IMG/VR virus record: IMGVR_UViG_3300020202_000001
Span: 160,419 to 224,418 of that record
Length of the DNA: 64,000 nt
Strand: one strand, 5' to 3'
Below the pieces are notes generated by a model. It searched no databases. It saw only the letters and a list, made by a program, of their open reading frames with translations, and had not been told where the DNA came from. The translations under genes were made by a program, and so were the position numbers. Positions 1 through 64,000 of the stretch are shown here, piece by piece (positions within the stretch are counted from its first letter, which is position 1; the number at the start of each line of letters is the position of its first letter).

Positions 1-15
1 GGAAGCGCTGAAATA

Positions 16-315
16 GTGGCTAGACCTGACCCCGAGGCGATCGAACAAGACCCGCGGTTCGCAAAAATCCTGGACGCCGGCCACGGCATACCGAGCAGCG
101 ACTCGGAGCTGGGGAGCCGGGCGATCGCGGACATGATCGACTGGTGGCGGCGCTGTTACGCCGGCGGCGAGCAACTCGGAAACATGCTCGACGACGTCGA
201 CCAGCTCGTTTGCATACTCAACAAGTTCAAAGCCGCCGTCGCCAAGGACCACTCCCTGGTGATCGACGACTCGCCGTTGCGGCGGCACGCCGCACTGGGA
301 CCGAACGACGGATGA
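16..315 (+). CDS. hypothetical protein
   Basis: 99-aa ORF (GTG start) whose stop overlaps the next ATG; no motif recognised. Confidence 0.55.
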   Translation: MARPDPEAIEQDPRFAKILDAGHGIPSSDSELGSRAIADMIDWWRRCYAGGEQLGNMLDDVDQLVCILNKFKAAVAKDHSLVIDDSPLRRHAALGPNDG

Positions 316-650
316 AGCTACGCATCGAGATCGACCTTGACAACGACGCCTTCGCCGGCCGCAAGCTCGCCCGCGAGGTCGAGAAGATCCTCGACCTCCT
401 CCCGTCCGACCTGGACGGGGTGGGGCGGCGGCAGCTGGCGACGTTCTCCAAGACGCTGATGGACAGCAACGGCAACTCGGTCGGAAAGGCCGTGGTCGTC
501 GACGACGAGGTCACGCCCCGTTGTGCCAAGTGCACGACGAAGCTGACGGAGTCGACCCCGACGATGACGGTCTGCTCGAACGACACCGCCCGCAGCCTGC
601 GCGTCGAGATCGGCGACGTGGTCTGCAAGGCGTGCTACGACCGGGCCTGA
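312..650 (+). CDS. hypothetical phage protein with C-terminal CxxC...CxxC zinc finger
   Basis: ATG at 312 (MKLRIEIDLDNDAF...), high GC3; CAKC and CKAC motifs. Confidence 0.7.
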   Translation: MKLRIEIDLDNDAFAGRKLAREVEKILDLLPSDLDGVGRRQLATFSKTLMDSNGNSVGKAVVVDDEVTPRCAKCTTKLTESTPTMTVCSNDTARSLRVEIGDVVCKACYDRA

Positions 651-657
651 GGTAACT

Positions 658-2829
658 ATGTGGATCAAGCGAGCGCTCTTCAGGAACATCGGCCGCCACC
701 GCGAGCTGGACATCTACTTCCAGCGCGGGCTGGTGGGGATCTTCGGCCCGAACGGGTGGGGCAAGTCCACGATCGTCGACGGGATCTACGCCTGCCTGAC
801 GAACGACTGGAGCCGGTTCGCCGGCGTGAAACTCGACAACATCCGCGACACGGCCGACCCCGATGAGGAGTCGAGCATCACGGTCTGGGGCGAGCACGGG
901 GACGTGCCGTTCGAGGTGTTCCGCCGCCTCCGCCGGGCCGAGAGCGAGAAGCGGAAGAAGGGCCTCCGCAAGGACAACGAGCTGATCGTCGACGGTAAGA
1001 CGTTCGACAAGGACGAGGACATCAGGCGTGAGCTGACGGTACGCCTCGGCGTCAACCACAAGCTGATCGGCACGCACGTCTTCGTGGCCCAGCGGGAGAT
1101 GTTCCGGTTCGTCTCCGACACCCCGGGCGACCGGGCGGCGACGTTCCAGATGCTCTGCGGGACCGAGAAGGCCAAGCAGATCGTCGACGCGATCGAGGCC
1201 CTGCTGGAGCAGGACAAGGAGCTGCTGGTCGTCGTCGACGACAACAGCGACGAGATCAACGCCCGCATCGGCGGCCGGGCGGTCGAGCTGCAGGCGGCCA
1301 AGGAGGAGCTGGCGGCCGCCACGGCGCTGCTGCTGCCCAAGAAGCGGCGGCTACTTTCAAAAACCGTTATTGAGAAGCGGCAGGCCTGGCGGCGGGCGGT
1401 CAAGGCGATCACGGCCCTGAAGCCGACGATCGTCGCGAGGAAGAAGGAGGTGTCGTCGGCGGAGCTGAAGTACACGGTGACGTCCACGGAGCTGAACGCC
1501 CTCGCCGCCGCCTTCAAGCGGGACAAGCCGCTGGCAGAGGAGGCTCGGGCCACGCTGAAGCGGATCACCGAGTACAACGAGCGACAGGAGGTGCAGGGCA
1601 ACATCGAGCGGCGGCTGGCCGACGCCCGGACGAAGGTGAAGGAGCTGGGCGACCGCCCGCCCCTCCACGCGTCGGACGACAACCGCGAGCGCCTCGTCGA
1701 GGAGCGGGGCACGCTGCGGGTGGAGTACCGGGAGAACAAGACGCTCCTGACCACGTTCGCGATCGAGGGCGTGGTGAAGTGCCCGACGTGCGGCACGAGC
1801 GTCCGGGACCTCGACGAGCACCTGCGGCTCGTGAAGGTCAAGCAGCCCAGGCTCAAGGCGCGGGGGCTGAAGCTCGCCAACTTGATCGAGGCGATCGACG
1901 CGGCCCGCGCGGCCCGGGAGGCGTACGACAAGGAGCGGCGGAAGGCGGACGCGAAGGTCTCGGAGTACGAGGCCCTGCTGAAGCACGCCAAGGTGAGCGA
2001 TCCGCCGAAGGGCGACGCCAAGGCTCTGCAGCGGGTGGTCGACGACTTCGATGCGTTGGAGAAGAAGTACGACAAGGCCCGGCAGGTGAACGGCGATGCC
2101 GTCACCGCCGTGTCCACGGCCAAGGCCCGGCACGACGCCGTGGTCCAGCAGCGGGCGGACCTCCGGGTCGAGCGCGACGGCAACGTCGTGACCGACGAGG
2201 AGCTGGAGCGTGCCAAGAAGCGGATGGCCCGCCACGAGGCGGCCAAGGTCAACGTCGCCGCCCTCAAGCAGAAGGTCGAGGGGATCGAGGCGGCCCAGGC
2301 CCAGGACGTCGAGGAGCTGGAGCGGCTCAAGGCGAAGCTGGCCAAGAACAAGAAGGCCCACCAGTTCGCGGCGAAGCTCAAGAAGATCGCCGAGGTCATG
2401 CACCGGCAGGCCCTGCCGCAGATGGTGGCCCAGTCGAACCTCCAGGACATGGAGGGCGACATCAACAAGATCCTCGACATGTTCGGCAGCCCGTTCTGGG
2501 TCGAGACGGCGGAGGACCTGACCTTCACCGTCCACTTCCCGGGCGAGCCGCCGCGCAACGCCCAGCGGCTCAGCGTCGGGCAGAAGGGCGTGCTCGCGAT
2601 GGCGTTCCGCCCCGCGATCTCCGCCCTGTTCGACGCCGAGATCGGCATGATGACGCTGGACGAGCCGACCGCCGACATGGACGAGCGGAACCGCGGGTTC
2701 ATGGCCGCGGCGCTGGCCCAGTACGCGGCCCAGGTCCGGGGCCGCCGGCAGGTGATCGTCATCACCCACGCGAACGAGCTGCGGCAGTCGTTCGACCAGG
2801 TTGTGGAGCTAGGTGCACATGGCAACTGA
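658..2829 (+). CDS. sbcC: SbcC/Rad50-like SMC-family ATPase
   Basis: Walker A GPNGWGKS, long coiled coils, zinc hook CPTCG, signature LSVGQ, Walker B MTLDEPT, H-loop VITH. Confidence 0.92.
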   Translation: MWIKRALFRNIGRHRELDIYFQRGLVGIFGPNGWGKSTIVDGIYACLTNDWSRFAGVKLDNIRDTADPDEESSITVWGEHGDVPFEVFRRLRRAESEKRKKGLRKDNELIVDGKTFDKDEDIRRELTVRLGVNHKLIGTHVFVAQREMFRFVSDTPGDRAATFQMLCGTEKAKQIVDAIEALLEQDKELLVVVDDNSDEINARIGGRAVELQAAKEELAAATALLLPKKRRLLSKTVIEKRQAWRRAVKAITALKPTIVARKKEVSSAELKYTVTSTELNALAAAFKRDKPLAEEARATLKRITEYNERQEVQGNIERRLADARTKVKELGDRPPLHASDDNRERLVEERGTLRVEYRENKTLLTTFAIEGVVKCPTCGTSVRDLDEHLRLVKVKQPRLKARGLKLANLIEAIDAARAAREAYDKERRKADAKVSEYEALLKHAKVSDPPKGDAKALQRVVDDFDALEKKYDKARQVNGDAVTAVSTAKARHDAVVQQRADLRVERDGNVVTDEELERAKKRMARHEAAKVNVAALKQKVEGIEAAQAQDVEELERLKAKLAKNKKAHQFAAKLKKIAEVMHRQALPQMVAQSNLQDMEGDINKILDMFGSPFWVETAEDLTFTVHFPGEPPRNAQRLSVGQKGVLAMAFRPAISALFDAEIGMMTLDEPTADMDERNRGFMAAALAQYAAQVRGRRQVIVITHANELRQSFDQVVELGAHGN
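1354..1377. promoter_or_regulatory. degenerate copy of the 24-bp palindrome, inside sbcC
   Basis: ctttca-aaaa-ccgt-tatt-gagaag; AT-rich island in a GC3-biased gene. Confidence 0.55.
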
Positions 2830-3778
2830 GTGTCTCCGATTGCAAGTCTCGCCCGAGGGACAGGTGTGGTTCGGCGACGACCGCGAGGTCGCCGTCAACT
2901 CACGCCTGTCCCCCGAGGCGTTCGTCGCCGGCGAGCGGTTCCACGACGCGAAGCTGGTGCGGTTCCTCGGCCGGGCGGACAACGCCGTCCTGGTCGAGGC
3001 CGTGCACCAGCACAAGGCCCGGCTGGACCCGACGCAGCGGCTGTCGCTGCCGAAGGTCCAGATCGGGAGCCCGCAGATGGCGCTGGGCAAGCGGCCCGGC
3101 GACGTGCTGCCGGGCCTGTGGCACGCCTGTGTCAGCTCCGACGTGTTCGCCAGCTGGTACGAGCTGGCGGACGCGGACTACGTCGTCTACTCGCTGGTCG
3201 CGGCCGTGCGGGCCAACGGCGGGCGGCCGGACGACAAGGCGCGGCGGATCATGTACTACCACCCGGCGTGGCCGGCGATGAGCTTCACGCCCGCCTACGA
3301 CATCGACGCGTGCTGCGTGACGCTCGCGACGATCGTGGACGTGCGGTGGTTCACGCACCCGGCCAAGCCACACCGCCCGAGCAAGCTGTGGACGTACCTC
3401 GGGCTGACGCCGGAGAACGCCCGGGCGGTCTGCGGGGGCAAGCAGTACGGCGGCCACCACTACGACCGGGCGCGGACGGCGATGCGGGCGTGGCTCGGCT
3501 TCGACCCGCTCGTCTCGCACATGCTCGAAGGGAGCCTGGCCGAGAGCGGCCCGGCGTTCCTGCGACGCATCTGCGCGACGACGGAGGAGCGGAGCAAGGG
3601 CCTCCTGCTGGCGACGCGGAAGTACGTCCAGTTCTTCCGCGACGTGTGGGCGGCGGAGCGGTCGCAGGGCCGCCAGGCGTTCGAGCCCGAGATGTTTTTC
3701 AACACGACCGACGAGGTCACGGCGTACCGCTTACACCGGCAAACGCTGCACACGCCCGCCGAGGGCGGGCCGATTTGA
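2819..3778 (+). CDS. IS110/Tas-like Nop-domain protein, probably catalytically inactive
   Basis: HPAWPAMSFTP...TLATIVDVRWF...SKLWTYLGLTP and KGLLLATRKYV resemble the IS110 C-terminal/Tas Nop domain; no DEDD tetrad and no catalytic SG serine visible. Confidence 0.6.
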   Translation: MATECLRLQVSPEGQVWFGDDREVAVNSRLSPEAFVAGERFHDAKLVRFLGRADNAVLVEAVHQHKARLDPTQRLSLPKVQIGSPQMALGKRPGDVLPGLWHACVSSDVFASWYELADADYVVYSLVAAVRANGGRPDDKARRIMYYHPAWPAMSFTPAYDIDACCVTLATIVDVRWFTHPAKPHRPSKLWTYLGLTPENARAVCGGKQYGGHHYDRARTAMRAWLGFDPLVSHMLEGSLAESGPAFLRRICATTEERSKGLLLATRKYVQFFRDVWAAERSQGRQAFEPEMFFNTTDEVTAYRLHRQTLHTPAEGGPI

Positions 3779-3803
3779 CGCCCCTCTAACACGGCTGTAA
3801 CAT
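3775..3803 (+). promoter_or_regulatory. sigma70-type promoter for the RAMP-like gene
   Basis: TTGACG-17 bp-TAACAT. Confidence 0.65.
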
Positions 3804-3866
3804 GCTGTCGCGAATGGCATCGCGCACGGAACGCGCGGTTCGGCGGCACAGCCAAGGACGGCTGGA

Positions 3867-4397
3867 GTGCGAGAACTAACTGTCAGGATCAGGTTCACGA
3901 AGCACTGCCTCGGCAGGGTGCTTGACCGGTCGGCGGCGGACGGGCGAATGGTCTTCGCCCGCACCCCGGACGCCCACGTCATGTTCCCCGCGAGCTGGCA
4001 TGCCTCGAACATGGTCCTCGCGGCGAAGTTGCTCGGGCGGCATCAGGGCTCGGTACGCAAGATCCTCTGGGACCCCGAAGTGGACTGCGTGACCCGGCCC
4101 GACCGGTGGTTCAAGCGGTACTACACCGGCAGGGACAACAAGCGACGCTTCGCGGTACACGAGGCGTTCTTCCCCGGCCAGGTGGTGGGCCTGAACTGTG
4201 CGGTCCCGTCCGAGGTGTCCGACGACGACCTCGTGCAGCTGATGAACATCGCCGGCCGGTACAAGGGCCTGAGCCCGTGGGACCCCGGCGAGTACGGACA
4301 GTTCCAGGTGGAGTCGATCGCGTTGCGACGAGGGCCGGCAATCCCTCCCGCCGCGACACAGAAGGAGAGCGAACAACAGTCAAACGTCAGCGCATAA
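3867..4397 (+). CDS. stand-alone RAMP (Cas7/Csm3-like) protein
   Basis: LTVRIRFTKHCLG (beta1), VMFPAS, HEAFFPGQ, C-terminal G-rich loop AGRYKGLSPWDPGEYGQFQV. Confidence 0.6.
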   Translation: MRELTVRIRFTKHCLGRVLDRSAADGRMVFARTPDAHVMFPASWHASNMVLAAKLLGRHQGSVRKILWDPEVDCVTRPDRWFKRYYTGRDNKRRFAVHEAFFPGQVVGLNCAVPSEVSDDDLVQLMNIAGRYKGLSPWDPGEYGQFQVESIALRRGPAIPPAATQKESEQQSNVSA

Positions 4398-4425
4398 AGA
4401 AGGCCTTCGACCGGCATCGAAGGCC
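4394..4425 (-). terminator. intrinsic terminator on the minus strand
   Basis: perfect 9-bp stem ggccttcga/tcgaaggcc (4402-4410/4417-4425) followed by ttctttat on the minus strand. Confidence 0.65.
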
Positions 4426-4482
4426 CTCTCGTTCTAGGAGGTAGCTACCCCTGCGGGCGTCCACCGAAGGTTTCCAACGCCC
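4394..4482 (-). ncRNA. candidate small RNA of about 85 nt
   Basis: bounded by a minus-strand promoter and terminator; internal hairpins; contains anti-Shine-Dalgarno ctcctag; no ORF. Confidence 0.45.
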
Positions 4483-4484
4483 AC

Positions 4485-4513
4485 ATCATAGCGCCCTCCT
4501 GAACGCAATGCAA
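4485..4513 (-). promoter_or_regulatory. sigma70-type promoter on the minus strand
   Basis: TTGCAT (4513-4508)-17 bp-TATGAT (4490-4485). Confidence 0.6.
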
Positions 4514-4585
4514 TACGAGTCAAGCCCCCGCGTGCGCGAAAAACGCCGTGCCGGGTCTCCGCGTCCAGGTTGAGGGCACTACGCA

Positions 4586-6130
4586 ATGGCAGAAAAACCG
4601 CAGATAACGCTGCTCAAGAGCGGCAACCGGCTGGTCGTCGCCCCTACCCCGACGCAGGTCAGGGAGGTGCTCGAAACGAAGCTGAGCTTCACCGCGAAGC
4701 ACATGCTCTACGGTGCCGAGCGGTTCGAGGAAGGCAACAAGGGCAAGCGGTTAGAGCTGATCGACTACCAGTGCTACTTCCTCGATCACAAGAACCGCAT
4801 CGCGACCAGCCTCGGCTTTTACCACCGCATCACCAAGGCCCTGAAGGCCCGCGGCTACCCGGTCAGGATTAAGGACCTGACGCCCCCGGCAAAGCCTGAG
4901 ATCTTCGTCCCCCGCTGGAACCGCGTTCTCGGCCCCGACTCCGGCATCAAGCTGCGGCACGGGCAGAAGGAGTTCCTGGAGTGGTTCGTCGCCCAGGTGC
5001 AGGCCGGGCTCCCCGGCCGCGCCGACGCCCCGCCCGGCTACGGCAAGAGCTTCCTGATCGGCCTCGCGGCCATGCTCTTCCCGAAGGCCAAGATCCACTA
5101 CACGTCCAAGCGGGCCAGCGTCATGCGGGACCGCATCTTCCCCGAGCTGTGCGGGATGCTCCCCGACGTCGGCCTGGTCGGCGGCGGGGTGCGGAAGGCC
5201 GGCTGTCGCGTGCAGGGGTACACGTTCGACTCGCTCCACCACAGCGACGGCAAGTGCGACATCCTCTTCACCGACGAGTGCCACGAGGCGGCGGCGGACG
5301 ACGCGGCCGAGCAGCTGGCGAAGTACGACGAGAGCCTGAACTACGGGTTCAGCGCCACGCAGGACATGCGGATCGACAACAAGGACCTCCGCGTCGAGGC
5401 CATGTTCGGGCCGGTCGGCTACAAGATGACGTACCAGACCGCCGTGAAGCACGGGCTCGTCGTGCCGCTCGAAGTGCGGTGGCGGAACGTGCGGATGGAC
5501 ATGGACCCGTGCGAGGGGATCGAGGACTCGGTCGAGCGTAAGCGGTGGGGCATCTGGCGGAACCGCCACCGCAACCAGCTGATCGCCAAGGACGCGCGGA
5601 GCCACCCGGACCAGCAGGTGCTCGTCACCTGCGAGACGATCGAGCACGCGCTGGCCCTGAAGCGCGAGATGCCCGAGTTCACGCTCGTGTACGCCGCGCG
5701 GGACATCTCGTTCGAGAAGCGACGCTACTTCCGCAAGCTGGGCCTGTGGCCGAAGAAGGGCCTCAAGCAGATGACGGAGGAGCGCAAGCAGAAGCTCACC
5801 CGCCTGTTCGAGCGGGGCAAGCTGCGGAAGGTGATCGTCACGACCGTCTGGAACGTCGGCGTGTCGATGAACCACCTCGAAGTCCTGGTGCGGGCCGACG
5901 CCGGCGGCAGCCCGATCATGGACACGCAGATCCCCGGCCGCGTCAGCCGCACGAACAAGGCGATCGGCAAGAAGCAGGGCGTCATCTACGACTACAAGGA
6001 CCAGTTCAACTCCGGCTTCAAACGGAAGAGCGGCAGCCGCCGCTCCAGCTACGTCGGCAACGGCTGGACCCAGGTCGACCCAGGCACGAAACCCGGCGAG
6101 AAACTGCAGCACCGGCTGTGGGAGGATTGA
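4586..6130 (+). CDS. superfamily 2 DNA helicase (UvsW/XPB-like)
   Basis: Walker A APPGYGKS, DECH, motif III SAT, motif VI QIPGRVSR. Confidence 0.88.
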   Translation: MAEKPQITLLKSGNRLVVAPTPTQVREVLETKLSFTAKHMLYGAERFEEGNKGKRLELIDYQCYFLDHKNRIATSLGFYHRITKALKARGYPVRIKDLTPPAKPEIFVPRWNRVLGPDSGIKLRHGQKEFLEWFVAQVQAGLPGRADAPPGYGKSFLIGLAAMLFPKAKIHYTSKRASVMRDRIFPELCGMLPDVGLVGGGVRKAGCRVQGYTFDSLHHSDGKCDILFTDECHEAAADDAAEQLAKYDESLNYGFSATQDMRIDNKDLRVEAMFGPVGYKMTYQTAVKHGLVVPLEVRWRNVRMDMDPCEGIEDSVERKRWGIWRNRHRNQLIAKDARSHPDQQVLVTCETIEHALALKREMPEFTLVYAARDISFEKRRYFRKLGLWPKKGLKQMTEERKQKLTRLFERGKLRKVIVTTVWNVGVSMNHLEVLVRADAGGSPIMDTQIPGRVSRTNKAIGKKQGVIYDYKDQFNSGFKRKSGSRRSSYVGNGWTQVDPGTKPGEKLQHRLWED

Positions 6131-6133
6131 CCC

Positions 6134-6952
6134 GTGGAGGCAACCTTGAAACGACGCAGGCGGGCCGGCGGCGCTGACCGCGGCCTGGAACAACTGGCGA
6201 CGCTGCTGCTGCGCACCTGGCAGGTGGAGCTGCAGCGTTACCTGAGCATGGGCCGCGAGCCCGACGACGTCGCCGACCCCGACGACGTCGTCCGCCACCT
6301 GACCGACACGTCGGGGGCGAGGCGGCAGCGGCGGATCGACAACCTGACGGAGAACATCGAGCTGGCCCCGGCCCGCGCCCGGGTCGACCGGTCGACGAGC
6401 CTGTGGATGGACGTCGCCCGGATCGTGGTGCGGAACCGGTTCGACCCGGAGCGGTTCGTGCGGCGGCAGTTCGCCGTGCTGTCGCCCCGGATGCCGACCG
6501 AGAAGCGCAGCCGGCTCCCGCAGCCGGAAATGCTCAAGAGCGAGCGGGCGATCAAGAACTACAAGGCCGGGCACGGCGTCTCGATCACTGAGATCCAGGC
6601 CGCCTTCAAGTCGCAGCTCTCCCGGTTCAAGGTGCAGGTCGCGGTCCTCGGGCAGTCGCGGTTCTACAACCTCGACAGCGAGGGGACGTGGATCGCGGTG
6701 CTGACCAACGAGGAGGAGCCGCTGTCGGCGCTGTTCCGGTACTGCACCGCCCGCCGCATCCTCAAGCAGGCGGGGCTCAAGCAGCGGGCGAAGTTCAAGG
6801 AGATCGCGGCCACCTACCGGACGGCGGCGGCGATCCAGTACGTCTTCGAGGCGGACGAGTACGACGAGATCTGGAAGGACCACCTGCCCGAGGGCTGGTC
6901 CGAGAAGGCCCAACGTATCTACCGCAGCTTTTACGGCTTCAACGACGAGTGA
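6134..6952 (+). CDS. hypothetical replication-module protein
   Basis: 272-aa ORF with high GC3 between the two helicases; function not recognised. Confidence 0.7.
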   Translation: MEATLKRRRRAGGADRGLEQLATLLLRTWQVELQRYLSMGREPDDVADPDDVVRHLTDTSGARRQRRIDNLTENIELAPARARVDRSTSLWMDVARIVVRNRFDPERFVRRQFAVLSPRMPTEKRSRLPQPEMLKSERAIKNYKAGHGVSITEIQAAFKSQLSRFKVQVAVLGQSRFYNLDSEGTWIAVLTNEEEPLSALFRYCTARRILKQAGLKQRAKFKEIAATYRTAAAIQYVFEADEYDEIWKDHLPEGWSEKAQRIYRSFYGFNDE

Positions 6953-6966
6953 AGGAGCACGCGACC

Positions 6967-8643
6967 ATGCCCAAGCAGAGCGACAAGAAGAAGCGGAAAG
7001 AGGGTCAGTTCGAGGACATGAAGCGGCGGCCGGCGCTCGACCAGCGGAAGAAGGAGCTGATGATGGCCGTCCTCCTCCGCAACGAGGACGCCTTCAAGGC
7101 CACCCGGGAGATCCTCAAGCCCGAGCACTTCGGGGAGTTCGACCGCGGGTACAAGGTCGCGTGGGCGTTGGCCAACGAGTTCTACGACGAGCACGAGGCC
7201 CTGCCCGGCTTCGAGTTCCTGATGGCGGAGATCGAGGGGGCCAGCGAGGCCAACCCGAACCTGTTCAACGACGCCGAGTACGACAAGCTCTCGTCGTTCA
7301 TCGAGTACGCGTTCGACAAGGACAGCTTCGAGGCGGACATCACCCAGGACCGCGCCAGCGCGGACTGGGGCATCAAGACGGCGAAGAAGTTTCTCGACGA
7401 GCGGCTCGCCGCCAAGATGAAGGAGGTCATCCAGTCCAAGGACATGCTCCCGGCGAACCTGCCGGAGTTCATGAACCAGATGGCCGCCGAGGCGGAGCAG
7501 ATCGCGTCCGTCTCTACCGAGGTCGACTTCGACCCGTTCCCCGACGACTGGCACAAGACCGCCAGCATCAAGGTCTTCTCCACCGGCATCCCGTTCTTCG
7601 ACGAGTTCCTCGGCGGCGGCCACGCGCCGGGCGAGGTGTACGGGCTGATGGGGCCGTACGGGTCGTGCAAGACGACGATCGCGTCGATGCTGATCGTCGA
7701 GGCGGCCAAGGCGTTCTACCAGGAGCACCTGCTCGACCCGAGCCAGCCGCCCAAGCTGGCCGTGATCGCCTGCTACGAGGCCCGCAAGCCGGAAATGCGG
7801 AACCGGACGCTCGGGTACGCCGCGATGATCCGCCGGGCGACGATGGAGGCGATGGCCCCGGACAAGCCGCTGGAGCTGGCCGGGTTCTCGACCTCCGACA
7901 AGCTGAAGAAGTACGAGAAGCGGATCTGGCGGGCGAAGATCAACAACGGCGAGAAGGTGGCCGGGGAGCTGGAACGCGTCATGGACGCGCTGACCTACCT
8001 CCGCCGGCACATGGTCGTGCTGGACATGACCGGCCACGAGACGAAGGGCGTGGGCAACGGCGGGATCAAGGAGGTCTCGCAGATGATCTCCAACGTCTGC
8101 CGCCAGCGGAAGGCCAAGTGCGGCCTGTTCGTGATGGACTACGTCGGCGCGATGGTGAAGCGGTACATGGGCGGCAACGACGTCGAGACGAGCGAGCTGC
8201 GGCACCTGATCGGCGGGGCTCCCCTGACGATCAAGAGCCAGATCGGCGACGTGTTCGACTGCCCCTCGTACGCCCTCCACCAGCTCGCCGGCGAGGCCAA
8301 CAGCTTCGGGTCGGCCGTCCTGGCCGACCACACGAACGCGGCGGAGTCGAAGAGCTTCGCGGAGAACCTCGACTTCAGCTTCTCGATCAGCAAGCCGCAG
8401 GACCCCGACGCGGTCGCGCTGTTCGGCTGCACGAAGCACCGCCGCCAGCCGGGGCGGATGAACACGATCATCAAGATCGACGGCGGGCTCAATCGCGTGT
8501 TGTCGGCCGACGACAAGTACATGATTAACACCCACGCCCGGAAGATCATGCTGATCGCCGACGTCAACAAGCTGCCCGAGAACTCGGCGATCAAGAAGAA
8601 CAGCGCCGCGGCCGGCGGCGGGTCGGCGTCCAGCCTGGACTAG
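6967..8643 (+). CDS. DnaB-like replicative helicase
   Basis: ATG 6967; N-terminal helical domain (LKPEHF), Walker A GPYGSCKT, Walker B FVMDYV, HQL motif, TKHR arginine-finger region. Confidence 0.8.
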   Translation: MPKQSDKKKRKEGQFEDMKRRPALDQRKKELMMAVLLRNEDAFKATREILKPEHFGEFDRGYKVAWALANEFYDEHEALPGFEFLMAEIEGASEANPNLFNDAEYDKLSSFIEYAFDKDSFEADITQDRASADWGIKTAKKFLDERLAAKMKEVIQSKDMLPANLPEFMNQMAAEAEQIASVSTEVDFDPFPDDWHKTASIKVFSTGIPFFDEFLGGGHAPGEVYGLMGPYGSCKTTIASMLIVEAAKAFYQEHLLDPSQPPKLAVIACYEARKPEMRNRTLGYAAMIRRATMEAMAPDKPLELAGFSTSDKLKKYEKRIWRAKINNGEKVAGELERVMDALTYLRRHMVVLDMTGHETKGVGNGGIKEVSQMISNVCRQRKAKCGLFVMDYVGAMVKRYMGGNDVETSELRHLIGGAPLTIKSQIGDVFDCPSYALHQLAGEANSFGSAVLADHTNAAESKSFAENLDFSFSISKPQDPDAVALFGCTKHRRQPGRMNTIIKIDGGLNRVLSADDKYMINTHARKIMLIADVNKLPENSAIKKNSAAAGGGSASSLD

Positions 8644-8648
8644 GAACT

Positions 8649-9716
8649 ATGTCGGAACCCCTGAACCCAGCGCTCTACCGCAACCTGAAGAGGGTCTTCG
8701 GCAAGGTGGTGATCTCGAACGAGGGCGTCGCCTTCGTCGGTCGCTACGTGCCGAAGATCGTCGAGGAGGGCGAGGAACTCTACATCGAGAACTCGGGCGA
8801 GTATTACCGGGTGAACTGCAACAAGTGCAGCGACACCCGGCACCGCCTGTACATCAACCACCGGTGGGCGAAGCGGGACGAGAAGGGCCGGCGGAACCTG
8901 TGGATGGCCGTCTGCTACAACGACCCCACCTGCTACTCCGACCAGGAATCCCGCGAGGAGCTGTACAACCGGCTGAGCGAGATCCGGGGCGTGCTGGAGG
9001 AGGCGAAGATCAAGCAGGGCGTCGTCCGCAAGGAGGCGTCGATCGTCGACCCGCCCGGCCCGATCATCACGCTCGACAAGCTGCCGCCGAACCACCCCGC
9101 CAACGTCTACCTCGCCGACCGGTACTTCGACCCCGAGCTGCTCGGGCGGACGTACGGCGTCGGGCTGGTGACGAACTCGATGTACTACCTCGCCCGCGAC
9201 CGCATCTACTTCCCGATCGTCCAGGACGGGAAGCTGCGGGGCTGGCAGTGCCGGTACGCCGGGGAGCTGGACTGGAAGGACAAGTCCAACCCGCCGAAGA
9301 GCTTCAACTGCCCGGACATGATGCGGGGCCACCTGCTGTACGGCCTCGACCAGGCGAAGCGCTACCAGACCGGGGTCCTCGTCGAGGGGCCGACGTCGCG
9401 GCTCAACTTCGGGCCGATGGCGATGGCCTCGCTCGGGTTCCCGATCACGAACAACCAGTCCCGCTTGGTCGTGCCGCACTTCAAGGACCACTCGATGGTC
9501 ATGCTGTTCGACCCCGACGTGCTGGAGAGCCCGTCGATGAAGCGGAAGTACGACCAGGTGTACGACGAGCTGAAGGACCAGTTTCGACACGGGCTCGCGG
9601 CGGTCGCGCTGCCCAAGCCTTACGACCCGGCCGACCTCGATCGGTACTGGGTCCGGGAGTACGTCCGCCGCGAGGCCAAGGCCCAAGGGGTCAAGGTGCG
9701 GTGGGAGAAACGGTGA
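8649..9716 (+). CDS. DnaG-type primase
   Basis: N-terminal Zn motif (CNKC...H...C), IYFPI...GWQCR, Toprim VEGP and FDPD; directly after the helicase. Confidence 0.82.
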   Translation: MSEPLNPALYRNLKRVFGKVVISNEGVAFVGRYVPKIVEEGEELYIENSGEYYRVNCNKCSDTRHRLYINHRWAKRDEKGRRNLWMAVCYNDPTCYSDQESREELYNRLSEIRGVLEEAKIKQGVVRKEASIVDPPGPIITLDKLPPNHPANVYLADRYFDPELLGRTYGVGLVTNSMYYLARDRIYFPIVQDGKLRGWQCRYAGELDWKDKSNPPKSFNCPDMMRGHLLYGLDQAKRYQTGVLVEGPTSRLNFGPMAMASLGFPITNNQSRLVVPHFKDHSMVMLFDPDVLESPSMKRKYDQVYDELKDQFRHGLAAVALPKPYDPADLDRYWVREYVRREAKAQGVKVRWEKR

Positions 9717-9723
9717 GGTCGGC

Positions 9724-10092
9724 ATGGAAGCTGAGCACGTCAAGGCAGCCGCGTTTCGCGACCCGGAGACGGGCCACGTAACCGAGGGCGACTACCACGT
9801 CGACGCAGAACTCAACAGCCCCAGAGCCGACCGGCTGCGGTCGGAGGGGTACGAGGACGGCGGGGCCGTCATCGAGAAGATGATGTTCCAGCTCGGGGAG
9901 GCGTTCCACGACGCGGAGGGGTTCGTGACCAGCACGGGCCGCTTCGTGAGCCGGCACGAGGCGCTGACGGTGGCCAAGGCCGCCGAGCAGCGCATCGGCG
10001 GCAGGGTGGACCGAAAGACCTGGCTGAACTCGGAAGATCTCGAACATGACGACCGTTACATGCCACCCGCTGAGCAACTATGCAGCGCGTGA
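9724..10092 (+). CDS. hypothetical phage protein
   Basis: GFVTSTGRFVSRHEA motif typical of a small phage protein family (recognised by eye). Confidence 0.7.
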   Translation: MEAEHVKAAAFRDPETGHVTEGDYHVDAELNSPRADRLRSEGYEDGGAVIEKMMFQLGEAFHDAEGFVTSTGRFVSRHEALTVAKAAEQRIGGRVDRKTWLNSEDLEHDDRYMPPAEQLCSA

Positions 10093-10255
10093 GGCCCGGC
10101 GACAGTGGATGCGGCACTTCCGCCGGGTCTACCTCGACCGGACGGGCCTGCACTACATCGGCCCGATCACCGAGCTGCAGATGTTCCTCAACTGCAACTA
10201 CCTGCCGGAGACGGCGGTCTACCAGCTGACCGGGGTCGGCGGGGCCTGGATCTAA
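10046..10255 (+). CDS. small hypothetical protein
   Basis: coding-like GC3 bias; stop codon lies inside a palindrome copy. Confidence 0.55.
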   Translation: MTTVTCHPLSNYAAREARRQWMRHFRRVYLDRTGLHYIGPITELQMFLNCNYLPETAVYQLTGVGGAWI

Positions 10256-10272
10256 AAACCGGTTTTGAGATC
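10249..10272. promoter_or_regulatory. 24-bp palindrome copy upstream of the DNA polymerase
   Basis: gatcta-aaaa-ccgg-tttt-gagatc. Confidence 0.85.
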
Positions 10273-10282
10273 GGTGAGTCAC

Positions 10283-13200
10283 ATGCAGACAGTGAAGAAA
10301 CGACGCAAGATCATCACCGACCTCGACGCCGACGCGAAGAAGGCGGAAGCGAGGGCGGCACACAAGGAGATCGGTGGCAGCGGGCTGTACCCGCTCGACG
10401 CCCCGGGCATGCCCCTGCCCGGCCCCGACTTCATGGAACACGCCCGCAACCTGGGCGACCTCTCGGACTTCAAGAAGGTGAAGGTCGAGGGGCAGGGCAA
10501 GAAGAAGACCGACACGGTGCTCGACTCGATCGGCGACAAGCTGGTCGAGCTGCACCGCAGGGCTCTCCGCGAGCCCGGGTTCACGATGCCGATCCAGACG
10601 AAGCCGGGCATGCGCAAGAGCGTGCCGTTCGTGCCGGGTCACATCTGGGGCCAGTACATGAAGGAGTACGAGGCGGGCGACCGGATCGCGGTCGACGGCC
10701 CCCGCCCGGCCGACGTCATGGTCCTCGGCAAGATGCCGGGCAAGACGGAGGTGCAGGAAGGCCGGAACATGGTCGGCGAGTCCGGCAAGCTGCTGATCGA
10801 CGTGATCCGCGAGCACCACATCAAGGGCTCGCCGAACTGGTACGTGACGAACGTGCTGAAGTTCCAGCCGCCGGACAGCAGCGGCACGATCAAGGCCCCG
10901 TGGCTCAAGGACTGCATGCCGCTGCTCCACCAGGAGCTGCGGATCGTGCGGCCGAAGTACATCCTCTGCCTCGGGGCCGACGCGTCCAAGGCCCTGCTCG
11001 GGCCGAAGTACGGCGTCGACTACATGGACGGCCGGGTGATGGAGCTGGAGTACCCGGTCCACATGGAGGCGACGGACGACCCGGACAAGGTGCTGATGCA
11101 CAAGGCCCTGGTCATGACGGTCGTCCACCCGGCGGCCGTCGTCCGCGCCCCCGAGCAGCGCCGCCGGCTGGAGCGGGGCATGGCCCGCTTCGCGATGCTC
11201 CAGAACGGCATCCGGTTCGACAAGGAAGAGGTCGACATCGACCACCGGACGATCCGCACGCTGGAGCAGCTCCAGGCCCTGCTGCACGAGATCGACCACG
11301 ACCCCTACAAGAAGGACGACTGGATCTCGTTCGACGCGGAGTGGAACGGCGAGCACCCGCAGAACAAGGGCAGCTACGTCCGCACGATGCAGCTGGCGTG
11401 GCGGCCGAAGCACGCGGCCGCGATCATCTGGTCCGACACGACCGGCAAGTTCGTCTTCTGCGACGAGGACGGCAAGCCGGCCAAGAAGCGGGCGATCAAG
11501 CTGCTGAACGAGTGGTTCGCGACCAAGCGGATCACGATGCACTTCGGGGTGGCCGACCTGGAGTGGATGCAGTTCATCGGCCTGACCGAGCTGGCGAAGC
11601 GGTACCGGGTCCCGCTGTACGACAAGTTCTTCGGCGAGTTCGAGAAGCCACAGCGGAAGAAGCTGCGGAAGATGGGCTTCGCCCCCGGCGACCTCGTGCC
11701 GGCCTGGGTCCGCACCCACTTCGAGGGCGGGCACGACACCGGCCTCGCCGGCCACGCGATCGAGGAGACCGCCCAGCTCGGCCTCGAAGTGCTGGCGATG
11801 CGGTACACGACGTGCCCCCGGTACGACATCCCGCTCCACAACTGGAAGGAGGCGTTCTGCAAGGAGAAGGGGTACAAGGCCAAGGACCTCGAAGGGTACG
11901 GCCCCTGCCCCGACGAGATCATCGTGCCGTACGGCTGCTACGACGCGGACGCGACCCTGCGGCTGATGTACGAGCAGCTCCCGCTGATCGACAACGACTA
12001 CGAGGGCAACTGCTGCCGGGAGAGCTTCTGGGAGTCGATGCTCACCGTGGGGCCGATCCTGGAGATGCACTGCACGGGCATCCCGGTCGACCGCAAGCGG
12101 ATCGACTTCCTGACGGCCGCGTTCATGAAGGCCCGGGCCGAGCAGGAGGAGAAGATCCGCAAGTGGGCGAGGTGGCCGGAGTTCAACATCCGGTCCGTCA
12201 CCCAGGTGCGGGAGTTCCTGTTCGGCGAGAAGTACAACGGCAAGAAGACCCCGACCGGCGACATCGTCAGCGTCCGCCCCCGCAAGGGCGTGGACGGGGC
12301 GAAGCACACCGCCAAGAGCCTCTACCTCGAACCGATCCTCGACACGTCCAAGCCGCCCAAGGCGTGGTTCGACATCAAGGACAAGGGGCTCGAACACGAG
12401 CACACGCCCGGGACCGGCAAGACGATCCTCGGCGTGCTCGCGCAGGAGAACCAGGAGCAGAGCGAGTACGTCCAGTGGATTCGCGACTACCGGTTCCTCG
12501 ACCAGGTCCTCAAGAGCGTGCTCCGGCCGCCCGTGGTGGACAAGGACGGAGAGGTCGTGCGGGACGAGACGGCCGAGGCGGCCAGCAGCATCGACGCCTC
12601 GACCGGGCAGGAGGCCAGCCCGTACAGCTTCGGGCGGGACAACCTCGGCGGCGTGGTCTACGACGCCGGGCTCGCGGCCGTGATCTGCGGCGACGGCCGG
12701 GTGCGGACGCACCTGTACCCGACCACCGAGACCAAGCGGTGGCGGTCGGCCCGGCCGAACCTGCAGAACATGTCGAAGCGGCGGGACCCCGACTACACCC
12801 GCCTGCTGGGCGGCACGAAGAACGAGAAGGGCAAGTGGGTCGGCGGCGACTACAAGTACAAGCTGCGGTCGCTGCTGCACGCCATCCCCGGGCACGTCCT
12901 GGTCGAGGCGGACTTCATCGGCGCGGAGCTGTACCTGATGGCGGTCATGTCGGGCGACCCGACGATGATCGAGCACGCCACGCGGAACCAGCTGCCCGAG
13001 GACGACCCGCTCTACTACGACATCCACTCCAACGTCGCCGTGCTCGCCTTCAACCTGAAGTGCGAGCCGACGAAGAAGGGGCTGGAGTCGATCGGGAAGG
13101 TGTCCCTCCGCATCGCGGCGAAGAACGTGATCTTCGGCGTCGCCTACGGGCGGCAGGCGAAGGCGATCGCGCTGCAGTGCAAGGAGGAGGGCAACCCGAT

Positions 13201-13756
13201 CACGGTGCAGCAGGCGCAGATCATCATCGACATCGTGTTCCAGCTGTACCCGGGGCTCAAGCCGTTCTTCACCGAGGCCCAGCAGCGGTCGAAGGACCCC
13301 CGCTGGATCTGCTCGTGCTTCGGGGCGTTCCGCCGGTTCCCGCAGACCGACGACTTCTCGCTGCAGGGCGAGTTCGAGCGGCAGGCGATGAACTTCGGGA
13401 TTCAGTCGGGCATCGCCTCGGCCATGGACCGGGCGCTGGCCTACATGGAGGACTATCGCAACAACACGATCGGGGACCCGGACTTCTTCAAGTTCGCCCT
13501 CCAGATCCACGACGCCGTCCTGCTGCACGTCCCCTACGCCAACGTCGAGCGGGTCGTCGAGGACGTGCTGCCGTACAACCTGACCAAGCGGGTCGAGATC
13601 TACCCGACCACGCTCGACGGGGTGCCCACCGGCGAGGGTCCGTACCACCTGGGCATCGACACCGAGATCTTCGACCACTGGGGCGAGCCGCTCACGCCGA
13701 ACTTCTGCGAGGAGCACGGCATCCCCCTCAAGTACGCCAAAGGAAAGGCAGCGTGA
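10283..13756 (+). CDS. family A DNA polymerase with N-terminal uracil-DNA glycosylase-like domain
   Basis: UDG-4-like VMVLGKMPG..E..G..VGESG, YVTNVLK, HPA; exonuclease FDAE and YDAD; motif A EADFIGAEL, motif B RIAAKNVIFGVAYG, motif C QIHDA. Confidence 0.92.
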   Translation: MQTVKKRRKIITDLDADAKKAEARAAHKEIGGSGLYPLDAPGMPLPGPDFMEHARNLGDLSDFKKVKVEGQGKKKTDTVLDSIGDKLVELHRRALREPGFTMPIQTKPGMRKSVPFVPGHIWGQYMKEYEAGDRIAVDGPRPADVMVLGKMPGKTEVQEGRNMVGESGKLLIDVIREHHIKGSPNWYVTNVLKFQPPDSSGTIKAPWLKDCMPLLHQELRIVRPKYILCLGADASKALLGPKYGVDYMDGRVMELEYPVHMEATDDPDKVLMHKALVMTVVHPAAVVRAPEQRRRLERGMARFAMLQNGIRFDKEEVDIDHRTIRTLEQLQALLHEIDHDPYKKDDWISFDAEWNGEHPQNKGSYVRTMQLAWRPKHAAAIIWSDTTGKFVFCDEDGKPAKKRAIKLLNEWFATKRITMHFGVADLEWMQFIGLTELAKRYRVPLYDKFFGEFEKPQRKKLRKMGFAPGDLVPAWVRTHFEGGHDTGLAGHAIEETAQLGLEVLAMRYTTCPRYDIPLHNWKEAFCKEKGYKAKDLEGYGPCPDEIIVPYGCYDADATLRLMYEQLPLIDNDYEGNCCRESFWESMLTVGPILEMHCTGIPVDRKRIDFLTAAFMKARAEQEEKIRKWARWPEFNIRSVTQVREFLFGEKYNGKKTPTGDIVSVRPRKGVDGAKHTAKSLYLEPILDTSKPPKAWFDIKDKGLEHEHTPGTGKTILGVLAQENQEQSEYVQWIRDYRFLDQVLKSVLRPPVVDKDGEVVRDETAEAASSIDASTGQEASPYSFGRDNLGGVVYDAGLAAVICGDGRVRTHLYPTTETKRWRSARPNLQNMSKRRDPDYTRLLGGTKNEKGKWVGGDYKYKLRSLLHAIPGHVLVEADFIGAELYLMAVMSGDPTMIEHATRNQLPEDDPLYYDIHSNVAVLAFNLKCEPTKKGLESIGKVSLRIAAKNVIFGVAYGRQAKAIALQCKEEGNPITVQQAQIIIDIVFQLYPGLKPFFTEAQQRSKDPRWICSCFGAFRRFPQTDDFSLQGEFERQAMNFGIQSGIASAMDRALAYMEDYRNNTIGDPDFFKFALQIHDAVLLHVPYANVERVVEDVLPYNLTKRVEIYPTTLDGVPTGEGPYHLGIDTEIFDHWGEPLTPNFCEEHGIPLKYAKGKAA

Positions 13757-14487
13757 TGAACCGAGAGACCATCTCATTCCCGCCCCTGTCGCCGCGACTG
13801 TTGGAACGGCTCAAAGGAGCCTTCATCGTCGTGGACGGCATGAACGGGTCCGGCAAGACGACCGTCTCGACCCTGCTCGTAGACGTCATCCGCGACGCGC
13901 GGCGGCGGGCGGACCCGTCGTGCGACAACGTGACCTACCCGGACTGGGTCGCCCACTTCCGAGAGCCGGGCGGCACCGCGTACGGCGAGAAGCTCCGCGA
14001 GCTGCTGATCGCCCCCGGCGTGGGGGACGTGTGCCCGGAGACCCAGGCCCTGATGTTCATGGCCGCCCGGGCGCAACTCGTGCGGGAGAAGACCCACCCG
14101 CTGCGTCGCGCCGGCTTCACCGTCGTGTGCGACCGCTGGGCCTCGACGACGTTCGCCTACCAGGGCGGGGGCGGCGGGATGGACTACATCGTGATCGACG
14201 ACATCTACGACGCGGCCGTGCCGGACGACCTACGGCCGGACCTCGTCCTGATCCTCGACGTCCCCGTCGAGTCGGCGGTGAAGCGGCTGCAGGCCGCCGA
14301 CCCGACCAACAACCGGTGGCGGGAGATGTCCGAGTCGTTCTACCGCAACGTCCGCACGGGGTACGCCAAGTGGCAGGACATGTACCCGGCCGTGACCCGG
14401 GTCGTGGACGCCAACGCGAGGCTCCAGACGGTCCTCGACCGGGTCGTCGAGGCCGCCGAGGAGTTCTTCCAACCGAAGGAGCTGTGA
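13756..14487 (+). CDS. tmk: thymidylate kinase
   Basis: VVDGMNGSGKTT, REPGG, CDRWASTTFAYQG, PDLVLILDV; TGATG overlap with the polymerase stop. Confidence 0.9.
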   Translation: MNRETISFPPLSPRLLERLKGAFIVVDGMNGSGKTTVSTLLVDVIRDARRRADPSCDNVTYPDWVAHFREPGGTAYGEKLRELLIAPGVGDVCPETQALMFMAARAQLVREKTHPLRRAGFTVVCDRWASTTFAYQGGGGGMDYIVIDDIYDAAVPDDLRPDLVLILDVPVESAVKRLQAADPTNNRWREMSESFYRNVRTGYAKWQDMYPAVTRVVDANARLQTVLDRVVEAAEEFFQPKEL

Positions 14488-14519
14488 CCCCCCGTTAGGG
14501 TGGTATCCGGCTCGCCTTC

Positions 14520-14528
14520 TGCTACAAT
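14520..14528 (+). promoter_or_regulatory. extended -10 promoter
   Basis: TGC-TACAAT followed by a leader hairpin cgaccact/agtggtcg and RBS taggag. Confidence 0.5.
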
Positions 14529-14599
14529 GCGACCACTCAATCCGGGTCCCCGAAGGTTCCCCAGTGGTCGAGAGAAACCAGTTCTAGGAGACAGATCCC

Positions 14600-16753
14600 A
14601 TGGCTCGAAACCGAGGCCTCAAGCCCCGCTCCAGCGGGCAGTACGACAACCGTTCCCACGGCCGGCGCGAGGGCGGCGGCCCGCCGGACGACCGGACGAT
14701 CAACACCCAGGTGGCCCGCGTGAACCTGGTGCGTGCGCGGTGGAAGGAGGGGCCGCTGATCGCCCGCCCGTGGCCGGCGCTGGGGTACGAGGACCCGACG
14801 CAGCTCGTGCCGGGCCGCAAGCACATCGACAGCCACGGCCAGAACCACTGGATCGTGCGTGCCCCGGTGGCGAAGTACATCGGCATCCACGAGCACTTCA
14901 CCTTCATCCTCTACAAGCCGTGGGAGGTGGAGACGAACCCGGAGGTCAAGAAGAACAACCCGTACCTCGTGCTCTACCGCGCGGCGAAGGCGGCCCTCAA
15001 GGCCGGCAACTTCGGCCCCGGGCGGAAGTGGGACGCGGACTGGAACAAGCTGATGCCGACGATCGGCGGCGACGACACGGGCGGTGCCCCGATGTCCAAC
15101 CCGAACGCGGTCGGCTTCTTCCAGGGCGAGATCTACGCCAACGGCGACAAGGACTACATCGGCAACGACCGCACCCTGCCGCTCGGCGCGGCGGACGGCG
15201 ACGACCTGCAGGTGGTCCAGATCGCCGGGGCCGCGTTCGACCGGCTGCTCGATCTGCTCGACACGCCCAAGCCGGACGCGGAGGGTGACGAGGAGAAGGA
15301 GCCCTGGAAGTTCTTCAAGTTCGGCGACCCGACCGGCGTCCCGCAGGAGGACGGCAGCGTCGAGGGCGGCAAGTTCATCTACGTCTTCAACCCCAAGCGG
15401 GCGAAGGTGAAGGACGGCGACAAGGGCAAGATCGTCACCGTGGGCGGGCAGAGCTTCATGCTCAGCCGGTCCAGCTGGGAGGGCAAGATCAGCCAGACCC
15501 AGGGGTACGAGACGGCCCTGGCCAGCGTGTTCAAGAGCGAGGACGGGACGAAGTTCACGCCCGACCTCGACAACGACCGGGCCGAGCGCGTCCGCGACAC
15601 GTTCCAGTTCTGGTGGGACGACGAGGAGAGCGGGCAGAAGGGCCTGCTCAAGGTCCCCTCGATCGAGGAGCAGTGCGTGCTGATCGCCCGCGCGTTCCAG
15701 GACGTCCCCAAGCTGCTGACGTATGCCTGGGGCGACCACGACGAGTTCCTGTCCGGCGAGGTGCAGGACATCCTCAAGCAGAAGCGCACGGCGGCCATGC
15801 CGGGCGACGACGACGAGCGTGACGCCGCCCGCGGCGACGACGACGACGATGACGTGGAGGGCGACGACGACGACGACGCGCCGAAGGCGGGCAAGAAGGT
15901 CCGCACCGACCCCACGCAGAAGACCGGCAAGAAGAAGCCGGCCGACGACGAGGACGACGACACGGACGGCGACGACGATGACGACGCCGACGAGAAGCCG
16001 GCCGCCGGCAAGAAGGGCGACAAGAAGAAGCCCGCCAAGAAGGACGATGACGAGGACGACGACGCCGACGACGACACGGACGCGGAGAACGCGGACGATG
16101 ACGACGCCGGCGACGACGACGATGACGCCGACGACACGGACGACACCGGCGACGACGAGGACGAGGCCGAGGGCGAAGCCGAGGCGGGCGACGACGACGA
16201 TGACGCCGACGACTCGGACGACGACGAGGCCGGTGACGATGACGACGACACCGACGAGGACGCTGGCGACGACGACGACGCTGACGACACCGACGACGAT
16301 GACGCCGGTGACGACGACGACGACGACGCGGACGCGCCCAAGCCCGGCAAGAAGGGCGACAAGAAGCCGGCGGGCAAGGCCGACAAGAAGCCGGCCGGCA
16401 AGAAGGACGACGACGACGAGAACGCCGGCTACTTCGCCGAGGGCGACGACGACAAGAAGCCCGCGGGCAAGAAGGGCGACAAGAAGCCGGCCGCGAAGAA
16501 GGACGACGACGACGACGCGGACGATGACGACGCCGGCGACGACGCCGACGACGACAAGACCGCGTCGATGAAGAAGTCCACGGACGCCGCCCGCGACCGC
16601 GCGGGCAAGCGTGCCAACCTGCCGCCCGACAAGAAGGGCGACGGGAAGAAGCCCGCCGCCGACAAGAAGCCGGCCGACAAGCCGGCGGACAAGAAGGCGG
16701 ACAAGAAGCCGGCGGATAAGCCCGCCGCCGGCAAGACCGGCAAGAAGAAGTAG
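14600..16753 (+). CDS. probable ssDNA-binding protein with very long Asp-rich and Lys-rich tail
   Basis: about 400-aa aromatic-rich globular N-terminus followed by about 300 aa of D-rich and KKPA repeats; sits between tmk and recA. SSB call is inference. Confidence 0.5.
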   Translation: MARNRGLKPRSSGQYDNRSHGRREGGGPPDDRTINTQVARVNLVRARWKEGPLIARPWPALGYEDPTQLVPGRKHIDSHGQNHWIVRAPVAKYIGIHEHFTFILYKPWEVETNPEVKKNNPYLVLYRAAKAALKAGNFGPGRKWDADWNKLMPTIGGDDTGGAPMSNPNAVGFFQGEIYANGDKDYIGNDRTLPLGAADGDDLQVVQIAGAAFDRLLDLLDTPKPDAEGDEEKEPWKFFKFGDPTGVPQEDGSVEGGKFIYVFNPKRAKVKDGDKGKIVTVGGQSFMLSRSSWEGKISQTQGYETALASVFKSEDGTKFTPDLDNDRAERVRDTFQFWWDDEESGQKGLLKVPSIEEQCVLIARAFQDVPKLLTYAWGDHDEFLSGEVQDILKQKRTAAMPGDDDERDAARGDDDDDDVEGDDDDDAPKAGKKVRTDPTQKTGKKKPADDEDDDTDGDDDDDADEKPAAGKKGDKKKPAKKDDDEDDDADDDTDAENADDDDAGDDDDDADDTDDTGDDEDEAEGEAEAGDDDDDADDSDDDEAGDDDDDTDEDAGDDDDADDTDDDDAGDDDDDDADAPKPGKKGDKKPAGKADKKPAGKKDDDDENAGYFAEGDDDKKPAGKKGDKKPAAKKDDDDDADDDDAGDDADDDKTASMKKSTDAARDRAGKRANLPPDKKGDGKKPAADKKPADKPADKKADKKPADKPAAGKTGKKK
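15826..16753 (+). repeat. low-complexity gac/gat and aagaagccg(gcc) coding repeats
   Basis: poly-Asp runs and recurring GKKGDKKPA / DKKPA units. Confidence 0.85.
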
Positions 16754-16848
16754 CCCGCCGGCGCTACACCTGATCCGACGCCCGGAACGGGGGCGGGTGC
16801 CACTAGGACCCGCCCCCGCTCCTGCGTACACCCCTGAGGAACCTCGAC

Positions 16849-18384
16849 ATGCCGAAACAGGAACGCAAGGCACGGAAGCCGGTCCCCGTCGCGAAGCGAC
16901 AGCCCCGCGACGAGGACGACGGCGAGGAGACGAAGGCCGCGAAGCCGGCCGCCAAGCCGGCAGCCTCGGAGAAGGCCACCGGGTCCGCCCCCGGCACGCT
17001 CAAGCGCCGCTTGAAGCCCCGGGAGGACCCCACCGGCGCGAGCACCGGTCCGAACGACCGTGTTCACGCCCCGCGGCCCGTCCACAGCCTCGACAACCGG
17101 GACCTCTCCAAGATCCCCAAGAAGGGCAAGCAGCGCCTCGCCGAGTGGCGGGGCCAGAACCACGGCAAGAAGCTCGACAAGTACATGCAGGGCATGATGA
17201 GTGCCTCGCGTCGAAAGTTCGGCCACAACGCCGTGTTCGCGGGGCACACCGACGAGAACATGATCGTCGGCATCCCGTGCCCGCTCGCCTTCGAGTACCT
17301 GCTCTGCCAGGACGTCTTCCCCCTCGGCCTCATCTACCAGATCGTCGGTCTGGCGGGCTCGCTCAAGAGTTCGCTGATCTACGAGATCATGCGCTGGTTC
17401 CGCAACGCCGGCGGCGGCTCGCACCTTGAGGAGGTGGAGACGAAGTTCTCCCCAGAACTCATGCGGTCGATCGTCGGGTACGCGGAGGACGAGACGAACG
17501 TCATCGTCGACCGGTGCGACTCGGTCGAGGACTGGCAGCGGAAACTGCTCTACAACATCGACCAGCAGAAGGAGCTGCTGACCTGGGAGGACAAGGCCAA
17601 CAAGATCCCGGGTCCGGGTCGAACGGTGCCCATCTGCTTCGCGGTCGACAGCGTCAGCGGCAAGCTGAGCATGGAGACGCAGGAGAAGGTCAACGACCAG
17701 GGCTTCCACGGCCGGTCGTTCCCGATCGAGGCGATGAGCATCACCGGGTTCATGAAGACCGTGCCCCAGATGATCGACGGGTGGCCGTTCGCGCTGGTGC
17801 TGAACAACCACCTGAAGATGGGCAAGGACGACCAGGGCCACGACGTCCGGCGGATCACCGGCGGCGCGGGCCTGAACTTCCAGGAGTCGTTCGAGCTGGA
17901 GACGAAGGTCCGCAAGTCGAAGATCGAGTGCTCCGAGTGGGAGGGCATCCAGATCGGCATCCGCTGCACGAAGAACTCGTTCGGCCCCACGCACCGCCGC
18001 ATCGACGCACGCATGCTGTGGTGGGAGGAGATGAACGAGGAGACGGGCGACTACGACCAGATCACCCGCTGGGACTGGCACTGGTCCACCGTGCAGCTGC
18101 TGACCGGCGAGAACATGCTGAGCGCCATGATCCGGGCTCGGCTGAAGGAAGCCGGCGTCCACGTCGACGCGCCGAAGAAGGCCGACGTGGAGAACCTCGC
18201 GTGGAGCAAGAACCTCGGCATGAAGAAGGAAGACGCCGTGCCGTGGAGCGAACTCGGCGCGATGATCGCCAAGGACACCGTTCTGTTGAACACCATCAGG
18301 CAGTGCCTCGGCATCAAGCGCCGCCCGCTCCTGCAGGGCGACTACCTCCAGCAACTGGAAGGGCTGCGAGAGCAGCTCCCGTGA
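16849..18384 (+). CDS. RecA/UvsX-like recombinase
   Basis: variant Walker A GLAGSLKSS, Walker B VDSV, LNNHL, ITGGAGLNF, CTKNSFG. Confidence 0.8.
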   Translation: MPKQERKARKPVPVAKRQPRDEDDGEETKAAKPAAKPAASEKATGSAPGTLKRRLKPREDPTGASTGPNDRVHAPRPVHSLDNRDLSKIPKKGKQRLAEWRGQNHGKKLDKYMQGMMSASRRKFGHNAVFAGHTDENMIVGIPCPLAFEYLLCQDVFPLGLIYQIVGLAGSLKSSLIYEIMRWFRNAGGGSHLEEVETKFSPELMRSIVGYAEDETNVIVDRCDSVEDWQRKLLYNIDQQKELLTWEDKANKIPGPGRTVPICFAVDSVSGKLSMETQEKVNDQGFHGRSFPIEAMSITGFMKTVPQMIDGWPFALVLNNHLKMGKDDQGHDVRRITGGAGLNFQESFELETKVRKSKIECSEWEGIQIGIRCTKNSFGPTHRRIDARMLWWEEMNEETGDYDQITRWDWHWSTVQLLTGENMLSAMIRARLKEAGVHVDAPKKADVENLAWSKNLGMKKEDAVPWSELGAMIAKDTVLLNTIRQCLGIKRRPLLQGDYLQQLEGLREQLP

Positions 18385-18388
18385 CACG

Positions 18389-18802
18389 ATGACCCTTCCC
18401 GCAAAGCCCGCCTCGGCGGGCACCAGGACATCCACACTCCCCGAGCTGCCGGTCGTGCCGGCGGTTCGGGGAGAGGTGTTCCCGGACGGCTTCAAACCCC
18501 TCGACGACGTCATCACGCTCGAACGGACGATCACTGTCTCGAAACGGATCAAGGTCGTCGGTAAGCTGACCACGAAGGGCGGCAACGCGGCGATCAAGGT
18601 CGAGCCCTGGTCGACCGACCGGCACCGCCGGATCGCCGACGACGCCGTGCCGTTCGACGACCTCGACGCCACCGTGGTCGCGATGAACTTCCTCAAGTCC
18701 TGGCTGAAGACGGAGGGCGAGCGGCTGGTGATCGCCGAGGCCCCCGCCGTGAAGGAACCGCCCGAGCGGCGGCCCGATGACGACGATGACGACGGCGAAT
18801 AA
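18389..18802 (+). CDS. hypothetical protein
   Basis: 137-aa ORF, high GC3, acidic C-terminus. Confidence 0.7.
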   Translation: MTLPAKPASAGTRTSTLPELPVVPAVRGEVFPDGFKPLDDVITLERTITVSKRIKVVGKLTTKGGNAAIKVEPWSTDRHRRIADDAVPFDDLDATVVAMNFLKSWLKTEGERLVIAEAPAVKEPPERRPDDDDDDGE

Positions 18803-18829
18803 CCCACGCGTTCGGACACCCGACACATC

Positions 18830-19477
18830 ATGAGCGACGACGCACCACGCAAGAACTGGTTCAGCGAGCGGATGAAGGGGCAGAACGCCCAAGGCCGCCT
18901 GGACCACGAGCTGTTGCAGTTCGAGGCCGAGCGGCTGAAGTGGCTGCTCCAGCGATTCGGGCTGAAGAAACGGATGCACCAGGTGATCCGCCGCTACCAC
19001 GCGGACACCGGCCGTTCGGAGCTTCGGTTCGAGGCGTTCAACGAAGTGTTCCCCACCTTCCCCTTCCTGATCGGGTGCACGAAGCTCCAGGGCGTACCGA
19101 TGCCCGGCCGCGTGTCCAAGAGCGGGCAGCAGAAGGTGACGCCGGTCGACTACCACATCTACCTCGACCCGGCCTCGACCGAGCCGGCGCGGTTCAAGAA
19201 CTTCACGAAGGTCCCGTTCGTCGGGGCCTACAAGGACTTCTACGCCGCGTCGGCCGGTCGGGCCAACGGTCGGAAGGTGGCACTGATCTTCCCGCGCAAG
19301 GGGTTCCTGCACGGGATGGTCATGCACAACGACTCCTCCGAGCAGTTCTGGACGGAGGGACTGTCGTGGGTGTACAAGGTGCCCGGGACGGAGAACCGCC
19401 TGTACGTCCAGCCCCTGTCGGCCCTCGTGGAGGCGATCTACGAGGGAGGCAGGGGGTGGCGTCCGCCCGGGGAGTAG
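18830..19477 (+). CDS. hypothetical protein
   Basis: 215-aa ORF, high GC3. Confidence 0.75.
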   Translation: MSDDAPRKNWFSERMKGQNAQGRLDHELLQFEAERLKWLLQRFGLKKRMHQVIRRYHADTGRSELRFEAFNEVFPTFPFLIGCTKLQGVPMPGRVSKSGQQKVTPVDYHIYLDPASTEPARFKNFTKVPFVGAYKDFYAASAGRANGRKVALIFPRKGFLHGMVMHNDSSEQFWTEGLSWVYKVPGTENRLYVQPLSALVEAIYEGGRGWRPPGE

Positions 19478-19500
19478 ATCTCAAAACCGGTTTTTAGATC
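19477..19500. promoter_or_regulatory. 24-bp palindrome copy
   Basis: gatctc-aaaa-ccgg-tttt-tagatc, ending 3 bp upstream of a -35 box. Confidence 0.85.
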
Positions 19501-19503
19501 CCC

Positions 19504-19532
19504 TAGACATTCCCCCTGACGGGGGATAGACT
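19504..19532 (+). promoter_or_regulatory. sigma70-type promoter for the ParB-like gene
   Basis: TAGACA-17 bp-TAGACT. Confidence 0.55.
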
Positions 19533-19590
19533 CCGGCCACGTCGCCGGAACGACTGAACACCACTCACAGAAGAAGGAGACCCCAAGACC

Positions 19591-20484
19591 ATGAGCAAGA
19601 ACGAATCCACGCTTCTCCCCGAAGAGCAGAAGCGCGCGGCGATCTACGAAGAGATGTCCCCGGCCCTCAAGAAGGTCGCGGACGACTTCCGCAAGAAGGA
19701 GGCCGTCGCCTCCAAGGGCAACCTCACCCTCCGCTACGACATGGGCGTGAAGGTGAAGCAGGTGATCGAGGAGGAGGCCGAGTACGGCGCGAACGCCGTC
19801 AAGCAGCTCGCCGCCTTCCTCGGCCGCTCGGAGACGGACCTGTACGACCTGCGGAACGTCGTGACCACCTACGACAAGGACGAGATCATCGCCCTGTCGG
19901 AGCGCGAGATGGCCAACGGCGGGCACATCACGATGGGCCACGTCATGGCCATCGTCCGCGTGAAGAAGCAGGCCGACCGGAAGAAGCTGTGGGACCGCGT
20001 GTTCGCCGAGTCCCTCACCGTGGGCCAGCTCGCCGGCGAGGTGTCGGCCGGGTACGAGAAGGCCAACAAGCGCTCGGGCGGCCGCAAGCCGTCCAAGCCG
20101 ACGAGCCCCGTGGCGGGCATCGCCCAGATCGCGGAGCGGACGCAGGAGCTGAACAACCGCTTCGAGGGCTGGGACGAGACCGTGTTCACGGCCATCGCCG
20201 ACCTCCCCCCGGACAAGATCGACAAGATCGTCCTGGAGAAGGCCGAGAAGGCCAGCGCGGAGCTGCACAAGCTGGAGGAGAACCTCACCCAGTACGTCGG
20301 CAAGTACGACAAGGGCGTCGAGCACATCCGCAAGGTCGTGGCGGCGAAGGCGAAGGAAGAGGCCGACGCCAAGGCCGAGCACAAGAAGGAAGAGAAGCAG
20401 CTCGAAGGCAAGGGCGCGAAGAAGGCAGTCGGCAAGAAGGCCGACGCGAAGGCCGGCAAGAGCCGCCGGCCCGCTGCCGCCTAA
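19591..20484 (+). CDS. ParB/Spo0J-type HTH DNA-binding protein lacking the CTPase domain
   Basis: LGRSETDLYDLRNVV and ITMGHVMAIVRV...LWDRVFAESLTVGQL resemble the Spo0J DNA-binding domain; coiled-coil and basic tail; strong RBS aaggag. Confidence 0.6.
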   Translation: MSKNESTLLPEEQKRAAIYEEMSPALKKVADDFRKKEAVASKGNLTLRYDMGVKVKQVIEEEAEYGANAVKQLAAFLGRSETDLYDLRNVVTTYDKDEIIALSEREMANGGHITMGHVMAIVRVKKQADRKKLWDRVFAESLTVGQLAGEVSAGYEKANKRSGGRKPSKPTSPVAGIAQIAERTQELNNRFEGWDETVFTAIADLPPDKIDKIVLEKAEKASAELHKLEENLTQYVGKYDKGVEHIRKVVAAKAKEEADAKAEHKKEEKQLEGKGAKKAVGKKADAKAGKSRRPAAA

Positions 20485-20525
20485 GCGCTCCCGCCTGAGA
20501 GCGGCGACGGTTGTCTGACGACGTG

Positions 20526-20578
20526 ACGCCCCGGGCGGTTTGCGGAGAGTACCGCGGCCGCCCGGGGCGTTCTCTTTG
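20526..20578 (+). terminator. probable terminator hairpin
   Basis: acgccccgggcgg/ccgcccggggcgt stem followed by tctcttt. Confidence 0.55.
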
Positions 20579-20588
20579 GGCTTTAGCT

Positions 20589-21506
20589 ATGAGTCACCCC
20601 ACGGGCGACGAGATGAACGGCTTCACCGTCTTCGTGCTCCTCTACGGGGACCACCTGGAGCTGGCCAGGCGTTCACTCGGGTCGATCGCGTACAACTGTG
20701 ACCCCGCCCTATGCCGGTCGATCAGGGTGGGCATGAACGCGGTCAGCGACCGCTCCCGGGCCGCGGCCCTGGAGCTGCTGACCACGATCGTGCCCGCCGG
20801 CGTCGAGACGCTGGTCTACGACGCCGGACCCCACAACCGGCTCAAGTACCCCATGATGCGGAAGATGTTCAACGACCCGAAGCACCGGGTCGTGACGCCG
20901 CACACCATGTGGTTCGACGACGACTCGTGCATCGACCCCGACACCGACTACACCTGGTGGCGGCGGGTCTACGACCGGATGCAGCAGGCCGACATGATCG
21001 GCAAGCTGTACACGTTCCCCGTCGCCCCCCGGCAGCGACAGGCGATCGAGGCCCAGCCCTGGTACACGGGCAAGCTGGTGCCGGGCAAGTTCACGTTCGC
21101 CACCGGCGGGTGGTGGGCGTGCCGGACGAAACACCTGCAGCGGTGGGACTACCCGTTCCGCCAGCTGACGCACAACGGGGGCGACACGGTCCTCGGGGAG
21201 CTGATGCGGCAGCAGGGGCTGTCGCTCAGAAACTTCTCGGAGGGCGTGTGGATCAACGCGGACGAACACGGCAACGCGAGCAAGGCCCCCCGAAGGGGTG
21301 AAAGTCGCAAGCCGCTCTGGTACAACTACCCGGCCGACGAGGACACCGCCGCCTACCACGCGTTCAAGATCGAGGCGGTAGACCCGAACGCGGGCGAGTG
21401 GTGGGTGGGGCGGCCGAAGTCGGAGGTCATCGGACAGGTGCAGCGGACCGTCGACCAGCTCGGCAGGCAGTACCGCAGGCGACCCCCACAGGTACCAGGA
21501 CTATGA
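20589..21506 (+). CDS. GT-A fold glycosyltransferase-like protein
   Basis: VFVLLYG, KYPMMR, WFDDDS (DxD), FATGGWW, GDTVLGE. Confidence 0.65.
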   Translation: MSHPTGDEMNGFTVFVLLYGDHLELARRSLGSIAYNCDPALCRSIRVGMNAVSDRSRAAALELLTTIVPAGVETLVYDAGPHNRLKYPMMRKMFNDPKHRVVTPHTMWFDDDSCIDPDTDYTWWRRVYDRMQQADMIGKLYTFPVAPRQRQAIEAQPWYTGKLVPGKFTFATGGWWACRTKHLQRWDYPFRQLTHNGGDTVLGELMRQQGLSLRNFSEGVWINADEHGNASKAPRRGESRKPLWYNYPADEDTAAYHAFKIEAVDPNAGEWWVGRPKSEVIGQVQRTVDQLGRQYRRRPPQVPGL

Positions 21507-21937
21507 ACTTCAACCTCCACTGGATCGACGTCAGCGAGGCACTCCAAAAGCAGGTGCAGCCCCGGGCCATCCTCGAACGCCCGCAGGTGGGCGGGAAGAA
21601 CCGGGCGGCCAACGCCGGGATCTTCGGGACGGCCCGGGTCGGCCGGCAGGGCGAGTTCTGGGTGCCGAGCAACGCGATCACCGAGCCGGCGATCAAGTGG
21701 GAGGTCACGAACCAGGGCGACCACGTCTCGATCCCGCTCAACGCGTACCGCACCCCGGAGCAGGCCAAGGGCTGGCTGGTGGCGGCGGCGATGGAGCACG
21801 GGCTCCGGGCCGGGTTCGACCTGGGCCGACGATGTCACAAGCAACCGGTCGAGATCACCCTCGTGCTCGGGCACAAGGTCGACGCGGTCGAGGAAGGTTA
21901 TCGCTTCTACCTGGGCCTCTCGGTCCAGGTCGAATGA
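21503..21937 (+). CDS. hypothetical protein
   Basis: aggact-ATG start, high GC3. Confidence 0.7.
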   Translation: MNFNLHWIDVSEALQKQVQPRAILERPQVGGKNRAANAGIFGTARVGRQGEFWVPSNAITEPAIKWEVTNQGDHVSIPLNAYRTPEQAKGWLVAAAMEHGLRAGFDLGRRCHKQPVEITLVLGHKVDAVEEGYRFYLGLSVQVE

Positions 21938-21950
21938 AGGAGTTCACGCA

Positions 21951-22538
21951 ATGGCCAAGGCAGCACAGATCGCGCAGTCCCGCAGGGCGGCCCCGGCGGC
22001 CCCCGCAGCGGCCCCGCAGAGGGCCGCCAGGCCCCCGAAGGCACCCGCACCGCCCCCGAGCCCCACGCAGCTGCTCGCGGACGCGTACGACGCCCTGCGG
22101 CTCTGCGAGGACGGCATGGCGGCGTACTCGACGCTGCAGAACATGATGGCCGGCGACAAGCCGGGGGCGCAAACGGGCGTCCCGGCCCCCCGGTTCGCTT
22201 GGGAGGCCGCCCCTCCGGGCGGGACGCCCCGGCAGATCGTGTCCAACCTCGCCAAGCTGCCGCCGGAGGACCGCCCGGCCGTGCTCGGGCCGCTCGTCAA
22301 CCTCCACTTCGACCAGATGCTGGCCGGAGCGGAGAAGGCGAAGGCCATGGTCGACCGGCTGGTGGCGATCCTGACCGCCAGCGCTCAGGCGGCGGCCCCG
22401 GCCGACGAGGAGGCGGGCGACGACCAGCCCGAGGACGACCAGCCCGTCGAGGACGGCGACGACATGGAGGCCGCCGACGAGGACCAGGACGACCAGGACG
22501 ACGACGAAGAGACCGACGACGACCAGCAAGGCGGATGA
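21951..22538 (+). CDS. hypothetical protein with acidic C-terminus
   Basis: RBS aaggag, P/A-rich N-terminus, D/E-rich tail. Confidence 0.75.
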   Translation: MAKAAQIAQSRRAAPAAPAAAPQRAARPPKAPAPPPSPTQLLADAYDALRLCEDGMAAYSTLQNMMAGDKPGAQTGVPAPRFAWEAAPPGGTPRQIVSNLAKLPPEDRPAVLGPLVNLHFDQMLAGAEKAKAMVDRLVAILTASAQAAAPADEEAGDDQPEDDQPVEDGDDMEAADEDQDDQDDDEETDDDQQGG

Positions 22539-23191
22539 CCATGAGCTTCGTGCGAAAAGAGGACGTGGAGGCGATCGTCGCGGAGGCCGACCCGCACGAC
22601 GGCTTCCGGGTGAAGGACGTGGTGGTAGGGGGCGAGCACTCCCTCCACCTCGTCTTTCGCCGGGGCGGCGTGCCGGTGGCCCCGCCGTGGCGGATCGGCG
22701 GCGGCATGAGCAAGCAGGTGTGGGCGCGAAAGGACCCCACGCCCGAGCAGATTGGCGAGAAGCGCCGGCTCATCATGCTGCTCGAAGCGGTCTGCCGCTT
22801 CATGAACACCTGCGGCGACTGGAACCAACTGGAGGACGTGCTGAGCGGGTTCAGCACGATGATCGGCGGCGACCTGCAGCTCGCGCTGTGCGGGTCGTTC
22901 CAGCTGATCGACTCGTGCGTGACCACCGAGGGCATGTACGAGCACGTCTTCTACTCGCCCGAGAGCCCGTGGGCGATCCGGTGGGCCGACGAGCAGTTCT
23001 TCGACGTCGTCTCGCTGAACGAGATCAACCGGGAGCTACAAGAACAGGAAGCGAGCGAACCAGATGTCCTCCCCGGAGGAACCGATCAAGGGTTCGGAGA
23101 GGACCTACCCCGTCAACCAGATCATCGACAACTGGAAGCGGTGGAGGGCGACGCTGGCGAAGACGTACCTGGACCAGACCCCGAGGGGTGA
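22535..23191 (+). CDS. hypothetical protein
   Basis: ATGA overlap with the upstream stop; high GC3. Confidence 0.7.
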   Translation: MTMSFVRKEDVEAIVAEADPHDGFRVKDVVVGGEHSLHLVFRRGGVPVAPPWRIGGGMSKQVWARKDPTPEQIGEKRRLIMLLEAVCRFMNTCGDWNQLEDVLSGFSTMIGGDLQLALCGSFQLIDSCVTTEGMYEHVFYSPESPWAIRWADEQFFDVVSLNEINRELQEQEASEPDVLPGGTDQGFGEDLPRQPDHRQLEAVEGDAGEDVPGPDPEG

Positions 23192-23981
23192 CACGTTCGA
23201 CATCTTCGTCAACGATCTCTACGAGCTACTGCCCAAGACGATCAACTACGACACCGTGTACGCCTCGGTCGAGGACCTGGCGGGCACCAAGCTGACCTCG
23301 GACGTGCTCCGGCAGGTGTGCTGGCGGCTGGCCGGCAACCTCGGGCGGATGGCCGAGCAGACGCCCGTGCCGACCTGGACCCGCCAGCCGTTCCCGGAGT
23401 GGGTGCCCGCGCAGATCGCGTCCGCCAAGCGGCGGCTGAGCGGCAAGGGCGACCTCGGGTACGTCTACACGATCCAGGTGCTGGCCGGGCTCTCCGCCGG
23501 CCTGAAGACGACGAAGTTCTGGACCGACAAACAGGTCCGCTACATGGCCGGCGACTTCGGGTTCGCACGCCGCCGGCCGAGCGAGCGGTCGACGCAGCTG
23601 CCCCGCAACCAGTTCCAGAGCCCGATGGAGCTGGTCACGTTACGCCTCACGCTCCTGATCGACCCCAAGCTGTGCACGCCGGCCGAGCCCGGGTTCGAGA
23701 AGACGAAGATCTCCTCGGCCAACCTGGACTGGAACCGGGAGCAGATGAAGTACCGCGACCGGTACGACCCGGGCTACCAGTGCCCGCAGGGCGTCACCCA
23801 CCAGGTGCCGTGCTGCCGGTGCCCGTTCGGGATCAGCACCTGCCGGGCGGCCGTGCACCCGACCGACTACGAGTTCGACTACTGCGAGCAATGTGGCCGC
23901 GACCGCGCCCCCTACGACACGTCCGTGTCGAAGGAGATGTGCGTCGAGTGCTACGAGCGAAAGATCCTCCAGAGGAGGTAG
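23064..23981 (+). CDS. hypothetical protein with Cys-rich (Zn-binding) C-terminus
   Basis: CP...CCRCP...C...CEQC...CVEC. Confidence 0.75.
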   Translation: MSSPEEPIKGSERTYPVNQIIDNWKRWRATLAKTYLDQTPRGDTFDIFVNDLYELLPKTINYDTVYASVEDLAGTKLTSDVLRQVCWRLAGNLGRMAEQTPVPTWTRQPFPEWVPAQIASAKRRLSGKGDLGYVYTIQVLAGLSAGLKTTKFWTDKQVRYMAGDFGFARRRPSERSTQLPRNQFQSPMELVTLRLTLLIDPKLCTPAEPGFEKTKISSANLDWNREQMKYRDRYDPGYQCPQGVTHQVPCCRCPFGISTCRAAVHPTDYEFDYCEQCGRDRAPYDTSVSKEMCVECYERKILQRR

Positions 23982-23983
23982 CG

Positions 23984-24388
23984 TTGCCGGAAGACTTGAG
24001 CTGGATGAGCCGGCCGCTGGAAGAGGGCGAGTTCGAGACGGGTTGCCACACCCACCAGGGTAACGACCTGATCCTGTTCGCCCAGACGACGAGAGAGCTG
24101 CACGACCGCCGGTACACGATCTTCGGGACCGTGTACGGCAGGCACCGCACCGAGCCCGACTTCGACTGGGTGGAGGCGCTGCGAGCACCGATCAAGGAGC
24201 TGTTCCGTGAAACGACACGCAAGTACCGCCGCGAGGTCCGGGAAGACCCCGGCGGCGACGTCTACACCTACCCCGACTTCTTCAACTGCTGCATCCGCGA
24301 CTACCTCCGGTGGATCGAGGACTACGGCCACGACGCCGGCCCAGCCCCAGCCGGACACGAGCATCCCCGACTCCGCCACGCCTGCTGA
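23984..24388 (+). CDS. hypothetical protein
   Basis: TTG start after RBS gaggagg; high GC3. Confidence 0.65.
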   Translation: MPEDLSWMSRPLEEGEFETGCHTHQGNDLILFAQTTRELHDRRYTIFGTVYGRHRTEPDFDWVEALRAPIKELFRETTRKYRREVREDPGGDVYTYPDFFNCCIRDYLRWIEDYGHDAGPAPAGHEHPRLRHAC

Positions 24389-24830
24389 GCGCCGGCGCTA
24401 CCAGGCGTACCTCCGCGAGGCCCACCCGTTCCCCGGCGTGAGCTTCCGCAAGTTCATCGACGGCGAGCGGTCGCAGGAGCCGACGCCGAAGGAGGACCCC
24501 AACGGCCCGCCGGCCCCGCTGCGGGACTGGACGAGCCTTACCGAGGACGTGAAGCTGCCGGGCGACCTGACGCCCGGGTTCATGTCCGCCCGCCCCGAGC
24601 TGATCCGCGTCCGCGAGGGCCGCACGTTCAACGAGGAGGAGACGCAGGCGGTCGTGCACGCGCTGCGGGTCCTGGTCGAGACGAACGTGCTGCTGCAGGG
24701 TCGCAGCCGGGAGATCGCCAAGCGGGTAAAGAACGTCCTCGGGGCCGTCGAGAACGTCCGGGTCACGCTCAGCAACCTCGACGACGAGGCGAACTACCGC
24801 ACGCCGCACCCGAGGACCGACGAGTCATGA
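24324..24830 (+). CDS. hypothetical protein (possible ACG start)
   Basis: GC3 bias in this frame begins at gaggact-ACG; nearest upstream canonical start is GTG 24207. Confidence 0.6.
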   Translation, partial: TATTPAQPQPDTSIPDSATPAERRRYQAYLREAHPFPGVSFRKFIDGERSQEPTPKEDPNGPPAPLRDWTSLTEDVKLPGDLTPGFMSARPELIRVREGRTFNEEETQAVVHALRVLVETNVLLQGRSREIAKRVKNVLGAVENVRVTLSNLDDEANYRTPHPRTDES

Positions 24831-25009
24831 CCTGTCCGTTCTGCCACCGCGACGTGCCGAAGGAGCAGCTGAAGTCGGGGCGGTGTCCGCACTGCGGCAC
24901 GTCCGTCCCGACCGTGCACCTCCAGCGGCGGTGGCAGCCCGTGCCGATGATCGACCACAGCCAACGACGCGGCCGCGAGGGCCGCCTCAAGCGACGAAGG
25001 GACGACTGA
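24827..25009 (+). CDS. small zinc-ribbon protein
   Basis: CPFC and CPHC motifs. Confidence 0.65.
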   Translation: MTCPFCHRDVPKEQLKSGRCPHCGTSVPTVHLQRRWQPVPMIDHSQRRGREGRLKRRRDD

Positions 25010-25010
25010 C

Positions 25011-25202
25011 GTGACGGAGCACCCCCAGCAAGGCCAGGACCGACTGGACGACATCCTGAACCACCTGGCCGAGCTGGGGGTGCCGCACGCGGCCATCCGC
25101 GTCACCCGCGACCCCGCGGGCGACCGCGTCGCCGTCGCCCCGCCCTACGACACGTCCGAGGTGAGGGTGTACCTCGCCTCCGCCTCGCAGCGGCCCAACT
25201 GA
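25011..25202 (+). CDS. small hypothetical protein
   Basis: GTG start, high GC3. Confidence 0.6.
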   Translation: MTEHPQQGQDRLDDILNHLAELGVPHAAIRVTRDPAGDRVAVAPPYDTSEVRVYLASASQRPN

Positions 25203-25207
25203 GGGCC

Positions 25208-25231
25208 GATCCAAAAACCGGTTTTGAGAAG
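25208..25231. promoter_or_regulatory. 24-bp palindrome copy fused to the thyX RBS
   Basis: gatcca-aaaa-ccgg-tttt-gagaag then gag; ATG at 25240. Confidence 0.85.
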
Positions 25232-25239
25232 GAGCGTGC

Positions 25240-26313
25240 ATGAGTTTCGTACTCCCCAAGGTCTTCCGCGTCGGCTACACGAAGGTCGACTTCGAGCAGG
25301 TGTCCGAGTACCTGCGGTACACCAAGCAGGAGCTGTTCGCCGGCGAGCTGCAGGCCGCCAAGGAGGACGGCATCAGCCCGGCCGAGGCCCTGTGCTCGAT
25401 GTTCGGCAAGATGTGCTACAAGAGCCTCGTGCTCGGGCAGAACGCGAACGTGAAGAAGGTGCGGGCCGTCCGCGAGAACCTGGCCGGCACGTTCGCCAGC
25501 GGGCACGGGTCCGTGTTCGAGCACGTCGGGTTCAACTTCATCGTCACCGACTGCAGCCGCGTGTTCACGCACGAGCTGGTGCGGCACCGCGTCGGCACGG
25601 CGTTCAGCCAGACGAGCGGCCGGTACGTCCGCCCGGTCCCGAACGAGCAGGGCGAGCTGGACATCGCGTTCGTCCACGACCCGATCCTCGACCCCGTCCG
25701 CGAGAACATCGAGAACGTCCTCTCCTACCTGGCGATGAACTACCAGGACATGGAGATCAAGCTGGGCATCGCCGACCCGGAGGTCGTGGCCAAGCGGCTC
25801 AAGCAGGTCCGCGAGGACATGGTCGGGGCGCAGGGCTCCCTCCTGGCCGAGCTGCAGGCCGAGGCGGACGAGCTGGCGGCGTACAAGGTGACCGTCGACA
25901 ACTTCGAGCTGAAGAAGAAGCTGACGTCGGCGCTGCGTCGCATCCTGCCGAACGGGCAGGCGAACGAGATCGCGTTCAGCGTGAACATCCGCACGCTCCG
26001 CCACTGCGTCCAGATCCGCACGCAGCGGTTCGCCGAGTGGGAGATCCGGGCGGTCTTCGCCCAGATCTACCAGCTCATCAAGGACAAGTTCCCCATGGTC
26101 TTCCACGGGGCCAAGGAGCGGATCGTCGACGGCCTGCCCGAGGTGTACGGCATGAAGCTCCAGCCGTACGACGTGACGGTCGAGGGCCTGCCCGACGTCG
26201 AGCTGCTGAACGAGGCCGCCTTCCGCAACTTCAAACGGCTTTCCCCCGCGACGGAGAAGCTGCTCAAGGACGGCGCGACCGCCGCCCTCAACGAGCTGCT
26301 GCCCGCCGCATAA
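25240..26313 (+). CDS. thyX: flavin-dependent thymidylate synthase
   Basis: GHGSVFEH, signature RHR-x5-SQTSGRY, NIRTLRH, WEIR. Confidence 0.92.
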   Translation: MSFVLPKVFRVGYTKVDFEQVSEYLRYTKQELFAGELQAAKEDGISPAEALCSMFGKMCYKSLVLGQNANVKKVRAVRENLAGTFASGHGSVFEHVGFNFIVTDCSRVFTHELVRHRVGTAFSQTSGRYVRPVPNEQGELDIAFVHDPILDPVRENIENVLSYLAMNYQDMEIKLGIADPEVVAKRLKQVREDMVGAQGSLLAELQAEADELAAYKVTVDNFELKKKLTSALRRILPNGQANEIAFSVNIRTLRHCVQIRTQRFAEWEIRAVFAQIYQLIKDKFPMVFHGAKERIVDGLPEVYGMKLQPYDVTVEGLPDVELLNEAAFRNFKRLSPATEKLLKDGATAALNELLPAA

Positions 26314-26383
26314 CACCTACGGCGACCGGGGCGGGCTAGGCGGCCCGCCCCGCGTCGCCCTCACATCTGCAGCGGAGGACAAC

Positions 26384-27043
26384 ATGAGTCGCGAGGCGTT
26401 CTTCTCGGAGGTGTACGCGAAGTGTCACTGGTCCGGCGGCGGGTCCGGGTCCGGCAGCTCGCCGGCGAACTCCGCCCGGTACCGCGAGCTGCTCGACCGG
26501 CTGCTGCGGGCCGTCCCGTTCGGCCTGGTCGTCGACGTCGGGTGCGGCGACTGGCGGGTGGGCGGGCTGATGAACTACCACGAGCGACCGCTCCGGTACG
26601 TCGGCCTGGAGATCGTGCCCGCCGTGTGCGCCAAGCTGGTCGAGACGCACAAGCACCGGAACGTCGAGTTCCGCCGGGCCGACGTGCTGGTCGACCCGCT
26701 GCCGCCGGTGAACCCGGTGGTCGCCTCGCTGCTCGTCGTCAAGGACGTCATGCAGCACTGGCTGCCCGAGGAGGTGCAGTCGTTCCTCCCCAAGATGGTC
26801 CCGTTCGACTACGCGCTGCTGACGAACGACGTGGCGACGCCGGGGGCGGAGAAGAGCTGGCACAGCAAGACGCGGGACCGCTACCGGCCCTGCGACGTGC
26901 GGCTGCTCGGGCTCCAGGCGGTCGAGGTCCTGTCGCAGGACTCGCCCAAGCCGAACCACCCCCGCAAGGTCACACTGCTGCTCCGGCGGGGCGGGACGGA
27001 ACCCGTGCCCGCGGAACTGGCGGCGAGGCTCGCCGTCCGCTAA
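26384..27043 (+). CDS. class I SAM-dependent methyltransferase
   Basis: SGSGS N-motif, VVDVGCGDW, KDVMQHW. Confidence 0.82.
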   Translation: MSREAFFSEVYAKCHWSGGGSGSGSSPANSARYRELLDRLLRAVPFGLVVDVGCGDWRVGGLMNYHERPLRYVGLEIVPAVCAKLVETHKHRNVEFRRADVLVDPLPPVNPVVASLLVVKDVMQHWLPEEVQSFLPKMVPFDYALLTNDVATPGAEKSWHSKTRDRYRPCDVRLLGLQAVEVLSQDSPKPNHPRKVTLLLRRGGTEPVPAELAARLAVR

Positions 27044-27095
27044 GATCTCCCCCGTTCGGGTAAACCCCTGTCATCCAACCGAAGGAGCGACCGCG

Positions 27096-27605
27096 ATGAG
27101 CATGCAGCTTCGTAACCCCAACGGCGGCGACAACCGGGCCTACGCACCCTACCGGGACGTGGCCCACAACTTCCGCTTCGTCGTCACCGAGGTGGCGGAG
27201 CGGCTGACCGACCACCGTTGGAAGGAGCTGCACGCCGTCGTGCTCCCCGAGCCCACCCCGGAGCAGCTCGGCCAGGCCTCGCAGGCGTTCATCACGTTCG
27301 TCGTGTCCGCCACGCAGGACAAGAACGAGAAGATGTACGACGCCCTGAAGCGGTCGGGCTGGTTCGACTGCCACCCCAGCGCCCAGGCGATCTACATGGC
27401 CACCCTCGGGGCGGTCATGAGCGGCATCTACTTCAACGGAGCCCGCGAGGCCACCCTCGGCGGCGAAGGCCCGTGCAGCGACGTCGCAGGCGTCGTCCGC
27501 GCGGGCCGTGAGTTCCACCAGCTGATCTCCGCCCCACGGTGGAAGCGCCCGTGGCTCAAGCTGAAGAACAAGCTGGCGAAAGCCCGCGATGCCTTTAAGC
27601 AGTAA
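27096..27605 (+). CDS. hypothetical protein
   Basis: RBS aaggag, high GC3. Confidence 0.75.
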   Translation: MSMQLRNPNGGDNRAYAPYRDVAHNFRFVVTEVAERLTDHRWKELHAVVLPEPTPEQLGQASQAFITFVVSATQDKNEKMYDALKRSGWFDCHPSAQAIYMATLGAVMSGIYFNGAREATLGGEGPCSDVAGVVRAGREFHQLISAPRWKRPWLKLKNKLAKARDAFKQ

Positions 27606-28578
27606 GACGCCCCGTGAGATCCAGCGCGAACGAGAGCAGGCCGGCATGATTATCACCCGGTGGCAGCCGTGGTTCACCAAGCAGTACGGCGGGGCCTTCC
27701 CCGTCGACCGCTTCCACTACGACGTCGAATCCTCCGGCTTCAGCCGGAAGGACGACGTGATCGTCGAGTGGGGCCACTGCATGGTCCGCGACGGCAAGGT
27801 CGTCGACCGTAACAACATCGTCATCAACTGGTACAAGTGCCCCGAGGCGATCCCGCCGTCGCGGCTGACCAACCAGCTCGAACGCATCCGCCGGGAGATG
27901 CGGAACCAGGGCCGCTCGTGGCGGCTGACCGAGGAGGTGCTGCGGGACGAGGGCGTCCACCCGGACAAGGCCATCCCGTGGATCTACGAGCTGCTGACCG
28001 AGGTCCAGCAGCAGGGCATGATGCTCGTGAGCCACAACGGGTGGAACTTCGACAACCCGATGCTCGTCGAGCACTTCAGGCAGGACCTGAACAAAGAGTT
28101 CGCGTTCAACCCCAACCAGATCTTCGACACGGGCTGCATCGAGAAGGCCAGCCAGCTGATGAGCGAGCACCCGGAGCGTGCCCTGCCCAAGGAGGGCGAG
28201 ACGCTGCTGGACTACTTCAAGCGGATCAGCGGCTGGCGGGCCTCGGGCGTCTACAGCAACCTCGATACGCACTGCCTCAAGAAGTACAAGCTGGTCGAGA
28301 AGTACGGGCTCGACCCGACGAAGATGCACACCGCCGGCGAGGACGCCTACGCCCTCCACTGCCTGATGGAGGAGTTCAAGGTCCTGTGCGAGGCGTGCAA
28401 GACGCCGCCGGCCGCCGCCCCCGTCGCCGCCGCCGCCCCCATCGGCCTGCCGCCCCGGCCGGCGAAGGCGGTCGTCCGTCCCCAAACCCCGATCGTGGTC
28501 GCGAGCGACGCCGCCGTGCGTGCCGTGGCCTCGTCACAACCCGCGGCACCGATCCGCCGCAAGCAGAGGAACCGATAA
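27589..28578 (+). CDS. DEDDh 3'-5' exonuclease (Pol III epsilon-like)
   Basis: YDVESSG, SHNGWNFD, HTAGED. Confidence 0.85.
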   Translation: MPLSSKTPREIQREREQAGMIITRWQPWFTKQYGGAFPVDRFHYDVESSGFSRKDDVIVEWGHCMVRDGKVVDRNNIVINWYKCPEAIPPSRLTNQLERIRREMRNQGRSWRLTEEVLRDEGVHPDKAIPWIYELLTEVQQQGMMLVSHNGWNFDNPMLVEHFRQDLNKEFAFNPNQIFDTGCIEKASQLMSEHPERALPKEGETLLDYFKRISGWRASGVYSNLDTHCLKKYKLVEKYGLDPTKMHTAGEDAYALHCLMEEFKVLCEACKTPPAAAPVAAAAPIGLPPRPAKAVVRPQTPIVVASDAAVRAVASSQPAAPIRRKQRNR

Positions 28579-28580
28579 CC

Positions 28581-29015
28581 ATGGCCAAGAAGATCCCCAC
28601 CGCAGCCGAAGCCTCCGCCAAGCGGGCCGCCGACAAGGCCGCCCAGCCCACACCGCCGACGCCGCCCGACCCGACGTGCAACCTCCGCCCGCTGGGCAAC
28701 AAGGTGATCGTGAAGCGGGACGAGGCCGCCAAGATGACCCCGTCCGGCATCCACCTCGTCGAGGGTCAGTCGAAGGAGACGCCCCGCCGAGGCACGGTGC
28801 TCGCGATCGGCCCCGAGGTGCAGTCTGCCCGCAGCCTGGCCCGGAAGGCCGGCATGGACCCGATGCTCGCGGCCAAGCAGGACGACGCGGCCCTCGCCGT
28901 GGGCGACCTCGTGTACTTCAACGCGTACGCCGGCTCGGACCTGAAGGTGGGCGAGCAGACGCTGCTCATCCTCACCGAGGACGACATCCTCGCCGTCGAG
29001 ACCCTGAAGAAGTGA
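28581..29015 (+). CDS. groES: GroES-like co-chaperonin
   Basis: LRPLGNKVIVKR, TPSGI, GTVLAIGP, VGDLVYF, EDDILAV. Confidence 0.9.
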   Translation: MAKKIPTAAEASAKRAADKAAQPTPPTPPDPTCNLRPLGNKVIVKRDEAAKMTPSGIHLVEGQSKETPRRGTVLAIGPEVQSARSLARKAGMDPMLAAKQDDAALAVGDLVYFNAYAGSDLKVGEQTLLILTEDDILAVETLKK

Positions 29016-29025
29016 GGCGACCCGC

Positions 29026-29826
29026 GTGGCACGCTCGCTCAAGATGCGGTTCCACCTGCCGGACCCCGCCAGCGACCTTAGGTGGACGCTCAAGCGGCTC
29101 CGGCCGGAGGACAAACTGTACGTCGGCATCGACCCCGGCATGACCGGGGCGATCGCCTTTGTGCCCACGCGGCGGAAGCTCGACCCGGTGATCGTCGACA
29201 TCCCGACCAAGACGTCGAGGGTGAAGACGACCCGCAAGGGCAAGGCCGTGATGGGGAACCGCAACGAGTACGACCACGCGAAGATCGTCGCCATCCTCGA
29301 CCCGCTGATCGACTACCGGGAGAAGGTCGTCATCTGCCTCGAACGCGGCCAGCCGTACCAGGAGGACACGCCCAAGACGGCGTTCCAGGTCGGCGTCGGG
29401 TTCGGCATGTGGGGGCTGTACTTCGCGGCGTTCGGCCTGCGGGTCGAGGAGATCAAGCCGGCGGTGTGGAAGCGACGCATGGGCCTGAGCGGCGGGTCCG
29501 AGAACAAGGACTACAGCCGCTCGCTGACCATGCGGCTCTACCCCGGGGCGTGCCACTTCGTGGAGTTCGTCGGGGACCACAACCGGGCCGAGGCCGTGCT
29601 GCTGGCCGAGTACCAGCGGCGGCTCGACGCGAACGACCACAAGTGGCCGAAGCCGAAGCCCAGGCCCCGCAAGGTCGGCCCGCCCCCGAAGGGCGGCAAG
29701 GGCCTCGGGAACCTGAAGCGGACGCGGAAGGTCAAGCTGAAGACGGACCCGACGATCGCCCGCATGATGAAGGGACTCAAACCCAAACGGAGCCGGCGGA
29801 AGCGCGGGCCTGTACCACTCACATGA
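29026..29826 (+). CDS. RuvC-like Holliday junction resolvase
   Basis: YVGIDPGMTGAIA, CLER, GVGFGMW, HNRAEAVLLA. Confidence 0.8.
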   Translation: MARSLKMRFHLPDPASDLRWTLKRLRPEDKLYVGIDPGMTGAIAFVPTRRKLDPVIVDIPTKTSRVKTTRKGKAVMGNRNEYDHAKIVAILDPLIDYREKVVICLERGQPYQEDTPKTAFQVGVGFGMWGLYFAAFGLRVEEIKPAVWKRRMGLSGGSENKDYSRSLTMRLYPGACHFVEFVGDHNRAEAVLLAEYQRRLDANDHKWPKPKPRPRKVGPPPKGGKGLGNLKRTRKVKLKTDPTIARMMKGLKPKRSRRKRGPVPLT

Positions 29827-30719
29827 GCACCAAGACCGACAAACCCATCACCCTCGCCGGCCCGTCGTGGAAGCTGTACCAGGCCGACTGCCTGACCGGG
29901 ACCTCCCGGTTCATCAAGTCCGGCCTGCCCACGCTGGGCGTCGAGGACCCGCCGTACAACATCGGCCAAGGCTACGCGAGCCACGTCGACCGCATGCGCA
30001 AGGAGGAGTTCCTCTACGAGTTCATGCAGCCGCGGATCGTCCGGGCCTACGAGGCCCTGCACGATCTCGGGTCGTACTGGATCGCGATGAACGACGACAA
30101 CGTCGCCGAGATCAAGCTGATCTGCGAGAAGGCCGGCTTCTTCCTGCGCAAGTGGGTGATCTGGCACTACAGCTTCGGCCAGCACAACTCGAAGAACTTC
30201 ACCGCGTCGCACACGCACTGGCTGTACTTCAGCAAGCACCGCACGCGGTACACGTTCAACGCCCTGGACCCGGGCGTCCGCATCCCCTCGAACCGGGCGA
30301 CGGTGTACAAGGACAAGCGGGCCGACCCGCGCGGCCGGCTGCCCGACGACGTGTGGGTGCTCCGCCCGCAGTTCGTCGAGCCCGCCCCGGCCGAGTGCCT
30401 CGACACCTGGTTCTTCAGCCGGATCTGCGGCACGTTCAGGGCCAAGGCCAAGAGCGACGACGGGACGCCGATCCCGAACCAGATCCCGGTGCCGATGCTG
30501 GAGCGGATCATCCGCGTGTGCTCGAACCCGGGCGACACGGTGATGGACCGGTTCAACGGCAGCGGCTCGACCGGCGAGGCGTGCCTGCTCACCGGGCGGA
30601 ACTACATCGGCATGGACATCAGCAAGGGCTGCCTGACCTTCACGCAGAAGCGTCTGACCGAGACGCTCGGGCGTGCGGCGACGGAGCCCGTGACGAAGAA
30701 GGGCAAGAAGAGCAAATGA
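29823..30719 (+). CDS. orphan N6-adenine/N4-cytosine DNA methyltransferase (beta class)
   Basis: motif IV DPPY precedes motif I DRFNGSGSTG; PDDVW. Confidence 0.88.
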   Translation: MSTKTDKPITLAGPSWKLYQADCLTGTSRFIKSGLPTLGVEDPPYNIGQGYASHVDRMRKEEFLYEFMQPRIVRAYEALHDLGSYWIAMNDDNVAEIKLICEKAGFFLRKWVIWHYSFGQHNSKNFTASHTHWLYFSKHRTRYTFNALDPGVRIPSNRATVYKDKRADPRGRLPDDVWVLRPQFVEPAPAECLDTWFFSRICGTFRAKAKSDDGTPIPNQIPVPMLERIIRVCSNPGDTVMDRFNGSGSTGEACLLTGRNYIGMDISKGCLTFTQKRLTETLGRAATEPVTKKGKKSK

Positions 30720-32059
30720 AGATTCAGTTCGCAATCCACAAGCGTGAGGAGAACGGCGACATCGGCGTGCGGTGGGCGTTCGCCCCCGGAGCGCCGGCCG
30801 AGCACCAGCGGGAGTTCTACGACGACAAGGAGGCGGCCGAGGTCGCGATCCTCGAAAGCCTGCGGCTGAAGAAGGTCCCGGGCGAGTTCAAGGACTACGT
30901 GATCGTCCCCTACGACGAGCACAAGAACCAGCTGGAGCTGGTCGACGACAAGGACCAGAAGGCGGCCGCCGCCGACGCCACGCACCTCGCCAAGACCAAC
31001 AACGACGTCCGCCTCGCCGTCAGCACGATGCTCGCCGCCCGGCAGCTCTACCAGATGGGCGCGGCCGAGCTGGGCAACCTGCTGGCCGACATCGAGATGG
31101 AGGTCGAGGAGCCGGCGGAGGGCGAGGCGAAGTTCCGCCCCGTCCACCCGCTGACGATCGAGGTGATGACGCAGGCGGCCAGCGACCAGGGCCAGCAGCC
31201 GTTCAGCCAGGTCGACGTGTTCGAGGGGCTGACGCACTCCGTGCTGCCGTGGGTGAAGAAGCGGATCGAGATCAATGCCAAGCAGGACATCGTCGACCGC
31301 CAGGTGATGAAGATGGAGGACGAGAAGGCCCGCGCGGGCACGCTCGTGCCGGTCGGCATCAAGTGGACCGGGTCGAAGGACGAGCCCGAGCAGGCGGGCA
31401 AGCTCCCCCGCGACAAGGCCCTGGTGCTGGTCGGGTACGCCCCGGCCGTGCAGTACCTGCTCGACCAGGCGACCAACGTCGTGCTGGCCGCCACGGACGA
31501 TAAGAACCCGAACCGCGTCTTCTCGGTCATCCGCTTCGCCGACGACCCCGAGGTGCGGCCGAGCGAGAACGAGCGGCTCGTGCTGGTGGGCCGCAAGGCG
31601 TGGCAGGGCTGCACGCGGACCATGAAGACCCTGAACGTCATGGTCGCCAACAACGTCGAGCCGTCGCTCACGCTGGCCCCCGACCTGTTGGTGGTCGACG
31701 ACCTCGGTGCCGTGGACCCGAGCGGGATCATCACCGCCGGCGCTCCCCAGCGGGTCGGCGGCCCCGCCCCGTTCCGCTGCGCCGAGGCCCACAAGAAGCT
31801 CATGGCGTGGGCGAAGCTCAACCACACGGCCGGGCTGTTCGGCGTCCCCGTGCACGACGAGCGGGTCGTGCCGCTGAACGGTTCGGAGTGGGAGCGGCTC
31901 CGCACGCACGCGATCCTTCGCCCGGTCACCGTCGTCAAGGAGGCGGAGGACCTGGAGAAGGGCAAGGTCCGCATCGTCGTCGGCCTCGACGCCTACCACG
32001 TCGACGTCGACCCGGCGCTGTTGGAGCCGAAGAGCCAGATCATCGTGCCCGGCAAATGA
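30716..32059 (+). CDS. hypothetical protein, possibly degenerate RecA-fold C-terminal domain
   Basis: 447-aa ORF; Walker-B-like LLVVDDL but no intact Walker A. Confidence 0.65.
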   Translation: MKIQFAIHKREENGDIGVRWAFAPGAPAEHQREFYDDKEAAEVAILESLRLKKVPGEFKDYVIVPYDEHKNQLELVDDKDQKAAAADATHLAKTNNDVRLAVSTMLAARQLYQMGAAELGNLLADIEMEVEEPAEGEAKFRPVHPLTIEVMTQAASDQGQQPFSQVDVFEGLTHSVLPWVKKRIEINAKQDIVDRQVMKMEDEKARAGTLVPVGIKWTGSKDEPEQAGKLPRDKALVLVGYAPAVQYLLDQATNVVLAATDDKNPNRVFSVIRFADDPEVRPSENERLVLVGRKAWQGCTRTMKTLNVMVANNVEPSLTLAPDLLVVDDLGAVDPSGIITAGAPQRVGGPAPFRCAEAHKKLMAWAKLNHTAGLFGVPVHDERVVPLNGSEWERLRTHAILRPVTVVKEAEDLEKGKVRIVVGLDAYHVDVDPALLEPKSQIIVPGK

Positions 32060-32583
32060 TGCGTCGCGTCTACCAGCGTCACACCGACCTGAGCGAGCCC
32101 CACAAGGGCGATTGCTTCGCCGCGTGCGTGGCGACCGTCCTCGGCCTGACGCTCGACGAGGTGCCGAACTTCTGCAGCTCGTCGGGCGACTGGTGGGCCG
32201 AGCTGCAGGCGTGGCTGTGCGACCGGGGGCTGCAGGCGATCGAGATCCAGATCCCGTTCGAGGAGATCATCCGCGAGGGGCGGAAGCTCCCGATCGGGCG
32301 GCTGGTGGTGGACACGCCGGTCATCCTCTCGGGCAAGAGCCCGCGCGGGGACTGGAACCACTCGATCGTCGGGCTGTACGACGAGCAGCCGACCGACACG
32401 CCCGGCGAGTTCAAGGCCGGCTTCGTCTACTACCACGACCCCAACCCCGACGCCGGCGAGGACCCCACGAAGTGGCTCGTCGGCATGCCGATCCAAATAC
32501 TGGTTTTTGGATTGGCGAACCCGAAGAGGGGCTACCGGCTCCTCAACCCGAAGAAGGAAACATGCCAGCAAAGCTCATCGTAG
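32056..32583 (+). CDS. papain-like (C39-type) peptidase-like protein
   Basis: Q...GDCFAACVATVLGL (Cys) and WNHSIVG (His). Confidence 0.55.
   Translation: MMRRVYQRHTDLSEPHKGDCFAACVATVLGLTLDEVPNFCSSSGDWWAELQAWLCDRGLQAIEIQIPFEEIIREGRKLPIGRLVVDTPVILSGKSPRGDWNHSIVGLYDEQPTDTPGEFKAGFVYYHDPNPDAGEDPTKWLVGMPIQILVFGLANPKRGYRLLNPKKETCQQSSS
32490..32513. promoter_or_regulatory. degenerate palindrome copy inside a CDS
   Basis: gatcca-aata-ctgg-tttt-tggatt; AT-rich codons in a GC3-rich gene. Confidence 0.65.
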
Positions 32584-33260
32584 CGTATAAGACCCAACTG
32601 GTGCCGGACCTCGTGCCGGCCGCCGACGAGTTCGACCCGCCATCGAACTACAAGAGCGAGGACGCCATCGCGAAGTGGCGGGGCGAGCTGGAGGAGAAGC
32701 TCAAGGAGGAGTGCCTGTACCAGCCGTACACGGCGACGTTCGCCGAGGTGCAGGTGGCCGACCTGGTGAACGAGCGGAAGGGCAAGTGGGTGTACCGGGC
32801 ACCGGGCAACAAGGAGGGCAAGCAGGCCGCCTGCCTCGCCGTGCGGGCGTGGCTGCTGAAGGAGTTCCCCAACGCCTGGCCGCACACGACGCACACGGAC
32901 CGCCGCGTCCCGACCGCGATCTTCGTCGGGTTCAACCCGCGGCTGTTCCTCAAGATCCTCGGCGAGGAGTGCTCGTACCCTGACAACCAGCCGAAGGACG
33001 CCGCCGGGAAGCCCGACCCGAAGAAGATGAACGTGCTCCCGCTGTCGATGTGGTACCCTAACTCGGACCACCGCGACATCGAGGAGGCGGTGAAGCCCCG
33101 GGATTATAAGTACCTCACCTGGAACTCGGTCCTGAAGGCACGCGGCTTGCGGGACGAGTTCAAGGATTGGAAAGGTCCGGGAATTGACGTAGGATTGGAT
33201 CTGAAGTTGGCTACCCGGTTGGCGTCGCAGCTGGGGATGCTGAACGAGACGGACGGGTGA
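32562..33260 (+). CDS. PolB-related 3'-5' exonuclease-like protein, probably inactive
   Basis: PPSNYKSEDAIAKW and FVGFNPRLFL resemble the family; first acidic motif replaced by AYKTQ. Confidence 0.5.
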   Translation: MPAKLIVAYKTQLVPDLVPAADEFDPPSNYKSEDAIAKWRGELEEKLKEECLYQPYTATFAEVQVADLVNERKGKWVYRAPGNKEGKQAACLAVRAWLLKEFPNAWPHTTHTDRRVPTAIFVGFNPRLFLKILGEECSYPDNQPKDAAGKPDPKKMNVLPLSMWYPNSDHRDIEEAVKPRDYKYLTWNSVLKARGLRDEFKDWKGPGIDVGLDLKLATRLASQLGMLNETDG

Positions 33261-33309
33261 CGGCGGAGCGTGGTAACGACGCGGCGACGCCGTCAGCCTA
33301 GTGAGAGGG

Positions 33310-33345
33310 AAGCCCCGGCCGGTGGCCGGTCCGGGGCTTTTCTTT
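33310..33345 (+). terminator. intrinsic terminator
   Basis: aagccccgg/ccggggctt stem followed by ttcttt. Confidence 0.7.
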
Positions 33346-33381
33346 AGCCATCGGAGGGGCGTCGGTTTTTGGAGGCCTGTA

Positions 33382-33684
33382 ATGGCAGCGATCTGCTCGT
33401 GCCGCTACTGCAACGTGACCATCTGCGACGCCACCCGGTGCGACGACTGCACCGCCGTCCTCGCCGACGCCCAGGAGCGGGGCGAGACGCTGACGACCGC
33501 CGAGGTCGCCGCCCGCGCGATGTCCAGGCGTGCCACCCGCGTAACGTGCCAGACGTCCGCCAACGTCCGCAAGCTCTCCTCGATCGCGATCAAGCTGCCG
33601 TCGCTGCCGCCCGCCCCTCAACCATCGTTCGGCATGAGGCCGAACTTCTTGACCCAAGGACGGGTTCGTCATGCAGTCACCTGA
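33382..33684 (+). CDS. small Cys-rich hypothetical protein
   Basis: RBS ggagg; CSCRYC...C...CDDC. Confidence 0.6.
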   Translation: MAAICSCRYCNVTICDATRCDDCTAVLADAQERGETLTTAEVAARAMSRRATRVTCQTSANVRKLSSIAIKLPSLPPAPQPSFGMRPNFLTQGRVRHAVT

Positions 33685-34396
33685 GATCGCGCCCAAGTAC
33701 GAGATGACGTTCGGCCGGGCCGAGCGTCTCGGCGTGTTCGAGCAGTACCGGTTCTTCACCCCGGCGCTGCTGTACCTCCACGGCCGGCTGACCGACGCCC
33801 ACCTGCTCGACTTCCTCCGCGACGTGGCCGGCAGCTGCCGGCTGATGTTCCACAAGTTCGACCGCCCGATCTTCCGCGGGCTGCAGACCCCGGACGGCGA
33901 CAAGGACTGGAACCACGGGCTGTGGGCCGTCGAGGCCGACGCGTACCCGCACCTGGAGAGCTTCCTCCTCTCGCTGACCCTCGTCGACCAGCGGGCCAAG
34001 CGCGTCTACCGGGCCGGAGCCCAGGACGTGCTGGTCGCCGACCCGCTGCACGTCGACCGCCGCCCGGCCCTCTCGGCCGCGTGCCCGCTGCTGCCGATCG
34101 TGGCGTTCGGGGTCAACGCCAGCCACCGCCGCGTGAGCCTGTACTGGGACGACAAGGCCCCGGCGGCGTCGCTCCCGATCCTCCGGTACAACCCGCCCGA
34201 CCCGGACATGGTCGCGTTTGCCAAGGACGTGCTCGTCGAGGAGAATCTCGACGCGGCGCTGGGCACGCCGGACCCGATGGCCACGGCCGCGGACGAGGGC
34301 GACCTCCAGCTGATCGACATCCAATCTCTACCGCAGGCGGAGCAGGCGAACCTGATCCGCGACATCGAGGCGTACAAACAGAAGGATCGACGATGA
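33671..34396 (+). CDS. hypothetical protein
   Basis: 241-aa ORF, high GC3. Confidence 0.75.
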   Translation: MQSPEIAPKYEMTFGRAERLGVFEQYRFFTPALLYLHGRLTDAHLLDFLRDVAGSCRLMFHKFDRPIFRGLQTPDGDKDWNHGLWAVEADAYPHLESFLLSLTLVDQRAKRVYRAGAQDVLVADPLHVDRRPALSAACPLLPIVAFGVNASHRRVSLYWDDKAPAASLPILRYNPPDPDMVAFAKDVLVEENLDAALGTPDPMATAADEGDLQLIDIQSLPQAEQANLIRDIEAYKQKDRR

Positions 34397-34767
34397 AGGT
34401 GACACTCAAGCCGGCCGCAGGGTCCGTGCTCAAGATCACGACCAAGGATGGGACCGTCCTCACGAACGACGACGTCAAGGCGATCGAGGTGACGCCGTTC
34501 TTCTCGCTGGCCAACGGCCCGGGCGAGGTCGTGCGGGGCGAGGCGCTGACCGAGGGCGGCGAGTCGCTCGACACGTTCACGCTCACGGCGAGCGGGTCGA
34601 ACGGGAAGGTCAAGCGGACCGACGTGATCGAGCGCGTCGTGCCGCTGGTGGACAAGAAGAAGGCCGAGCCCAAGGCCGTCCCCAAGGCCACGCCCCCGGC
34701 GGCCGCGACCACCCCCGGCGTCAGCTCACAGCCGGTCGGCCGGCGGGAAGGTAACGACCGCCGATGA
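34393..34767 (+). CDS. hypothetical protein
   Basis: ATGA overlap, high GC3. Confidence 0.7.
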   Translation: MKVTLKPAAGSVLKITTKDGTVLTNDDVKAIEVTPFFSLANGPGEVVRGEALTEGGESLDTFTLTASGSNGKVKRTDVIERVVPLVDKKKAEPKAVPKATPPAAATTPGVSSQPVGRREGNDRR

Positions 34768-35180
34768 ACACGATCATCCCCACCCGGCTACACCGGGTGA
34801 AGACGTTCGAGTGCCGCGAGCACTTCCAGTCCGAGAACGGCGGCCGCACGCGGATCGACACGCTCTCGCAGGAGGCTTCGATCGAGGTGCAGATCGACGC
34901 CTGGGTGAACGAGACCAAGAACCTGATCGTCGCCACCGGGCCGCTCCACGTTCAGCAGAGCTACCCGAGCGGCGGCGTCGTGCAGGAGACGCGTACGCTG
35001 GCCGTGACCTACGTGCCCGCCGTGGAGCAGTCCAATGTCAAATACCCCGGAGAGCCCGGAGCGGGACCGATTCAACCAGTGGCTCAGCTCCGTGAGCCCG
35101 TCCGCCCGGCACCAGTTGAAGGGGACGGCGGAGCTGGTGGTCGAGCCCGAGGACCGCTCCGCCTTCCGCCAGTTTCATGA
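34764..35180 (+). CDS. hypothetical protein
   Basis: ATGA overlap, high GC3 in the first 90 codons. Confidence 0.7.
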   Translation: MNTIIPTRLHRVKTFECREHFQSENGGRTRIDTLSQEASIEVQIDAWVNETKNLIVATGPLHVQQSYPSGGVVQETRTLAVTYVPAVEQSNVKYPGEPGAGPIQPVAQLREPVRPAPVEGDGGAGGRARGPLRLPPVS

Positions 35181-35667
35181 CGACCTCGACCCGGCGGCCC
35201 AGCAGGCGGCCAGGGACGAGGCGGCGACGAAGAGCGAGTGGCCGCAGGGCCGCAAGCCGAAGTATTGCCTCGCCCTCCAGAAGGACGGGGAGTGGCTGGC
35301 CCTCAAGATCTTCCCGGACCTCGACACGATGGTCGCCCGGCTGAAGGAGCTTGAGGGCACGGACACCGTCGCGATCCCGTTCCTCGGCATCCCGCTCCCG
35401 CTCACCAAGGGGCCGGAACGCCTCGTCATGCTGCCGGACAACTCGGCCGTGCGGGCGCGGGACGGCAAGGTGATCGAGGAGATCCACGACGAGGTCACGC
35501 TGCAGGACGACTGGTTCCTCGGGCCGCCCGAGCTGTCGATCGTGACCAGCCGGCCGGACGACGAGGACGAGGACTCGAAGAAGGCGAAGAAGGGCAAGAT
35601 CCCCGGCCCGCCCGAGGACGACGACGAGGACGACGAGCCCGACGAGGCCGGGGAGGACGGCGACTAA
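35035..35667 (+). CDS. hypothetical protein with acidic tail
   Basis: RBS ggag, high GC3, D/E-rich end. Confidence 0.7.
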   Translation: MSNTPESPERDRFNQWLSSVSPSARHQLKGTAELVVEPEDRSAFRQFHDDLDPAAQQAARDEAATKSEWPQGRKPKYCLALQKDGEWLALKIFPDLDTMVARLKELEGTDTVAIPFLGIPLPLTKGPERLVMLPDNSAVRARDGKVIEEIHDEVTLQDDWFLGPPELSIVTSRPDDEDEDSKKAKKGKIPGPPEDDDEDDEPDEAGEDGD

Positions 35668-35736
35668 ATCCCCGGCCGAAACGCGGCATAATAGGTGAGC
35701 AGACGCTTACAGCTTCCGCTCGGCTCCCCCTAGCTA

Positions 35737-35773
35737 ACCGGGACGTGCCCCACGGGCGTCCCGGTTTTCTATT
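35737..35773 (+). terminator. intrinsic terminator
   Basis: aaccgggacg/cgtcccggtt 10-bp stem followed by ttct. Confidence 0.65.
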
Positions 35774-35869
35774 GCGCCGTTGCGTTGACGGCGTTCGGAG
35801 CTAACGTGCTCGTCGCGCGGCCGACGTTACCCGGCCGACGAGCGAAGGTCTCTCACTAGGAGTTTGGCC

Positions 35870-37528
35870 ATGAGCCAACAGAATCACCCCGCGTCGTTCA
35901 CGTCCTTCGATGCGTTCAAGCAGGCCGGCGAGAGCCCCCTGCACGCACAGTGGCGGCAGGACCGGACGGTCCGCCACCGCGTCCCCCTCACCGAGGCGTG
36001 GCGCGGCTGCGTCGGCCTCGCGGCGTTGTTCCGCAACGCGGAGCACGCGCTGAACCACGGCGACCTGATGCTGATGCCGAACAGCCACATGCAGTGGCTG
36101 GTCCTGCGGGACGTGCCGATCGGGCACTTCCCCGGCAGCCAGCCGATGAACCGCCGGGACGTGAACCTCGCCTCCCTGGCCCAGGCGGAGTTCCGCTACG
36201 GCATGCCGGTGATCGACTTCACCCGCGACCCGCGTAACAGCTGGGACTTCAAGTTCGAGCCGTCGACGGGGCTGGTCCCGCCGAGCCCGGCCGAACTCGA
36301 CACCCTGGCCAAGCTGGGCTTCAAGCCCGAGGAGATGACGAAGCTCCTGTCCGCCGAGCTGCCCGTGCCGGGCGACACGCTCCACGCGGTCAAGGACGCC
36401 CGCGAGTTCGGCGTGCTGAACAAGCTCAGCGCCGAGATGACCCGGTTCGCGTTCGCGGCCAAGGACCACCAGGGCCGCCCCGTGCGGCCCAGCTGGCACA
36501 AGGCCAAGCCCGAGGGCGTCGGCACCGTCGAGGTGGAGCCGCCGTACAAGTGGTTCCCGTCCTCGTACCTCGGCTTCCCGATCGCCAAGGCCGACCAGAT
36601 CTACTGGGAGGCGACCGAGTCGAAGCCGGAGGGCCACGCGATCATGTGCTCCAAGTGCAAGGAGCACGTCGACGCGAAGGTGTTCCGGTTCCGGGCGAAG
36701 AGCTTGCACGTCCAGACGTTCGAGAGCGGCGACTTCGTGGCCGACTGCCCGGCCTGCCGCCAGCGTCACAAGTGGCACCTGGAGGACATGGTGCCGGCGA
36801 AGATCGTGCGTCACTTCCCGATCGCGTTCAAGGACCGGTTCACCCGGGACCTGGGGGAGGGGCTCCCGCTGCGGAGCGTCGGGAAGAGCGTGTACTGCGG
36901 CCCGCTGCAGTACGCCCGCGAGCGGGACAACGCCAACCTGCCCGACGCGGTCACGCGGTGCGCGGCCGACCTGGTGCCGCACCGGTTCCGGTCCGAGGTG
37001 ACGGGCGACAAGTACCTCGTGTACCTGCCGGCCTTCTCGCGGATCGTGGCCAAGCAGGGCCAGGTGCTCGACGCCGGCGAGGTCTGGGCGTACGGGCTGC
37101 ACGAGAACCCGAGCCCGAGCTGGTCGTCGCAGGACCGGCTGGCGAAGTGGCAGCAGCTCGAAGGCGTCTGCGGCGGGCACGACTACGTCGGCCTGTTCCA
37201 GCAGGCGTGGTTCGAGCACCAGGCCGTCGTCGACGCCGACGCGCCCGGCCAGATCCTGTGGCCGTCCGACCTCGTCGGGCTGGCGGCCAAGGGCATCGAG
37301 CCCACGGGCATCTGGTGGGACATCTGCCCCGCCGGCCGCTTCACGGACTCGGACCTGGACGCGATCGTGTTCCCGCCCCTGCGGGTGCACGAGTGGGACA
37401 AGCTGCGGTTCAGCCTCCCCGGCGACGTCGCCTTGGACGCCGGGATCAACGACGACCGGTTCGACCGCCGGGTCGGACGCGGTGAGCTGAAGAAGCACAA
37501 GGCGCGTCGGGCTACCGTCAAGGCCTGA
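35870..37528 (+). CDS. hypothetical protein with zinc ribbon and possible barrel-sandwich hybrid motif
   Basis: RBS taggag; CSKC...CPAC; LPAFSRIVAKQGQVLDAGEVW. Confidence 0.75.
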   Translation: MSQQNHPASFTSFDAFKQAGESPLHAQWRQDRTVRHRVPLTEAWRGCVGLAALFRNAEHALNHGDLMLMPNSHMQWLVLRDVPIGHFPGSQPMNRRDVNLASLAQAEFRYGMPVIDFTRDPRNSWDFKFEPSTGLVPPSPAELDTLAKLGFKPEEMTKLLSAELPVPGDTLHAVKDAREFGVLNKLSAEMTRFAFAAKDHQGRPVRPSWHKAKPEGVGTVEVEPPYKWFPSSYLGFPIAKADQIYWEATESKPEGHAIMCSKCKEHVDAKVFRFRAKSLHVQTFESGDFVADCPACRQRHKWHLEDMVPAKIVRHFPIAFKDRFTRDLGEGLPLRSVGKSVYCGPLQYARERDNANLPDAVTRCAADLVPHRFRSEVTGDKYLVYLPAFSRIVAKQGQVLDAGEVWAYGLHENPSPSWSSQDRLAKWQQLEGVCGGHDYVGLFQQAWFEHQAVVDADAPGQILWPSDLVGLAAKGIEPTGIWWDICPAGRFTDSDLDAIVFPPLRVHEWDKLRFSLPGDVALDAGINDDRFDRRVGRGELKKHKARRATVKA

Positions 37529-37583
37529 CGCTGTCCTGGGGCCGCCGCCCGTGCGGGGCGGCCCCGCAACAGCCAACGCAAGG

Positions 37584-37624
37584 AAGGCAGGGTGGCCCCG
37601 CGAGGGGCCGCCTTGCTTTTCTTT
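37584..37624 (+). terminator. intrinsic terminator
   Basis: GC-rich stem (tggcccc-gcga-ggggccg core) followed by ttttcttt. Confidence 0.7.
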
Positions 37625-37700
37625 ACCTATCAGCGGAACCTACCCCTTTGTGGGGGAGGGCTCGCGTTGCTAAGATGCCCGGGGCATCGAGGTCAAGGAC

Positions 37701-37724
37701 GATCTAAAAACCGGTTTTGAGAAG
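37701..37724. promoter_or_regulatory. 24-bp palindrome copy between a candidate promoter and the RBS
   Basis: gatcta-aaaa-ccgg-tttt-gagaag; TGC-TAAGAT at 37668-37676 upstream; ATG 37733. Confidence 0.85.
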
Positions 37725-37732
37725 GAACTCCA

Positions 37733-39424
37733 ATGTCCCGAGCAGGCATGCGAAGCTCAGCGGCCGGCGGCCACGTCGCACCGTGGTGGCAGGCGAACAA
37801 CCAGGGCGGCGACAACGACGTCGTCGCCCACACGCCCGACCCGACCAAGTACCACTCGACCAGCTCGGACGGCGACCAGGCGAACAAGCTCGGGCACGGC
37901 CCCCGCGGCCTGATGGGTGCCGTGATCCCCCGGGCACGCAACGACGGCAGCTCCCGCGGCTTCGACCACAACCGCGCGGGCGTCGTCGTCGTCGACCCCA
38001 ACGCCCCGGACGGCGGCGTCGTGCTCGACCTCGACAACCTCCAGAACGCCGAGACGCAGGACGCGCTCGAACAGGTCGGCTACAACGTCGGCTACGGCCG
38101 CGAGACGGACCAGGAGACGTACGCCGCGATCGCGATGCTCAGCAAGCCGATCAGCGAGGCGACGCTGGAGGACGTGACGCCCGAGTACCTGATCGACTCG
38201 GTGGCGTCCGGCCCCGTCAAGCGTGCCGCCGACCAGGCCGTCAACCAGATGCGGTCGAACCGGTACGCCCCCAACTCGTACGTCACCCCGCGGGGCGACA
38301 GCGAGGGCCGCCAGCGTCACGACCTCGGCACCTCGGCCAACCGGCCCGTCCGCCGCCGCGTCGAGCCCGTGCGGGACGAGCCCGTCGCCCGCCCCGCCCC
38401 GCAGCGGCGGGCACCGGCGCACGCCAAGCCCGCGCCGCAGCCCCAGCGCCGGGCGGTCACCCGCCCGCAACCGACAGCCCCGGTGCTCGACGTCGAGCCC
38501 GAGTACGAAGAGAAACTCCCCTACGAAGAGGAAGCACCAGTCATGGCCAAGCAAGGAAGCGCCCGCCCCGCCCAACGCCCCGCCCCGCAGCAGCCGGCCC
38601 GCCGGCCAGCCGCCCGCCCGCAGCCCGTCGCCGAGGAGGTCGAGGTCGACCCGCTGGAGCTGCTGACCAAGCTGGCCGCGTCGCAGGGCATGAAGCTCGC
38701 CCCCGCCCGCCCGCAGCCCCGCCGCCGCGTGGCCGAGCTGCCGCCCGAGGAGGAGGCGTACGACGAGCAGCCGGAGGCGTTCGTCGACGAGGACGAGGAG
38801 ATCCTCGACGAGCAGGAGGTCGACTTCCCGCCCCAGGCCCAGGCCCCTCGCCGGGCTCAGCAGCCGGCCCACCGCCACCCGCCCACGTCGGCGATCCACC
38901 GCCCCGGGACGCCCACGCCCCGCCAGGGCCGCGCCCAGGCCCCGCAGCGTCGCCCGGTGCCCCGCCAGCGGCCGCAGGAGCAGTTCTACGAGGAGGACGC
39001 CCCCGAGGCCGCGCAGCGTGGCCCGGACATGGGCGAGCTGTTCTCCGCCCTGGCCCTGTCGTTCGTCTCGGGCGTCGAGGCGGAGAAGCCGAAGAAGACC
39101 GCCGTGTTCGACCTCGGGCCGGGCGGCATCCTCCGCAAGCGGTACCACGAGATCATCCAAGGTGCGGACTGCGTGGTTCTGGTGTACGATACTCGTTACG
39201 AGGACGGCGAGCAGTGGGTGCCGCCCCAGACCGACGAGGCGTTCACCGTCGCGATCCCGGACGCCAAGAAGGCCGGGAAGCCGGGCGACCCGATCGCCGT
39301 CCGGTCGTTCGGGCTGCAGTTCAGCCTCGGCTGCATGGACGTGATCGTCCTCGTCAACGCCGAGGACGCCGCCCCCGAACACGCCCTGATGGGCGACGCC
39401 GACGAGGAGGACCTGAACGGCTGA
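37733..39424 (+). CDS. hypothetical protein with P/Q/R-rich disordered centre
   Basis: 563-aa ORF; globular ends flank a low-complexity core; precedes the portal-like gene. Confidence 0.8.
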   Translation: MSRAGMRSSAAGGHVAPWWQANNQGGDNDVVAHTPDPTKYHSTSSDGDQANKLGHGPRGLMGAVIPRARNDGSSRGFDHNRAGVVVVDPNAPDGGVVLDLDNLQNAETQDALEQVGYNVGYGRETDQETYAAIAMLSKPISEATLEDVTPEYLIDSVASGPVKRAADQAVNQMRSNRYAPNSYVTPRGDSEGRQRHDLGTSANRPVRRRVEPVRDEPVARPAPQRRAPAHAKPAPQPQRRAVTRPQPTAPVLDVEPEYEEKLPYEEEAPVMAKQGSARPAQRPAPQQPARRPAARPQPVAEEVEVDPLELLTKLAASQGMKLAPARPQPRRRVAELPPEEEAYDEQPEAFVDEDEEILDEQEVDFPPQAQAPRRAQQPAHRHPPTSAIHRPGTPTPRQGRAQAPQRRPVPRQRPQEQFYEEDAPEAAQRGPDMGELFSALALSFVSGVEAEKPKKTAVFDLGPGGILRKRYHEIIQGADCVVLVYDTRYEDGEQWVPPQTDEAFTVAIPDAKKAGKPGDPIAVRSFGLQFSLGCMDVIVLVNAEDAAPEHALMGDADEEDLNG

Positions 39425-39484
39425 GCCGCCGGGTCCGTACTGACAACTGAAGCCTGACCCTTAGCCGACACGGAGGTCGCTACC

Positions 39485-39697
39485 ATGATCGAGAAGAACG
39501 GCGCTATCACGGACGAGACGCCCGAGGAGATCACGCCCGTCAAGGGCACGCCCGGCGGCCGGTTCTACGGCTCGCCCAGCGGGTGTGCCAAGCCCAACTG
39601 CTGCCGCACGAAGGCCGCGAACGACGCCAACAGCTCGCGGACCGACCACGCCGCCACCCGGGCGGCCGACGCGGTGGCCAACGCCGCCCGCAAGTGA
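39485..39697 (+). CDS. small hypothetical protein
   Basis: RBS ggagg, 70 aa. Confidence 0.65.
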   Translation: MIEKNGAITDETPEEITPVKGTPGGRFYGSPSGCAKPNCCRTKAANDANSSRTDHAATRAADAVANAARK

Positions 39698-39753
39698 CTG
39701 AGTAGGACCGGCACGGACTCGCCGGTCACCGCACTCGTTCAAGGACGAACACG

Positions 39754-41682
39754 ATGAGCGCTGGCATCATGCGCGGGATCGGTCGGGGCAGTGGTGGTCT
39801 CGACAACTTCCCCGACCCCTTCCTCGACGTCGCCTCACTCAGCATGCCGCAGTCGATGCGGAACGCGCTGCAGTGGTGCGAGTACATTTACATGTCCCAC
39901 GGGACGTACCGGATGGCCCTTGAGCGGATCATCTCGTACTTCCTCACGGACATCGAGTTCGTCGACGACGAGGCCAGCGACGACGAGAAGGACAAGTGGG
40001 AAGAGTTCATGCGTGACACGCTCGACGTGTTCACGAACCTGCAGTGCTGCTACCGCAACCGGATGTGCTACGGCAACGGCTTCACGAGCGTGCTCGTGCC
40101 GTTCAAGCGGTTTCTGGTGTGCCCGAAGTGCGGCAGCTCCTACCCGCTCAAGGTCGTCTACAACAACAAGGTCTTCAACTTCGCCTGGCAGGAGATGAAG
40201 TTCACGGCCACCTGCCCCGTGTGCAAGGTGGGCCGCGGGTACCGGGGGCCGTGGAAGGTCGACGACAAGCCGGACGACGAGGAGCGGAAGATCCGCATCA
40301 AGCACTGGAACCCGCACGAGATCGAGATCCTCGAAGACTACTACACGAACGAGACCGCCTACCTCTGGCGCATCCCCGAGGACTACAAGCAACAGGTCCG
40401 CAAGGGCAACCTGTACCACCTGGAGCGGGCGAGCGTCCCGGTCCTCGACGCGATCAAGAAGAACCAGATGTTCCGCTTCAACGCGGACGTCATCCACCAC
40501 ATGAAGGAGCCGACGCTCGCCGGCATCCGCAACCGCGGGTGGGGCATCCCCCGCACGCTGTCGAACTTCAGGCAGATCTACTACGTGCAGGTGCTGCGTC
40601 GCTACAACGAAGCGATCGCCCTCGACTACGTCATCCCCTTCCGCCTCATCACGCCCGCACCCCGGCCCGGGGCCGGCGGCGCTGGCGGCGGTGCCCAGAC
40701 GATGGACCCGATGATGGCGTTCAACATGGGCGACTTCCGCTCGTCGGTGCAGTCGATGCTCCGCAAGCGGCGGCGTGACCCGGCGAGCTGGAACGTGCTG
40801 CCCTTTCCGGTGCAGTACCAGATGCTCGGCGGCGACGCCTCGAACCTCGCCCCGGTCGACCTGATCGCCAACGGCACCGAGCAGCTCCTGAACGACGTCG
40901 GCACGCCCGTCGAGCTGTACAAGGGCACGCTCCAGCTCCAGACCGCCCCGGTCGCCCTCCGCCTGTTCGAGGCGACGTGGCACCCGCTCGTGCACGACGG
41001 GAACAACTGGCTGCGGTGGCTGGCCCGCCAGGTCGGCCAGATCATGAGCTGGGAGGTCGTCAAGCCGACCCTGCAGCGCGTGACGATCGCCGACGACATC
41101 CAGAAGCAGATGATGCGGCTGCAGCTCATGATGGGCCAGCAGGTGTCGGGCACGGACGGCCTCAAGAGCGTCGGCCTCGACTGGAAGCAGCAGCAGAAGC
41201 GGATGTCCGAGGAGGCACGCTTCCAGGCCGAGCAGCAGGCCCGCATGCAGGAGGAGATGGACCAGGCGGGCTTCGCCGCACAGATGGCCAAGGGCAACGT
41301 CAGCCCGGGGCCGGGCGGCGGGCCGCAGCAGAGCGGGCCGGGCGGGGCACCTCCGGGACAAGGCGGCGGGGCTCAGGGGGGAGCCCCTGCCGCCGCCCCG
41401 GGCATGATGCCGGGCGGCGGTCCCGTGGACCAGTGGCTGGCGAACATGGGGCCGAACACGCCCGTGCAGCCGCAGGAGATGGTGGCGGCGGCCGACAGCC
41501 TCGCCCAGCAGCTCCTCGGCCAGCCCGAGGGCGTCAAGGACAGCCAGCTCCGGCTGCTCAAGCAGAAGAACGAGGTCATGCACGCGATCGTGCGGTCGCG
41601 ACTCGACACGATCCGCAACCAGGCCAAGACGCAGGGCGGGGCTCAGGTGCTCGCCCAGGCGGGGGGACAAGCCCCGGCGTAA
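39754..41682 (+). CDS. probable portal protein with zinc-ribbon insertion
   Basis: 642 aa, helical core (YRMALERIISYF, GWGIPRTL), CPKC/CPVC insert, Q/G/P-rich tail typical of portals; call is by overall pattern. Confidence 0.5.
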   Translation: MSAGIMRGIGRGSGGLDNFPDPFLDVASLSMPQSMRNALQWCEYIYMSHGTYRMALERIISYFLTDIEFVDDEASDDEKDKWEEFMRDTLDVFTNLQCCYRNRMCYGNGFTSVLVPFKRFLVCPKCGSSYPLKVVYNNKVFNFAWQEMKFTATCPVCKVGRGYRGPWKVDDKPDDEERKIRIKHWNPHEIEILEDYYTNETAYLWRIPEDYKQQVRKGNLYHLERASVPVLDAIKKNQMFRFNADVIHHMKEPTLAGIRNRGWGIPRTLSNFRQIYYVQVLRRYNEAIALDYVIPFRLITPAPRPGAGGAGGGAQTMDPMMAFNMGDFRSSVQSMLRKRRRDPASWNVLPFPVQYQMLGGDASNLAPVDLIANGTEQLLNDVGTPVELYKGTLQLQTAPVALRLFEATWHPLVHDGNNWLRWLARQVGQIMSWEVVKPTLQRVTIADDIQKQMMRLQLMMGQQVSGTDGLKSVGLDWKQQQKRMSEEARFQAEQQARMQEEMDQAGFAAQMAKGNVSPGPGGGPQQSGPGGAPPGQGGGAQGGAPAAAPGMMPGGGPVDQWLANMGPNTPVQPQEMVAAADSLAQQLLGQPEGVKDSQLRLLKQKNEVMHAIVRSRLDTIRNQAKTQGGAQVLAQAGGQAPA

Positions 41683-41688
41683 TTCGAT

Positions 41689-41716
41689 TTGATACGGGCT
41701 CGGCCGAGGGTATGAT
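41689..41716 (+). promoter_or_regulatory. sigma70-type promoter for the glycosyltransferase cluster
   Basis: TTGATA-16 bp-TATGAT. Confidence 0.6.
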
Positions 41717-41791
41717 TGCCCGCCGATCCAGGGCCAATTCAAGGAAGAGGTCACGCCGCGTCCGCCGCTGGCCGGTGTGCCGTCTGCACCG

Positions 41792-42598
41792 ATGCGAGAC
41801 GACGACTGCCCGAACATCCTGGTGATCGTCCCGACCTACGGGGCGTTCGATTACGCACGCAAGACGCTCCAGTCCATGTTCGAGCACTCGAACAAGGAGC
41901 GGGTGGCCGCCGTGGTCGTCGACGACGGCAGCCCCGACTGGCACGACCAGTGGTACAAGGACGTGGGCGGCGGCTCGATCGGGATCATCAACTACTTGAA
42001 CAACGGCGGGCTGACCAAGGCGTGGAACGTCGGGTTCCACTTCGCCTTCGACCAGTGCGCGGAGGCGGCGGACTTCGTCGTCGCCACGAACAGCGACGTG
42101 ATCTTCACCGCCGGCTGGTGGCGGCCGATGGTCCACGCCCTCGAACACGGGTGGGACCTCGTCGGCCCGCTGTCCAACGCCCCGGGTGCCAGCTCCAAGG
42201 GCGTGCAGGACATCAAGCGGTGGGCGAGGGGCGTGGGCACCACCGACACGCGGACCTCGCTCGCCAACGTCCCCCGCATCGTCCAGAAGGCGTACGGCAA
42301 CAACGTCGCCCCGTGCGACGTCAACGGCTTCTTCATGATGGCGAAGAAGTCGACGTGGCTCGCCCACGCCCACGACGCCCCGCTGCACATGTTCCCGCCC
42401 TCGATCGACGTCATGCCCAGCGGCCGGCGGAACCCCACGCCCCTGATGACGGGGCAGGAGGACTGGCTCAACCACAGGATCAAGAAGGCGGGCGGCCGCA
42501 CCGGGGCGTGCACCGGCTCGTACATCTTCCACTACCGCTCGGTCACCCGCGGCGAGCAACACGCGCAGGGGGACTGGCACAGGATGAAGGCAGGATGA
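41792..42598 (+). CDS. family 2 glycosyltransferase
   Basis: ILVIVPTY, VVVDDGSPD, GLTKAWNVG, TNSDV. Confidence 0.85.
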   Translation: MRDDDCPNILVIVPTYGAFDYARKTLQSMFEHSNKERVAAVVVDDGSPDWHDQWYKDVGGGSIGIINYLNNGGLTKAWNVGFHFAFDQCAEAADFVVATNSDVIFTAGWWRPMVHALEHGWDLVGPLSNAPGASSKGVQDIKRWARGVGTTDTRTSLANVPRIVQKAYGNNVAPCDVNGFFMMAKKSTWLAHAHDAPLHMFPPSIDVMPSGRRNPTPLMTGQEDWLNHRIKKAGGRTGACTGSYIFHYRSVTRGEQHAQGDWHRMKAG

Positions 42599-42599
42599 G

Positions 42600-43301
42600 A
42601 TGCTCGTCGTGTACACCGCCATCATCGGCGGCAAAGGACCAGACCGGCTCCGGCCGCTGCCGGTAGCCCGCGACCCGATGGGCCGCCCGGTGAAGTACGT
42701 GTGCTTCACGGACGGCTTCAGCTTCAACTTCACCGACCCGCCCAACCCGCCCGGTGCCCCCGACTGGGAACTCCGCCTCCCGGCGTGGGAGCACGAGGAC
42801 TCGCCCCGCCGCACCGCCCGCTGGCACAAGGTCATGGCCCACCAGGCCCTGGCCGCCGACGCCCCGCACTACAGCCTCTGGCTCGACGGGTCGCACCAGC
42901 TCGACGTCGAGCCGTGGTCGCTCGTCGACCGCTACCTCTCCAGGACGGCGGCGATCGCCACGTTCAAGCACTGCCAACGGGACTGCGTGTACGAGGAGGG
43001 CAAGGCGTGCGTACAGCTCCGCAAGGACGACCCGGCCGTGATCGCCCGGCAGCTCGACCGCTACCGCAAGGAAGGCGTGAAGCCGCACGCCGGGCTGTTC
43101 GAGACCAGCGTGTTCCTCCGCCGCCACCACCAACGGCCCGAGGTCGACCGGTTCAACGAACTGTGGTGGGCCGAGATGACGGCCGACAGCCTGAGGGACC
43201 AGCTCAGCGTGAACTACGCCGCGCGCAAGGTCGGGCTGCCGTACAACCACGTCGCCGGCACCAGGTACAAGAGCCCCTACTTCACCTTCTACCCCCACTG
43301 A
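42600..43301 (+). CDS. DUF616/TOD1-MUCI70-like glycosyltransferase
   Basis: VVYTAIIGG, YVCFTD, SLWLDGS, RDCVYEE, RDQLS. Confidence 0.75.
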   Translation: MLVVYTAIIGGKGPDRLRPLPVARDPMGRPVKYVCFTDGFSFNFTDPPNPPGAPDWELRLPAWEHEDSPRRTARWHKVMAHQALAADAPHYSLWLDGSHQLDVEPWSLVDRYLSRTAAIATFKHCQRDCVYEEGKACVQLRKDDPAVIARQLDRYRKEGVKPHAGLFETSVFLRRHHQRPEVDRFNELWWAEMTADSLRDQLSVNYAARKVGLPYNHVAGTRYKSPYFTFYPH

Positions 43302-43311
43302 GGTGAACCAC

Positions 43312-44382
43312 ATGCGTCTGGGCATCTTCGCACCCTACAACCGTGGCGAGGCGACGGCGATGGCCGTCCGCCTGGCCTTCGCGGCCATGCGCGGCGGCTG
43401 GACCGTCCGCTGGCTCGCCCCCTGCAAGACGGACCGCATCCACCCGTACTGGGACGACAACGTCCGCCTCGCCACCCGCGGCCGCGTGCCCGAGTGGTCG
43501 AGGAAGACGGACTGCCGCGTGTGGTTCGGCCTCGACAACAAGATCCTCCGCCTCGCCCAGTCGGCCAACCACCGGGCCAAGGACATCCTCGTGCCGCCCT
43601 GGCACTCGATCGTCGCCGCCGACCACGCGACGATCGCCGCGTTCAACACGATCGTGTGCCCCAACCGCCCGATGATGCGAGCCCTTGAGGCGGCCTTCGG
43701 CAACCAGGGGGCCTTCCGGGTGTGCGAGTGGCCCAGCGGCATCAAGCCCACGCTCCGCCACGGCTTCCTCCGCCACGGCAGCCCCAAGGCGATCCTCGTC
43801 GCCGACTCGCACACCTGCCGGCACCACGGGCTCGACGTGCTGACGGCCGCCGGCCGCCTGCTGGCCGACATGCCCACGCTCCGGCTCGCCCTCGCCCTCG
43901 ACCTCGCCCCCGACCGCCGGGAGCACGCCGCCCTCCGCCGGCTCATGGCCGACAACGAGGACCGCCTCTCCGCCGGCCTGCGGGTCGGAGTCGACACGCT
44001 GATGTCCGAGATCAACCAGGCCGACTGGCTGGTGGACGCGAGCCTGCGGCACGGGAGCGGGCTGCTCGTCAGCCAGGCCCGGGCGATGGGCGTGGCCCCG
44101 GTGGCGTGGCGGGTCAACCCGATGGACGGCGTGATCTGCGACGACCTGTTGCGGGGCCGCGACGGCCTGCTGGTCGACTGCGGGCACACGACGAGCATGT
44201 GCGGGGCCGAGACGGCCGAGTGGGACACGGACGCCCTGGTGGCGGCCTGCGACGACACGCTGTGCGACCCGCACAAGCTGATCCGCAAGCAGACGTACAG
44301 CTTCCGCCGGGCCGAGATGACGCACGACGAGATCTTCCGGTCCTTCTGGCAGGAGGCCCTGGAAGTGCAGACGGTCCGCTGA
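43312..44382 (+). CDS. GT-B fold glycosyltransferase-like protein (divergent)
   Basis: two Rossmann-like halves; ADWLVDAS...GLLVSQARAMGVAPV resembles the GT4 acceptor loop but lacks the E-x7-E motif. Confidence 0.55.
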   Translation: MRLGIFAPYNRGEATAMAVRLAFAAMRGGWTVRWLAPCKTDRIHPYWDDNVRLATRGRVPEWSRKTDCRVWFGLDNKILRLAQSANHRAKDILVPPWHSIVAADHATIAAFNTIVCPNRPMMRALEAAFGNQGAFRVCEWPSGIKPTLRHGFLRHGSPKAILVADSHTCRHHGLDVLTAAGRLLADMPTLRLALALDLAPDRREHAALRRLMADNEDRLSAGLRVGVDTLMSEINQADWLVDASLRHGSGLLVSQARAMGVAPVAWRVNPMDGVICDDLLRGRDGLLVDCGHTTSMCGAETAEWDTDALVAACDDTLCDPHKLIRKQTYSFRRAEMTHDEIFRSFWQEALEVQTVR

Positions 44383-44410
44383 CTCGCTATTGTCACCCTT
44401 TTGTGGGATA

Positions 44411-44434
44411 GTTTTCAAAACCGGTTTTTAGAAG
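44411..44434. promoter_or_regulatory. palindrome copy upstream of the tubulin gene
   Basis: gttttc-aaaa-ccgg-tttt-tagaag followed by RBS aaggag. Confidence 0.8.
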
Positions 44435-44450
44435 AAGGAGCTTCGCACCG

Positions 44451-45722
44451 ATGTCCAACGACGCAGAACAACGCATGGCCGCCAGCACCGACGCCGCCGC
44501 CCGCAAGCCCGCCGCCGTGGCCGTCTCGGCCCCGCGGCCCCGCCCCGGGATCGCGAACGTGGCCGCCCAGGTCGCCAACGCAAACCGCTCGACCGCCACC
44601 AAGCCCCAGAAGATCGAGGACGCGTTCGACCACGAGGTCGCGTTCCGCTTCGCCTTCCTCGGTGCCGGGCAGGGCGGCGGCCGGATCGCCAACGCGTTCT
44701 ACGAGCTGGGCTACCGCCGGGTGGGCGTGTTCAACACGACCGACTCCGACTTCAACGGGCTGAACGAGGACATCGTCAAGCTGAACCTGAAGACGGGCGG
44801 GTCGGCCAAGGACACCGAGCTGGCCCGCCGCTCGCTCTCGGGCCGGGAAGAGGAGGTCCGCGACCTCCTGACCAAGGCGTGGGGCCAGGACGTCGACGTC
44901 GCCATGATCTCGGCCAGCCTCGGCGGCGGCACGGGCAGCGGCACGGCCCCCGAGCTGGTGAAGATCGCCCGCCAGTACCTCAAGGACCAGGGCAAGCCCG
45001 CCCGCGTCGGCGCGATCGTCAGCCTGCCCAACCGGGCCGAGGGCTTCCAGGTCTGCCGCAACGCCGTGAACGGGTTCAAGGCCCTGCAGGAGATGGGGGT
45101 CAGCCCGCTGATCGTCATCGACAACGCCCGGGTCGAACAGGTCTACCAGCCGTCGTTCACGAAGGTGTTCGCCACGGCCAACCAGACGGCCAGCACCTAC
45201 CTGCACCTGTTCAACCAGCTCGCCGCCGTCCACTCCGAGTTCATCACGTTCGACAAGAGCGAGTTCGCCCAGCTGCTCGACAGCGGGCTCGTCGTGATGG
45301 GCACGAGCGACATCCAGCAGATCGACAGCCCGGCCGACATCAGCTCGGCCATCCGCGACCAGATCGCCGGCAGCGTGCTCGCCCAGGTCGACCTGACCAC
45401 GGGCAACACGGCCGCCTGCCTGTTCGTCGGGTCGCAGGACGTGCTCGACCGCTTCACCACGGCGTACTTCGACGCCGGGTTCACCCAGCTCAACCGTACG
45501 CTCGCCACGAACAAGCCCGAGGGCACGCGGACCGTCGTGCACCGGGGCGTGTACCTCGGGGCCGACCCGGGGCTGCAGGCGTACGTCATGGTCGGCGGGC
45601 TCGCCCTGCCGTTCGCGTTGCTCGCCGATCTGGCCAAGGAGGGCGGTATCCCCGCCGGCGGGGGCGGCAACAGCCGTCTCGCCTCGTACCTGGGAGTGGA
45701 AGACGCACAGGCCCCGAAGTAG
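44451..45722 (+). CDS. tubulin/FtsZ-family GTPase (TubZ/PhuZ/CetZ-like)
   Basis: FLGAGQGGGRIA, signature SLGGGTGSG, VIDN, T7-like FDKSEF. Confidence 0.88.
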   Translation: MSNDAEQRMAASTDAAARKPAAVAVSAPRPRPGIANVAAQVANANRSTATKPQKIEDAFDHEVAFRFAFLGAGQGGGRIANAFYELGYRRVGVFNTTDSDFNGLNEDIVKLNLKTGGSAKDTELARRSLSGREEEVRDLLTKAWGQDVDVAMISASLGGGTGSGTAPELVKIARQYLKDQGKPARVGAIVSLPNRAEGFQVCRNAVNGFKALQEMGVSPLIVIDNARVEQVYQPSFTKVFATANQTASTYLHLFNQLAAVHSEFITFDKSEFAQLLDSGLVVMGTSDIQQIDSPADISSAIRDQIAGSVLAQVDLTTGNTAACLFVGSQDVLDRFTTAYFDAGFTQLNRTLATNKPEGTRTVVHRGVYLGADPGLQAYVMVGGLALPFALLADLAKEGGIPAGGGGNSRLASYLGVEDAQAPK

Positions 45723-45784
45723 GGTTTCCCGGTCGCGCCTAACATCCCGGGCCGTCTGACGTGTCATGGTCATGGAGGACCGAG

Positions 45785-46132
45785 ATGCGACTGCTGCTCG
45801 TGGAGGATACGCCGTGCATCGGTAGGGCGTTCCAACGCCTACTCCAGTCTCTCGGCCACGAGGTCGAGTGGGCGCAGACGTTCTCGGCCGGCGTGGCGCT
45901 GTGCAGGGAGTGCGAGTACGACCTCGTGCTCACGGACATCGGGTTGCCGGACGGCGACGGCATGGACCTGATCCCCACCGTGGGGCGGGTCCGTGCCGTC
46001 GTCATTTCCGCCTACTCCGACCCCGAGCGCATCGCGGCGGCCCGAGCCCTCGGCTACCTCGACTACATCGTGAAGCCGTGCGACTTCGACATGCTCAAAG
46101 CGGTCGTCGAGCGGTGTGCCCTCGCCTCTTGA
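45785..46132 (+). CDS. single-domain response regulator (receiver)
   Basis: LLLVED, LVLTDIGLPDGDG (phosphoacceptor Asp), SA, YIVKP. Confidence 0.9.
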   Translation: MRLLLVEDTPCIGRAFQRLLQSLGHEVEWAQTFSAGVALCRECEYDLVLTDIGLPDGDGMDLIPTVGRVRAVVISAYSDPERIAAARALGYLDYIVKPCDFDMLKAVVERCALAS

Positions 46133-46165
46133 CTTCCACCCGTTCGGGGGAGAGACTCCTCCCCC

Positions 46166-46561
46166 ATGCCACCTCCGAACAAACCCATCCCGACCCTGAT
46201 GCAGCACCTGCGTCGGGCGTACGGCGAGCGTGTGCTGGAGCTTCGCAAGGCCTCCGACGCGTCTCGCTCCCCGGCCCCGGAAGGGACCAAGCACGCCTCG
46301 GCCTACCCGGACACGCCCGAGGGCAAGGCGTACCAGGCCGCGATCAGCCTCGACGGGTTCGTCGGCTTCTGCGAGGACTACCTCAACGAGCACCGCGTCA
46401 CGGCCCCGTGGTACGCCGACGACGGGCTCGGGCTCATCTTCGCCGACAACACCCGGGTCACGATCAACGTGCAGGGCGAGAACGCCAACAGCGGGCAGAT
46501 GCAGCCCAGCGGGGCGGTCGACGTGATGGAAGGCAAGGGGTTCGGCTCCCACCCGATCTGA
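46166..46561 (+). CDS. hypothetical protein
   Basis: 131 aa, RBS ggag; contains KHAS motif. Confidence 0.7.
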   Translation: MPPPNKPIPTLMQHLRRAYGERVLELRKASDASRSPAPEGTKHASAYPDTPEGKAYQAAISLDGFVGFCEDYLNEHRVTAPWYADDGLGLIFADNTRVTINVQGENANSGQMQPSGAVDVMEGKGFGSHPI

Positions 46562-46565
46562 CGCC

Positions 46566-46880
46566 ATGGTCGACTCCACCGACACCGACGTGGTCTACTT
46601 CGCCAGCATGTACGGCGGCGGGGACCTCATCCGCGTCGACGCCTGCACGCTGGAGAAGTTCGAGGCGTTCGCTCGCCGCAAGTACGGCACGCCCGAGGAT
46701 CACAAGGACTGGTTCTCGAAGCTGTTCGTCGACGAGCGGCCCATGCAGATGCTGGAGCTGCTCAAGGCCGGCAAGCCGGTCGAGGCGTGGGAGAGCAAGC
46801 AGGGCTGGATCGCCGCCGCACGGTCGAGGATCGAGGCCGTCCGGCAGCTGATCGGCGTGATGGAGCGGCTGAAACTATGA
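46566..46880 (+). CDS. hypothetical protein
   Basis: 104 aa, high GC3. Confidence 0.7.
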   Translation: MVDSTDTDVVYFASMYGGGDLIRVDACTLEKFEAFARRKYGTPEDHKDWFSKLFVDERPMQMLELLKAGKPVEAWESKQGWIAAARSRIEAVRQLIGVMERLKL

Positions 46881-47596
46881 AGAACCACGGATACTTCAAG
46901 ACGCCCGAGCACGGCCTCCAGCTGGAGGAGACGATCACGGCCAACGACGCCGAGGGCGTGCGTCACCTGTTCCGCTACTGGTGGGCGTTCGACGTCGGCC
47001 GGCTGATGAACACGGCCCGCGTCCACGACCTCGGGTGCGGCGGCGGGTACGGCTCCCGCATCCTGCTGGAAATCCCCGAGGTCAAGCGGGTCGTCGGCGT
47101 GGACCTGCAGCCCGCCGCCCTGAACATGGCCCGGGGCGACTACGCCGATCCGCGGCTGGCGTGGGCCGAGTTCCACCTGGAGAACCACTGGGAGGACCAC
47201 AAGGAGACGGCGGAGCCGGCCGACCTGATCGCCGCCTTCGAGGTCTTCGAGATGCTCAAGCACCGGGAGTTCTTCCTGGAGCAGGCGGCGGCCAAGCTCG
47301 CCAACGACGGCGTCCTGCTGCTGTCGGCGAACTTCGTCGGCCGGCAGAAGTGCCACTCGGCCCCGACCGACGCGTACTTCCATTACAACCGCCCGGTCCT
47401 CGAACGGCTGCTGAAGCGGTACTTCGGCGTCGTGAAGTTCGCCCAGGACTCCAAGCCCGAGGACGGCGACGTCCTGTTCAAGCTGAAGCACCACTACGAC
47501 GCGGTCGTCCGCAAGGCGGCCGTGAACACCACGAAGAAGTTCGAGCCCTACCCCGTGGGCGACAACGCGATCTTCTGTGCCCAGCCGCTGCGGTAA
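46877..47596 (+). CDS. class I SAM-dependent methyltransferase
   Basis: VHDLGCGGGYG, VVGVD, AAFEVFEML. Confidence 0.85.
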   Translation: MKNHGYFKTPEHGLQLEETITANDAEGVRHLFRYWWAFDVGRLMNTARVHDLGCGGGYGSRILLEIPEVKRVVGVDLQPAALNMARGDYADPRLAWAEFHLENHWEDHKETAEPADLIAAFEVFEMLKHREFFLEQAAAKLANDGVLLLSANFVGRQKCHSAPTDAYFHYNRPVLERLLKRYFGVVKFAQDSKPEDGDVLFKLKHHYDAVVRKAAVNTTKKFEPYPVGDNAIFCAQPLR

Positions 47597-47648
47597 GGTC
47601 CGCACGCGGCACGTTCCCCTGACCCGTAAAGAAGAGAAGGAGCCCACC

Positions 47649-48506
47649 ATGGGCGGTAGCAACCACGCCTCCGAGCCCGAGCAGAAGCCCGAGCCCGTCG
47701 AGTCGAAGCAGATGGGCAAGATCCCTCGGCCCGACATCCGCGACGAGCACCTGAAGGCGATCGGCGGCCTGTTCTTCGACAACTTCTGCGCCGAGCACAA
47801 CGTGCCCGACCAGATGCGGCCGAGCGTCGACCCCAAGCCGTTCATGAACTGGCTGCCGACGCAGGTGGCGAAGTACACGTACGAGACCCTGCAGGCGGCG
47901 CTGGAGCCGGTGAAGATCACGCCCGACTCCGCCCGGTTCATGCTGGAGCTGCCGTTCAAGGGCTACGGGCCGAACCACATCATCGCCCTGTGGCCGTTCC
48001 TGACGCTCAAGGACCGCCCCCGCAGGCACCAGGTCCACAGCGTGAACATGATGGTGGCGATCCAGTTCGTCGACGGCACGGTCGTGCCGATCAACATGCT
48101 GGCCCACAAGGACGTCAGCAGCGAGCCGCTCGACGACGCCCACGTCGTGCACCTGGTCATCACCCGCACGCCGGACATCGCCACCCAGATCAGCCTCGCC
48201 GGCCTCGACGTGCTGCACGACAAGCACGCCCCCAAGATGCAGGGCTTCGTCTCGCCGAAGATCGTGGGCCTGGTCAGGCAGCTGATCGCCAAGGCACCCA
48301 CGGCCGCGGGGCACAGCGGCGAGGGCGTCGTGGACGTCGCCGACCCGACCGCGATCCGCCTCACCGACGAGGACCGGCACAAGGCCAACATGCTGATCTC
48401 GTTCGTCGAGCAGCTCTTCCCGGGCGAGATCCCGGACAACGTGAAGGCCAAGATCACCGGCCAGCACCTGAAGCAGGAGACGCCGGGCGGGTTCGACGAG
48501 GGTTGA
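47649..48506 (+). CDS. hypothetical protein
   Basis: RBS aaggag, high GC3. Confidence 0.75.
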   Translation: MGGSNHASEPEQKPEPVESKQMGKIPRPDIRDEHLKAIGGLFFDNFCAEHNVPDQMRPSVDPKPFMNWLPTQVAKYTYETLQAALEPVKITPDSARFMLELPFKGYGPNHIIALWPFLTLKDRPRRHQVHSVNMMVAIQFVDGTVVPINMLAHKDVSSEPLDDAHVVHLVITRTPDIATQISLAGLDVLHDKHAPKMQGFVSPKIVGLVRQLIAKAPTAAGHSGEGVVDVADPTAIRLTDEDRHKANMLISFVEQLFPGEIPDNVKAKITGQHLKQETPGGFDEG

Positions 48507-48656
48507 GCCCCCGAAACGAGTTGCACGCCTCCGTGCGATGTGAGGAAGCGGGCCGTCCCGGTCGGGGCGGCTCGTCTTCGTTGACGCTAAACGTGCGGGC
48601 GGCGATGATGGGTTCTGTCAAGGATGACAACGCCCCCGAAGTCAAAGGAGTGACAG

Positions 48657-49256
48657 ATGCCCGCCAAGAGTAAGAGCCAGCAGCGGTTCTTCGGTATGGT
48701 CCACGCCGCGCAGAAGGGCGGGAAGGGGACCAAGAACCCCGCCGTCGCCTCCGCCGCCAAGAAGATGAGCCCCGACAGCGTCGGGCACTTCGCCAAGACG
48801 AAGCACAAGGGCCTGCCGGACAAGAAGGCCGCCGCCAAGTTCGCCGCCGACGCCGCCACCGTGCTCGCCGTCGAGGAGCCCGCGTTCTCGAAGGTGGCCG
48901 CGGACGTGCTCCGCTCCCACGACCTCCACTGGGCGATCTTCAACGCCTTCCCCACCCGGACCAAGCAGGCCCGGGAGCGGATCTTCTCCGTCATCGTCAA
49001 GGCCGCCTCCGCCCTCCAGAAGCGGGCGAACGGCATGGGCATGGGCGGGGCCGCCCCGATGCCGGCCGGTGCCGACGCCGGCGGGGCGGGCGGGGACATG
49101 ATGGGCATGGGGGCCGCCCTCGGCGGCATGGGCGCTGCCCCGGGCGGGATGGCCAGCGCCGGCAGCGGCATGGGCTCGCCGCCCGCCCAGAACGTCCCGA
49201 CCACGAGCCCGATGAGCTTCAACGGCAGCCCCACCCAGGGCTTCGCAGGCTTCTAA
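48657..49256 (+). CDS. phage protein with DUF3008-like N-terminus, probable virion-associated
   Basis: MPAKSKSQQRFFGMVHA...FAKTKHKGLP; K-x-A motifs; G/M-rich tail. Confidence 0.6.
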   Translation: MPAKSKSQQRFFGMVHAAQKGGKGTKNPAVASAAKKMSPDSVGHFAKTKHKGLPDKKAAAKFAADAATVLAVEEPAFSKVAADVLRSHDLHWAIFNAFPTRTKQARERIFSVIVKAASALQKRANGMGMGGAAPMPAGADAGGAGGDMMGMGAALGGMGAAPGGMASAGSGMGSPPAQNVPTTSPMSFNGSPTQGFAGF

Positions 49257-49344
49257 CCACCTCGTCGTGATCTGTCCGAGACGGCTTTACCTTAGGACCG
49301 GCGGGCGGGGCCTGGTAATCCCGCCCGCCGCCTGAGGTGACCGC

Positions 49345-49368
49345 GATCTCAAAACCGGTTTTTGGATC
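49345..49368. promoter_or_regulatory. 24-bp palindrome copy
   Basis: gatctc-aaaa-ccgg-tttt-tggatc. Confidence 0.85.
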
Positions 49369-49391
49369 TCCTCAAGGAAGAGGGTATTCGC

Positions 49392-50429
49392 ATGCAACAC
49401 AACGCCCGCATGGACGCGAACAAGCTGTACGTCGTCACCGCGATCTCGAACCCGGTGAGGTACGCCAGCCGCTACAAGCTGTACTTCGAGTTCGAGAAGC
49501 GGATGCGGGACGCCGGCGTCACGCTCATCACGGTCGAGGTGCAGCTGGGCGACCGCCCGTTCTGCGTCACCGAGCGTGACAACGTGAACCACGTCCAGCT
49601 CCGCACCTGGTCCGAGATCTGGCACAAGGAGAACGCCCTCAACATCGGCGTGCAGCACCTGTCGCAGATCCACCCGGACTGGGAGTACGTCGGCTGGTTC
49701 GACGCGGACATCAGCTTCGCCAACCCGGCCTGGGCCACGGAGACGATCCAGGCCCTCCAGCACCACATGCTCGTGCAGCCGTGGTCGCACACGCTCGACC
49801 TGAAGCCGGACTTCGCCCCGTGCGAGTGGTTCTACAAGACGGGGAAGGAGACGCTGAAGCCCGCGAGCTGGGGCTACTGCCACGTCAACGGCGTGCCGAT
49901 GGCCAACACGGACCTGGGCAAGAGCCTGGCCAACGGCGGGAAGATGGACCGCAGCTGTGACGGGTACGGCGAGCAGGGCGGCACGTACTACTGGCACCCG
50001 GGCTTCGCCTGGGCCGCGCGGCGTGAGGCGTGGGACCACCTGGGCGGGCTGATCGACTACAGCATCCTCGGGGCCGCGGACTACATCATGGGGGCGGCGC
50101 TCACGGGGAAGGGAGAGGTCGGCCTCGCCTCGTGGATGCACCCGAACTACGTCCGGTGGATCAAGCAGTGGAAGGACCGGGCCGACAAGTACATCCAGGG
50201 CGACGTCGGGTACGTGCCCGGCCTGCTCCTGCACTACTGGCACGGGAAGAAGGCCCAGCGGGGCTACAAGGACCGGTGGCGGATCTTCCACGACCACGGC
50301 TTCGACCCCGAGCTGGACCTGAAGCGTGACAGCCAGGGCCTGTACCAGCTGACCGACCGCAGCCCCGGCCTCCGCGACGGGTGCCGGGCGTACTTCCGCC
50401 AGCGGAACGAGGACAGCGTCGACTGCTAG
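49392..50429 (+). CDS. GT-A fold glycosyltransferase-like protein
   Basis: WHKENALNIG, WFDADI (DxD), HPGFAWA, HYWHG. Confidence 0.65.
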   Translation: MQHNARMDANKLYVVTAISNPVRYASRYKLYFEFEKRMRDAGVTLITVEVQLGDRPFCVTERDNVNHVQLRTWSEIWHKENALNIGVQHLSQIHPDWEYVGWFDADISFANPAWATETIQALQHHMLVQPWSHTLDLKPDFAPCEWFYKTGKETLKPASWGYCHVNGVPMANTDLGKSLANGGKMDRSCDGYGEQGGTYYWHPGFAWAARREAWDHLGGLIDYSILGAADYIMGAALTGKGEVGLASWMHPNYVRWIKQWKDRADKYIQGDVGYVPGLLLHYWHGKKAQRGYKDRWRIFHDHGFDPELDLKRDSQGLYQLTDRSPGLRDGCRAYFRQRNEDSVDC

Positions 50430-50514
50430 GGGCGACCGTCCCCGCAAACGACCCTCGGCGGTTTTCAGACCCCGTTAGACCAGTAGCATCACCAGCACAG
50501 AGGAGACCAGACAG

Positions 50515-53500
50515 ATGAGCATGATCCCCGGACAGCAGATGGGCGGACCGATGGGTAGCCCCGGCATGGGCATGGCCCCGAGCATGAGCGGCAGCATGGC
50601 GTTCCCCCGCAGCCTGTTCGGTGGCATGGGGCGAGGCATGAAGGCACCGCCCAACCCGGCCGCACACCCCCAGGCACCCCAGAGCCAGCCCGCCACCGCA
50701 GACGTGGTCGGGCAGATGGCACAGCAGGCCCACCAGCAGAACGCCCAGGCCAAGATCGCCGGTTTCGAGGCGCGCCGTAACGAGCCCGGTCTGCAGCAGC
50801 CCAGCAGCGTCGACCCGGTGAAGACGGCCTACGAGCAGTATCAGGCCCAGCTAGGCCAGAGCCAGAGCACGGGGAGCACCGTTGCCCAGGCCCAAACCGG
50901 GGTGGACGGCCTCCCCAAGGGCCAGAAGACGGCGGCGGCTGCCGTAACTGCTGCTGCCTCGACGGCGGCGGCGGATTTCCACGGCAATCCGTCCACATGG
51001 GCCGCCCTTCGAGCCCTGCCACTAACGAACAAGCGCGCCAGCGCCGTGCCGCCCCCCGCCCAGGCCCTCCCCGCCGACCCGGGCATGGGGCCGATGAGCA
51101 CGGCCATCTCCGCACCGCCCGCAGCACCGGCAGCGGCGGCTCCGGCACCCGTTGGAGGGACGCCCCCAGCGCAGCCGGACCCCGCCATGGGCGGACAGGC
51201 GGGCGGGATGGCCCAGGCTCCGGCCCCTGCCCCGGCGGCGGGCGGGATGGCGGCACCGGCACCGGCACCGGGCATGCCGCCCGTCCCCGGTCAGGCACCG
51301 GCCCAGATGCCCCCGGGCACGATGCAGCAGGACGCCGGCGTGCAGCAGTCCATGGGGGAACTCTTTCAGGAAGCGAACGCTCCCGACTCCGCAGGTGACG
51401 ACATGAAGTTCCAGAACATCGTGCAGGCCTCCGACCACTGGGGGCTCGAACGCTTCGCGAAGACCGCCGCGCCGGGCGACCTGTTCGACGTCGAGGGCGA
51501 CCTCGCCGCGATGGACGCCGAGCAGCAGCCCGCCGTGAAGCAGAAGCCCGCCCTCCCGCCCGTGGCCGCCAAGCCGCCCGCGACGCGTCCGGCGGCCCCC
51601 GCCACGCAGCCCGCAGGAGCCCCGCAGGGCGTTCGACCCCCTCAGGGCACACCCCAGGCCCCGAAAATCGCTCCTGGGCCGTCTGGTAGCCTCCCCGGGG
51701 CATCCCGGCCGCCCGTCCAGCCGCGTCCCGTGCCGGTTCAGCCCGGTGCGGGGCGGGCTCAGCCGCTGCCGACCGCCCCGCCGGCCGCCAAGCCCGTGCC
51801 CGTGCGTCCGCCCGCCACCCGTCCGGCCCCGGTCGCCCCCGGCTCGGGGATGATTAACGGGAAGCCGGCGAGCCAGGTGCTCAAGGGCATCCCGAAGCAG
51901 GGCTCGACCGTGCAGGACGACGCGGCCGAGGCGGCCCTCCGCACGTTCGTGTTCGGCAAGCAGGCGTGGCAGGACAACGGCGTGAAGGACCGCACCTCGG
52001 CGAGCGGCGAGAGCACGAACGTCGGGTTCGCCCACCGCAACGACGACTACGACCGCGGCCCGGCCGCGTGGGAGAACAGCGCGAAGTACCTGAAGCACGG
52101 GGCCAAGGGCGGCGACCGCCGCATCCCGTCGAGCAGCACCACGAAGCTCGCCAAGGCCCGCCAGGGCGAGACGACGTTCGGGCAGGACAGCAAGCCGGGC
52201 GACAAGCTCGCCCAGCTCGTGAAGAAGATCCTGTCCAAGCGGGGCGTGAAGCCCGCCCCGGGGACCAAGCAGGCGGCCAACCTCGCCAACGAGGCCAAGC
52301 GGCAGGGCATCTACCAGGGGGCGACGCAGGCCCCGGCACCGGCCCCCGCCGGCCGCCCCGCCGCCGCGACCAAGCTCCCGCCGATGGTGACGGGTGCCGC
52401 CCCGGCCATGCCGAAGGCGGCCGGGTACGGCGCGTTGGCCGGTGTCGGGGCCGCCCTCGGCGGCCTGCTCGGCGGCGGGGCGTACGTGGCTGCGAACCCG
52501 ACCGCCCCCTCGCGGCTGGCGGCGATGGGCACGGACTCCACCGCCTTCCCCGGGGCGGTCAACAGCGTCGGCGGCGGGGCGTTGCTCGGCGGGGCCGGCG
52601 GTGCCCTCGTCGAATACCTCCGCCGCCGCAAGGCCGAGGCGGAACAGCCGGCGACGCTCCCGGGCACGGCCAAGGCGGCCGCCGCGGTCGCCGCCAAGAA
52701 GCCGTTCCCCGCCACGGCCGGGCTCCTGCAGACGGAGAACGACCTGCGGGAGGACGAGGAGGCCGAGAAGGTGGCCCTGACCGTCGAGGACGGCGGGCTG
52801 CCGAGCCGCGCCCTGGCGAACACGGTCGGGCACGTCGGCAACACGCTCGGGCTGGCCGGGCCGATCATGTCCCTGCGGTCGTACGTGAACCCGCAGGGCA
52901 CGCCGCAGCGGCGGCAGAAGCACGAGGAGTCGGCCGGGCTGCTGGAGGCGGCCGAGCCGGACGCCCTCTCGGGCACGAAGCTCCGCCTCGGCGGGTCGGA
53001 CCTGGTCGACGACCTCCTGTGGAAGCGGGAGGAGCCCGGGCAGGACCTCCCGTGGACGCAGCAGATCGGCGGGCGGAACTTCCAGAACCCCCGCACCGGG
53101 CCGCTCGGCAAGGCGCTGGGACTGATCTCGACCCCGCTGGCCGCCCTGCAGGGCAACCTGCTGCGTGCGCCGCACTACAACCCCGAGACCGACGTCGCCA
53201 CGAACTACTGGGACGAGCGGGGCGTGACCGAGCACGAGCTGGGCCACGCGATCGACTTCAACACCGTGTCGAGCGAGAAGGGCAAGGGCAAGGTCAGCGA
53301 CTCGTGGCTCGGCCGCCAGGGCCGCGGGACGGTGCGGGACCTGTACCGCCTCGCCTACGGCATCCCGGGCGTCAACCTGTGGCACGAGGCCCAGGCGAAC
53401 CGCAAGAGCTGGAAGGCCCTCGAATCGCAGCTCGGCAAGGGGAGCGACAAGCTCCTGGAGCACGAGTACGACCGGGCGAAGGTCCTGCCGGCCGGGTACG

Positions 53501-54159
53501 GCTCGTACATCGGCAACACGCTGTCCCCGCTCCTCGGCCCGGCCGGGGCGATCGGCGGCATGGTCGGCGGCAAGGTGGTCGGCACCGCCCGCCGCGACGC
53601 GATCGAGAGCGAGCAGCGAGCCCGGGCCGCCGAGAAGCGCCGGGGGTGGAGCGAGCGTGACGGCGACAACGACGGGCACGTCAACGACGGCCGCCCGGAC
53701 GAGCGGGACTACCGCAAGGCCGCCGGCTTCCTCGACAACGTCAAGAACACGGACTGGAAGGCCGCCCTCCCGGGCGTCGCCGGCCGGGCCGGGGTCGGGG
53801 CGGCGCTGGGCGGCGGCGTGGCCGGGATCGCCCACCTGATGAAGGGCGACGAGGAGAAGAAGCGGAAGGGCAACGGTGCCCTGGCCACGGTCGGCAAGGG
53901 AGCCCTGCTCGGCGGCGGGATCGGGACGGGCATCGGCCTGTCCCGCGAGGTGGTCGGCCCGGCCCTGAAGAAGGGGTCGGCCGTCGACCGGCTCGTCAAG
54001 CGTGCCGCCCTCCGCGCGTTCGTGAAGAAGGCGGCCGTCACGCCGGGCCTGGCCCAGCGGCTGCGGAAGATGAAGGCGGAGAAGACCGTCCGCCAGTACC
54101 AGCCCGCCACGGACTCGATCCGCAGCGGGGACAGCGACAACGACGTGAAGGCGGCCTGA
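50515..54159 (+). CDS. large modular low-complexity protein (putative virion polyprotein) with HExxH metallopeptidase module
   Basis: 1214 aa; P/A/G/Q-rich; recurrent K-x-A motifs; TEHELGH plus downstream LWHEAQAN; glycine-zipper segments. Confidence 0.8.
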   Translation: MSMIPGQQMGGPMGSPGMGMAPSMSGSMAFPRSLFGGMGRGMKAPPNPAAHPQAPQSQPATADVVGQMAQQAHQQNAQAKIAGFEARRNEPGLQQPSSVDPVKTAYEQYQAQLGQSQSTGSTVAQAQTGVDGLPKGQKTAAAAVTAAASTAAADFHGNPSTWAALRALPLTNKRASAVPPPAQALPADPGMGPMSTAISAPPAAPAAAAPAPVGGTPPAQPDPAMGGQAGGMAQAPAPAPAAGGMAAPAPAPGMPPVPGQAPAQMPPGTMQQDAGVQQSMGELFQEANAPDSAGDDMKFQNIVQASDHWGLERFAKTAAPGDLFDVEGDLAAMDAEQQPAVKQKPALPPVAAKPPATRPAAPATQPAGAPQGVRPPQGTPQAPKIAPGPSGSLPGASRPPVQPRPVPVQPGAGRAQPLPTAPPAAKPVPVRPPATRPAPVAPGSGMINGKPASQVLKGIPKQGSTVQDDAAEAALRTFVFGKQAWQDNGVKDRTSASGESTNVGFAHRNDDYDRGPAAWENSAKYLKHGAKGGDRRIPSSSTTKLAKARQGETTFGQDSKPGDKLAQLVKKILSKRGVKPAPGTKQAANLANEAKRQGIYQGATQAPAPAPAGRPAAATKLPPMVTGAAPAMPKAAGYGALAGVGAALGGLLGGGAYVAANPTAPSRLAAMGTDSTAFPGAVNSVGGGALLGGAGGALVEYLRRRKAEAEQPATLPGTAKAAAAVAAKKPFPATAGLLQTENDLREDEEAEKVALTVEDGGLPSRALANTVGHVGNTLGLAGPIMSLRSYVNPQGTPQRRQKHEESAGLLEAAEPDALSGTKLRLGGSDLVDDLLWKREEPGQDLPWTQQIGGRNFQNPRTGPLGKALGLISTPLAALQGNLLRAPHYNPETDVATNYWDERGVTEHELGHAIDFNTVSSEKGKGKVSDSWLGRQGRGTVRDLYRLAYGIPGVNLWHEAQANRKSWKALESQLGKGSDKLLEHEYDRAKVLPAGYGSYIGNTLSPLLGPAGAIGGMVGGKVVGTARRDAIESEQRARAAEKRRGWSERDGDNDGHVNDGRPDERDYRKAAGFLDNVKNTDWKAALPGVAGRAGVGAALGGGVAGIAHLMKGDEEKKRKGNGALATVGKGALLGGGIGTGIGLSREVVGPALKKGSAVDRLVKRAALRAFVKKAAVTPGLAQRLRKMKAEKTVRQYQPATDSIRSGDSDNDVKAA

Positions 54160-54181
54160 TCTCAAAACCGGTTTTGGGATC
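54158..54181. promoter_or_regulatory. 24-bp palindrome copy
   Basis: gatctc-aaaa-ccgg-tttt-gggatc. Confidence 0.85.
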
Positions 54182-54216
54182 GCTCGCCGCCCGGGGCTCG
54201 GACAAGGAGGTCCACC

Positions 54217-54792
54217 GTGCGTAGGCGAACAGCCCTTAGCGTTGCAGCGTTCATCCTCGCCCTCCTGACCGGGTGCATCGCCCGGCAGGAGGCGAGGATG
54301 CACGACCCCGAGCCGATCCGGCTTGAGGTCACGCTGCCGGTCCCGAAGCCGCAGGCCCCCCGGCCGTCGTACGCCGCGAGCACGCAGCCCACGACCAGGC
54401 CCGGCCCGCCCGTCTGGTCGAAGCACACGCAGTGGGTGACCCTGAACGGGGACATCAGCGGCGGCGAGCAGATGTGGGCCGACGAGTTCCGCTACCACCT
54501 GACCGAGGCCCCGATCGTCCTCGTCTGCCACGGGGACACGGTCACGCACAAGGGCCAGTGGTGGCTGATCCCCGACGTCGGCCCCTCGATCAGGGCGGAC
54601 GGCGAGGACGGGGCGATCGCCAGGCTGCAGCGGAAGTACCCGGGGCAGCCGGTCGTCCTGATCTCGTGCAACGAGGCGGGCATGGAGCTGCGGATGCCCG
54701 GCGTCTGGTACGCCCGCCAGAAGGTCTGGAGCCGCCCCACCACCAAGCCCGAGCACGCAAAGCGGTGGAGCGACTTTGAGGTCGGCCGCTGA
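54217..54792 (+). CDS. lipoprotein with caspase-fold-like His/Cys motifs
   Basis: signal peptide ending LLTGC (lipobox); IVLVCHG and VVLISCN. Confidence 0.6.
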   Translation: MRRRTALSVAAFILALLTGCIARQEARMHDPEPIRLEVTLPVPKPQAPRPSYAASTQPTTRPGPPVWSKHTQWVTLNGDISGGEQMWADEFRYHLTEAPIVLVCHGDTVTHKGQWWLIPDVGPSIRADGEDGAIARLQRKYPGQPVVLISCNEAGMELRMPGVWYARQKVWSRPTTKPEHAKRWSDFEVGR

Positions 54793-54851
54793 CCGGGTAC
54801 GATGAACGGGTGCCACGGACGGCACGGGACGCTAGGCAAGGACGCCCACGC

Positions 54852-57104
54852 ATGACCCTCGACTTCAGCACGCTCGCCAGGGAAGCCGCCGTCAGCCTGA
54901 CCAAGCAGGCCAAGGGTCCGGGCTTCGGCATGGCCGCCGTCAGCGCCGCCACGACCGCCGACGAGCCCCGCCGCCGCCGTGCCCCCGCGATCGAGCCCGA
55001 CCCGATCGTCGCCCCCGACGACGTCCGCCGCCTCGGCGAGGTGCTCACCCCGCCCCGCCGCCGCCCCCGCCCCCGCCAGACGATCCGCCGCCGGCCCGCC
55101 GCCCCGGTGAAGGCCGCCGGGCTGGTCAACCTCCCGCAGTTCGACCTGGACATCAGCCAGCCGACCATCGACGCCGCGATCGACGCGAGCTACCCCCGCA
55201 CCACGCTGACCGACAAGGGGCTGTGGGAGTCGCTCAAGGGCATGTTCCGCGGCCCCGACGAAGAGGAGGACGACAAGCAGGCCCTGGACCTCCGCTGGCT
55301 GGCCAAGCAGGCGGCCGGCGGCGGTGCCGTGGCGGACGACGTGGCCCGCGTCGCCGGCCCGGTCGCCCAGAAGGTCGCCCCCAAGGCCACGCAGGCCCTG
55401 ACGGCCGCCGCCGCCAAGGCCGCCCCCGCCGTCGCCCAGCCCGTGGCCGGTGCGGCCGGCGGTGCGATGAAGCTCAACCTGGGCGGGCTCGCCGACGAGG
55501 CGGCCGGCGCTGCCAACGCCGTGCGTCCCCCGACGCCCGGCGGCACGTTCTCCCTGCCCGCGGGCGGCCCCAAGCCCGTCACGCCCCCGCCGGCGGCCCC
55601 CGCGGCCCCTGCCGTCGCCCCTGCGGCCCAGCAGGCGGCACAGGCGGCCACCACGGGCATGCGGGGCCAGACCGCCCTGAACATGGCCGCCCGCACGCCC
55701 GGTGCCGTGGGCTCCGGCGCGTCCGCCTACTTCGACCCCAACTGGGACCGGAACAACGTCGGGTACGCCGACCCCCGCCGGCTCGCGACGGCGGCCGGTG
55801 CGACGGCGGCCGGGTACACCGGAGCGGGCCAGCGGATGGCGGTCGGGCACTCGGTCGGGTTCGGCGGCGACATGGTCCGCGGGATGGCCGGTGCCGAGGG
55901 CGACGCGGGCCTGCGGTACTTCGGTGCCATGGCGGGCCTCGGGACGAACGCCCCGGGCCTCCGCCAGCGGACCGGCAACATGTTCGCCCCCGGCACGGTG
56001 GGCGGGACGCTCGGCCCCAAGGCCCTGATGGCCGGCGGGATGGCCGCGACCGGCGTGGGCGGCGTGCAGCTCGCCCGGGACGTCGTCGGGCGGGAGATCA
56101 CGACCCGGGCCACGCAGGAGACGGACAAGGCGTTCCGCCAGGCCGGGATCGGCGACGCGGCCCGCCAGCGGTTCGCCCAGATCACGGACGCCGAGAACGC
56201 GATCTTCCACGGGGCGAACGACGGGTACGCGAAGCTCAAGCAGCTCCGCCCCGACCTGTACGAGGCGAGCATCGACCCGCAGACCGGCCAGTTCAACCCC
56301 GAGCTGGCCGCCAACGCCCTCCGCACGGAGAAGCTGGGCGTCGGGATGCAGAACTACGGCGTCCCGATCAACCCCCAGCAGGCGGCGGGGCTGATGGACA
56401 CGGTCAGCCAGTTCCGGGAGAACCCCTCGGCCCTGATCGACCACGCGGTCAAGAGCGTCACGCCCGAGCAGAAGACGCAGTGGCTCGCCCAGCTCGTGCG
56501 GGGCACGCCCGTCGAGGGCCTGCTCGGCGGGGCCGGCGGCGGGCTGCTCGGGCTCCTGAGCGGCGGGGGCGGCGCTGCGGCGGGGATCATGGGCGTGCTC
56601 GACGGCGTCGCCAACAAGATGCTCGGGCTCTTCGGCATGGACGGCTCGAAGATGAGCGGCGTGCAGAAGGTCCTGGTCATGCTGGGCGGGATCGGCGTGG
56701 TCGCCGGCGGCGTGTCGGCCCTGCTGGGCGGCAAGGGCCTCGGGGCCGGGCTGGCCGTCGTCGGCGGGCTCGGGATGGCCGCCGGGCTGTTCGGGGACAA
56801 GCTGGGCATCGGCAAGGAACAACCGGCGGCCGGCGGCGGGGGCGGCGACGCCAACCCGACCGCCGCCGCCCCCAAGCAACAGCAGGGCGACCAGGGCTTC
56901 GAGTCCGCCCTGCAGTCCGAGGTCGTCAGCCTGCTGCAGGGCAACGGCCTGCCCCCGGACGCGTTCACGAGCCAGGACCCGGCCGTGAAGCAGCTGCTGG
57001 AGGTGAAGATGCAGGACCCGCAGTTCCGCCAGCAGCTCGAACAGCTGCAGCAGGCGGGCGAGGCGGGCGTTCTACCGCCGCGGGAGACGGGGAACATGAT
57101 GTGA
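54852..57104 (+). CDS. large Ala/Gly-rich protein with hydrophobic segments (putative virion/ejection protein)
   Basis: 750 aa; K-x-A motifs in the N-terminal third; glycine-rich TM-like stretches near the C-terminus. Confidence 0.8.
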   Translation: MTLDFSTLAREAAVSLTKQAKGPGFGMAAVSAATTADEPRRRRAPAIEPDPIVAPDDVRRLGEVLTPPRRRPRPRQTIRRRPAAPVKAAGLVNLPQFDLDISQPTIDAAIDASYPRTTLTDKGLWESLKGMFRGPDEEEDDKQALDLRWLAKQAAGGGAVADDVARVAGPVAQKVAPKATQALTAAAAKAAPAVAQPVAGAAGGAMKLNLGGLADEAAGAANAVRPPTPGGTFSLPAGGPKPVTPPPAAPAAPAVAPAAQQAAQAATTGMRGQTALNMAARTPGAVGSGASAYFDPNWDRNNVGYADPRRLATAAGATAAGYTGAGQRMAVGHSVGFGGDMVRGMAGAEGDAGLRYFGAMAGLGTNAPGLRQRTGNMFAPGTVGGTLGPKALMAGGMAATGVGGVQLARDVVGREITTRATQETDKAFRQAGIGDAARQRFAQITDAENAIFHGANDGYAKLKQLRPDLYEASIDPQTGQFNPELAANALRTEKLGVGMQNYGVPINPQQAAGLMDTVSQFRENPSALIDHAVKSVTPEQKTQWLAQLVRGTPVEGLLGGAGGGLLGLLSGGGGAAAGIMGVLDGVANKMLGLFGMDGSKMSGVQKVLVMLGGIGVVAGGVSALLGGKGLGAGLAVVGGLGMAAGLFGDKLGIGKEQPAAGGGGGDANPTAAAPKQQQGDQGFESALQSEVVSLLQGNGLPPDAFTSQDPAVKQLLEVKMQDPQFRQQLEQLQQAGEAGVLPPRETGNMM

Positions 57105-57146
57105 TCGAGCTGTAGCGTGCGGGGTCCACCGAACGTGGAGGCGGTC

Positions 57147-57356
57147 ATGGAGGACCGAGGCCCGTGTCTCTGGTGGTTCATGTGCGAGGTCACGATGGTG
57201 GCGACGGCCTGCCAGGCCCTCGGCGTGACCCCCGCGGACGTGCTGTACAGGCGTCACCAGATCGGCGTGGTCGACGACCCGCTGCGGCTGGCGACCGAGA
57301 CCGAACTGCGTGCGGAGGGCTGGCAAGTCGTGCTGCCCCTCCAGCACCGAATGTAA
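57147..57356 (+). CDS. small hypothetical protein
   Basis: RBS ggagg, 69 aa. Confidence 0.5.
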   Translation: MEDRGPCLWWFMCEVTMVATACQALGVTPADVLYRRHQIGVVDDPLRLATETELRAEGWQVVLPLQHRM

Positions 57357-57358
57357 GT

Positions 57359-57636
57359 GTGCGAGGCACGAGGCCTCTCCGCCGGCTGGGCAGGGCGACT
57401 AACGGGACGCCCGAGACCATGGCGGCGGGGCCTTAGCGGCGGCGGGTGGCGGGAAACCGCCCGCCGTCGCAGGTGCCCTCCCCGGGAGGAAGCCCCAGCC
57501 AGCAGGGGCACCCGGCACGGACGTGGCGTGGCGGGGCGAGGGTTATCACCCCGCCCCGGGCGGACCCTTCGCCCTTCGACCCCCGCCCGCGCGAACGTAC
57601 GGTGAAAGCCCTGCGTGCGTCCGTGTCGCCTCGCAC
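57359..57636 (+). ncRNA. candidate structured non-coding RNA (about 280 nt)
   Basis: 9-bp closing stem gtgcgaggc/gcctcgcac, several nested stems, two GAAA tetraloops; no credible ORF. Confidence 0.5.
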
Positions 57637-57638
57637 CC

Positions 57639-57662
57639 GATCCAAAAGCCGGTTTTTGAAAG
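57639..57662. promoter_or_regulatory. palindrome copy
   Basis: gatcca-aaag-ccgg-tttt-tgaaag. Confidence 0.75.
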
Positions 57663-57674
57663 GACTCATCCACC

Positions 57675-58367
57675 GTGCAAGCCACCACCTTCGAGACGTA
57701 CACCCCGCCGCTCACCCCCGACCTCGGCCTCCGCGTCGGCGACCAGGCCCTGTTCGGCGTGTTCCTCGCCACCGACCAGGACCTCGACCGCCCGGTGCGG
57801 GTGTGGGTCAAGCCGAGCGACGGCCTCCAGGTCACGCCCCGCCTGCTCCAGCTCTCCCCGCAGGCCCGCTCGGCCACGTTCGGCGTGACCGCCGCGGCCG
57901 TGGGGCGGAACACGCTGCGGTTCGAGAACGACGGGGACCTGCGGAACCCGCCGCCGGTCGAGTTCGGGTCGTACCGCCTGCGGGAGGACGGCCAGCCGCT
58001 GGTCCTGCCGCCCGCCGTCGAGCCCGAGCCCAAGGCCGAGGAGCGGAAGCCCGAGCCGACGCCGCCGGCCGTGGACGCGCAGCCGGCCAGCCCGCCGCCC
58101 CCGCCGGACGACGGCTCGGCCCCGATGCCCCCGGAGATCGTCCCGAACGGCGGGCCGTTCACCCACCCGGTCACGGTCGAGCTGCGGTGCGAGATCCCGG
58201 CCTGCGAGATCTGGTACACGCTCAACGGGGCGGACCCCGGCGTGAACGAGGGCTACCCGTACGTCGAGCCGTTCGTCGTGCACAAGAACACCATGGTGCG
58301 CGCCGTGGCCGTCCGCAACGGGCTGGCCAGCCAGCACGCGGTCGCCCGGTTCGTGAAGCGAGGCTGA
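57675..58367 (+). CDS. protein with Fn3-associated (chitobiase C-terminal-like) Ig domain
   Basis: PNGGPF...VTVEL...IWYTLNGADP...YVEPF....VRAVA; Pro-rich linker. Confidence 0.75.
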   Translation: MQATTFETYTPPLTPDLGLRVGDQALFGVFLATDQDLDRPVRVWVKPSDGLQVTPRLLQLSPQARSATFGVTAAAVGRNTLRFENDGDLRNPPPVEFGSYRLREDGQPLVLPPAVEPEPKAEERKPEPTPPAVDAQPASPPPPPDDGSAPMPPEIVPNGGPFTHPVTVELRCEIPACEIWYTLNGADPGVNEGYPYVEPFVVHKNTMVRAVAVRNGLASQHAVARFVKRG

Positions 58368-58370
58368 GCC

Positions 58371-59081
58371 GTGGCCGACGAGACGATCGTGCTGTTCGGC
58401 ACCCACGCGTGGGACGACCTGGCCCGCCACCACTGGGCGCTGCTGACGCGGCACAACCCGGGCCTGCGGTGCGTGCCCGTGGCGTGGGCGGGCCGCAACC
58501 TGCCGGCCGAGGTGCGGACGGTGCGGCACCCGCCGTTCCGCACCAGGGAGCCCGACTGGGAGTGGGCGAGCCCCGACAAGCTGCTCGTCGGGGCCGTCCG
58601 CCAGCTCGACCTGCGGGCGGACCGCTACCTGTGGCTGGAGTACGACACCGAGGTCACCGGGGACCTGTCCGTCGCCCTCGCCGCCGCCTGGCACGCGGAG
58701 CTGGGCTGCAGCCGGTTCTTCACCCGCAAGGACGTCCCGGTGTGGAACCACTGGCACCGGTGCCCGAGCTTCCACCGCGGGTGGACCGACCCGGCGAGCT
58801 ACGCGGTCTGCCACCCGTTCAACGGCCTGCTGTTCGACCGCCGCACGATGGAGCGGTTCTGCCACCACGGCGACGAGCTTGACTACTGCGAGGCCCGCGT
58901 CGGGACGTTCGCCCTCCGCCACGGTATTGTGCCCGTCCAATACGACCCGCAGATGCGGTTCAACCACTGGATGGAGTCGCGGCTCGACCCGAAGGTCAGC
59001 TGCGGCATGCGGCACCCCACGAAGACGATCCGAGGAGAGACGCCCCGTGCTCATGTTCACCTACGTCTACCGGGATGCTGA
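58371..59081 (+). CDS. hypothetical glycosyltransferase-like protein
   Basis: YLWLEYDT resembles a GT-A DxD region; context among glycan genes. Confidence 0.5.
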   Translation: MADETIVLFGTHAWDDLARHHWALLTRHNPGLRCVPVAWAGRNLPAEVRTVRHPPFRTREPDWEWASPDKLLVGAVRQLDLRADRYLWLEYDTEVTGDLSVALAAAWHAELGCSRFFTRKDVPVWNHWHRCPSFHRGWTDPASYAVCHPFNGLLFDRRTMERFCHHGDELDYCEARVGTFALRHGIVPVQYDPQMRFNHWMESRLDPKVSCGMRHPTKTIRGETPRAHVHLRLPGC

Positions 59082-61038
59082 CCTCCTCCCGCACTTCGTC
59101 GACCACTACGCCGCCCGGGGCTGCCGGGTCGTCGCGATCGTCAACCTGAACACCGCCCCGCCCGGCCTCCGCGAGAAGGTCGAGGCCGTCCTCGCCTCCC
59201 GCCCGGCCGAGTTCCAGGTGCTGGCGTGGGAGGACGTGCCGTACGACGTCCGCACCGCCACCGACGTGCGGCTGGAGGCCCACCGCCGGCGGCTCGTGCC
59301 CGAGGGCGGCTGGTGGGCCAAGGCGGACGTGGACGAGCTGGTCGAGCTGCCGGCCGGGCACGCGTCGTTCCCCGCCCTCGCCGGGGCCGCCGATGCCTCG
59401 GGGGCGAACTGCGTGCACGGCTACTGGGTCGACCGCGTGGCCGCCGGCGGCGAGATGCCCGCCGTGCTGCCGGGCGTCCCGCTCGACTGGCAGTTCCCGC
59501 TCGGCGGGGACGTGACCCGCCGCCTGTGCCCCCGGGTGAACCACCGCAAGCTCGTCCTGTTCAAGGCCGTGCCGGGCATGACGATGATCGGCGGCTGCCA
59601 CGGCTGCCCCGGCGTCGAGCAGCGGCTGCGGGGCGTCGACCTACGCGTCCACCACTTCAAGTGGACGGCGACGCTCGGGGACCGCCTGCGGGACCGGTGG
59701 GAGCGGTACCGCGACCTGGACGTGCCGTGGTGGCGGGAGAGCAAGGACATCTGCGAGGCGCTGGAGCGGAACGGGTGGCGGGTGCCGACCGACCGGCTCC
59801 GCGAGGTCAAGCCGGCCCCCAGGCACTCGCACAAGGGCTGGTCGGTCGATGCCCAGGACGTGGCGGCCATGCGGGAGGTGGCGACGACGCACGGGGCCAG
59901 GACGGTGCTGGAGTTCGGCCCCGGGGCGAGCACGGCCGCCTTCCTCGACCTCGGGCTCGACGTGACCTCGTACGAGCACGACCCGGCGTGGCTGGCGAAG
60001 CTGCGGGCCGAGCTGCCGGCGGGGGCCAAGCTGCACGGGTACGCCAACGCCGAGCGGCTGTCGCTGCCGGAGATCGAGGGGCGGGCGTTCGACCTCGCCC
60101 TCGTCGACGGCCCGCCCGGCATCCCCGAGGCCCCGCCGTACAACCGGTTCAACGCCGCCGCCGTCTGCGCCGCCGCCTCGCCGCTGGTGCTCGTGCACGA
60201 CGCCCGCCGCGACCGCGAGCGCGCCCTGGTCGCCGGGTACGCCGCCAGGGGCTGGGGCGTGCGGGCGTGGGACACGCACCGGGGGCTCGCCCTGCTGACC
60301 CGCCCCGTGCGGATCTCGTACTGCACGACGTGCGGCAACCGCCTCGACGACCTGAAGGCCACGCTGCCGGTCAACCTGTCCCTGCTCGGCCCCGGCGAGG
60401 AGCTGGTGCTCGTCGTGTACGCCGACCGCAGCGGCACGGCCGAGTGGGTCACGGCCGCGTTCCCCCGCGAGCTGGCCGCCGGCCGCCTCCGCCTTTACAC
60501 GGCCAGCGCCGACCGCTTCCTCCGATCGCACGCCAAGAACGTCTGCCACCTGCTCGGGCGGGGCTCGGTGCTGGTCAACGTCGACGCCGACAACCGCCTG
60601 GACCCCCGCTACCTGTACAAGCTCCGCCGCCACGACTTCCGGCACGCCGCCGTCCTGTACGCCGGCTACGGCGCGGGCGGGCACAAGGGGCGGGTGGCGA
60701 TCACGTCGGCCCTCTTCCGCCAGATGGGCGGGCACAACGAGCAGCTGCGGGGGTACGGGCAGGAGGAGGTCGACCTGATCCGCCGCGTGTGGGCCGTGGG
60801 CGTGAACACCGTGCCGCTCTGGGTCGACCCGGCGACGGCCATCCCGACCAGCGACGAGGTGCGGGCCGAGGCGAACGACCCGGGCCTCTCCGCCCAGGAC
60901 TCCGACCGCCTCCACGCCGAGCTGACGCAGGCCGACGTGGACGCCGGCCGGCTCGTGGCGAACGCCGGCCAGCCGTGGGGCGTCGCCGACCTCGTCGACC
61001 ACGCCGGCAGGGCTCGGGCGGCGGGTTGTTTTCCCTGA
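59047..61038 (+). CDS. fusion of GT2-like, SAM-methyltransferase and GT2/GT7-like domains
   Basis: KADVDEL; VLEFGPGAST...LALVDGP...VHD; ISYCTTC, NVDADN, GHNEQLRGYGQEE. Confidence 0.75.
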   Translation: MLMFTYVYRDADLLPHFVDHYAARGCRVVAIVNLNTAPPGLREKVEAVLASRPAEFQVLAWEDVPYDVRTATDVRLEAHRRRLVPEGGWWAKADVDELVELPAGHASFPALAGAADASGANCVHGYWVDRVAAGGEMPAVLPGVPLDWQFPLGGDVTRRLCPRVNHRKLVLFKAVPGMTMIGGCHGCPGVEQRLRGVDLRVHHFKWTATLGDRLRDRWERYRDLDVPWWRESKDICEALERNGWRVPTDRLREVKPAPRHSHKGWSVDAQDVAAMREVATTHGARTVLEFGPGASTAAFLDLGLDVTSYEHDPAWLAKLRAELPAGAKLHGYANAERLSLPEIEGRAFDLALVDGPPGIPEAPPYNRFNAAAVCAAASPLVLVHDARRDRERALVAGYAARGWGVRAWDTHRGLALLTRPVRISYCTTCGNRLDDLKATLPVNLSLLGPGEELVLVVYADRSGTAEWVTAAFPRELAAGRLRLYTASADRFLRSHAKNVCHLLGRGSVLVNVDADNRLDPRYLYKLRRHDFRHAAVLYAGYGAGGHKGRVAITSALFRQMGGHNEQLRGYGQEEVDLIRRVWAVGVNTVPLWVDPATAIPTSDEVRAEANDPGLSAQDSDRLHAELTQADVDAGRLVANAGQPWGVADLVDHAGRARAAGCFP

Positions 61039-61081
61039 GGCACCGGAGTAACCTATCCCCCGAAAGGGTGAGAGGTCTCCT

Positions 61082-62236
61082 ATGCCGAAGATCCGCTACC
61101 AGAAGATCACGATCCGCGACGCCGACAAGCTCGACGCCATCGAGAAGGCGAACGTGCTGATCGAGTCCTACCAGTCGCAGGGGTACATGCTCACCCTGCG
61201 GCAGCTCTACTACCGGTTCGTCGCCGGCGACCTCTTCCCCGCCAGCCGCAAGTGGTCCAAGATCCCGGGCACGGACAAGTGGGTCCGCGACCCGAACGGG
61301 ACGATCAACGCCGAGCCGAACTACAAGTGGCTCGGGGACGTCGTCAGCGACGCGCGGATGGGCGGGTTCATGGACTGGGAGGCGATCGAGGACCGCACCC
61401 GCGAGGTCGACGAGGTCCCGCACTGGGAGACGCCGGCCGCGATCCTCTCGGCCTGCCACAACAGCTTCCGCGTCGACAAGTGGCTGACCCAGCGGAACCG
61501 GATCGAGGTCTGGGTCGAGAAGGACGCCGTCGAGGGCATCGCCAAGCAGGCCGCCCACGCCCACGACGTGCCGATCTTCTCGTGCCGCGGGTACAGCAGC
61601 CTGTCGAGCCTGTGGGAGTCGGCCAACCGCCTGAAGAAGCACATCAAGAACCGCCAGCGGGTCGTAATTCTCCACCTGGGCGACCACGACCCCTCGGGCA
61701 TCGACATGAGCCGGGACATCGAGGACCGGCTGAACACGTTCATCCACACCGACCTCCTGCACGAGACGATGGAGGACATCAAGGACTCGGGGCTGACGTT
61801 CCGCGACGACAAGGGCAAGGTGAAGGTCGACATGGTCTGCGCCCGGGCCGAGGACCTGTTCGGCATCCCCGCCGGCCGCTTCCTCGAAGGCAAGATGATC
61901 GAGGTCCGCCGCATCGCCCTGACCATGGAGCAGGTGGAGCAGTACAATCCCCCGCCCAACCCGGCGAAGACGACCGACGCCCGGTACAAGAAGTACCAGG
62001 AGGAGCACGGCGACGAGAGCTGGGAGCTGGACGCGCTGGAGCCCTCGGTGCTGGACCAGCTGATCCAGGACTCGATCGAGGGGATCAAGGACGCCGACCT
62101 GTACGCCGACCGCGAGGAGCTGGAGAACAAGCACCGGAAGAACCTCAAGATCTGCTGCGACAACTGGGACAACGGGCTGGCCGAGGTCGTGGCGAACTAC
62201 AAACCCAAGCCCGCCAAGAAGGGTAAGAAGAAATGA
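61082..62236 (+). CDS. Topo VI-A/Spo11-like protein (WHD tyrosine plus Toprim)
   Basis: TLRQLYY, EVWVEKDA, CRGYSS, LGDHDPSG, ELDAL. Confidence 0.7.
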   Translation: MPKIRYQKITIRDADKLDAIEKANVLIESYQSQGYMLTLRQLYYRFVAGDLFPASRKWSKIPGTDKWVRDPNGTINAEPNYKWLGDVVSDARMGGFMDWEAIEDRTREVDEVPHWETPAAILSACHNSFRVDKWLTQRNRIEVWVEKDAVEGIAKQAAHAHDVPIFSCRGYSSLSSLWESANRLKKHIKNRQRVVILHLGDHDPSGIDMSRDIEDRLNTFIHTDLLHETMEDIKDSGLTFRDDKGKVKVDMVCARAEDLFGIPAGRFLEGKMIEVRRIALTMEQVEQYNPPPNPAKTTDARYKKYQEEHGDESWELDALEPSVLDQLIQDSIEGIKDADLYADREELENKHRKNLKICCDNWDNGLAEVVANYKPKPAKKGKKK

Positions 62237-62448
62237 CGATCACCGGCACCGTGAAGTCCGTCCAGATCATCAGCTACACCAACGGCGGCCCGAACAAGGA
62301 GCCCACGCCGGGCACCGTGGAGGTCGGCGTCGTGCTGGGCGAGTGGCACAACGACGGGGAGCTGAAGTTCCGCGTCCCGCACGGCAAGGCGGCCCCGTAC
62401 CAGGTCGGCCGCGAGGTCACCCTCACCATCAAGCCGAAGGGCAAGTGA
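62233..62448 (+). CDS. small hypothetical protein
   Basis: ATGA overlap, high GC3. Confidence 0.7.
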   Translation: MTITGTVKSVQIISYTNGGPNKEPTPGTVEVGVVLGEWHNDGELKFRVPHGKAAPYQVGREVTLTIKPKGK

Positions 62449-62452
62449 CGCC

Positions 62453-62710
62453 ATGGCAGACGAGGTCGAGTTCGTCGAGATCACGATCGAGAAGGCCCCG
62501 CGGTGCCACTGGCACTCGAACTGCACGACCCCGAGGGCGGGGAGCGGCGTCATGAAGATCGTGCGGGAGGACGCCGAGGCCCAGCGCACGGTCTTCGAGT
62601 GCCTGGGCTGCGGCAAGTGGGGCTACGTTCCCTACGGCCACTCCTTCGGCGTCCCGTTCCGCTCGCCCCCTCTACCGCCGGAGGCCGTCGCATGTGCACC
62701 GGAACCCTGA
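62453..62710 (+). CDS. small zinc-binding hypothetical protein
   Basis: CHWHSNC and CLGCG. Confidence 0.65.
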   Translation: MADEVEFVEITIEKAPRCHWHSNCTTPRAGSGVMKIVREDAEAQRTVFECLGCGKWGYVPYGHSFGVPFRSPPLPPEAVACAPEP

Positions 62711-62919
62711 TCGAGATCCGACGTGACGCGGAGCTGATCCACGCCGAGCTTGTCGCCGGCGGGATGCAGGACTTCGACGTCTTCCTCTACCGGTACGCCA
62801 ACGCCTGCTGTGCCCTCGAACTCCTCCGGGAGGAGGGACGGGTGACCCGCAGCGCGTTCATGGTGTTGGCGGCCGATCCAAAAACCAGTTTTGAGAAGGA
62901 GCAACAGCCATGTGGATGA
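62692..62919 (+). CDS. small hypothetical protein
   Basis: RBS ggagg, ATG 62692; its C-terminal codons carry a palindrome copy. Confidence 0.55.
   Translation: MCTGTLIEIRRDAELIHAELVAGGMQDFDVFLYRYANACCALELLREEGRVTRSAFMVLAADPKTSFEKEQQPCG
62875..62898. promoter_or_regulatory. palindrome copy fused to an RBS
   Basis: gatcca-aaaa-ccag-tttt-gagaag then gag; ATG 62910. Confidence 0.8.
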
Positions 62920-63575
62920 TCGAGTTCTTCGCCGGCGTTCACCTCGTGACCAAGGGCGTCAAGAAGCCGGGCCGGACGCTGACCCCGCGGATCAACGCCG
63001 ACGTCGGCGAGTGGTCGAGCCCCCGAGCCTTCGTCGACCAGGTCGGCGAGATGTGCGGGGCCGTGGTCGCCGAGGTCCACGCCAAGATGCAGCACGTCGC
63101 CCAGACGGCCGGCGACAAGGAGTTCCTCCCGTTCACGGCCGAGCCGTTCATCTACTTCGTGTTCGGCGGCCGCCCGCTGACGTTCCGGTCGTGGACGCCG
63201 ACGTCGTTCATCGACCCGCGCGCCGACTTGGAGGCCGGGCTCGAAGGCGGGCACCTGCTCGTGCTCCGCAAGCGGTTCGGAGCCCTGCTCGGCGAGCTGC
63301 ACGAGGAGATCCGCAAGGCGGGCGGCCTGCAGTTCATGTGCCCGACGATCCGCAACGACGGCATGGGCATCCCGGTGCCGGTCACCAACCTGCCCCGCGC
63401 CGTGTCCGTGCCGTTCGCCACGCACCCGACCGCCCTGTACATGAAGCCGAGGGACAAGCATGAAGACCAGACTGGCGATCCTGCGGGAGTACCGGCGGGC
63501 GAACCTGGCGGTGGCGCAGAGCAGCCTGCGGCTCCGGGGCCTGCGGCTCCGGGGCCTGCGGCTCCTGTCGCCTGA
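62910..63575 (+). CDS. hypothetical protein
   Basis: 221 aa, strong RBS, high GC3. Confidence 0.75.
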   Translation: MWMIEFFAGVHLVTKGVKKPGRTLTPRINADVGEWSSPRAFVDQVGEMCGAVVAEVHAKMQHVAQTAGDKEFLPFTAEPFIYFVFGGRPLTFRSWTPTSFIDPRADLEAGLEGGHLLVLRKRFGALLGELHEEIRKAGGLQFMCPTIRNDGMGIPVPVTNLPRAVSVPFATHPTALYMKPRDKHEDQTGDPAGVPAGEPGGGAEQPAAPGPAAPGPAAPVA

Positions 63576-63789
63576 CGCCAAGCAGCAGCTCGAACGTCAC
63601 GCCCAGCTCCAGGCGATCCAACAGTCGCTCGCCTGGGTGCTGGGGGACAACGCGATGGCCCCACTGAGGTCCCTATGCAGCCACAGCTCGTCCCAGCCGA
63701 CCGGAGCACCGTCAGGGCGAACCCGCACGCCGGCCGCACCGCGTACCCGATCGCCGGCCGCCCGCGGACGCACCAGATCGGGGACATGA
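63460..63789 (+). CDS. hypothetical protein overlapping both neighbours
   Basis: high GC3 for about 70 codons from ATG 63460. Confidence 0.5.
   Translation: MKTRLAILREYRRANLAVAQSSLRLRGLRLRGLRLLSPDAKQQLERHAQLQAIQQSLAWVLGDNAMAPLRSLCSHSSSQPTGAPSGRTRTPAAPRTRSPAARGRTRSGT
63525..63565. repeat. 15-bp tandem repeat (about 2.7 copies)
   Basis: cctgcggctccgggg twice plus cctgcggctcc. Confidence 0.9.
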
Positions 63790-64000
63790 CGCTGGTCGTC
63801 AACGAGATCCAGTACGTCTACAGCCTCTCCCCGGAGCCGGCGTACTTCTACGAGCACGTCCCGACCCGGCTGGCGTGCGGGTGCGAGGTCGGGCCGCTGC
63901 ACACGGACGTCGAGCACGACGAGGTGGGCGACGGGGAGGGCGGCGAGATCCCGATCGTCGTCTGCCCCGTGTGCCGCGAGGTCGTGGCGTTTACACTGGA
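63675..64000 (+). CDS. hypothetical protein, truncated by the window end
   Basis: RBS gaggt, ATG 63675, open to the end; CGC and CPVC motifs. Confidence 0.6.
   Translation, partial: MQPQLVPADRSTVRANPHAGRTAYPIAGRPRTHQIGDMTLVVNEIQYVYSLSPEPAYFYEHVPTRLACGCEVGPLHTDVEHDEVGDGEGGEIPIVVCPVCREVVAFTL

What the first reader, a model, noticed from the sequence alone, without database searches (positions are those of the whole stretch)
4394..4513. Only minus-strand transcription unit seen: a small RNA of about 85 nt
Seen: TTGCAT-17-TATGAT on the minus strand points into a non-coding stretch that ends at a perfect 9-bp hairpin whose U-tract (ttcttt) is on the minus strand only. The stretch holds further stems (gggcgt/acgccc; ggtagctacc palindrome) and an anti-SD word. 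In a window where every CDS is on the + strand, a dedicated antisense unit is unlikely to be accidental. It converges on the RAMP gene end.
Basis: partly seen in the sequence, partly recalled or inferred. Interest (0 to 1): 0.68.

Follow-up and report, generated by a model that had tools for sequence, protein, structure and literature searches.

The report
Conserved antisense small RNA beside phage RAMP gene
The stretch most likely is a real small-RNA gene (about 85 nt, read against the flow of all neighbouring genes) that is kept at the same spot next to a CRISPR-like RAMP gene in dozens of related uncultivated giant phages, and whose exposed part matches the ribosome-binding sites of the phage's own DNA-replication genes, so it probably tunes when those genes are translated.

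Summary
In this genome alone the promoter and terminator words are no more than chance would give. The case rests on comparison.

- **Conservation:** the same unit sits in at least 56 of about 64 distinct related loci. It has a minus-strand sigma-70-type promoter, a 60-135 nt body, a covarying hairpin and a U-tract. It always lies between the same two + strand genes.
- **Strand:** wobble pairs in the terminator helix number 43 G-U against 3 A-C, so the RNA is read from the minus strand.
- **Not a canonical vrRNA:** the RNA has no pentamer repeats and no hypervariable part.
- **Target in relatives:** in 12 of 15 representative relatives the RNA body has at least 9 nt of sense-strand complementarity to the ribosome-binding region of the DnaB-like helicase gene 2.3 kb downstream. 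The match co-varies (p below 5e-5).
- **Target in the window:** this copy has diverged. Its linker CUCCUAGAAC matches the ribosome-binding sites of three other genes, one of them an NrdB-like ribonucleotide reductase subunit.

Best reading: a new family of trans-acting phage sRNA, possibly working with the RAMP. No RNA-seq run was listed, so expression is untested.

The parts
4508..4513 (-). -35 hexamer TTGCAT of the small-RNA promoter
   Evidence: A TTGnnn word 16-18 nt upstream of TAnnnT is kept at this position in relatives.
4485..4490 (-). -10 hexamer TATGAT, 17-nt spacer from the -35
   Evidence: Relatives carry TAGAAT, TAAAAT, TATAGT, TATGAT or TACTAT at the same place. The flanking word GGCGCTAWGATGTG is shared with L009.
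4394..4482 (-). Predicted small RNA, about 81-89 nt. The start near 4478-4482 and the 3' end in the U-tract at 4394-4398 are inferred, not mapped.
   Evidence: Both covariance models built from relatives place their best local hit here on the minus strand, weakly (9.6 and 8.2 bits).
4455..4482 (-). 5' hairpin P1 (GGGCGU/ACGCCC closing a CC-UUCG-GG tip). It ends in CCCGC, as in relatives.
   Evidence: The stem sequence differs between clades but stays paired (GCGGG/CCCGC, UGGUUCC/GGAACCA, GGCUU/AAGCC).
4430..4454 (-). Single-stranded linker, the presumed seed. It holds GCUAC, the anti-SD CCUCCU and CUCCUAGAAC.
   Evidence: CUCCUAGAAC is complementary to GTTCTAGGAG, which is the ribosome-binding site of three genes.
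4398..4429 (-). Terminator hairpin (perfect core 4402-4425). On the minus strand it extends to 14 pairs with 2 G-U pairs.
   Evidence: In relatives 9 of 11 pairs carry double-sided changes and 0 of 500 shuffles reach the observed score. G-U against A-C is 43 to 3.
4394..4401 (-). U-tract UUCUUUAU. It overlaps the RAMP stop codon (4395-4397).
   Evidence: In A+T-richer relatives this is a run of 5-9 U on the minus strand, seen as an A-run directly after the RAMP stop on the + strand.
3867..4397 (+). RAMP gene (176 aa, Cas7/Csm3-like fold, Vipr-like G-loop). The small RNA converges on its end.
4586..6130 (+). SF2 DNA helicase gene. Its start lies back-to-back with the small-RNA promoter.
   Evidence: It follows the RAMP gene in nearly all relatives where the contig reaches far enough.
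6950..6969 (+). Junction of gene X stop and the DnaB-like gene start. This is the conserved target site of the RNA family in relatives. In this window only the SD AGGAG (6953-6957) matches the RNA.
14581..14590 (+). GTTCTAGGAG, ribosome-binding site of the gene at 14600-16753. Candidate trans target of the window's RNA.
23973..23982 (+). AGGAGGTAGC, ribosome-binding site of the gene starting at 23984. It is complementary to GCUACCUCCU of the RNA. Weaker candidate target.

Best explanation
Window 4394-4513 (minus strand) most likely holds a genuine, independently transcribed small-RNA gene of about 85 nt. The sequence shows a host-type (sigma-70-like) promoter, a 5' hairpin, a C/A-rich single-stranded linker and an intrinsic terminator whose U-tract ends on the stop codon of the RAMP gene.

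The gene sits antisense inside a + strand replication operon (SbcC-like, RAMP, helicase, gene X, DnaB-like, primase). It defines a new RNA family kept at this spot in an uncultivated jumbo-phage lineage.

Inferred mechanism: the exposed loop and linker pair with ribosome-binding regions of the phage's own mRNAs and so change translation initiation or mRNA stability. Occlusion of the SD makes repression the more likely direction.
- In most relatives the target is the DnaB-like replicative helicase mRNA.
- In this phage the seed has drifted. It matches the GUUCUAGGAG ribosome-binding sites of an NrdB-like ribonucleotide reductase gene, a small basic ORF after the NrdA-like gene, and the gene at window 14600.

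Shown: the anatomy, the conservation, the strand and the complementarity. Inferred: expression, the RNA ends, the direction of regulation and any protein partner.
For: - **Same unit in relatives.** 42 loci pass a strict promoter-plus-perfect-hairpin-plus-T-tail rule. Eleven more pass by eye with one stem mismatch or a TTTACA -35. Three of the four closest relatives also carry it.
- **Terminator covariation.** All 12 pairs carry compensatory changes across 41 sequences. In one clade 9 of 11 pairs do, with 97% of cells paired and 0 of 500 shuffles as high.
- **Strand.** G-U against A-C within the helix is 43 to 3, found with a strand-symmetric search. The minus-strand fold is 16 kcal/mol better than the + strand fold.
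- **Non-coding.** The only overlapping ORF has GC3 of 0.61, against 0.86-0.98 for real genes.
- **Target enrichment in relatives.** Complementary 8-mers at the gene X/DnaB junction number 31, against 2.2 expected. In a slightly wider window 41 lie on the sense strand and 0 on the antisense strand, while elsewhere the split is 93 to 106.
- **Target covariation.** The longest perfect match is 9-14 nt in 12 of 15 representatives and lies next to or over the SD or start codon. Each RNA matches its own junction better than other phages' junctions: own mean 8.93 against cross mean 6.73, permutation p below 5e-5.
- **Window copy.** GTTCTAGGAG occurs 4 times on the + strand and never on the minus strand: once at the RNA locus and three times 7-11 nt before an ATG. 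Four called genes have a perfect 10-nt match to the RNA in their initiation region, against 0.32 in shuffles (p about 0.007). One is an NrdB-like gene.
- **Operon context.** The phage's own 25-copy intergenic motif AAAACCGGTTTT brackets the replication module, with copies 1.3 kb before the window start and at window 10257, and is absent from this spacer. This fits + strand read-through of the locus.
Against: - No expression data exist. No RNA run was listed, and the phage is uncultivated.
- In this genome alone the promoter and terminator words are within chance.
- The window's RNA lacks the family's CACACC motif. Models built from relatives recognise it only weakly (E 0.03-0.07 in a 1.4-kb search, nothing in the 64-kb search).
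- The window's RNA has only a 5-6 nt SD/anti-SD match to its own DnaB-like gene.
- The nearest large-contig relative, L009, shows no significant target anywhere in its genome.
- The 5' hairpin is only moderately stable: mean z is -1.3 across the family and -0.5 in the window.
- Complementarity between two DNA sites could also mean a shared DNA operator rather than RNA pairing.
Confidence: 0.6

Rival explanations
1. The RNA is the partner of the adjacent Vipr-like RAMP protein. RAMP subunits load on the RNA and the complex binds complementary nucleic acid, such as the DnaB-like or NrdB-like initiation region as mRNA or as DNA. This would be a VIPR-like system that uses a fixed, contiguous seed in place of pentamer repeats and regulates the phage's own replication genes. 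It overlaps with the best explanation and differs only in requiring the RAMP.
For: - The RAMP has a Cas7/Csm3 fold.
- Its C-terminal helix, G-loop and last strand match the SUSP1-clade Vipr profile (hhalign 91.6%, E 8e-7). SUSP1 Vipr is the only PDB sequence hit.
- VIPR systems pair a RAMP of about 20 kDa with RNAs of about 100 nt encoded in the spacers flanking the gene. Some types have a single RNA, and some carry helicase or nuclease accessory genes (bioRxiv 10.64898/2026.04.26.720920).
- Here the RNA abuts the RAMP stop codon in nearly all relatives and a helicase gene follows.
- A GCCAY/GCUAC-like word recurs about three times in exposed positions of many family members, as read by eye.
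Against: - The defining vrRNA feature is absent. The whole genome has no run of 5 or more YNNGG units. Lag-5 periodicity is missing on both strands (0.66 and 1.13, against 1.65 in the SUSP1 control).
- The RNA is conserved, not hypervariable.
- It is antisense to the RAMP gene, whereas the SUSP1 vrRNAs lie on the gene strand.
- All junction matches are on the sense strand. VIPR targets are reported on both strands.
- RAMP genes exist without the unit: L010 (98% complete genome, no hit to model R1), L119/L120, L041, L070 and L075.
- Adjacency cannot be told apart from general synteny of the replication module.
Confidence: 0.3
2. The unit acts only in cis, in the manner of lambda OOP. A bidirectional terminator ends RAMP-operon transcripts, and a convergent promoter interferes with read-through into the helicase gene. 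Its transcript may also pair with read-through mRNA or the RAMP 3' end and trigger cleavage.
For: - The hairpin sits 1 nt after the RAMP stop.
- In many relatives the terminator lies 9-60 nt inside the RAMP coding end, so those RNAs are true antisense RNAs.
- No phage intergenic motif separates the RAMP and helicase genes, so read-through is plausible.
Against: - A purely cis antisense RNA needs no conserved sequence. Yet loop and linker words (AACACACC, CCGCUACAC, GCCAC) are kept across G+C of 39-70%.
- These words co-vary with a site 2.3 kb away.
- In the window the overlap with the RAMP gene is only the stop codon.
Confidence: 0.15
3. In this particular phage the unit is a decaying relic or a chance look-alike. 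Only the hairpin works, as the terminator of the RAMP operon.
For: - The window copy lacks the CACACC motif and the DnaB match.
- Covariance models score it at under 10 bits.
- The -35 word matches 3 of 6 consensus positions.
- The closest relative by RAMP identity (L119/L120, 67%) has lost the unit.
Against: - The hexamers, the 17-nt spacing, the P1 stem, the terminator and the U-tract are all intact.
- The G-U pairs favour the minus strand in this copy too.
- The seed matches several ribosome-binding sites (p about 0.007).
Confidence: 0.07
4. The conserved structure belongs to the + strand, as a 3' UTR of the RAMP mRNA or a 5' leader of the helicase mRNA.
For: The + strand also folds better than shuffles (z -4.2), and + strand transcription probably crosses the region.
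Against: - Wobble pairs are 43 to 3 in favour of the minus strand.
- The promoter and the U-tract are on the minus strand in all relatives.
- The 201-nt + strand region as a whole has z of only -2.2.
- No Rfam family matches on either strand.
Confidence: 0.03

Closest known systems
Trans-acting phage-encoded base-pairing sRNAs, e.g. lambda LPR1/PreS, which enhances translation initiation of host dnaN (bioRxiv 10.1101/2024.10.31.621285)
   Same: A small phage RNA that acts by base pairing at a translation-initiation region of a replication gene.
   Different: - The predicted targets here are the phage's own genes (DnaB-like helicase, NrdB-like reductase), not host genes.
- No sequence or Rfam relation was found.
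- The direction of regulation and any chaperone are unknown.
- The RNA belongs to an uncultivated jumbo-phage lineage.
VIPR systems: a phage RAMP (Vipr) with vrRNAs (bioRxiv 10.64898/2026.04.26.720920)
   Same: A phage-encoded RAMP of about 20 kDa with a Vipr-like G-loop and no CRISPR array. A non-coding RNA of about 85-100 nt lies in the flanking spacer and ends in a structured 3' hairpin. A helicase gene lies next door.
   Different: - The RNA has no YNNGG (or NNNGG/YNNNG) pentamer tract.
- Its sequence is conserved rather than hypervariable.
- It is antisense to the RAMP gene.
- Complementarity is contiguous and limited to the sense strand, at ribosome-binding sites of the phage's own genes.
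- The locus sits inside a core replication module rather than an accessory island.
Lambda OOP RNA. The comparison rests on established knowledge of lambda, not on a test run here.
   Same: A short RNA read against the main operon from a promoter just upstream of the replication genes. It ends at an intrinsic terminator at or inside the 3' end of the preceding gene.
   Different: OOP acts in cis on cII mRNA. This family keeps sequence words that co-vary with a distant site, and the window copy overlaps the upstream gene only at its stop codon.
crRNA of type III CRISPR-Cas bound by Csm3/Cmr4
   Different: - No repeat-spacer array is present.
- No other cas-like gene was recognised among the neighbouring genes scanned against Pfam, PHROGs and NCBIfam.
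- The RNA has its own promoter and terminator.

Membership tests
Independently transcribed bacterial/phage sRNA gene | Own promoter upstream of the RNA | tested here: met
   TTGCAT-17-TATGAT lies at 4513-4485. Equivalent hexamers with 16-18 nt spacing occur at the same position in at least 56 of about 64 distinct relatives. It is sequence evidence only.
Independently transcribed bacterial/phage sRNA gene | Intrinsic terminator (G+C-rich hairpin plus U-tract) on the RNA strand | tested here: met
   Covariation. G-U against A-C is 43 to 3.
Independently transcribed bacterial/phage sRNA gene | A discrete transcript is detected | not testable with these tools
   No RNA run was listed for this sequence.
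Trans-acting base-pairing sRNA | An exposed seed complementary to target mRNAs, kept through co-variation | tested here: met
   Relatives. Window copy, with different targets: 10-11 nt matches to ribosome-binding sites, p about 0.007. Regulation itself was not tested.
Any Rfam family | Score at or above the family's gathering threshold | tested here: not met
   The best hit is 18.9 bits to the terminator part of RF02867, whose gathering score is 48.
vrRNA of VIPR systems | Encoded in the spacer flanking a Vipr-type RAMP gene, about 100 nt long | tested here: met
vrRNA of VIPR systems | 9-16 tandem YNNGG (or related) pentamer units | tested here: not met
   No run of 5 or more YNNGG units exists in the 224-kb genome, and the related patterns are at or below shuffle level. 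There is no lag-5 periodicity on either strand, against 1.65 in the SUSP1 control.
vrRNA of VIPR systems | Hypervariable guide positions between close relatives | tested here: not met
   The loops and the linker are the most conserved parts.
vrRNA of VIPR systems | The RNA co-purifies with the RAMP | not testable with these tools
   This needs a pull-down. The complex-prediction tool takes no RNA.
Vipr / RAMP protein (the neighbouring gene) | Sequence relation to Vipr proper | tested here: inconclusive
   hhalign against the SUSP1-clade profile gives 91.6% probability and E 8e-7, but over 40 columns only (helix, G-loop, last strand). The hmmsearch hit to PDB SUSP1 Vipr has E 0.67. The paper's type assignments were not available.
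Lambda OOP-type cis-antisense RNA | Substantial antisense overlap with the 3' end of the upstream gene | tested here: inconclusive
   In the window only the stop codon overlaps. In the relatives where the hairpin reaches into the gene it ends 9-60 nt inside the coding end.

The most novel reading that the evidence does not exclude
The RAMP and this RNA form a non-canonical relative of VIPR. A Cas7/Vipr-like protein would load on a fixed, structured RNA that has no pentamer repeats. The complex would recognise a contiguous sequence at the ribosome-binding sites of the phage's own replication and nucleotide-metabolism genes. That would make it an RNA-guided RAMP used for viral self-regulation rather than for defence or warfare between phages.
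Probability: 0.25. Interest if true: 0.85.

Novelty: new member of a known kind. Interest (0 to 1): 0.62.

Why it matters
Small RNAs of lytic and jumbo phages are little studied, and most characterised phage sRNAs act on host genes. This is a family found by sequence comparison alone. Its gene is fixed in the replication module of an uncultivated jumbo-phage lineage. Its seed co-varies with the ribosome-binding region of the phage's own replicative helicase, which yields a concrete and testable RNA-target pair.

The gene also abuts a Vipr/Cas7-like RAMP gene. If the two work together, RNA-guided RAMP systems would extend beyond pentamer-repeat guides and beyond defence. If they do not, the locus shows that a small RNA next to a phage RAMP gene cannot be assumed to be its guide.

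Tried and rejected
- **Rfam.** Only sub-threshold terminator-like hits on either strand.
- **Cultured phages.** DNA and protein searches found no relative of the RAMP and only about 25% identical helicases. No annotated genome helps.
- **RNA-seq.** None was listed.
- **vrRNA reading.** Rejected on pentamer and periodicity tests, with SUSP1 as positive control.
- **RNAduplex scan along 9.5-kb loci.** Too noisy in G+C-rich sequence: energies of -30 to -50 kcal/mol everywhere, and the junction only sometimes on top. It was replaced by exact-match statistics.
- **Covariance models.** R1 and R2 found other clades at the right place and strand but not the window copy in large searches. Local searches gave only weak hits there.
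- **15-nt site at G000:110574-110588.** This is the best genome-wide match of the window RNA (about 0.03 expected for uniform bases; my estimate). The gene after it has no homologue in three related genomes, so conservation cannot be tested. It stays a lead only.
- **Whole genome of relative L009.** The longest match is 13 nt, which is chance level, and initiation regions show no enrichment.
- **Relocated copy in L010's genome.** None was found with R1, whose reach is limited.
- **Apparent minus-strand genes.** High-GC3 minus ORFs at window 30-34 kb are antisense shadows with GC1 below GC2.
- **** was a mistyped query and returned nothing.
- **Complex prediction** was not used, because it cannot take RNA.
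Full report
**Setting**

The window is the last 64 kb of a 224,418-bp IMG/VR virus record with direct terminal repeats. Its G+C is 65-75%. The finding lies in the 188-nt spacer between two + strand genes: a 176-aa gene (3867-4397) and an SF2 helicase gene (4586-6130).

The neighbourhood is a replication and recombination module:
- an SbcC-like ATPase (658-2829)
- a 319-aa gene
- the 176-aa gene
- the helicase
- a 272-aa 'gene X' (6134-6952)
- a DnaB-like helicase (6967-8643)
- a primase (8649-9716)

No cultured phage in GenBank is close.

**Observation**

- TTGCAT (4513-4508), a 17-nt spacer and TATGAT (4490-4485) lie on the minus strand.
- A perfect 9-bp hairpin occupies 4402-4425.
- UUCUUUAU follows the hairpin on the minus strand only.
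- The gggcgt/acgccc stem, the ggtagctacc palindrome and the anti-SD word are all there.

The minus strand folds at -60.4 kcal/mol (z -7.0). The + strand of the same span folds at -44.6. On the minus strand the terminator extends to 14 pairs through two G-U pairs, which would be C-A mismatches on the + strand.

Taken alone, these words are not beyond chance.
- The consensus scanner did not flag the site.
- Genome-wide shuffles give as many promoter-like words as the real genome.
- Shuffles give about 0.6 promoter-plus-terminator units, against 2 observed.

The only overlapping ORF (4434-4586, minus) has non-coding codon statistics. Codon-position G+C also shows that the apparent minus-strand ORFs elsewhere in the window are shadows of + strand genes.

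**Comparative evidence**

The 176-aa protein has 99 relatives in metagenomes. Seventy-nine related loci were fetched in two collection scans. Three of the four closest relatives added new loci by contig look-up; the fourth duplicated one already held. Wherever the contig reaches far enough, the helicase gene nearly always follows.

In 42 distinct loci a strict rule finds the same layout on the minus strand. The rule asks for TTGnnn, 16-18 nt, TAnnnT, a 60-135 nt body, a perfect hairpin of 6 or more pairs (most found have 9-17) and a T-rich tail. Fourteen more loci show it with one stem mismatch, a TTTACA -35 or by later look-up. The relatives span 39-70% G+C. In the A+T-richer ones the U-tract is an unambiguous run of 5-9 U on the minus strand.

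The terminator stem covaries.
- All 12 pairs carry compensatory changes across 41 sequences.
- Within one clade 9 of 11 pairs do, with 97% of cells paired and none of 500 shuffles as high.
- A strand-symmetric count inside this helix gives 43 G-U against 3 A-C. The folded molecule is therefore the minus-strand RNA.

Covariance models built from one clade find the other clades at the same place and strand.

The 5' hairpin changes sequence between clades while staying paired. Its thermodynamic signal is modest, with a mean z of -1.3.

Exposed words are conserved:
- AACACACC in the P1 loop
- CCGCUACAC or CCGCCAC in the linker
- UUCGCCAC or UGCCACAC in the terminator loop

The window's RNA is a diverged member.
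- It keeps the promoter, the P1 ending in CCCGC, a GCUAC word and the terminator.
- It lacks CACACC.
- The models score it weakly and only in a local search (9.6 and 8.2 bits).
- Three of its four closest relatives (RAMP identity 61-64%) keep both the unit and CACACC. The closest (67%) has lost the unit.

**The neighbouring gene is a RAMP**

- An AlphaFold model built from 32 sequences has pLDDT 91.8.
- Foldseek returns 105 PDB hits at E<=1e-3. The top ones are all Csm3, Cmr4, type VII Cas7 or Cas7-11 domains.
- By sequence, Pfam, PHROGs and NCBIfam are blank.

A 2026 preprint describes VIPR systems (bioRxiv 10.64898/2026.04.26.720920). These are phage RAMPs (Vipr) of about 20 kDa. Their RNAs (vrRNAs) are about 100 nt long, lie in the flanking spacers and consist of 9-16 YNNGG pentamers plus a structured tail.

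I located the SUSP1 locus and saw its pentamer arrays. I then built a SUSP1-clade Vipr profile.
- hhalign between that profile and the window's RAMP family gives 91.6% probability (E 8e-7). The match covers the last helix, the G-loop and the last strand.
- The only PDB sequence hit of the family profile is 'SUSP1 Vipr protein' (E 0.67).

The RAMP is therefore a distant Vipr relative.

The RNA fails the defining vrRNA tests.
- The genome has no pentamer run.
- There is no lag-5 periodicity, against 1.65 in the SUSP1 control.
- There is no hypervariable part.

The window has no CRISPR-like array.

**A conserved distant target**

A scan for sequences complementary to each RNA body turned up a recurrent site about 2.3 kb downstream, always on the + strand. 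With longer flanks the site resolves to the junction between the end of gene X and the start of the DnaB-like gene. Examples:

| Locus | RNA segment | mRNA segment | Position |
|---|---|---|---|
| L017 | CGCGUGAAAUACAC | GUGUAUUUCACGCG | directly 5' of the SD |
| L006 | UCUGUUUCAC | GUGAAACAGA | -10 to -1 |
| L011, L026 | AACACACCG | CGGUGUGUU | just before the start |
| L016 | AUACACACC | GGUGUGUAU | upstream of the start |
| L005 | CAGCACACC | GGUGUGCUG | upstream of the start |
| L003 | CACACCU | AGGUGUG | on the SD |
| one clade (L013, L015, L018, L019) | CCGCUACAC | GUGUAGCGG | about 70 nt upstream |

The statistics are as follows.
- Complementary 8-mers in the junction window number 31, against 2.2 expected.
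- In a slightly wider window 41 hits lie on the sense strand and none on the antisense strand. Elsewhere the strands are balanced, 93 to 106.
- Each RNA matches its own junction better than other phages' junctions (8.93 against 6.73 nt; permutation p below 5e-5).

Lineage-specific matched segments fit RNA pairing better than a shared protein operator. The sense-only bias fits an mRNA target.

**The window's own RNA**

It has only the 5-nt SD/anti-SD match at its DnaB-like gene. Its linker CUCCUAGAAC(G) is, however, perfectly complementary to GTTCTAGGAG. That word occurs four times on the + strand of the genome and never on the minus strand. One copy is at the RNA locus itself. The other three lie 7-11 nt before an ATG:
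- an NrdB-like ribonucleotide reductase small subunit with an ATP-cone (genome 14515)
- a small ORF directly after the NrdA-like gene
- the 717-aa gene at window 14600

Two further initiation regions have 10-nt matches. Overall four called genes have such a match, against 0.32 in shuffles (p about 0.007). The seed seems to have moved to other replication-linked genes. This step is the least secure part of the argument.

**Mechanism and rivals**

The best-supported reading has three parts.
- Host RNA polymerase transcribes the RNA from a sigma-70-type promoter embedded antisense in a long + strand operon. The phage's own 25-copy AAAACCGGTTTT motif brackets the module and is absent from this spacer.
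- The RNA's exposed C/A-rich loop and linker pair with ribosome-binding regions of phage replication and nucleotide-metabolism mRNAs.
- Translation initiation changes as a result, and repression is the simplest outcome.

The RAMP may serve as its chaperone or effector. I put this at about 0.3. Five or more RAMP-bearing relatives lack the unit, and every vrRNA-specific feature failed.

A purely cis role like that of lambda OOP does not explain the conserved, co-varying words. A + strand element is contradicted by the wobble bias. A relic in this one phage cannot be excluded.

**Limits**

- No expression data exist, and the RNA ends are inferred.
- The relatives are phylogenetically related, so the counts are not independent events.
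- Gene starts at the junction were placed by homology and SD heuristics.
- The Vipr type assignments of the preprint were not available.

Noticed in passing
window 10257, 19485, 25216, 37709, 44419, 49353, 54166; 18 more copies elsewhere in G000: The A+T-rich palindrome AAAACCGGTTTT occurs 25 times in a 68% G+C genome. The copies inspected lie in gene spacers. Often it appears as TCCAAAAACCGGTTTTGAGAAGGAG just before a start codon. It is likely the phage's own promoter, operator or terminator signal that marks out operons.
   Followed up: partly
L107:1218-2037 (G000:110217-111039): The coding signal (GC3) switches frame at about 110630, where a new ATG with SD GGAGG begins. The upstream frame stays open until 110828, so this is either an overlap or a frameshift. 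The same stretch holds a 15-nt perfect complement (110574-110588) to the small RNA, just downstream of an ATP-dependent DNA ligase gene.
   Followed up: partly
window 15901-16752: The C-terminal third of the 717-aa protein (14600-16753) is a low-complexity repeat rich in Lys, Asp, Ala and Pro codons. This gene is one of the candidate targets of the small RNA, and no family matches it.
   Followed up: no
L067:2040-2471: In one relative about 430 nt, including an 84-aa ORF, are inserted between the RAMP stop and the small-RNA terminator. The RNA unit stays next to the helicase start.
   Followed up: no
L082:27620-28000 (Escherichia phage SUSP1, KT454805): The published vrRNA arrays of SUSP1 are plainly visible as GGY-NN pentamer tracts, each followed by a hairpin tail. 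The tail carries GGGUAG...GCUACA words that resemble the GGGGUAGCUACC of the window RNA. The resemblance was not tested and may be coincidence.
   Followed up: no

What the first reader, a model, noticed from the sequence alone, without database searches (positions are those of the whole stretch)
19477..20484. CTPase-less ParB-type protein whose promoter abuts a palindrome copy
Seen: a palindrome ends at 19500 and the TAGACA-17-TAGACT promoter starts at 19504. The protein has GRS-x-L (recognition helix) and ITMGH...LTVGQL segments matching the Spo0J/ParB DNA-binding domain, then a coiled coil and a Lys/Ala tail, but no N-terminal ParB/Srx CTP-binding domain. Established: ParB-family proteins often autoregulate through their own site. 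Inference: this is the best candidate binder of the 24-bp palindrome, acting as a non-sliding adaptor or regulator.
Basis: partly seen in the sequence, partly recalled or inferred. Interest (0 to 1): 0.7.

Follow-up and report, generated by a model that had tools for sequence, protein, structure and literature searches.

The report
ParB-type DNA binder beside dispersed phage palindrome
A 297-residue protein of an uncultured 224-kb soil phage has the DNA-binding domain of the ParB partition proteins but not their CTP switch. It is a plausible but unproven reader of an AT-rich near-palindrome that recurs about 35 times, evenly spaced, along the phage genome.

Summary
The 24-bp near-palindrome (19477-19500) starts in the stop codon of the upstream gene. 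A TAGACA-17-TAGACT promoter-like site follows at 19504-19532. ORF 19591-20484 encodes a helical protein whose residues 43-154 match the ParB/Spo0J/Noc DNA-binding domain. There is no ParB N-terminal CTPase domain. A long coiled-coil-like helix and a disordered Lys/Ala tail follow.

The window is the end of a 224-kb circularly assembled phage genome (68% GC) with its own RNA polymerase beta subunit and a sigma factor. The palindrome core occurs 35 times, mostly in tiny gaps just before start codons, and far more evenly spaced than chance. The protein is a core gene of the replication/recombination module in a large clade of uncultured 140-225-kb phages.

A variant of the palindrome lies directly upstream of the homologous gene in 14 of 19 loci, down to 24% identity. 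A recognition-helix/centre covariation idea failed its test. The protein-DNA complex could not be folded.

I put binding of the palindrome by this protein at about 0.5. RNA-hairpin readings are disfavoured.

The parts
18830..19477 (+). Upstream 215-aa ORF of unknown fold. Its stop codon overlaps the palindrome. A homologue directly precedes the ParB-HTH gene in nearly all relatives.
   Evidence: synteny; conserved C-terminal ...GHGW(R/K)P in the upstream flanks read
19477..19500 (.). 24-bp quasi-palindrome copy (GATCTC-AAAACCGGTTTT-TAGATC).
19504..19532 (+). Promoter-like site: -35 TAGACA, a 17-nt spacer holding a CCCCC-TGAC-GGGGG inverted repeat (19512-19525), and -10 TAGACT. It is one of six sites of this class in the genome.
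   Evidence: conserved in L009; -10 TACACT at the matching place in L010, L011 and L013; TAGACT in L036
19535..19546 (.). Second, gene-specific dyad GGC-C-ACGT-C-GCC at the predicted transcription start. The matching sequences are CCACGTGG in L011 and GACCACGTCGTC in L009.
   Evidence: read; none of the other five hairpin-class promoters has it
19576..19579 (+). Shine-Dalgarno GGAG, 11 nt before the ATG.
19591..20484 (+). CDS of the 297-aa ParB-HTH / YhcG_N-like protein (P0001).
19717..20052 (+). DNA-binding domain, aa 43-154. The HTH helices are aa 69-77 and 81-93, with the family motif T-x-LY-x-LRN. The conserved G110 and H117 lie in the ITMGH segment.
20071..20091 (+). Most conserved motif of the family, R-S-G-G-R-K-P (aa 161-167), in the loop after the domain. 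It looks AT-hook-like; that reading is an inference.
   Evidence: position in the model
20107..20412 (+). Two long helices (aa 173-203 and 212-274). They are coiled-coil-like and the presumed dimerisation element.
20413..20481 (+). Disordered Lys/Ala-rich tail ending in a conserved (K/R)RPAAA-type C-terminus.
10249..10272 (.). Palindrome copy just before the PolA-UDG gene. This position is conserved in relatives.
25208..25231 (.). Palindrome copy 8 nt before ORF 25240-26313. In L009, L010, L014 and L035 a copy lies before the ThyX gene.
37701..37724 (.). Palindrome copy 8 nt before ORF 37733-39424.
44411..44434 (.). Palindrome copy 16 nt before ORF 44451-45722.
49345..49368 (.). Palindrome copy before ORF 49362-50429 (the likely ATG lies further downstream).
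54158..54181 (.). Palindrome copy overlapping the stop of ORF 50515-54159, 35 nt before ORF 54217-54792.
57639..57662 (.). Palindrome copy (core with 1 mismatch) 12 nt before ORF 57675-58367.
62875..62898 (.). Palindrome copy (core with 1 mismatch) 11 nt before ORF 62910-63575.

Best explanation
ORF 19591-20484 encodes a stand-alone ParB-type helix-turn-helix DNA-binding protein of the YhcG_N/DUF1016_N kind. It has no CTP-binding clamp domain. It is a core early-type gene of the replication/recombination module in a large clade of uncultured jumbo phages.

Most likely it dimerises through its long C-terminal helices. The dimer would sit statically on the quasi-palindrome TC-Y-M-AAAA-N4-TTTT-K-R-GA: the two HTH domains read the outer TCT/AGA and A/T-tract half-sites, and the invariant GGRKP loop lies in the narrow minor groove of the A-tracts. 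One copy abuts its own promoter, which would allow autoregulation. About 35 further copies lie at the 5' edges of gene blocks, where the bound protein would modulate transcription across the phage genome.

Shown: the fold, the missing CTPase domain, the dispersed element, its conserved placement and its weak RNA structure. Inferred: dimerisation, binding to this element, the role of the GGRKP loop, and the regulatory outcome.
For: Fold and family:
- AF2 model with pLDDT 92 and pTM 0.78.
- The Foldseek PDB top 30 are all ParB/Spo0J/Noc DNA-binding domains; the Noc domain 6y93_A gives TM 0.69 and rmsd 2.8.
- The VIA-align top two are ParB DNA-binding domains, Z 7.6 and 6.8.
- DUF1016_N matches 104 of 130 family members and HTH_ParB matches 24 of 130.
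- The family profile hits Spo0J and ParB chains.
- AFDB and Atlas neighbours are YhcG_N, DUF1016 and ParB-HTH proteins.
- No ParB_N domain.

The element acts at the DNA level:
- 35 copies, 27 of them intergenic.
- RNA folds are no better than shuffles, z from -0.35 to +1.36.
- Positions 6/19 are Watson-Crick in only 7 of 35 copies.
- The two orientations occur 17:10 although about 90% of genes are on one strand. This argues against a directional promoter or terminator and for a symmetric reader.

Link to this gene:
- A variant element lies directly upstream of the homologue in 14 of 19 loci.
- In L028 it is the only full match in 15 kb (one weaker 3-mismatch match lies at 1178); in L029 it is the only pattern match in 9 kb.
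- The centre is uniform within a genome and differs between genomes: CCGG in G000, GTAC in 15 copies of G001. This points to a phage-encoded reader that is conserved across the clade.
- The invariant A/T tracts in the DNA parallel the invariant LY-x-LRN and GGRKP motifs in the protein.
- No other ParB-HTH, HTH_3, WhiB or Lsr2 protein was detected in the genome.

Transcription link:
- TANNNT hexamers lie within 45 nt upstream of 9 of 35 copies, against 0.9 expected.
- Several copies have terminator-like hairpins just upstream.
Against: - No binding test was possible.
- Copies upstream of PolA (5 of 6 loci) and ThyX (about 5 of 9) are conserved about as well as the copy upstream of this gene. 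The placement therefore does not single out this protein.
- L035 has palindromes but none before this gene. L013, L026 and L027 also lack one there.
- The recognition helix is nearly invariant while the palindrome centre changes. The residue-86/centre covariation failed on two new loci.
- Most proteins of the genome have no recognisable domain and could include another binder.
- Most copies (22 of 35) have no recognisable host-type -10 nearby.
- One copy lies in a convergent gap after a terminator.
- The strikingly even spacing is not predicted by a simple operator model.
Confidence: 0.4

Rival explanations
1. The palindrome is read by something else: the phage RNA polymerase with its sigma factor, another unannotated phage protein, or a host factor. 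The ParB-HTH protein then serves the replication/recombination module with a different DNA target. That target could be the ACGT-centred dyad at its own transcription start, replication or recombination intermediates, or non-specific DNA bound through its basic tail.
For: - The gene always sits after the UvsX/RecA-like gene and the ~200-aa ORF, within helicase-primase-PolA-Tmk synteny.
- The phage encodes an RNAP beta subunit (E 1e-54) and a sigma70_r2 protein.
- A second, gene-specific dyad lies at the predicted start.
- Palindrome copies before PolA and ThyX are conserved equally well, and L035 lacks the copy at this gene.
- There is no helix/centre covariation.
Against: - Sigma-type promoters and terminators are directional, yet the element occurs in both orientations 17:10 on an almost one-stranded genome.
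- Host factors would not explain centres that are genome-specific across phages of 46-71% GC.
- No other classical sequence-specific HTH was found.
- The element is at this gene in 14 of 19 loci.
Confidence: 0.33
2. The protein does bind the palindromes, but they are not promoter-level operators. They form an evenly spaced array that organises the phage chromosome: loop anchors or condensation, loading points for replication or recombination, or multiple origins.
For: - Spacing has CV 0.38 in G000; none of 100,000 random placements reached it, even when placement was restricted to intergenic gaps.
- Spacing has CV 0.46 and P 0.001 in the related 202-kb genome G001, which has a different centre.
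- 8 of 35 copies lie inside ORFs, and one lies in a convergent gap.
- The gene lies in the replication/recombination module.
- The Lys/Ala tail resembles non-specific DNA-condensing tails of actinobacterial nucleoid proteins (from general knowledge; not tested).
Against: - The strong preference for gaps right before start codons, and the enrichment of -10-like hexamers, fit gene expression.
- A 12-bp AT core is short for an unwinding element.
- There is no partner ATPase of the ParA type nearby.
Confidence: 0.15
3. The palindrome works as an RNA or single-strand hairpin: an intrinsic terminator, an RNase III-type processing site, or a translational operator next to the Shine-Dalgarno sequence. 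In that case the neighbouring protein is irrelevant to it.
For: - Copies lie between co-directional genes, and the right arm often runs into GGAG.
- T7-like phages place processing hairpins in such gaps (general knowledge).
Against: - Minimum free energies are -2.3 to -7.3 kcal/mol with z-scores around 0.
- Pair 6/19 is complementary in only 7 of 35 copies and pair 5/20 in 12 of 35, the opposite of compensatory change.
- There is no U-tract.
- The centre is self-complementary (CCGG, GTAC, CTAG) in several genomes, which a loop does not need.
- Separate GC-rich terminator-like hairpins lie upstream of several copies.
Confidence: 0.04

Closest known systems
ParB/Spo0J and Noc (CTP-dependent DNA clamps binding parS or NBS palindromes)
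   Same: - The same DNA-binding domain fold.
- Weak but consistent sequence similarity over the HTH and the LSxGH...L(S/N)VRxLE helices.
- The target would likewise be a palindrome read by a dimer.
   Different: - No N-terminal ParB/Srx CTPase domain, so no clamp closure or sliding.
- No ParB_C dimerisation domain; a long coiled-coil helix and a Lys/Ala tail take its place.
- No ParA partner gene nearby.
- The host is a lytic-type phage, not a chromosome or plasmid.
KorB of plasmid RK2 (a ParB-family global repressor with many dispersed palindromic OB operators)
   Same: - A ParB-type HTH paired with a palindrome scattered over the replicon at roughly one site per 5-6 kb (the RK2 density is from my own knowledge). 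Some sites are promoter-proximal and others are not.
- The OB core TTTAGCGGCTAAA (PMC11790492) contains the same TTTAG/CTAAA words.
   Different: - KorB acts as a CTP-dependent sliding clamp locked by KorA (PMC11790492). This protein has no CTPase domain.
- The shared words are arranged in everted order in the phage element.
- Binding is unproven here.
YhcG / DUF1016 proteins (DUF1016_N domain fused to a PD-(D/E)XK nuclease) and DUF3102-type phage proteins
   Same: - The N-terminal domain is the closest sequence family: 104 of 130 members hit PF17761, best E 2e-14.
- The closest predicted structures are YhcG_N/DUF1016 proteins.
- DUF3102 phage proteins appear among the viral fold matches.
   Different: - No YhcG_C nuclease domain.
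- P0001 itself scores below the Pfam threshold: 19.1 bits against 32.8.
- I found no experimental characterisation of these families.
The 17-bp dyad repeats of Cluster O mycobacteriophages, and the stoperators and start-associated sequences of other actinophages
   Same: - More than 30 copies of a short dyad-symmetric repeat spread through an actinophage genome. They are mostly intergenic, mostly not at recognisable promoters, and are predicted to bind a dimeric protein of unknown identity (PMC4351075).
   Different: - The sequence differs (an AT-rich core in a 68% GC genome).
- The copies here are evenly spaced and mostly just upstream of start codons.
- Here a conserved candidate reader can be named and the element can be traced across a deep phage clade.

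Membership tests
ParB/Spo0J partition protein family | N-terminal ParB/Srx CTP-binding domain (PF02195, GERRxRA box) | tested here: not met
   No PF02195 hit in the ORF. The only genome hit is 12.6 bits, elsewhere and below the cut-off. In the model, residues 1-60 are two helices.
ParB/Spo0J partition protein family | ParB-type HTH DNA-binding domain (PF17762) | tested here: inconclusive
   By sequence the match is below threshold: 20.9 bits against 22.6, with 24 of 130 relatives matching. By fold it is met: the Foldseek top 30 are all ParB/Noc DNA-binding domains, and VIA-align gives Z 7.6 and 6.8.
ParB/Spo0J partition protein family | C-terminal ParB dimerisation domain and a cognate ParA ATPase gene | tested here: not met
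   No ParB_C hit; long helices occupy that position. None of the ten neighbouring ORFs scanned hits a ParA-type ATPase family in Pfam or PHROGs.
ParB/Spo0J partition protein family | Specific binding to a palindromic centromere-like site | not testable with these tools
   The protein-DNA job was not folded. Only comparative placement is available.
YhcG_N / DUF1016_N domain family (PF17761) | Match to PF17761 above the gathering score | tested here: inconclusive
   P0001 scores 19.1 bits against a cut-off of 32.8. However, 104 of 130 aligned relatives match, best E 2e-14, and precomputed PF17761 hits exist for P0005, P0006 and P0157.
YhcG / DUF1016 nucleases | C-terminal PD-(D/E)XK nuclease domain (YhcG_C) | tested here: not met
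   No such hit. The C-terminal half is two long helices plus a disordered tail.
KorB-like global regulators | Many dispersed palindromic operators on the same replicon | tested here: met
   35 copies in 224 kb and 15 copies in the related G001. That this protein binds them is not shown.
KorB-like global regulators | CTP-dependent clamp and a clamp-locking partner (KorA) | tested here: not met
   No CTPase domain. No partner was identified.
Intrinsic terminator / RNA processing hairpin | A stable stem kept by complementary or compensatory positions | tested here: not met
   Folding z-scores run from -0.35 to +1.36. Pair 6/19 is complementary in only 7 of 35 copies.

The most novel reading that the evidence does not exclude
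A ParB domain that has lost its CTP switch has been recruited, in a large clade of uncultured jumbo phages with their own RNA polymerase, as the static reader of an evenly spaced, genome-wide array of quasi-palindromes. The array would partition the phage chromosome into ~6-kb units for replication or recombination loading, or for loop organisation. That would make it a phage 'centromere array' rather than a set of promoter operators.
Probability: 0.12. Interest if true: 0.8.

Novelty: new variant of a known kind. Interest (0 to 1): 0.55.

Why it matters
Dispersed dyad repeats of unknown function have been described in actinophage genomes with no reader identified (PMC4351075). Here a conserved, phage-encoded candidate with a known DNA-binding fold can be named, and the element can be followed across a deep clade of uncultured 140-225-kb phages.

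If the link holds, it shows a ParB DNA-binding domain working without CTP-dependent sliding. It would also give a tractable entry into how jumbo phages that carry their own RNA polymerase punctuate or organise their genomes. The even spacing is an unusual, testable property.

If the link fails, the protein is still a new, widespread core replication-module protein, with about 2,400 cluster representatives in the metagenome library.

Tried and rejected
- Protein dimer plus 32-bp DNA complex prediction: the job was counted but not folded. It is no evidence either way.
- tblastn and megablast against cultured phages and plasmids: no relative of the protein or the region. The PolA gene finds only T5-like and SPO1-like polymerases at about 25% identity.
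- Scan of bacterial and archaeal genomes: no relative, so the family gives no sign of prophage residence.
- Exact-pattern scan of IMG/VR for the palindrome: only unrelated single matches.
- Sequencing runs: only soil DNA metagenomes hold the sequence and no RNA run does. Transcript ends could therefore not be mapped, and read laying was not used.
- Covariation between residue 86 of the recognition helix and the 4-bp centre: it looked promising in 13 loci but failed on two loci chosen as a test, L035 and L036.
- Hairpin, terminator or processing-site reading: rejected on folding and pair counts.
- Directional promoter reading: disfavoured by the 17:10 orientation split.
- Upstream 215-aa ORF: no family or fold lead.
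- Literature: no characterisation of DUF1016_N or DUF3102 found.
Full report
**What the window is.** The window is the last 64 kb of a 224,418-bp IMG/VR virus record. Its "direct terminal repeat" is an exact 127-bp overlap, so the record is a circular assembly. The genome is about 68% GC, and nearly all genes with a convincing GC3 signal are on the + strand. It encodes a bacterial-type RNA polymerase beta subunit (PF00562, E 1e-54, inside a 1512-aa frame) and a sigma-70 region 2 protein. It has no cultured relative. The protein and the region find nothing among deposited phages and plasmids, and the polymerase is only about 25% identical to T5-like and SPO1-like enzymes.

**The observation.** The 24-mer at 19477-19500 is there, and its first base is the last base of the upstream gene's TAG stop. 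TAGACA-17-TAGACT at 19504-19532 is the only sigma-70-like site in the 2 kb around it, where shuffles give a mean of 0.1. The spacer carries a CCCCC-N4-GGGGG inverted repeat. The same architecture (-35, C5-N3-4-G5, -10) recurs at only six intergenic places in the genome; the looser -35/-10 pattern gave 7 forward hits against 1.2 expected. The site is conserved in the 79%-identical relative L009. L010, L011 and L013 keep a TACACT -10 at the corresponding place, and L036 keeps TAGACT. The promoter is therefore probably real and of a host-like, presumably early, type. ORF 19591-20484 has a GGAG 11 nt upstream, and its start agrees with its homologues.

**The protein.**
- Pfam gives only sub-threshold hits to HTH_ParB (aa 105-148) and DUF1016_N (aa 44-148).
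- The family is large: 2,404 cluster representatives at E <= 1e-3.
- Of 130 aligned members, 104 match DUF1016_N (best E 2e-14) and 24 match HTH_ParB.
- A family profile hits Spo0J (6sdk) and Myxococcus ParB over the LSxGH...LSVRxLE helices.
- The AlphaFold2 model is confident (pLDDT 92, pTM 0.78) and all-helical.
- Its 30 best Foldseek PDB matches are all ParB, Spo0J or Noc DNA-binding domains. The isolated Noc domain 6y93_A gives TM 0.69 and rmsd 2.8 A.
- The two best matches of the Foldseek-independent search are also ParB DNA-binding domains, at Z 7.6 and 6.8. By that tool's own caveat these values are modest for helical proteins.
- AFDB and Atlas neighbours are YhcG_N/DUF1016, ParB-HTH and DUF3102 proteins.
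- There is no ParB N-terminal CTPase domain in the ORF, and none above the cut-off in the genome.
- After the domain comes the most conserved motif of the family, R-(S/A)-G-G-R-K-P. Two long helices follow (173-203 and 212-274, matching coiled coils), and then a low-confidence Lys/Ala tail with a conserved RRPAAA-type end.

Its closest family is the uncharacterised YhcG_N kind of ParB-type HTH domain.

**The palindrome.**
- *Number and placement.* The core AAAACCGGTTTT (up to 1 mismatch) occurs 35 times in the genome. Nine copies are in the window and 27 are intergenic. Typically the upstream stop codon overlaps the left arm and the next start codon lies 8-35 nt after the right arm.
- *Spacing.* The copies are strikingly evenly spaced: mean 6.4 kb and CV 0.38, against 0.97 for random placement. 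None of 100,000 simulations was as regular, even when placement was restricted to gene gaps.
- *Not a structural hairpin.* RNA folds are no better than shuffles. Mirror positions 6/19 are A-G or C-T in 27 of 35 copies (Fisher p 0.001). The element is therefore a quasi-palindrome that occurs in two orientations, 17:10, on an almost one-stranded genome. That argues against a directional promoter or terminator and for recognition of double-stranded DNA by a symmetric reader.
- *Link to promoters.* -10-like TANNNT hexamers are enriched within 45 nt upstream: 9 of 35 copies against 0.9 expected, five of them at offsets -23 to -30. Four copies, including this one, have such a hexamer downstream. About a third of the copies thus sit near host-type promoters, in two geometries. 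The rest have none.

**Relatives.** The gene is part of a conserved block: DnaB-like helicase, primase, PolA fused to a UDG-like domain, thymidylate kinase, a 590-760-aa ORF, a UvsX/RecA-like protein, a ~200-aa ORF, and then this gene. The block is found on metagenomic contigs of 140-225 kb from soil to marine samples. No relative was found in bacterial genomes.

Each phage has its own variant of the element, with constant A/T tracts and a 4-bp centre that differs between genomes:
- CCGG in G000 and L011.
- GTAC in the 202-kb genome G001, with 15 copies whose spacing has CV 0.46 and P 0.001.
- CTAG/CCAG in L010 and L034.
- GTGG in L014, L031 and L028-30.
- CCCC/CCAC in L036.

A variant lies directly upstream of the homologue in 14 of 19 loci, down to 24-27% identity. 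In L028 it is the only full match in 15 kb, with one weaker 3-mismatch match elsewhere; in L029 it is the only pattern match in 9 kb. This is the main support for a link between gene and element.

The link must be discounted for two reasons. Copies just upstream of PolA (G000, L032-L035) and of ThyX (G000, L009, L010, L014, L035) are conserved about as well. L035 has three copies in 21 kb but none at this gene.

**A failed test.** In 13 loci, residue 86 of the recognition helix seemed to follow the centre type. I chose two further relatives with A or E at that position as a test, and neither behaved as predicted. There is thus no covariation evidence. The near-invariance of the recognition helix, set against a variable centre, remains unexplained.

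**Verdict on mechanism.** The fold and domain architecture are established at about 0.9. I put binding of the quasi-palindrome by this protein at about 0.5. The reasons are:
- It is the only ParB-type HTH in the genome, with no HTH_3, WhiB or Lsr2 protein found.
- It is conserved across the same clade as the element.
- It is usually linked to a copy.
- Its invariant motifs parallel the invariant A/T tracts.

That it acts as a static, autoregulated regulator at the edges of transcription units is an inference (overall 0.4). The alternatives are another reader for the palindrome (0.33), the same reader with a chromosome-organising or replication role suggested by the even spacing (0.15), and a hairpin function (0.04). 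The decisive tests are therefore biochemical.

**Comparison with known systems.** The protein works most like KorB of RK2, a ParB-type HTH with dispersed palindromic operators (PMC11790492). It is not a member of the ParB/KorB family, because the defining CTPase domain, the ParB_C domain and a ParA partner are all absent. The element resembles the unexplained 17-bp dyad repeats of Cluster O mycobacteriophages (PMC4351075). I rate it a new variant of a known kind, of moderate interest.

Noticed in passing
whole genome G000 (window copies at 10249, 19477, 25208, 37701, 44411, 49345, 54158, 57639, 62875): The 35 palindrome copies are far more evenly spaced than chance: CV 0.38, not reached in any of 100,000 simulations. 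The related 202-kb genome G001 shows the same tendency with a different palindrome centre (CV 0.46, P 0.001).
   Followed up: partly
G000:C1:21647-26152 and G000:C1:124048-124242 (outside the window): The phage encodes a bacterial-type RNA polymerase beta subunit (PF00562, E 1e-54, in a 1512-aa frame) and a sigma-70 region 2 protein. One degenerate palindrome copy lies inside the beta gene.
   Followed up: no
window 19504-19532; genome 1062, 33788, 144641, 152311 (+) and about 11808 (-): A small class of six promoter-like sites has a CCCCC-N3-4-GGGGG inverted repeat inside the -35/-10 spacer. All six are intergenic.
   Followed up: partly
window 19535-19546: An ACGT-centred dyad (GGC-C-ACGT-C-GCC) lies at the predicted transcription start of the gene. 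It is kept as CCACGTGG in L011 and GACCACGTCGTC in L009 and is absent from the other hairpin-class promoters. It could be a gene-specific operator.
   Followed up: no
all 35 copies; the 24-mer positions 5-6 and 19-20: Mirror positions 6/19 are A-G (17 copies) or C-T (10 copies) and are rarely complementary. Exactly one arm carries a fifth A or T. Perfectly symmetric copies are under-represented (Fisher p 0.001).
   Followed up: partly
window 20071-20091 and 20461-20481: R-S-G-G-R-K-P is the most conserved motif of about 130 aligned relatives. A (K/R)RPAAA-type C-terminus is also widely kept. The former resembles AT-hook-like minor-groove motifs; the latter looks like a docking peptide.
   Followed up: no
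window 18830-19477: The 215-aa ORF directly upstream is kept next to the gene across the whole clade. It has no family or confident fold (Atlas model pLDDT 0.36).
   Followed up: partly
window 10265-13756: The DNA polymerase A carries an N-terminal uracil-DNA-glycosylase-superfamily domain. The fusion is conserved in all relatives that hold the gene.
   Followed up: no
whole genome G000: Tetranucleotide biases are strong. CTAG occurs 34 times against 624 expected, ATAT 0 times against 123, and GCGC at 0.26 of expectation. GATC is at 2.7 times and TCGA at 3.3 times expectation.
   Followed up: no
G000 ends: The 'direct terminal repeat' is an exact 127-bp overlap, typical of a circular assembly join rather than a physical terminal repeat. 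The same contig appears in the metagenome collection in another rotation or orientation (L025).
   Followed up: partly

What the first reader, a model, noticed from the sequence alone, without database searches (positions are those of the whole stretch)
46166..57104. K-x-A motif punctuates large proteins: putative protease-processed virion polyproteins
Seen: K-x-A(A/S/G) or KAA recurs at apparent module boundaries: KIAG, KTAY, KTAA, KRAS, KTAA, KQAW, KQAA, KAAG, KVAL, KAAG, KRAA, KKAA in the 50515 ORF; KQAK, KAAG, KQAA in the 54852 ORF; KFAA, KVAA, KAAS, KRAN in the 48657 ORF; KHAS in the 46166 ORF. The segments between motifs differ sharply in composition. Established: T4 and phiKZ prohead proteases cut many head proteins at short motifs. 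Inference: these ORFs are polyproteins cut into many small internal or ejected peptides. Caveat: Ala and Lys are common here.
Basis: partly seen in the sequence, partly recalled or inferred. Interest (0 to 1): 0.62.

Follow-up and report, generated by a model that had tools for sequence, protein, structure and literature searches.

The report
Predicted capsid-protease cut motif K-x-A
In this uncultivated 224-kb jumbo phage, the short motif Lys-x-Ala is very probably the cutting signal of the phage's own capsid-maturation protease, but its stronghold is the head-gene cluster outside the window, and of the four flagged genes only the 1214-residue one (and weakly the 199-residue one) carries a real signal.

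Summary
Enrichment is real only in the 50515 ORF: 23 sites against 11.6 expected, at spacing +2 only. It is marginal in the 48657 ORF and absent in the 54810/54852 and 46166 ORFs. The sites do not coincide with composition boundaries.

The idea behind the finding gains strong support outside the window.
- Genome 41361-42854 encodes a prohead protease with the T4 gp21/herpesvirus assemblin fold (Z 11.1). It carries 16 K-x-A sites, most of them conserved in 68 homologues.
- Neighbouring head-module proteins carry 2-3.5 times the expected number. This holds in 80 related metagenomic phages with 43-66% GC.
- All 72 full-length major-capsid orthologues have K-x-A-x-D near the N-terminus and almost no K-x-A elsewhere.
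- The rest of the proteome is not enriched.

In the 50515-ORF family, K-x-A is enriched in the variable flanks (2.3x and 1.6x) and depleted in the conserved HExxH domain (0.44x). Conserved sites bracket that domain.

Best reading: K-x-A is the protease's motif (P3 Lys, P1 Ala by analogy), and the 1214-residue protein is a probable processed, head-packaged protein. "Polyproteins cut into many peptides" is not shown for the other three ORFs. No cleavage has been measured.

The parts
50515..54159 (+). 1214-aa protein, a probable substrate of the prohead protease. It has a variable low-complexity N-terminal part, a conserved HExxH domain and a Gly-zipper-rich C-terminal part. It carries 23 K-x-A sites.
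   Evidence: K-x-A is 23 against 11.6 expected, at spacing +2 only. About 20 homologues lie on contigs of up to 230 kb. Pfam, PHROG and NCBIfam give no match.
50515..52767 (+). N-terminal variable region (residues 1-751). It is rich in Met/Gly, Gln and Pro/Ala, has one hydrophobic Gly-zipper-like segment (residues 635-660, window 52417-52494), and holds 15 K-x-A sites (16 when the bracketing site at 752 is counted).
   Evidence: This region cannot be aligned between homologues. Pooled over 20 family members, the N-terminal flanks hold 68 K-x-A against 29.1 expected.
52768..52776 (+). K752-V-A754, a conserved K-x-A just before the first strand of the folded domain. It is the proposed N-terminal maturation cut.
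   Evidence: K-x-A is present at this column in 15 of 19 aligned homologues. In four homologues it lies at residues 9-14 of the protein, behind a short leader. The same holds in IMG/VR relatives. It sits where the model passes from pLDDT below 50 to high confidence.
52777..53715 (+). Conserved domain of about 313 residues with an invariant HELGH (window 53233-53247) and an invariant Glu 47 residues downstream. It is a zincin-like putative metallopeptidase of an undescribed family and contains no K-x-A.
   Evidence: The AF2 model has pLDDT 89.6 and pTM 0.86. PDB and BFVD matches to zinc metallopeptidases are only weak. ESM Atlas has look-alike clusters at TM 0.62-0.64 with no name, and Zn_peptidase_2 and M4 at TM about 0.35. 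Across the family the domain holds 16 K-x-A against 36.3 expected.
53716..53724 (+). K1068-A-A1070, a conserved K-A-A just after the domain. It is the proposed C-terminal cut.
   Evidence: K-x-A is present in 13 of 20 homologues at this column, after a charged linker. It lies in a low-confidence tail of the model.
53725..54156 (+). C-terminal region with two Gly-zipper-like segments and 6 further K-x-A sites, one of them formed by the last three residues.
   Evidence: Pooled over the family, the C-terminal flanks hold 103 K-x-A against 65.8 expected.
54217..54792 (+). 191-aa predicted lipoprotein (signal peptide ending in a Cys lipobox) lying between the two large ORFs. It has no K-x-A.
   Evidence: Sequence read. 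No family match.
54810..57104 (+). 764-aa protein whose start is probably the ATG at 54852. It has several Gly-zipper/hydrophobic segments in the C-terminal third. It has 6 K-x-A sites, all within the first 205 residues, and no overall enrichment.
   Evidence: 6 against 4.9 expected. Only two representative homologues exist. Both begin with a short leader carrying K-E-A at residues 8-12, where this protein has R-E-A. Over the three proteins the N-parts hold 13 against 7.8 and the C-parts 3 against 8.1.
48657..49256 (+). 199-aa protein. It has an N-terminal DUF3008 module (residues 1-57, window 48657-48827), then a cluster of 7 K-x-A (residues 56-124) that includes K-F-A-A-D (48837-48851) and K-V-A-A-D (48891-48905), then a Met/Gly-rich tail.
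   Evidence: Pfam DUF3008 and five PHROGs match residues 1-60 only. K-x-A is 7 against 3.4 and K-x-A-x-D is 2 against 0.12. Only the DUF3008 module is conserved elsewhere.
46166..46561 (+). 131-aa protein with a single K-H-A (46289-46297). There is no evidence that it belongs to the system.
   Evidence: 1 against 0.5 expected. No relatives in viral contigs. No family match.

Best explanation
The window is the last 64 kb of a complete 224,418-bp jumbo-phage genome with terminal repeats.

The phage encodes a prohead (capsid-maturation) serine protease of the T4 gp21/herpesvirus assemblin fold at genome 41361-42854, outside the window. Lys-x-Ala is most probably this protease's recognition motif. 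By analogy with every characterised protease of this fold, Lys would be P3 and Ala P1, with the cut after Ala. Ala/Ser/Glu is preferred at P1' and Asp at P2'.

Proposed substrates in the head module:
- the protease itself, at an invariant K-A-A in the disordered linker between the protease domain and a C-terminal helical domain;
- scaffold-like and internal-protein-like neighbours, each carrying many sites;
- the major capsid protein, which would lose a leader of about 33 residues.

Within the window, the 1214-aa protein is a probable further substrate encoded away from the head module. Cuts at K752-V-A and K1068-A-A would free a zincin-like HExxH domain, which carries no motif, from variable motif-rich flanks that would be shredded. 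This resembles the leaders of T4 internal proteins and the propeptides of SPN3US and phiKZ ejection proteins. The 199-aa DUF3008 protein is a weak candidate, the 764-aa protein a very weak one, and the 131-aa protein none.

What is shown: the motif statistics, their conservation, the protease fold and the capsid-protein identity. What is inferred: that the motif is cleaved, which residue is P1, and that the window proteins enter the head.
For: 1. Motif specificity. In the 1214-aa protein only spacing +2 is enriched (23 against 11.6). Genome-wide, the top-scoring proteins are 38191-39783 (18 against 5.2), 41361-42854 (16 against 5.2), 42826-44223 (15 against 4.4), 44308-44766 (8 against 2.1), 33852-36458 (13 against 5.7) and 130168-131490 on the minus strand (14 against 3.7). 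Six head-module proteins pooled give 75 against 24, and Lys with Asp at +4 gives 36 against 11.6. The remaining proteome gives 274 against 290.6. In the motif-rich set 45% of lysines have Ala at +2, against 10% elsewhere. The DNA pattern occurs only in codon phase 0.

2. Protease. The AF2 model has pLDDT 85. VIA-align gives Z 11.1, rmsd 3.7, with 152 of 165 residues aligned to T4 gp21 (5jbl) over residues 1-231. VZV and HCMV proteases follow at Z 5.4 and 3.8. The top three Foldseek hits are 5jbl. H62, H103 and S166 are invariant.

3. Conservation. In 68 homologues, motif lysines are 84% conserved against 56% for other lysines, and motif alanines 87% against 50%, while the x position varies freely. 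The median is 16 sites per homologue against 4.1 expected. K247-A-A249 is 100% conserved inside the only long stretch with pLDDT below 50.

4. Capsid protein. The 314-aa protein matches PHROG 2522 'major head protein' (E 3.5e-7) and NF042927 'HK97-fold major capsid protein' (E 4e-10). K31, A33 and D35 are invariant in 42 homologues although residues 1-30 vary. All 72 full-length orthologues have K-x-A-x-D in the first ~54 residues (K-x-A itself in the first 50), and together they have only 4 K-x-A further on.

5. Replication across the clade. In a 226-kb relative where only 49 of 167 proteins are recognisably shared, the most enriched proteins are the orthologues of this genome's most enriched ones. 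In 80 IMG/VR loci with 43-66% GC, orthologue groups give ratios of 3.3, 2.7, 2.5, 2.2, 3.4 and 3.1, against 0.6-0.8 for three neighbouring families. L/I/A/S/G-x-E pairs are not enriched.

6. The 1214-aa family. N-flanks hold 68 against 29.1, the domain 16 against 36.3 and C-flanks 103 against 65.8. Bracketing sites are conserved, and some homologues have leaders of only 9-14 residues. The domain co-occurs with the protease on the same IMG/VR contigs.

7. Precedent. SPN3US gp245 cuts after A-X-E (P3-P2-P1). It removes N-terminal propeptides of 20-254 residues, often by several cuts, and removes its own C-terminal propeptide (PMC10052503). Herpesvirus pUL26 releases its N-terminal protease domain from a C-terminal scaffold at an R-site with Ala at P1 (PMC4498786).
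Against: - No cleavage has been observed. There are no proteomics data and no isolate.
- The protease does not match the Pfam S77 or S78 models. The assignment rests on a predicted structure.
- Eight of the protease's conserved K-x-A sites lie inside its folded domain, where conservation could be structural.
- The 1214-aa protein's sites lack the Asp at +4 seen in the head set (0 K-x-A-x-D). A crude, overfitted weight matrix from head-set sites did not score them above background.
- Its nominal p of 0.002 would not survive correction over 187 proteins.
- Two complete or near-complete relatives lack any homologue of it.
- It lies among replication and accessory genes, not head genes.
- Homologous sequences are not independent, so the pooled p-values overstate significance.
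- Gene starts come from a crude caller.
Confidence: 0.6

Rival explanations
1. The K-x-A pattern in the four window ORFs is a chance product of Ala- and Lys-rich, low-complexity sequence and carries no function.
For: This holds for three of the four ORFs. The 764-aa ORF has 6 against 4.9, the 131-aa ORF 1 against 0.5, and the 199-aa ORF 7 against 3.4 (p 0.03-0.06). Four of the 1214-aa protein's sites are K-P-A or K-I-A-P inside Pro-rich stretches. Sites do not track composition boundaries.
Against: In the 1214-aa protein only spacing +2 is enriched, and local shuffles that preserve regional composition never reach the observed count. Unalignable flanks of 19 other family members repeat the enrichment while the domain is depleted. 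The same motif is enriched 2-3.5 times in defined protein families across 80 phages spanning 43-66% GC, and not in their neighbours.
Confidence: 0.1
2. K-x-A is a real, selected short linear motif of head proteins, but not a cleavage site. It could be a docking or capsid-targeting motif bound by the scaffold, portal or shell, or the target of a lysine-modifying or cross-linking enzyme.
For: The statistics show selection for the motif, not cutting. Many sites lie in or at the ends of predicted helices, including inside the protease fold. The motif is depleted from mature-looking domains, which a promiscuous modification signal would also explain.
Against: The two-position layout with a free middle residue matches the P3-x-P1 layout of all characterised proteases of this fold (for A-X-E; for Ala at P1). 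The most motif-rich protein is the protease itself, with an invariant site in the flexible linker after the protease domain, where herpesvirus proteases cut themselves free. A single invariant site about 30 residues into the capsid protein is the classic position of a maturation cut. No candidate modifying enzyme was found next to these genes.
Confidence: 0.2
3. The motif is the protease's cut site in head-module proteins, but the window ORFs are not substrates. They would be membrane or envelope proteins made in the infected cell (Gly-zipper segments, with a lipoprotein between them), and the excess in the 1214-aa protein has another cause.
For: The genes sit far from the head module, between tubulin, receiver-domain, methyltransferase-like and replication genes. 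Both large ORFs have hydrophobic Gly-zipper segments and flank a lipoprotein. The 1214-aa protein's sites lack Asp at +4. Close neighbours are not conserved together with it.
Against: Motif-rich proteins conserved in a distant relative are also encoded away from the head module; genome 130168-131490 (minus strand) and its orthologue have 14 and 16 sites. Head-module proteins 39758-41347 and 17918-19066 also combine N-terminal K-x-A sites with Gly-zipper segments. The flank-enriched, domain-depleted pattern with conserved bracketing sites is hard to explain without a protease.
Confidence: 0.25

Closest known systems
Phage T4 prohead protease gp21 and its substrates (scaffold gp22, gp23 leader, internal proteins with N-terminal capsid-targeting leaders)
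   Same: The protease fold matches (Z 11.1 to 5jbl). The gene order is protease, scaffold-like protein, capsid protein. The scaffold-like protein has many sites. The capsid protein has one N-terminal site. Some 1214-aa family members have short N-terminal leaders ending in the motif. The motif has two fixed positions separated by one free residue.
   Different: T4 cuts after Glu in Leu/Ile-x-Glu (my own knowledge of the literature). Here Glu-type pairs are not enriched and the fixed residues are Lys and Ala. There is no match to the Pfam S77 model. The protease carries a C-terminal helical domain of about 250 residues.
Giant-phage proteases phiKZ gp175 and SPN3US gp245 and their processed head and ejection proteins
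   Same: It is a jumbo phage with multisubunit RNA-polymerase genes and a tubulin. Many head proteins carry repeated motif copies in long propeptide-like regions. The protease itself carries sites. Substrates are scattered in the genome. Both motifs have the P3-x-P1 layout (A-X-E in SPN3US; PMC10052503).
   Different: The motif residues differ (Lys/Ala rather than Ala/Glu). No sequence similarity to any deposited phage was found. The capsid protein is small (314 aa) with a short leader, not a long propeptide. Nothing here has been verified by mass spectrometry.
Herpesvirus assemblin (pUL26 family) with release and maturation sites
   Same: An N-terminal protease domain is fused to a C-terminal helical, scaffold-like part. 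A conserved site lies in the linker between them. Ala is at the proposed P1, followed by a small residue (R-site YLQA-T and M-site VQA-S in pseudorabies virus; PMC4498786). The fold relationship is Z 5.4 to VZV protease.
   Different: Herpesviruses have Val/Leu/Tyr-type residues upstream rather than Lys, and use two sites rather than dozens. The structural match is much weaker than the match to T4 gp21.
Phage polyvalent proteins and MuF-type packaged effectors with zincin-like metallopeptidase domains
   Same: It is a large multi-module protein with an HExxH domain that may travel in the capsid. There are weak structural echoes of LPD-type domains and IrrE-like zincins.
   Different: All matches are below significance. 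No MuF or LPD family match was found. The link is an idea, not a result.

Membership tests
Prohead proteases of the T4 gp21 / herpesvirus assemblin fold (for genome 41361-42854) | The characteristic protease fold | tested here: met
   The AF2 model has pLDDT 85. VIA-align gives Z 11.1 with 152 of 165 residues aligned to 5jbl_A, followed by VZV at Z 5.4 and HCMV at Z 3.8; the unrelated rows in between and below score 4.4 or less. The top three Foldseek hits are 5jbl, with target TM 0.57-0.66.
Prohead proteases of the T4 gp21 / herpesvirus assemblin fold (for genome 41361-42854) | Conserved catalytic His and Ser | tested here: inconclusive
   H62, H103 and S166 are invariant in 68 homologues. 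S166 and H62 lie on core strands. They were not mapped residue by residue onto gp21's catalytic pair. My choice of H103 and S166 is an inference from spacing.
Prohead proteases of the T4 gp21 / herpesvirus assemblin fold (for genome 41361-42854) | Sequence membership in Pfam Peptidase_S77 or Peptidase_S78 | tested here: not met
   The genome has no match to PF03420 or PF04586 even at E 10. Pfam, PHROGs, NCBIfam and a PDB profile search all find nothing. It is a member by fold only, so a new sequence family.
Prohead proteases of the T4 gp21 / herpesvirus assemblin fold (for genome 41361-42854) | Encoded in the head module next to scaffold and major capsid genes | tested here: met
   The capsid protein lies 2.7 kb downstream, and the baseplate and tail-fibre genes follow. 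The order is conserved in relatives.
Prohead proteases of the T4 gp21 / herpesvirus assemblin fold (for genome 41361-42854) | Proteolytic activity on head proteins | not testable with these tools
   This needs enzyme assays or virion mass spectrometry.
Protease-processed head/ejection proteins (for the window ORFs) | Carries the protease's motif more often than composition predicts | tested here: inconclusive
   Met for 50515-54159 (23 against 11.6). Marginal for 48657-49256. Not met for 54810-57104 or 46166-46561.
Protease-processed head/ejection proteins (for the window ORFs) | Motif positions conserved in homologues and placed in flexible regions outside the mature domain | tested here: met
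   This applies to the 1214-aa family only. Bracketing sites are conserved in 15 of 19 and 13 of 20 homologues. Flanks show 2.3x and 1.6x, the domain 0.44x. Both sites lie at the low-confidence edges of the model.
Protease-processed head/ejection proteins (for the window ORFs) | Physically present in proheads or virions and found cleaved | not testable with these tools
   There is no isolate and no proteome. The complex prediction gave no verdict.
Zincin metallopeptidases (for residues 755-1067 of the 1214-aa protein) | HExxH plus a third metal ligand downstream | tested here: inconclusive
   H907, E908 and H911 are invariant, and so is E958, 47 residues downstream. The role of E958 as a ligand is inferred.
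Zincin metallopeptidases (for residues 755-1067 of the 1214-aa protein) | Match to a known metallopeptidase family or fold | tested here: not met
   No Pfam, PHROG or NCBIfam match. Foldseek hits to zinc metallopeptidase structures have E 0.6-1.7 and probability 0.1-0.14. Atlas gives TM about 0.35 to Zn_peptidase_2 and M4. The VIA list is dominated by a helical hairpin.

The most novel reading that the evidence does not exclude
A large uncultivated clade of jumbo phages of roughly 190-240 kb uses a gp21-fold capsid protease with a specificity not described before: Lys at P3 and Ala at P1. More than 950 protease homologues and 1,800 capsid homologues are found in metagenomes, with hints of Planctomycetota hosts. 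The specificity would bridge phage Glu-specific proteases and herpesvirus Ala-specific assemblins. Because the motif is so strongly enriched in substrates and purged from mature domains, the set of head-internal and ejected proteins could be read directly from sequence. That set would include a cargo zincin-like enzyme bracketed by cut sites, Gly-zipper membrane-active proteins, and perhaps DUF3008 as a widespread removable leader module.
Probability: 0.4. Interest if true: 0.72.

Novelty: new variant of a known kind. Interest (0 to 1): 0.6.

Why it matters
Proteolytic maturation of giant-phage heads is known from only a few cultured phages (T4, phiKZ, 201phi2-1, SPN3US), and all of them cut after Glu. 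Here a cut motif with different chemistry is inferred from sequence statistics alone for an abundant uncultivated clade. Three signatures support it: enrichment in flanks, depletion in mature domains, and invariant single sites in the capsid protein and the protease linker. These signatures could be turned into a general method for predicting protease specificity and virion cargo in metagenomic phages.

If correct, the result does two things. It nominates concrete cargo proteins, including an HExxH enzyme and Gly-zipper proteins, that the phage may inject into its host. It also offers a natural intermediate for understanding how specificity evolved in the assemblin fold shared by phages and herpesviruses.

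Tried and rejected
- Nucleotide and protein searches of deposited phage genomes with the region, the 1214-aa protein and the tubulin gave no match.
- Pfam S77 and S78 searches of the genome found nothing.
- A profile search of PDB sequences with the protease family found only a chance helical match.
- A position-weight matrix from 75 head-set sites was overfitted. It did not separate the 1214-aa protein's sites from background K-x-A sites, so I draw no conclusion from it.
- The test of K-x-A against compositional boundaries was negative.
- A search for paralogy among motif-rich proteins found none, so the shared motif is not due to gene duplication.
- Homologues of the 1214-aa protein, its C-terminal 452 residues (which include the conserved HExxH domain) and the 49362 ORF were sought in three or four related records and not found. 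A first viral-contig scan with the C-terminal part found nothing. A profile-based scan did find relatives.
- Neighbours of two homologues are not homologous to the window's neighbours.
- Complex prediction of the protease domain with the capsid-protein leader gave no verdict. It counts neither for nor against binding.
- Structure searches with the HExxH domain model in PDB, BFVD and by VIA-align gave no significant fold assignment.
- A look-up of named cluster members gave no organism names.
- A search of the 222-kb metagenome record for the protease was not possible because the record is not held.
- The tRNA-Pro call inside the 1214-aa ORF on the opposite strand is taken as spurious.
- No alternative genetic code was needed. 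No read mapping was done.

Full report
WHAT THE WINDOW IS

The window is the last 64 kb of a single 224,418-bp virus record with direct terminal repeats, rated complete. It is 68% G+C, and nearly all genes are on the + strand.

The genome encodes multisubunit RNA-polymerase beta-like proteins and baseplate and tail-fibre proteins at 54-75 kb. The window itself encodes a replication block: an SMC-type ATPase, helicases and a family A DNA polymerase with a UDG domain. It also encodes a tubulin/FtsZ-family protein and a receiver-domain protein just upstream of the flagged region.

Deposited phage genomes hold nothing similar, even at protein level. Metagenomes hold more than 950 homologues of its protease and more than 1,800 of its capsid protein, often on contigs of 190-240 kb. 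This is an uncultivated jumbo-phage clade.

THE OBSERVATION

I counted Lys-x-Ala against residue shuffles.

- 1214-aa protein (50515-54159): 23 sites against 11.6 expected. No shuffle reached 23, whether global or confined to blocks of 40 or 20 residues. Lys/Ala pairs at every other spacing from -4 to +4 were at expectation, 8-12. The excess is specific to spacing +2 and is not explained by Ala/Lys-rich patches.
- 199-aa protein: 7 against 3.4 (marginal).
- 764-aa protein: 6 against 4.9 (none).
- 131-aa protein: 1 against 0.5 (none).

The 1214-aa protein is indeed a mosaic of compositionally different stretches. However, K-x-A sites do not fall on compositional transitions more often than random positions do.

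FOLLOWING THE MOTIF THROUGH THE GENOME

I scored all 187 called proteins. The 1214-aa protein ranks only sixth. The top scorers lie outside the window, and most sit in one block:

- 38191-39783: 18 against 5.2
- 41361-42854: 16 against 5.2
- 42826-44223: 15 against 4.4
- 44308-44766: 8 against 2.1
- 33852-36458: 13 against 5.7
- 130168-131490 on the minus strand: 14 against 3.7

An unbiased scan of all residue pairs at gaps 1-4 in the block put K-x-A first (75 against 24). Lys with Asp at +4 came second (36 against 11.6). This gives a fuller motif of roughly [E/T/L/V/I]-K-x-A-[A/S/E]-[D/A/E].

The rest of the proteome is flat (274 against 290.6). In the motif-rich set 45% of all lysines are followed by Ala at +2, against 10% elsewhere and 33% in the 1214-aa protein. 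The corresponding DNA pattern occurs only in codon phase 0, so the signal is at protein level. The motif-rich proteins are not paralogues.

WHAT THE MOTIF-RICH BLOCK IS

Sequence libraries were silent on these proteins. I therefore predicted the structure of the 497-aa protein 41361-42854 from 68 homologues (pLDDT 85).

- Residues 1-231 match the T4 capsid-assembly protease gp21 with Z 11.1 (152 of 165 residues aligned). Varicella-zoster and cytomegalovirus proteases come next, and unrelated folds trail at Z 4.4 or below. The top three Foldseek hits are also gp21.
- H62, H103 and S166 are invariant.
- Residues 250-497 are helical.
- The only long low-confidence stretch, 233-249, holds K247-A-A249, which is identical in all 68 sequences.

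The architecture is an N-terminal protease, a flexible linker with a conserved site having Ala at the putative P1, and a C-terminal helical part. Herpesvirus pUL26 has the same layout and frees its protease domain at an R-site ending in Ala (PMC4498786).

The 314-aa protein 2.7 kb downstream matches 'major head protein' PHROG 2522 (E 3.5e-7) and NCBIfam 'HK97-fold major capsid protein' (E 4e-10, below the curated cut-off). An ESM Atlas lead agrees.

The block is therefore the head module. It contains the protease, a motif-rich protein directly after it (scaffold-like by position), small motif-rich proteins and the capsid protein.

CONSERVATION

In the protease family, motif lysines and alanines are conserved at 84% and 87%, against 56% and 50% for other lysines and alanines. 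The middle residue varies freely. Homologues carry a median of 16 sites against 4.1 expected.

In the capsid protein, K31, A33 and D35 are invariant in 42 homologues, although the preceding 30 residues vary.

In a complete 226-kb relative at 59% G+C, only 49 of 167 proteins are recognisably shared with this genome. Its most enriched proteins are exactly the orthologues of this genome's most enriched ones.

Across 80 IMG/VR loci spanning 43-66% G+C, orthologue groups behave consistently:

- protease 3.3x
- 38191 group 2.7x
- 33852 group 2.5x
- 42826 group 2.2x
- 44308 group 3.4x
- 46582 group 3.1x
- three interleaved families 0.6-0.8x

All 72 full-length capsid orthologues have K-x-A-x-D in the first ~54 residues (K-x-A itself in the first 50). 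Together they have only 4 K-x-A further on. Glu-type pairs such as L-x-E and A-x-E, the motifs of T4 and of phiKZ/SPN3US, are not enriched.

MECHANISM PROPOSED

All characterised proteases of this fold read a P3 and a P1 residue with a free P2. SPN3US gp245 cuts after A-X-E, removes N-terminal propeptides of 20-254 residues, often in several cuts, and trims its own C-terminus (PMC10052503). T4 cuts after L/I-x-E (my own knowledge). Herpesviruses cut after Ala.

A two-position motif at spacing +2 that has these properties is what a cut site of this protease should look like:
- it floods the protease and scaffold-like proteins;
- it marks one site near the capsid protein's N-terminus;
- it is absent from the mature capsid body.

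I therefore propose K(P3)-x-A(P1), with the cut after Ala. Removal of 33 residues would leave a capsid protein of about 281 residues, close to the mature size of HK97's (my own knowledge). Which bond is cut, and whether all sites are used, are inferences.

THE FLAGGED ORFS IN THAT LIGHT

The 1214-aa protein has about 20 homologues of 678-1778 residues. Only a block of about 310 residues is conserved. It holds an invariant HELGH and a Glu 47 residues later.

This domain folds confidently (pLDDT 89.6, pTM 0.86). It has no significant match in PDB or BFVD. ESM Atlas holds unnamed look-alike clusters, mostly binned to Planctomycetota (TM 0.62-0.64). Known zinc peptidases match only faintly. I call it a zincin-like domain of an undescribed family.

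K-x-A immediately precedes the domain in 15 of 19 homologues and follows it in 13 of 20. In several homologues the first site lies at residues 9-14, behind a short leader, much like the targeting leaders of T4 internal proteins. Both sites sit at the low-confidence margins of the model.

Pooled over the 20 family members:

- variable N-terminal flanks: 68 sites against 29.1 expected (2.3x)
- C-terminal flanks: 103 against 65.8 (1.6x)
- the domain: 16 against 36.3 (0.44x)

Five further IMG/VR members have no site in the domain. The domain occurs on the same contigs as the protease in three cases.

Flank enrichment together with domain depletion is the strongest argument that this protein is a substrate whose flanks are shredded and whose domain is spared.

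Several points count against this. Its sites lack Asp at +4. Two complete or near-complete relatives lack the gene. It lies far from the head module. On the last point, another conserved motif-rich gene (130168-131490, minus strand) is also remote from the head module.

The 764-aa protein has only two representative homologues. They start with a short leader carrying K-E-A at residues 8-12, where this protein has R-E-A, which supports the ATG at 54852 as its start. All six of its sites lie in the first 205 residues. Over the three proteins the N-parts hold 13 against 7.8 and the C-parts 3 against 8.1. This is suggestive at most.

The 199-aa protein is a DUF3008 module (residues 1-57) followed by seven sites, two of them exact K-x-A-A-D. 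Only the DUF3008 module is conserved elsewhere. One IMG/VR member of the 1214-aa family carries a DUF3008-like leader ahead of its K-x-A sites and domain.

The 131-aa protein has one site, no relatives and no family.

VERDICT

It is right in kind, and its true centre lies outside the window. It is probably right for the 1214-aa ORF and unproven or unlikely for the others.

The system is a new variant of a known kind: prohead-protease maturation with a predicted, previously undescribed specificity in an uncultivated clade.

Limits of this work:
- no experimental cleavage data;
- the protease assignment rests on a predicted structure;
- gene calls are crude (first start codon plus a third-position G+C filter);
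- pooled statistics use related sequences, although the enriched flanks cannot be aligned;
- the complex prediction gave no verdict.

Noticed in passing
window 44451-46132: A tubulin/FtsZ-family protein (Pfam Tubulin, E 2e-14) is followed directly by a stand-alone response-regulator receiver domain. The genome also has multisubunit RNA-polymerase beta-like genes (genome 21647-31573). This recalls nucleus-forming jumbo phages, but the tubulin has no tblastn match in deposited phages and no shell protein was looked for.
   Followed up: partly
window 48657-48827; L189:3851-5350: The DUF3008 module that opens the 199-aa protein occurs at the start of 369 viral-contig proteins of very different lengths. 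In one relative it precedes K-x-A sites and the HExxH domain of the 1214-aa family. It may be a removable N-terminal leader or targeting module. This was not tested.
   Followed up: partly
window 14600-16753: A 717-aa protein has a long tail of K-P-A / K-K-P-A-D repeats alternating with acidic runs. It has 17 K-x-A, nearly all of them K-P-A. This is a different, histone-H1/AlgP-like repeat, not the head-protein motif. No family match.
   Followed up: no
window 54217-54792: A predicted lipoprotein sits between the two large Gly-zipper-containing ORFs. Homologues of the 1214-aa protein are also followed by a small ORF and then a large one, but these are not detectably homologous to the window's.
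   Followed up: partly
window 50515-50700 and 49020-49253: Unusual Met/Gly-rich low-complexity stretches occur at the N-terminus of the 1214-aa protein and in the C-terminal tail of the 199-aa protein. They are unexplained.
   Followed up: no
genome 39758-41347 and 17918-19066 (outside the window): Two further proteins combine K-x-A sites clustered at the N-terminus with Gly-zipper-like hydrophobic segments, like the window's two large ORFs. They may form a class of membrane-active packaged proteins.
   Followed up: no
window 50841-50925, minus strand: ARAGORN calls a tRNA-Pro inside the 1214-aa ORF on the opposite strand. It lies in Pro/Ala-rich coding sequence and is probably a false positive.
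   Followed up: no
window 46787-47596: This ORF, probably starting at an internal Met, has a SAM-methyltransferase-like Gly-rich motif. Its two K-x-A-x-D may be chance.
   Followed up: no
homologues P0269 and Atlas clusters: One capsid homologue is labelled as coming from a Planctomycetota metagenome bin. The unnamed structural look-alikes of the HExxH domain are mostly binned to Planctomycetota. This is a hint to the host phylum, not evidence.
   Followed up: no
window 54810 vs 54852: The 764-aa ORF probably starts at the ATG at 54852, not the upstream GTG. Both homologues begin with the same short leader that aligns to residues from 54852 onward.
   Followed up: yes
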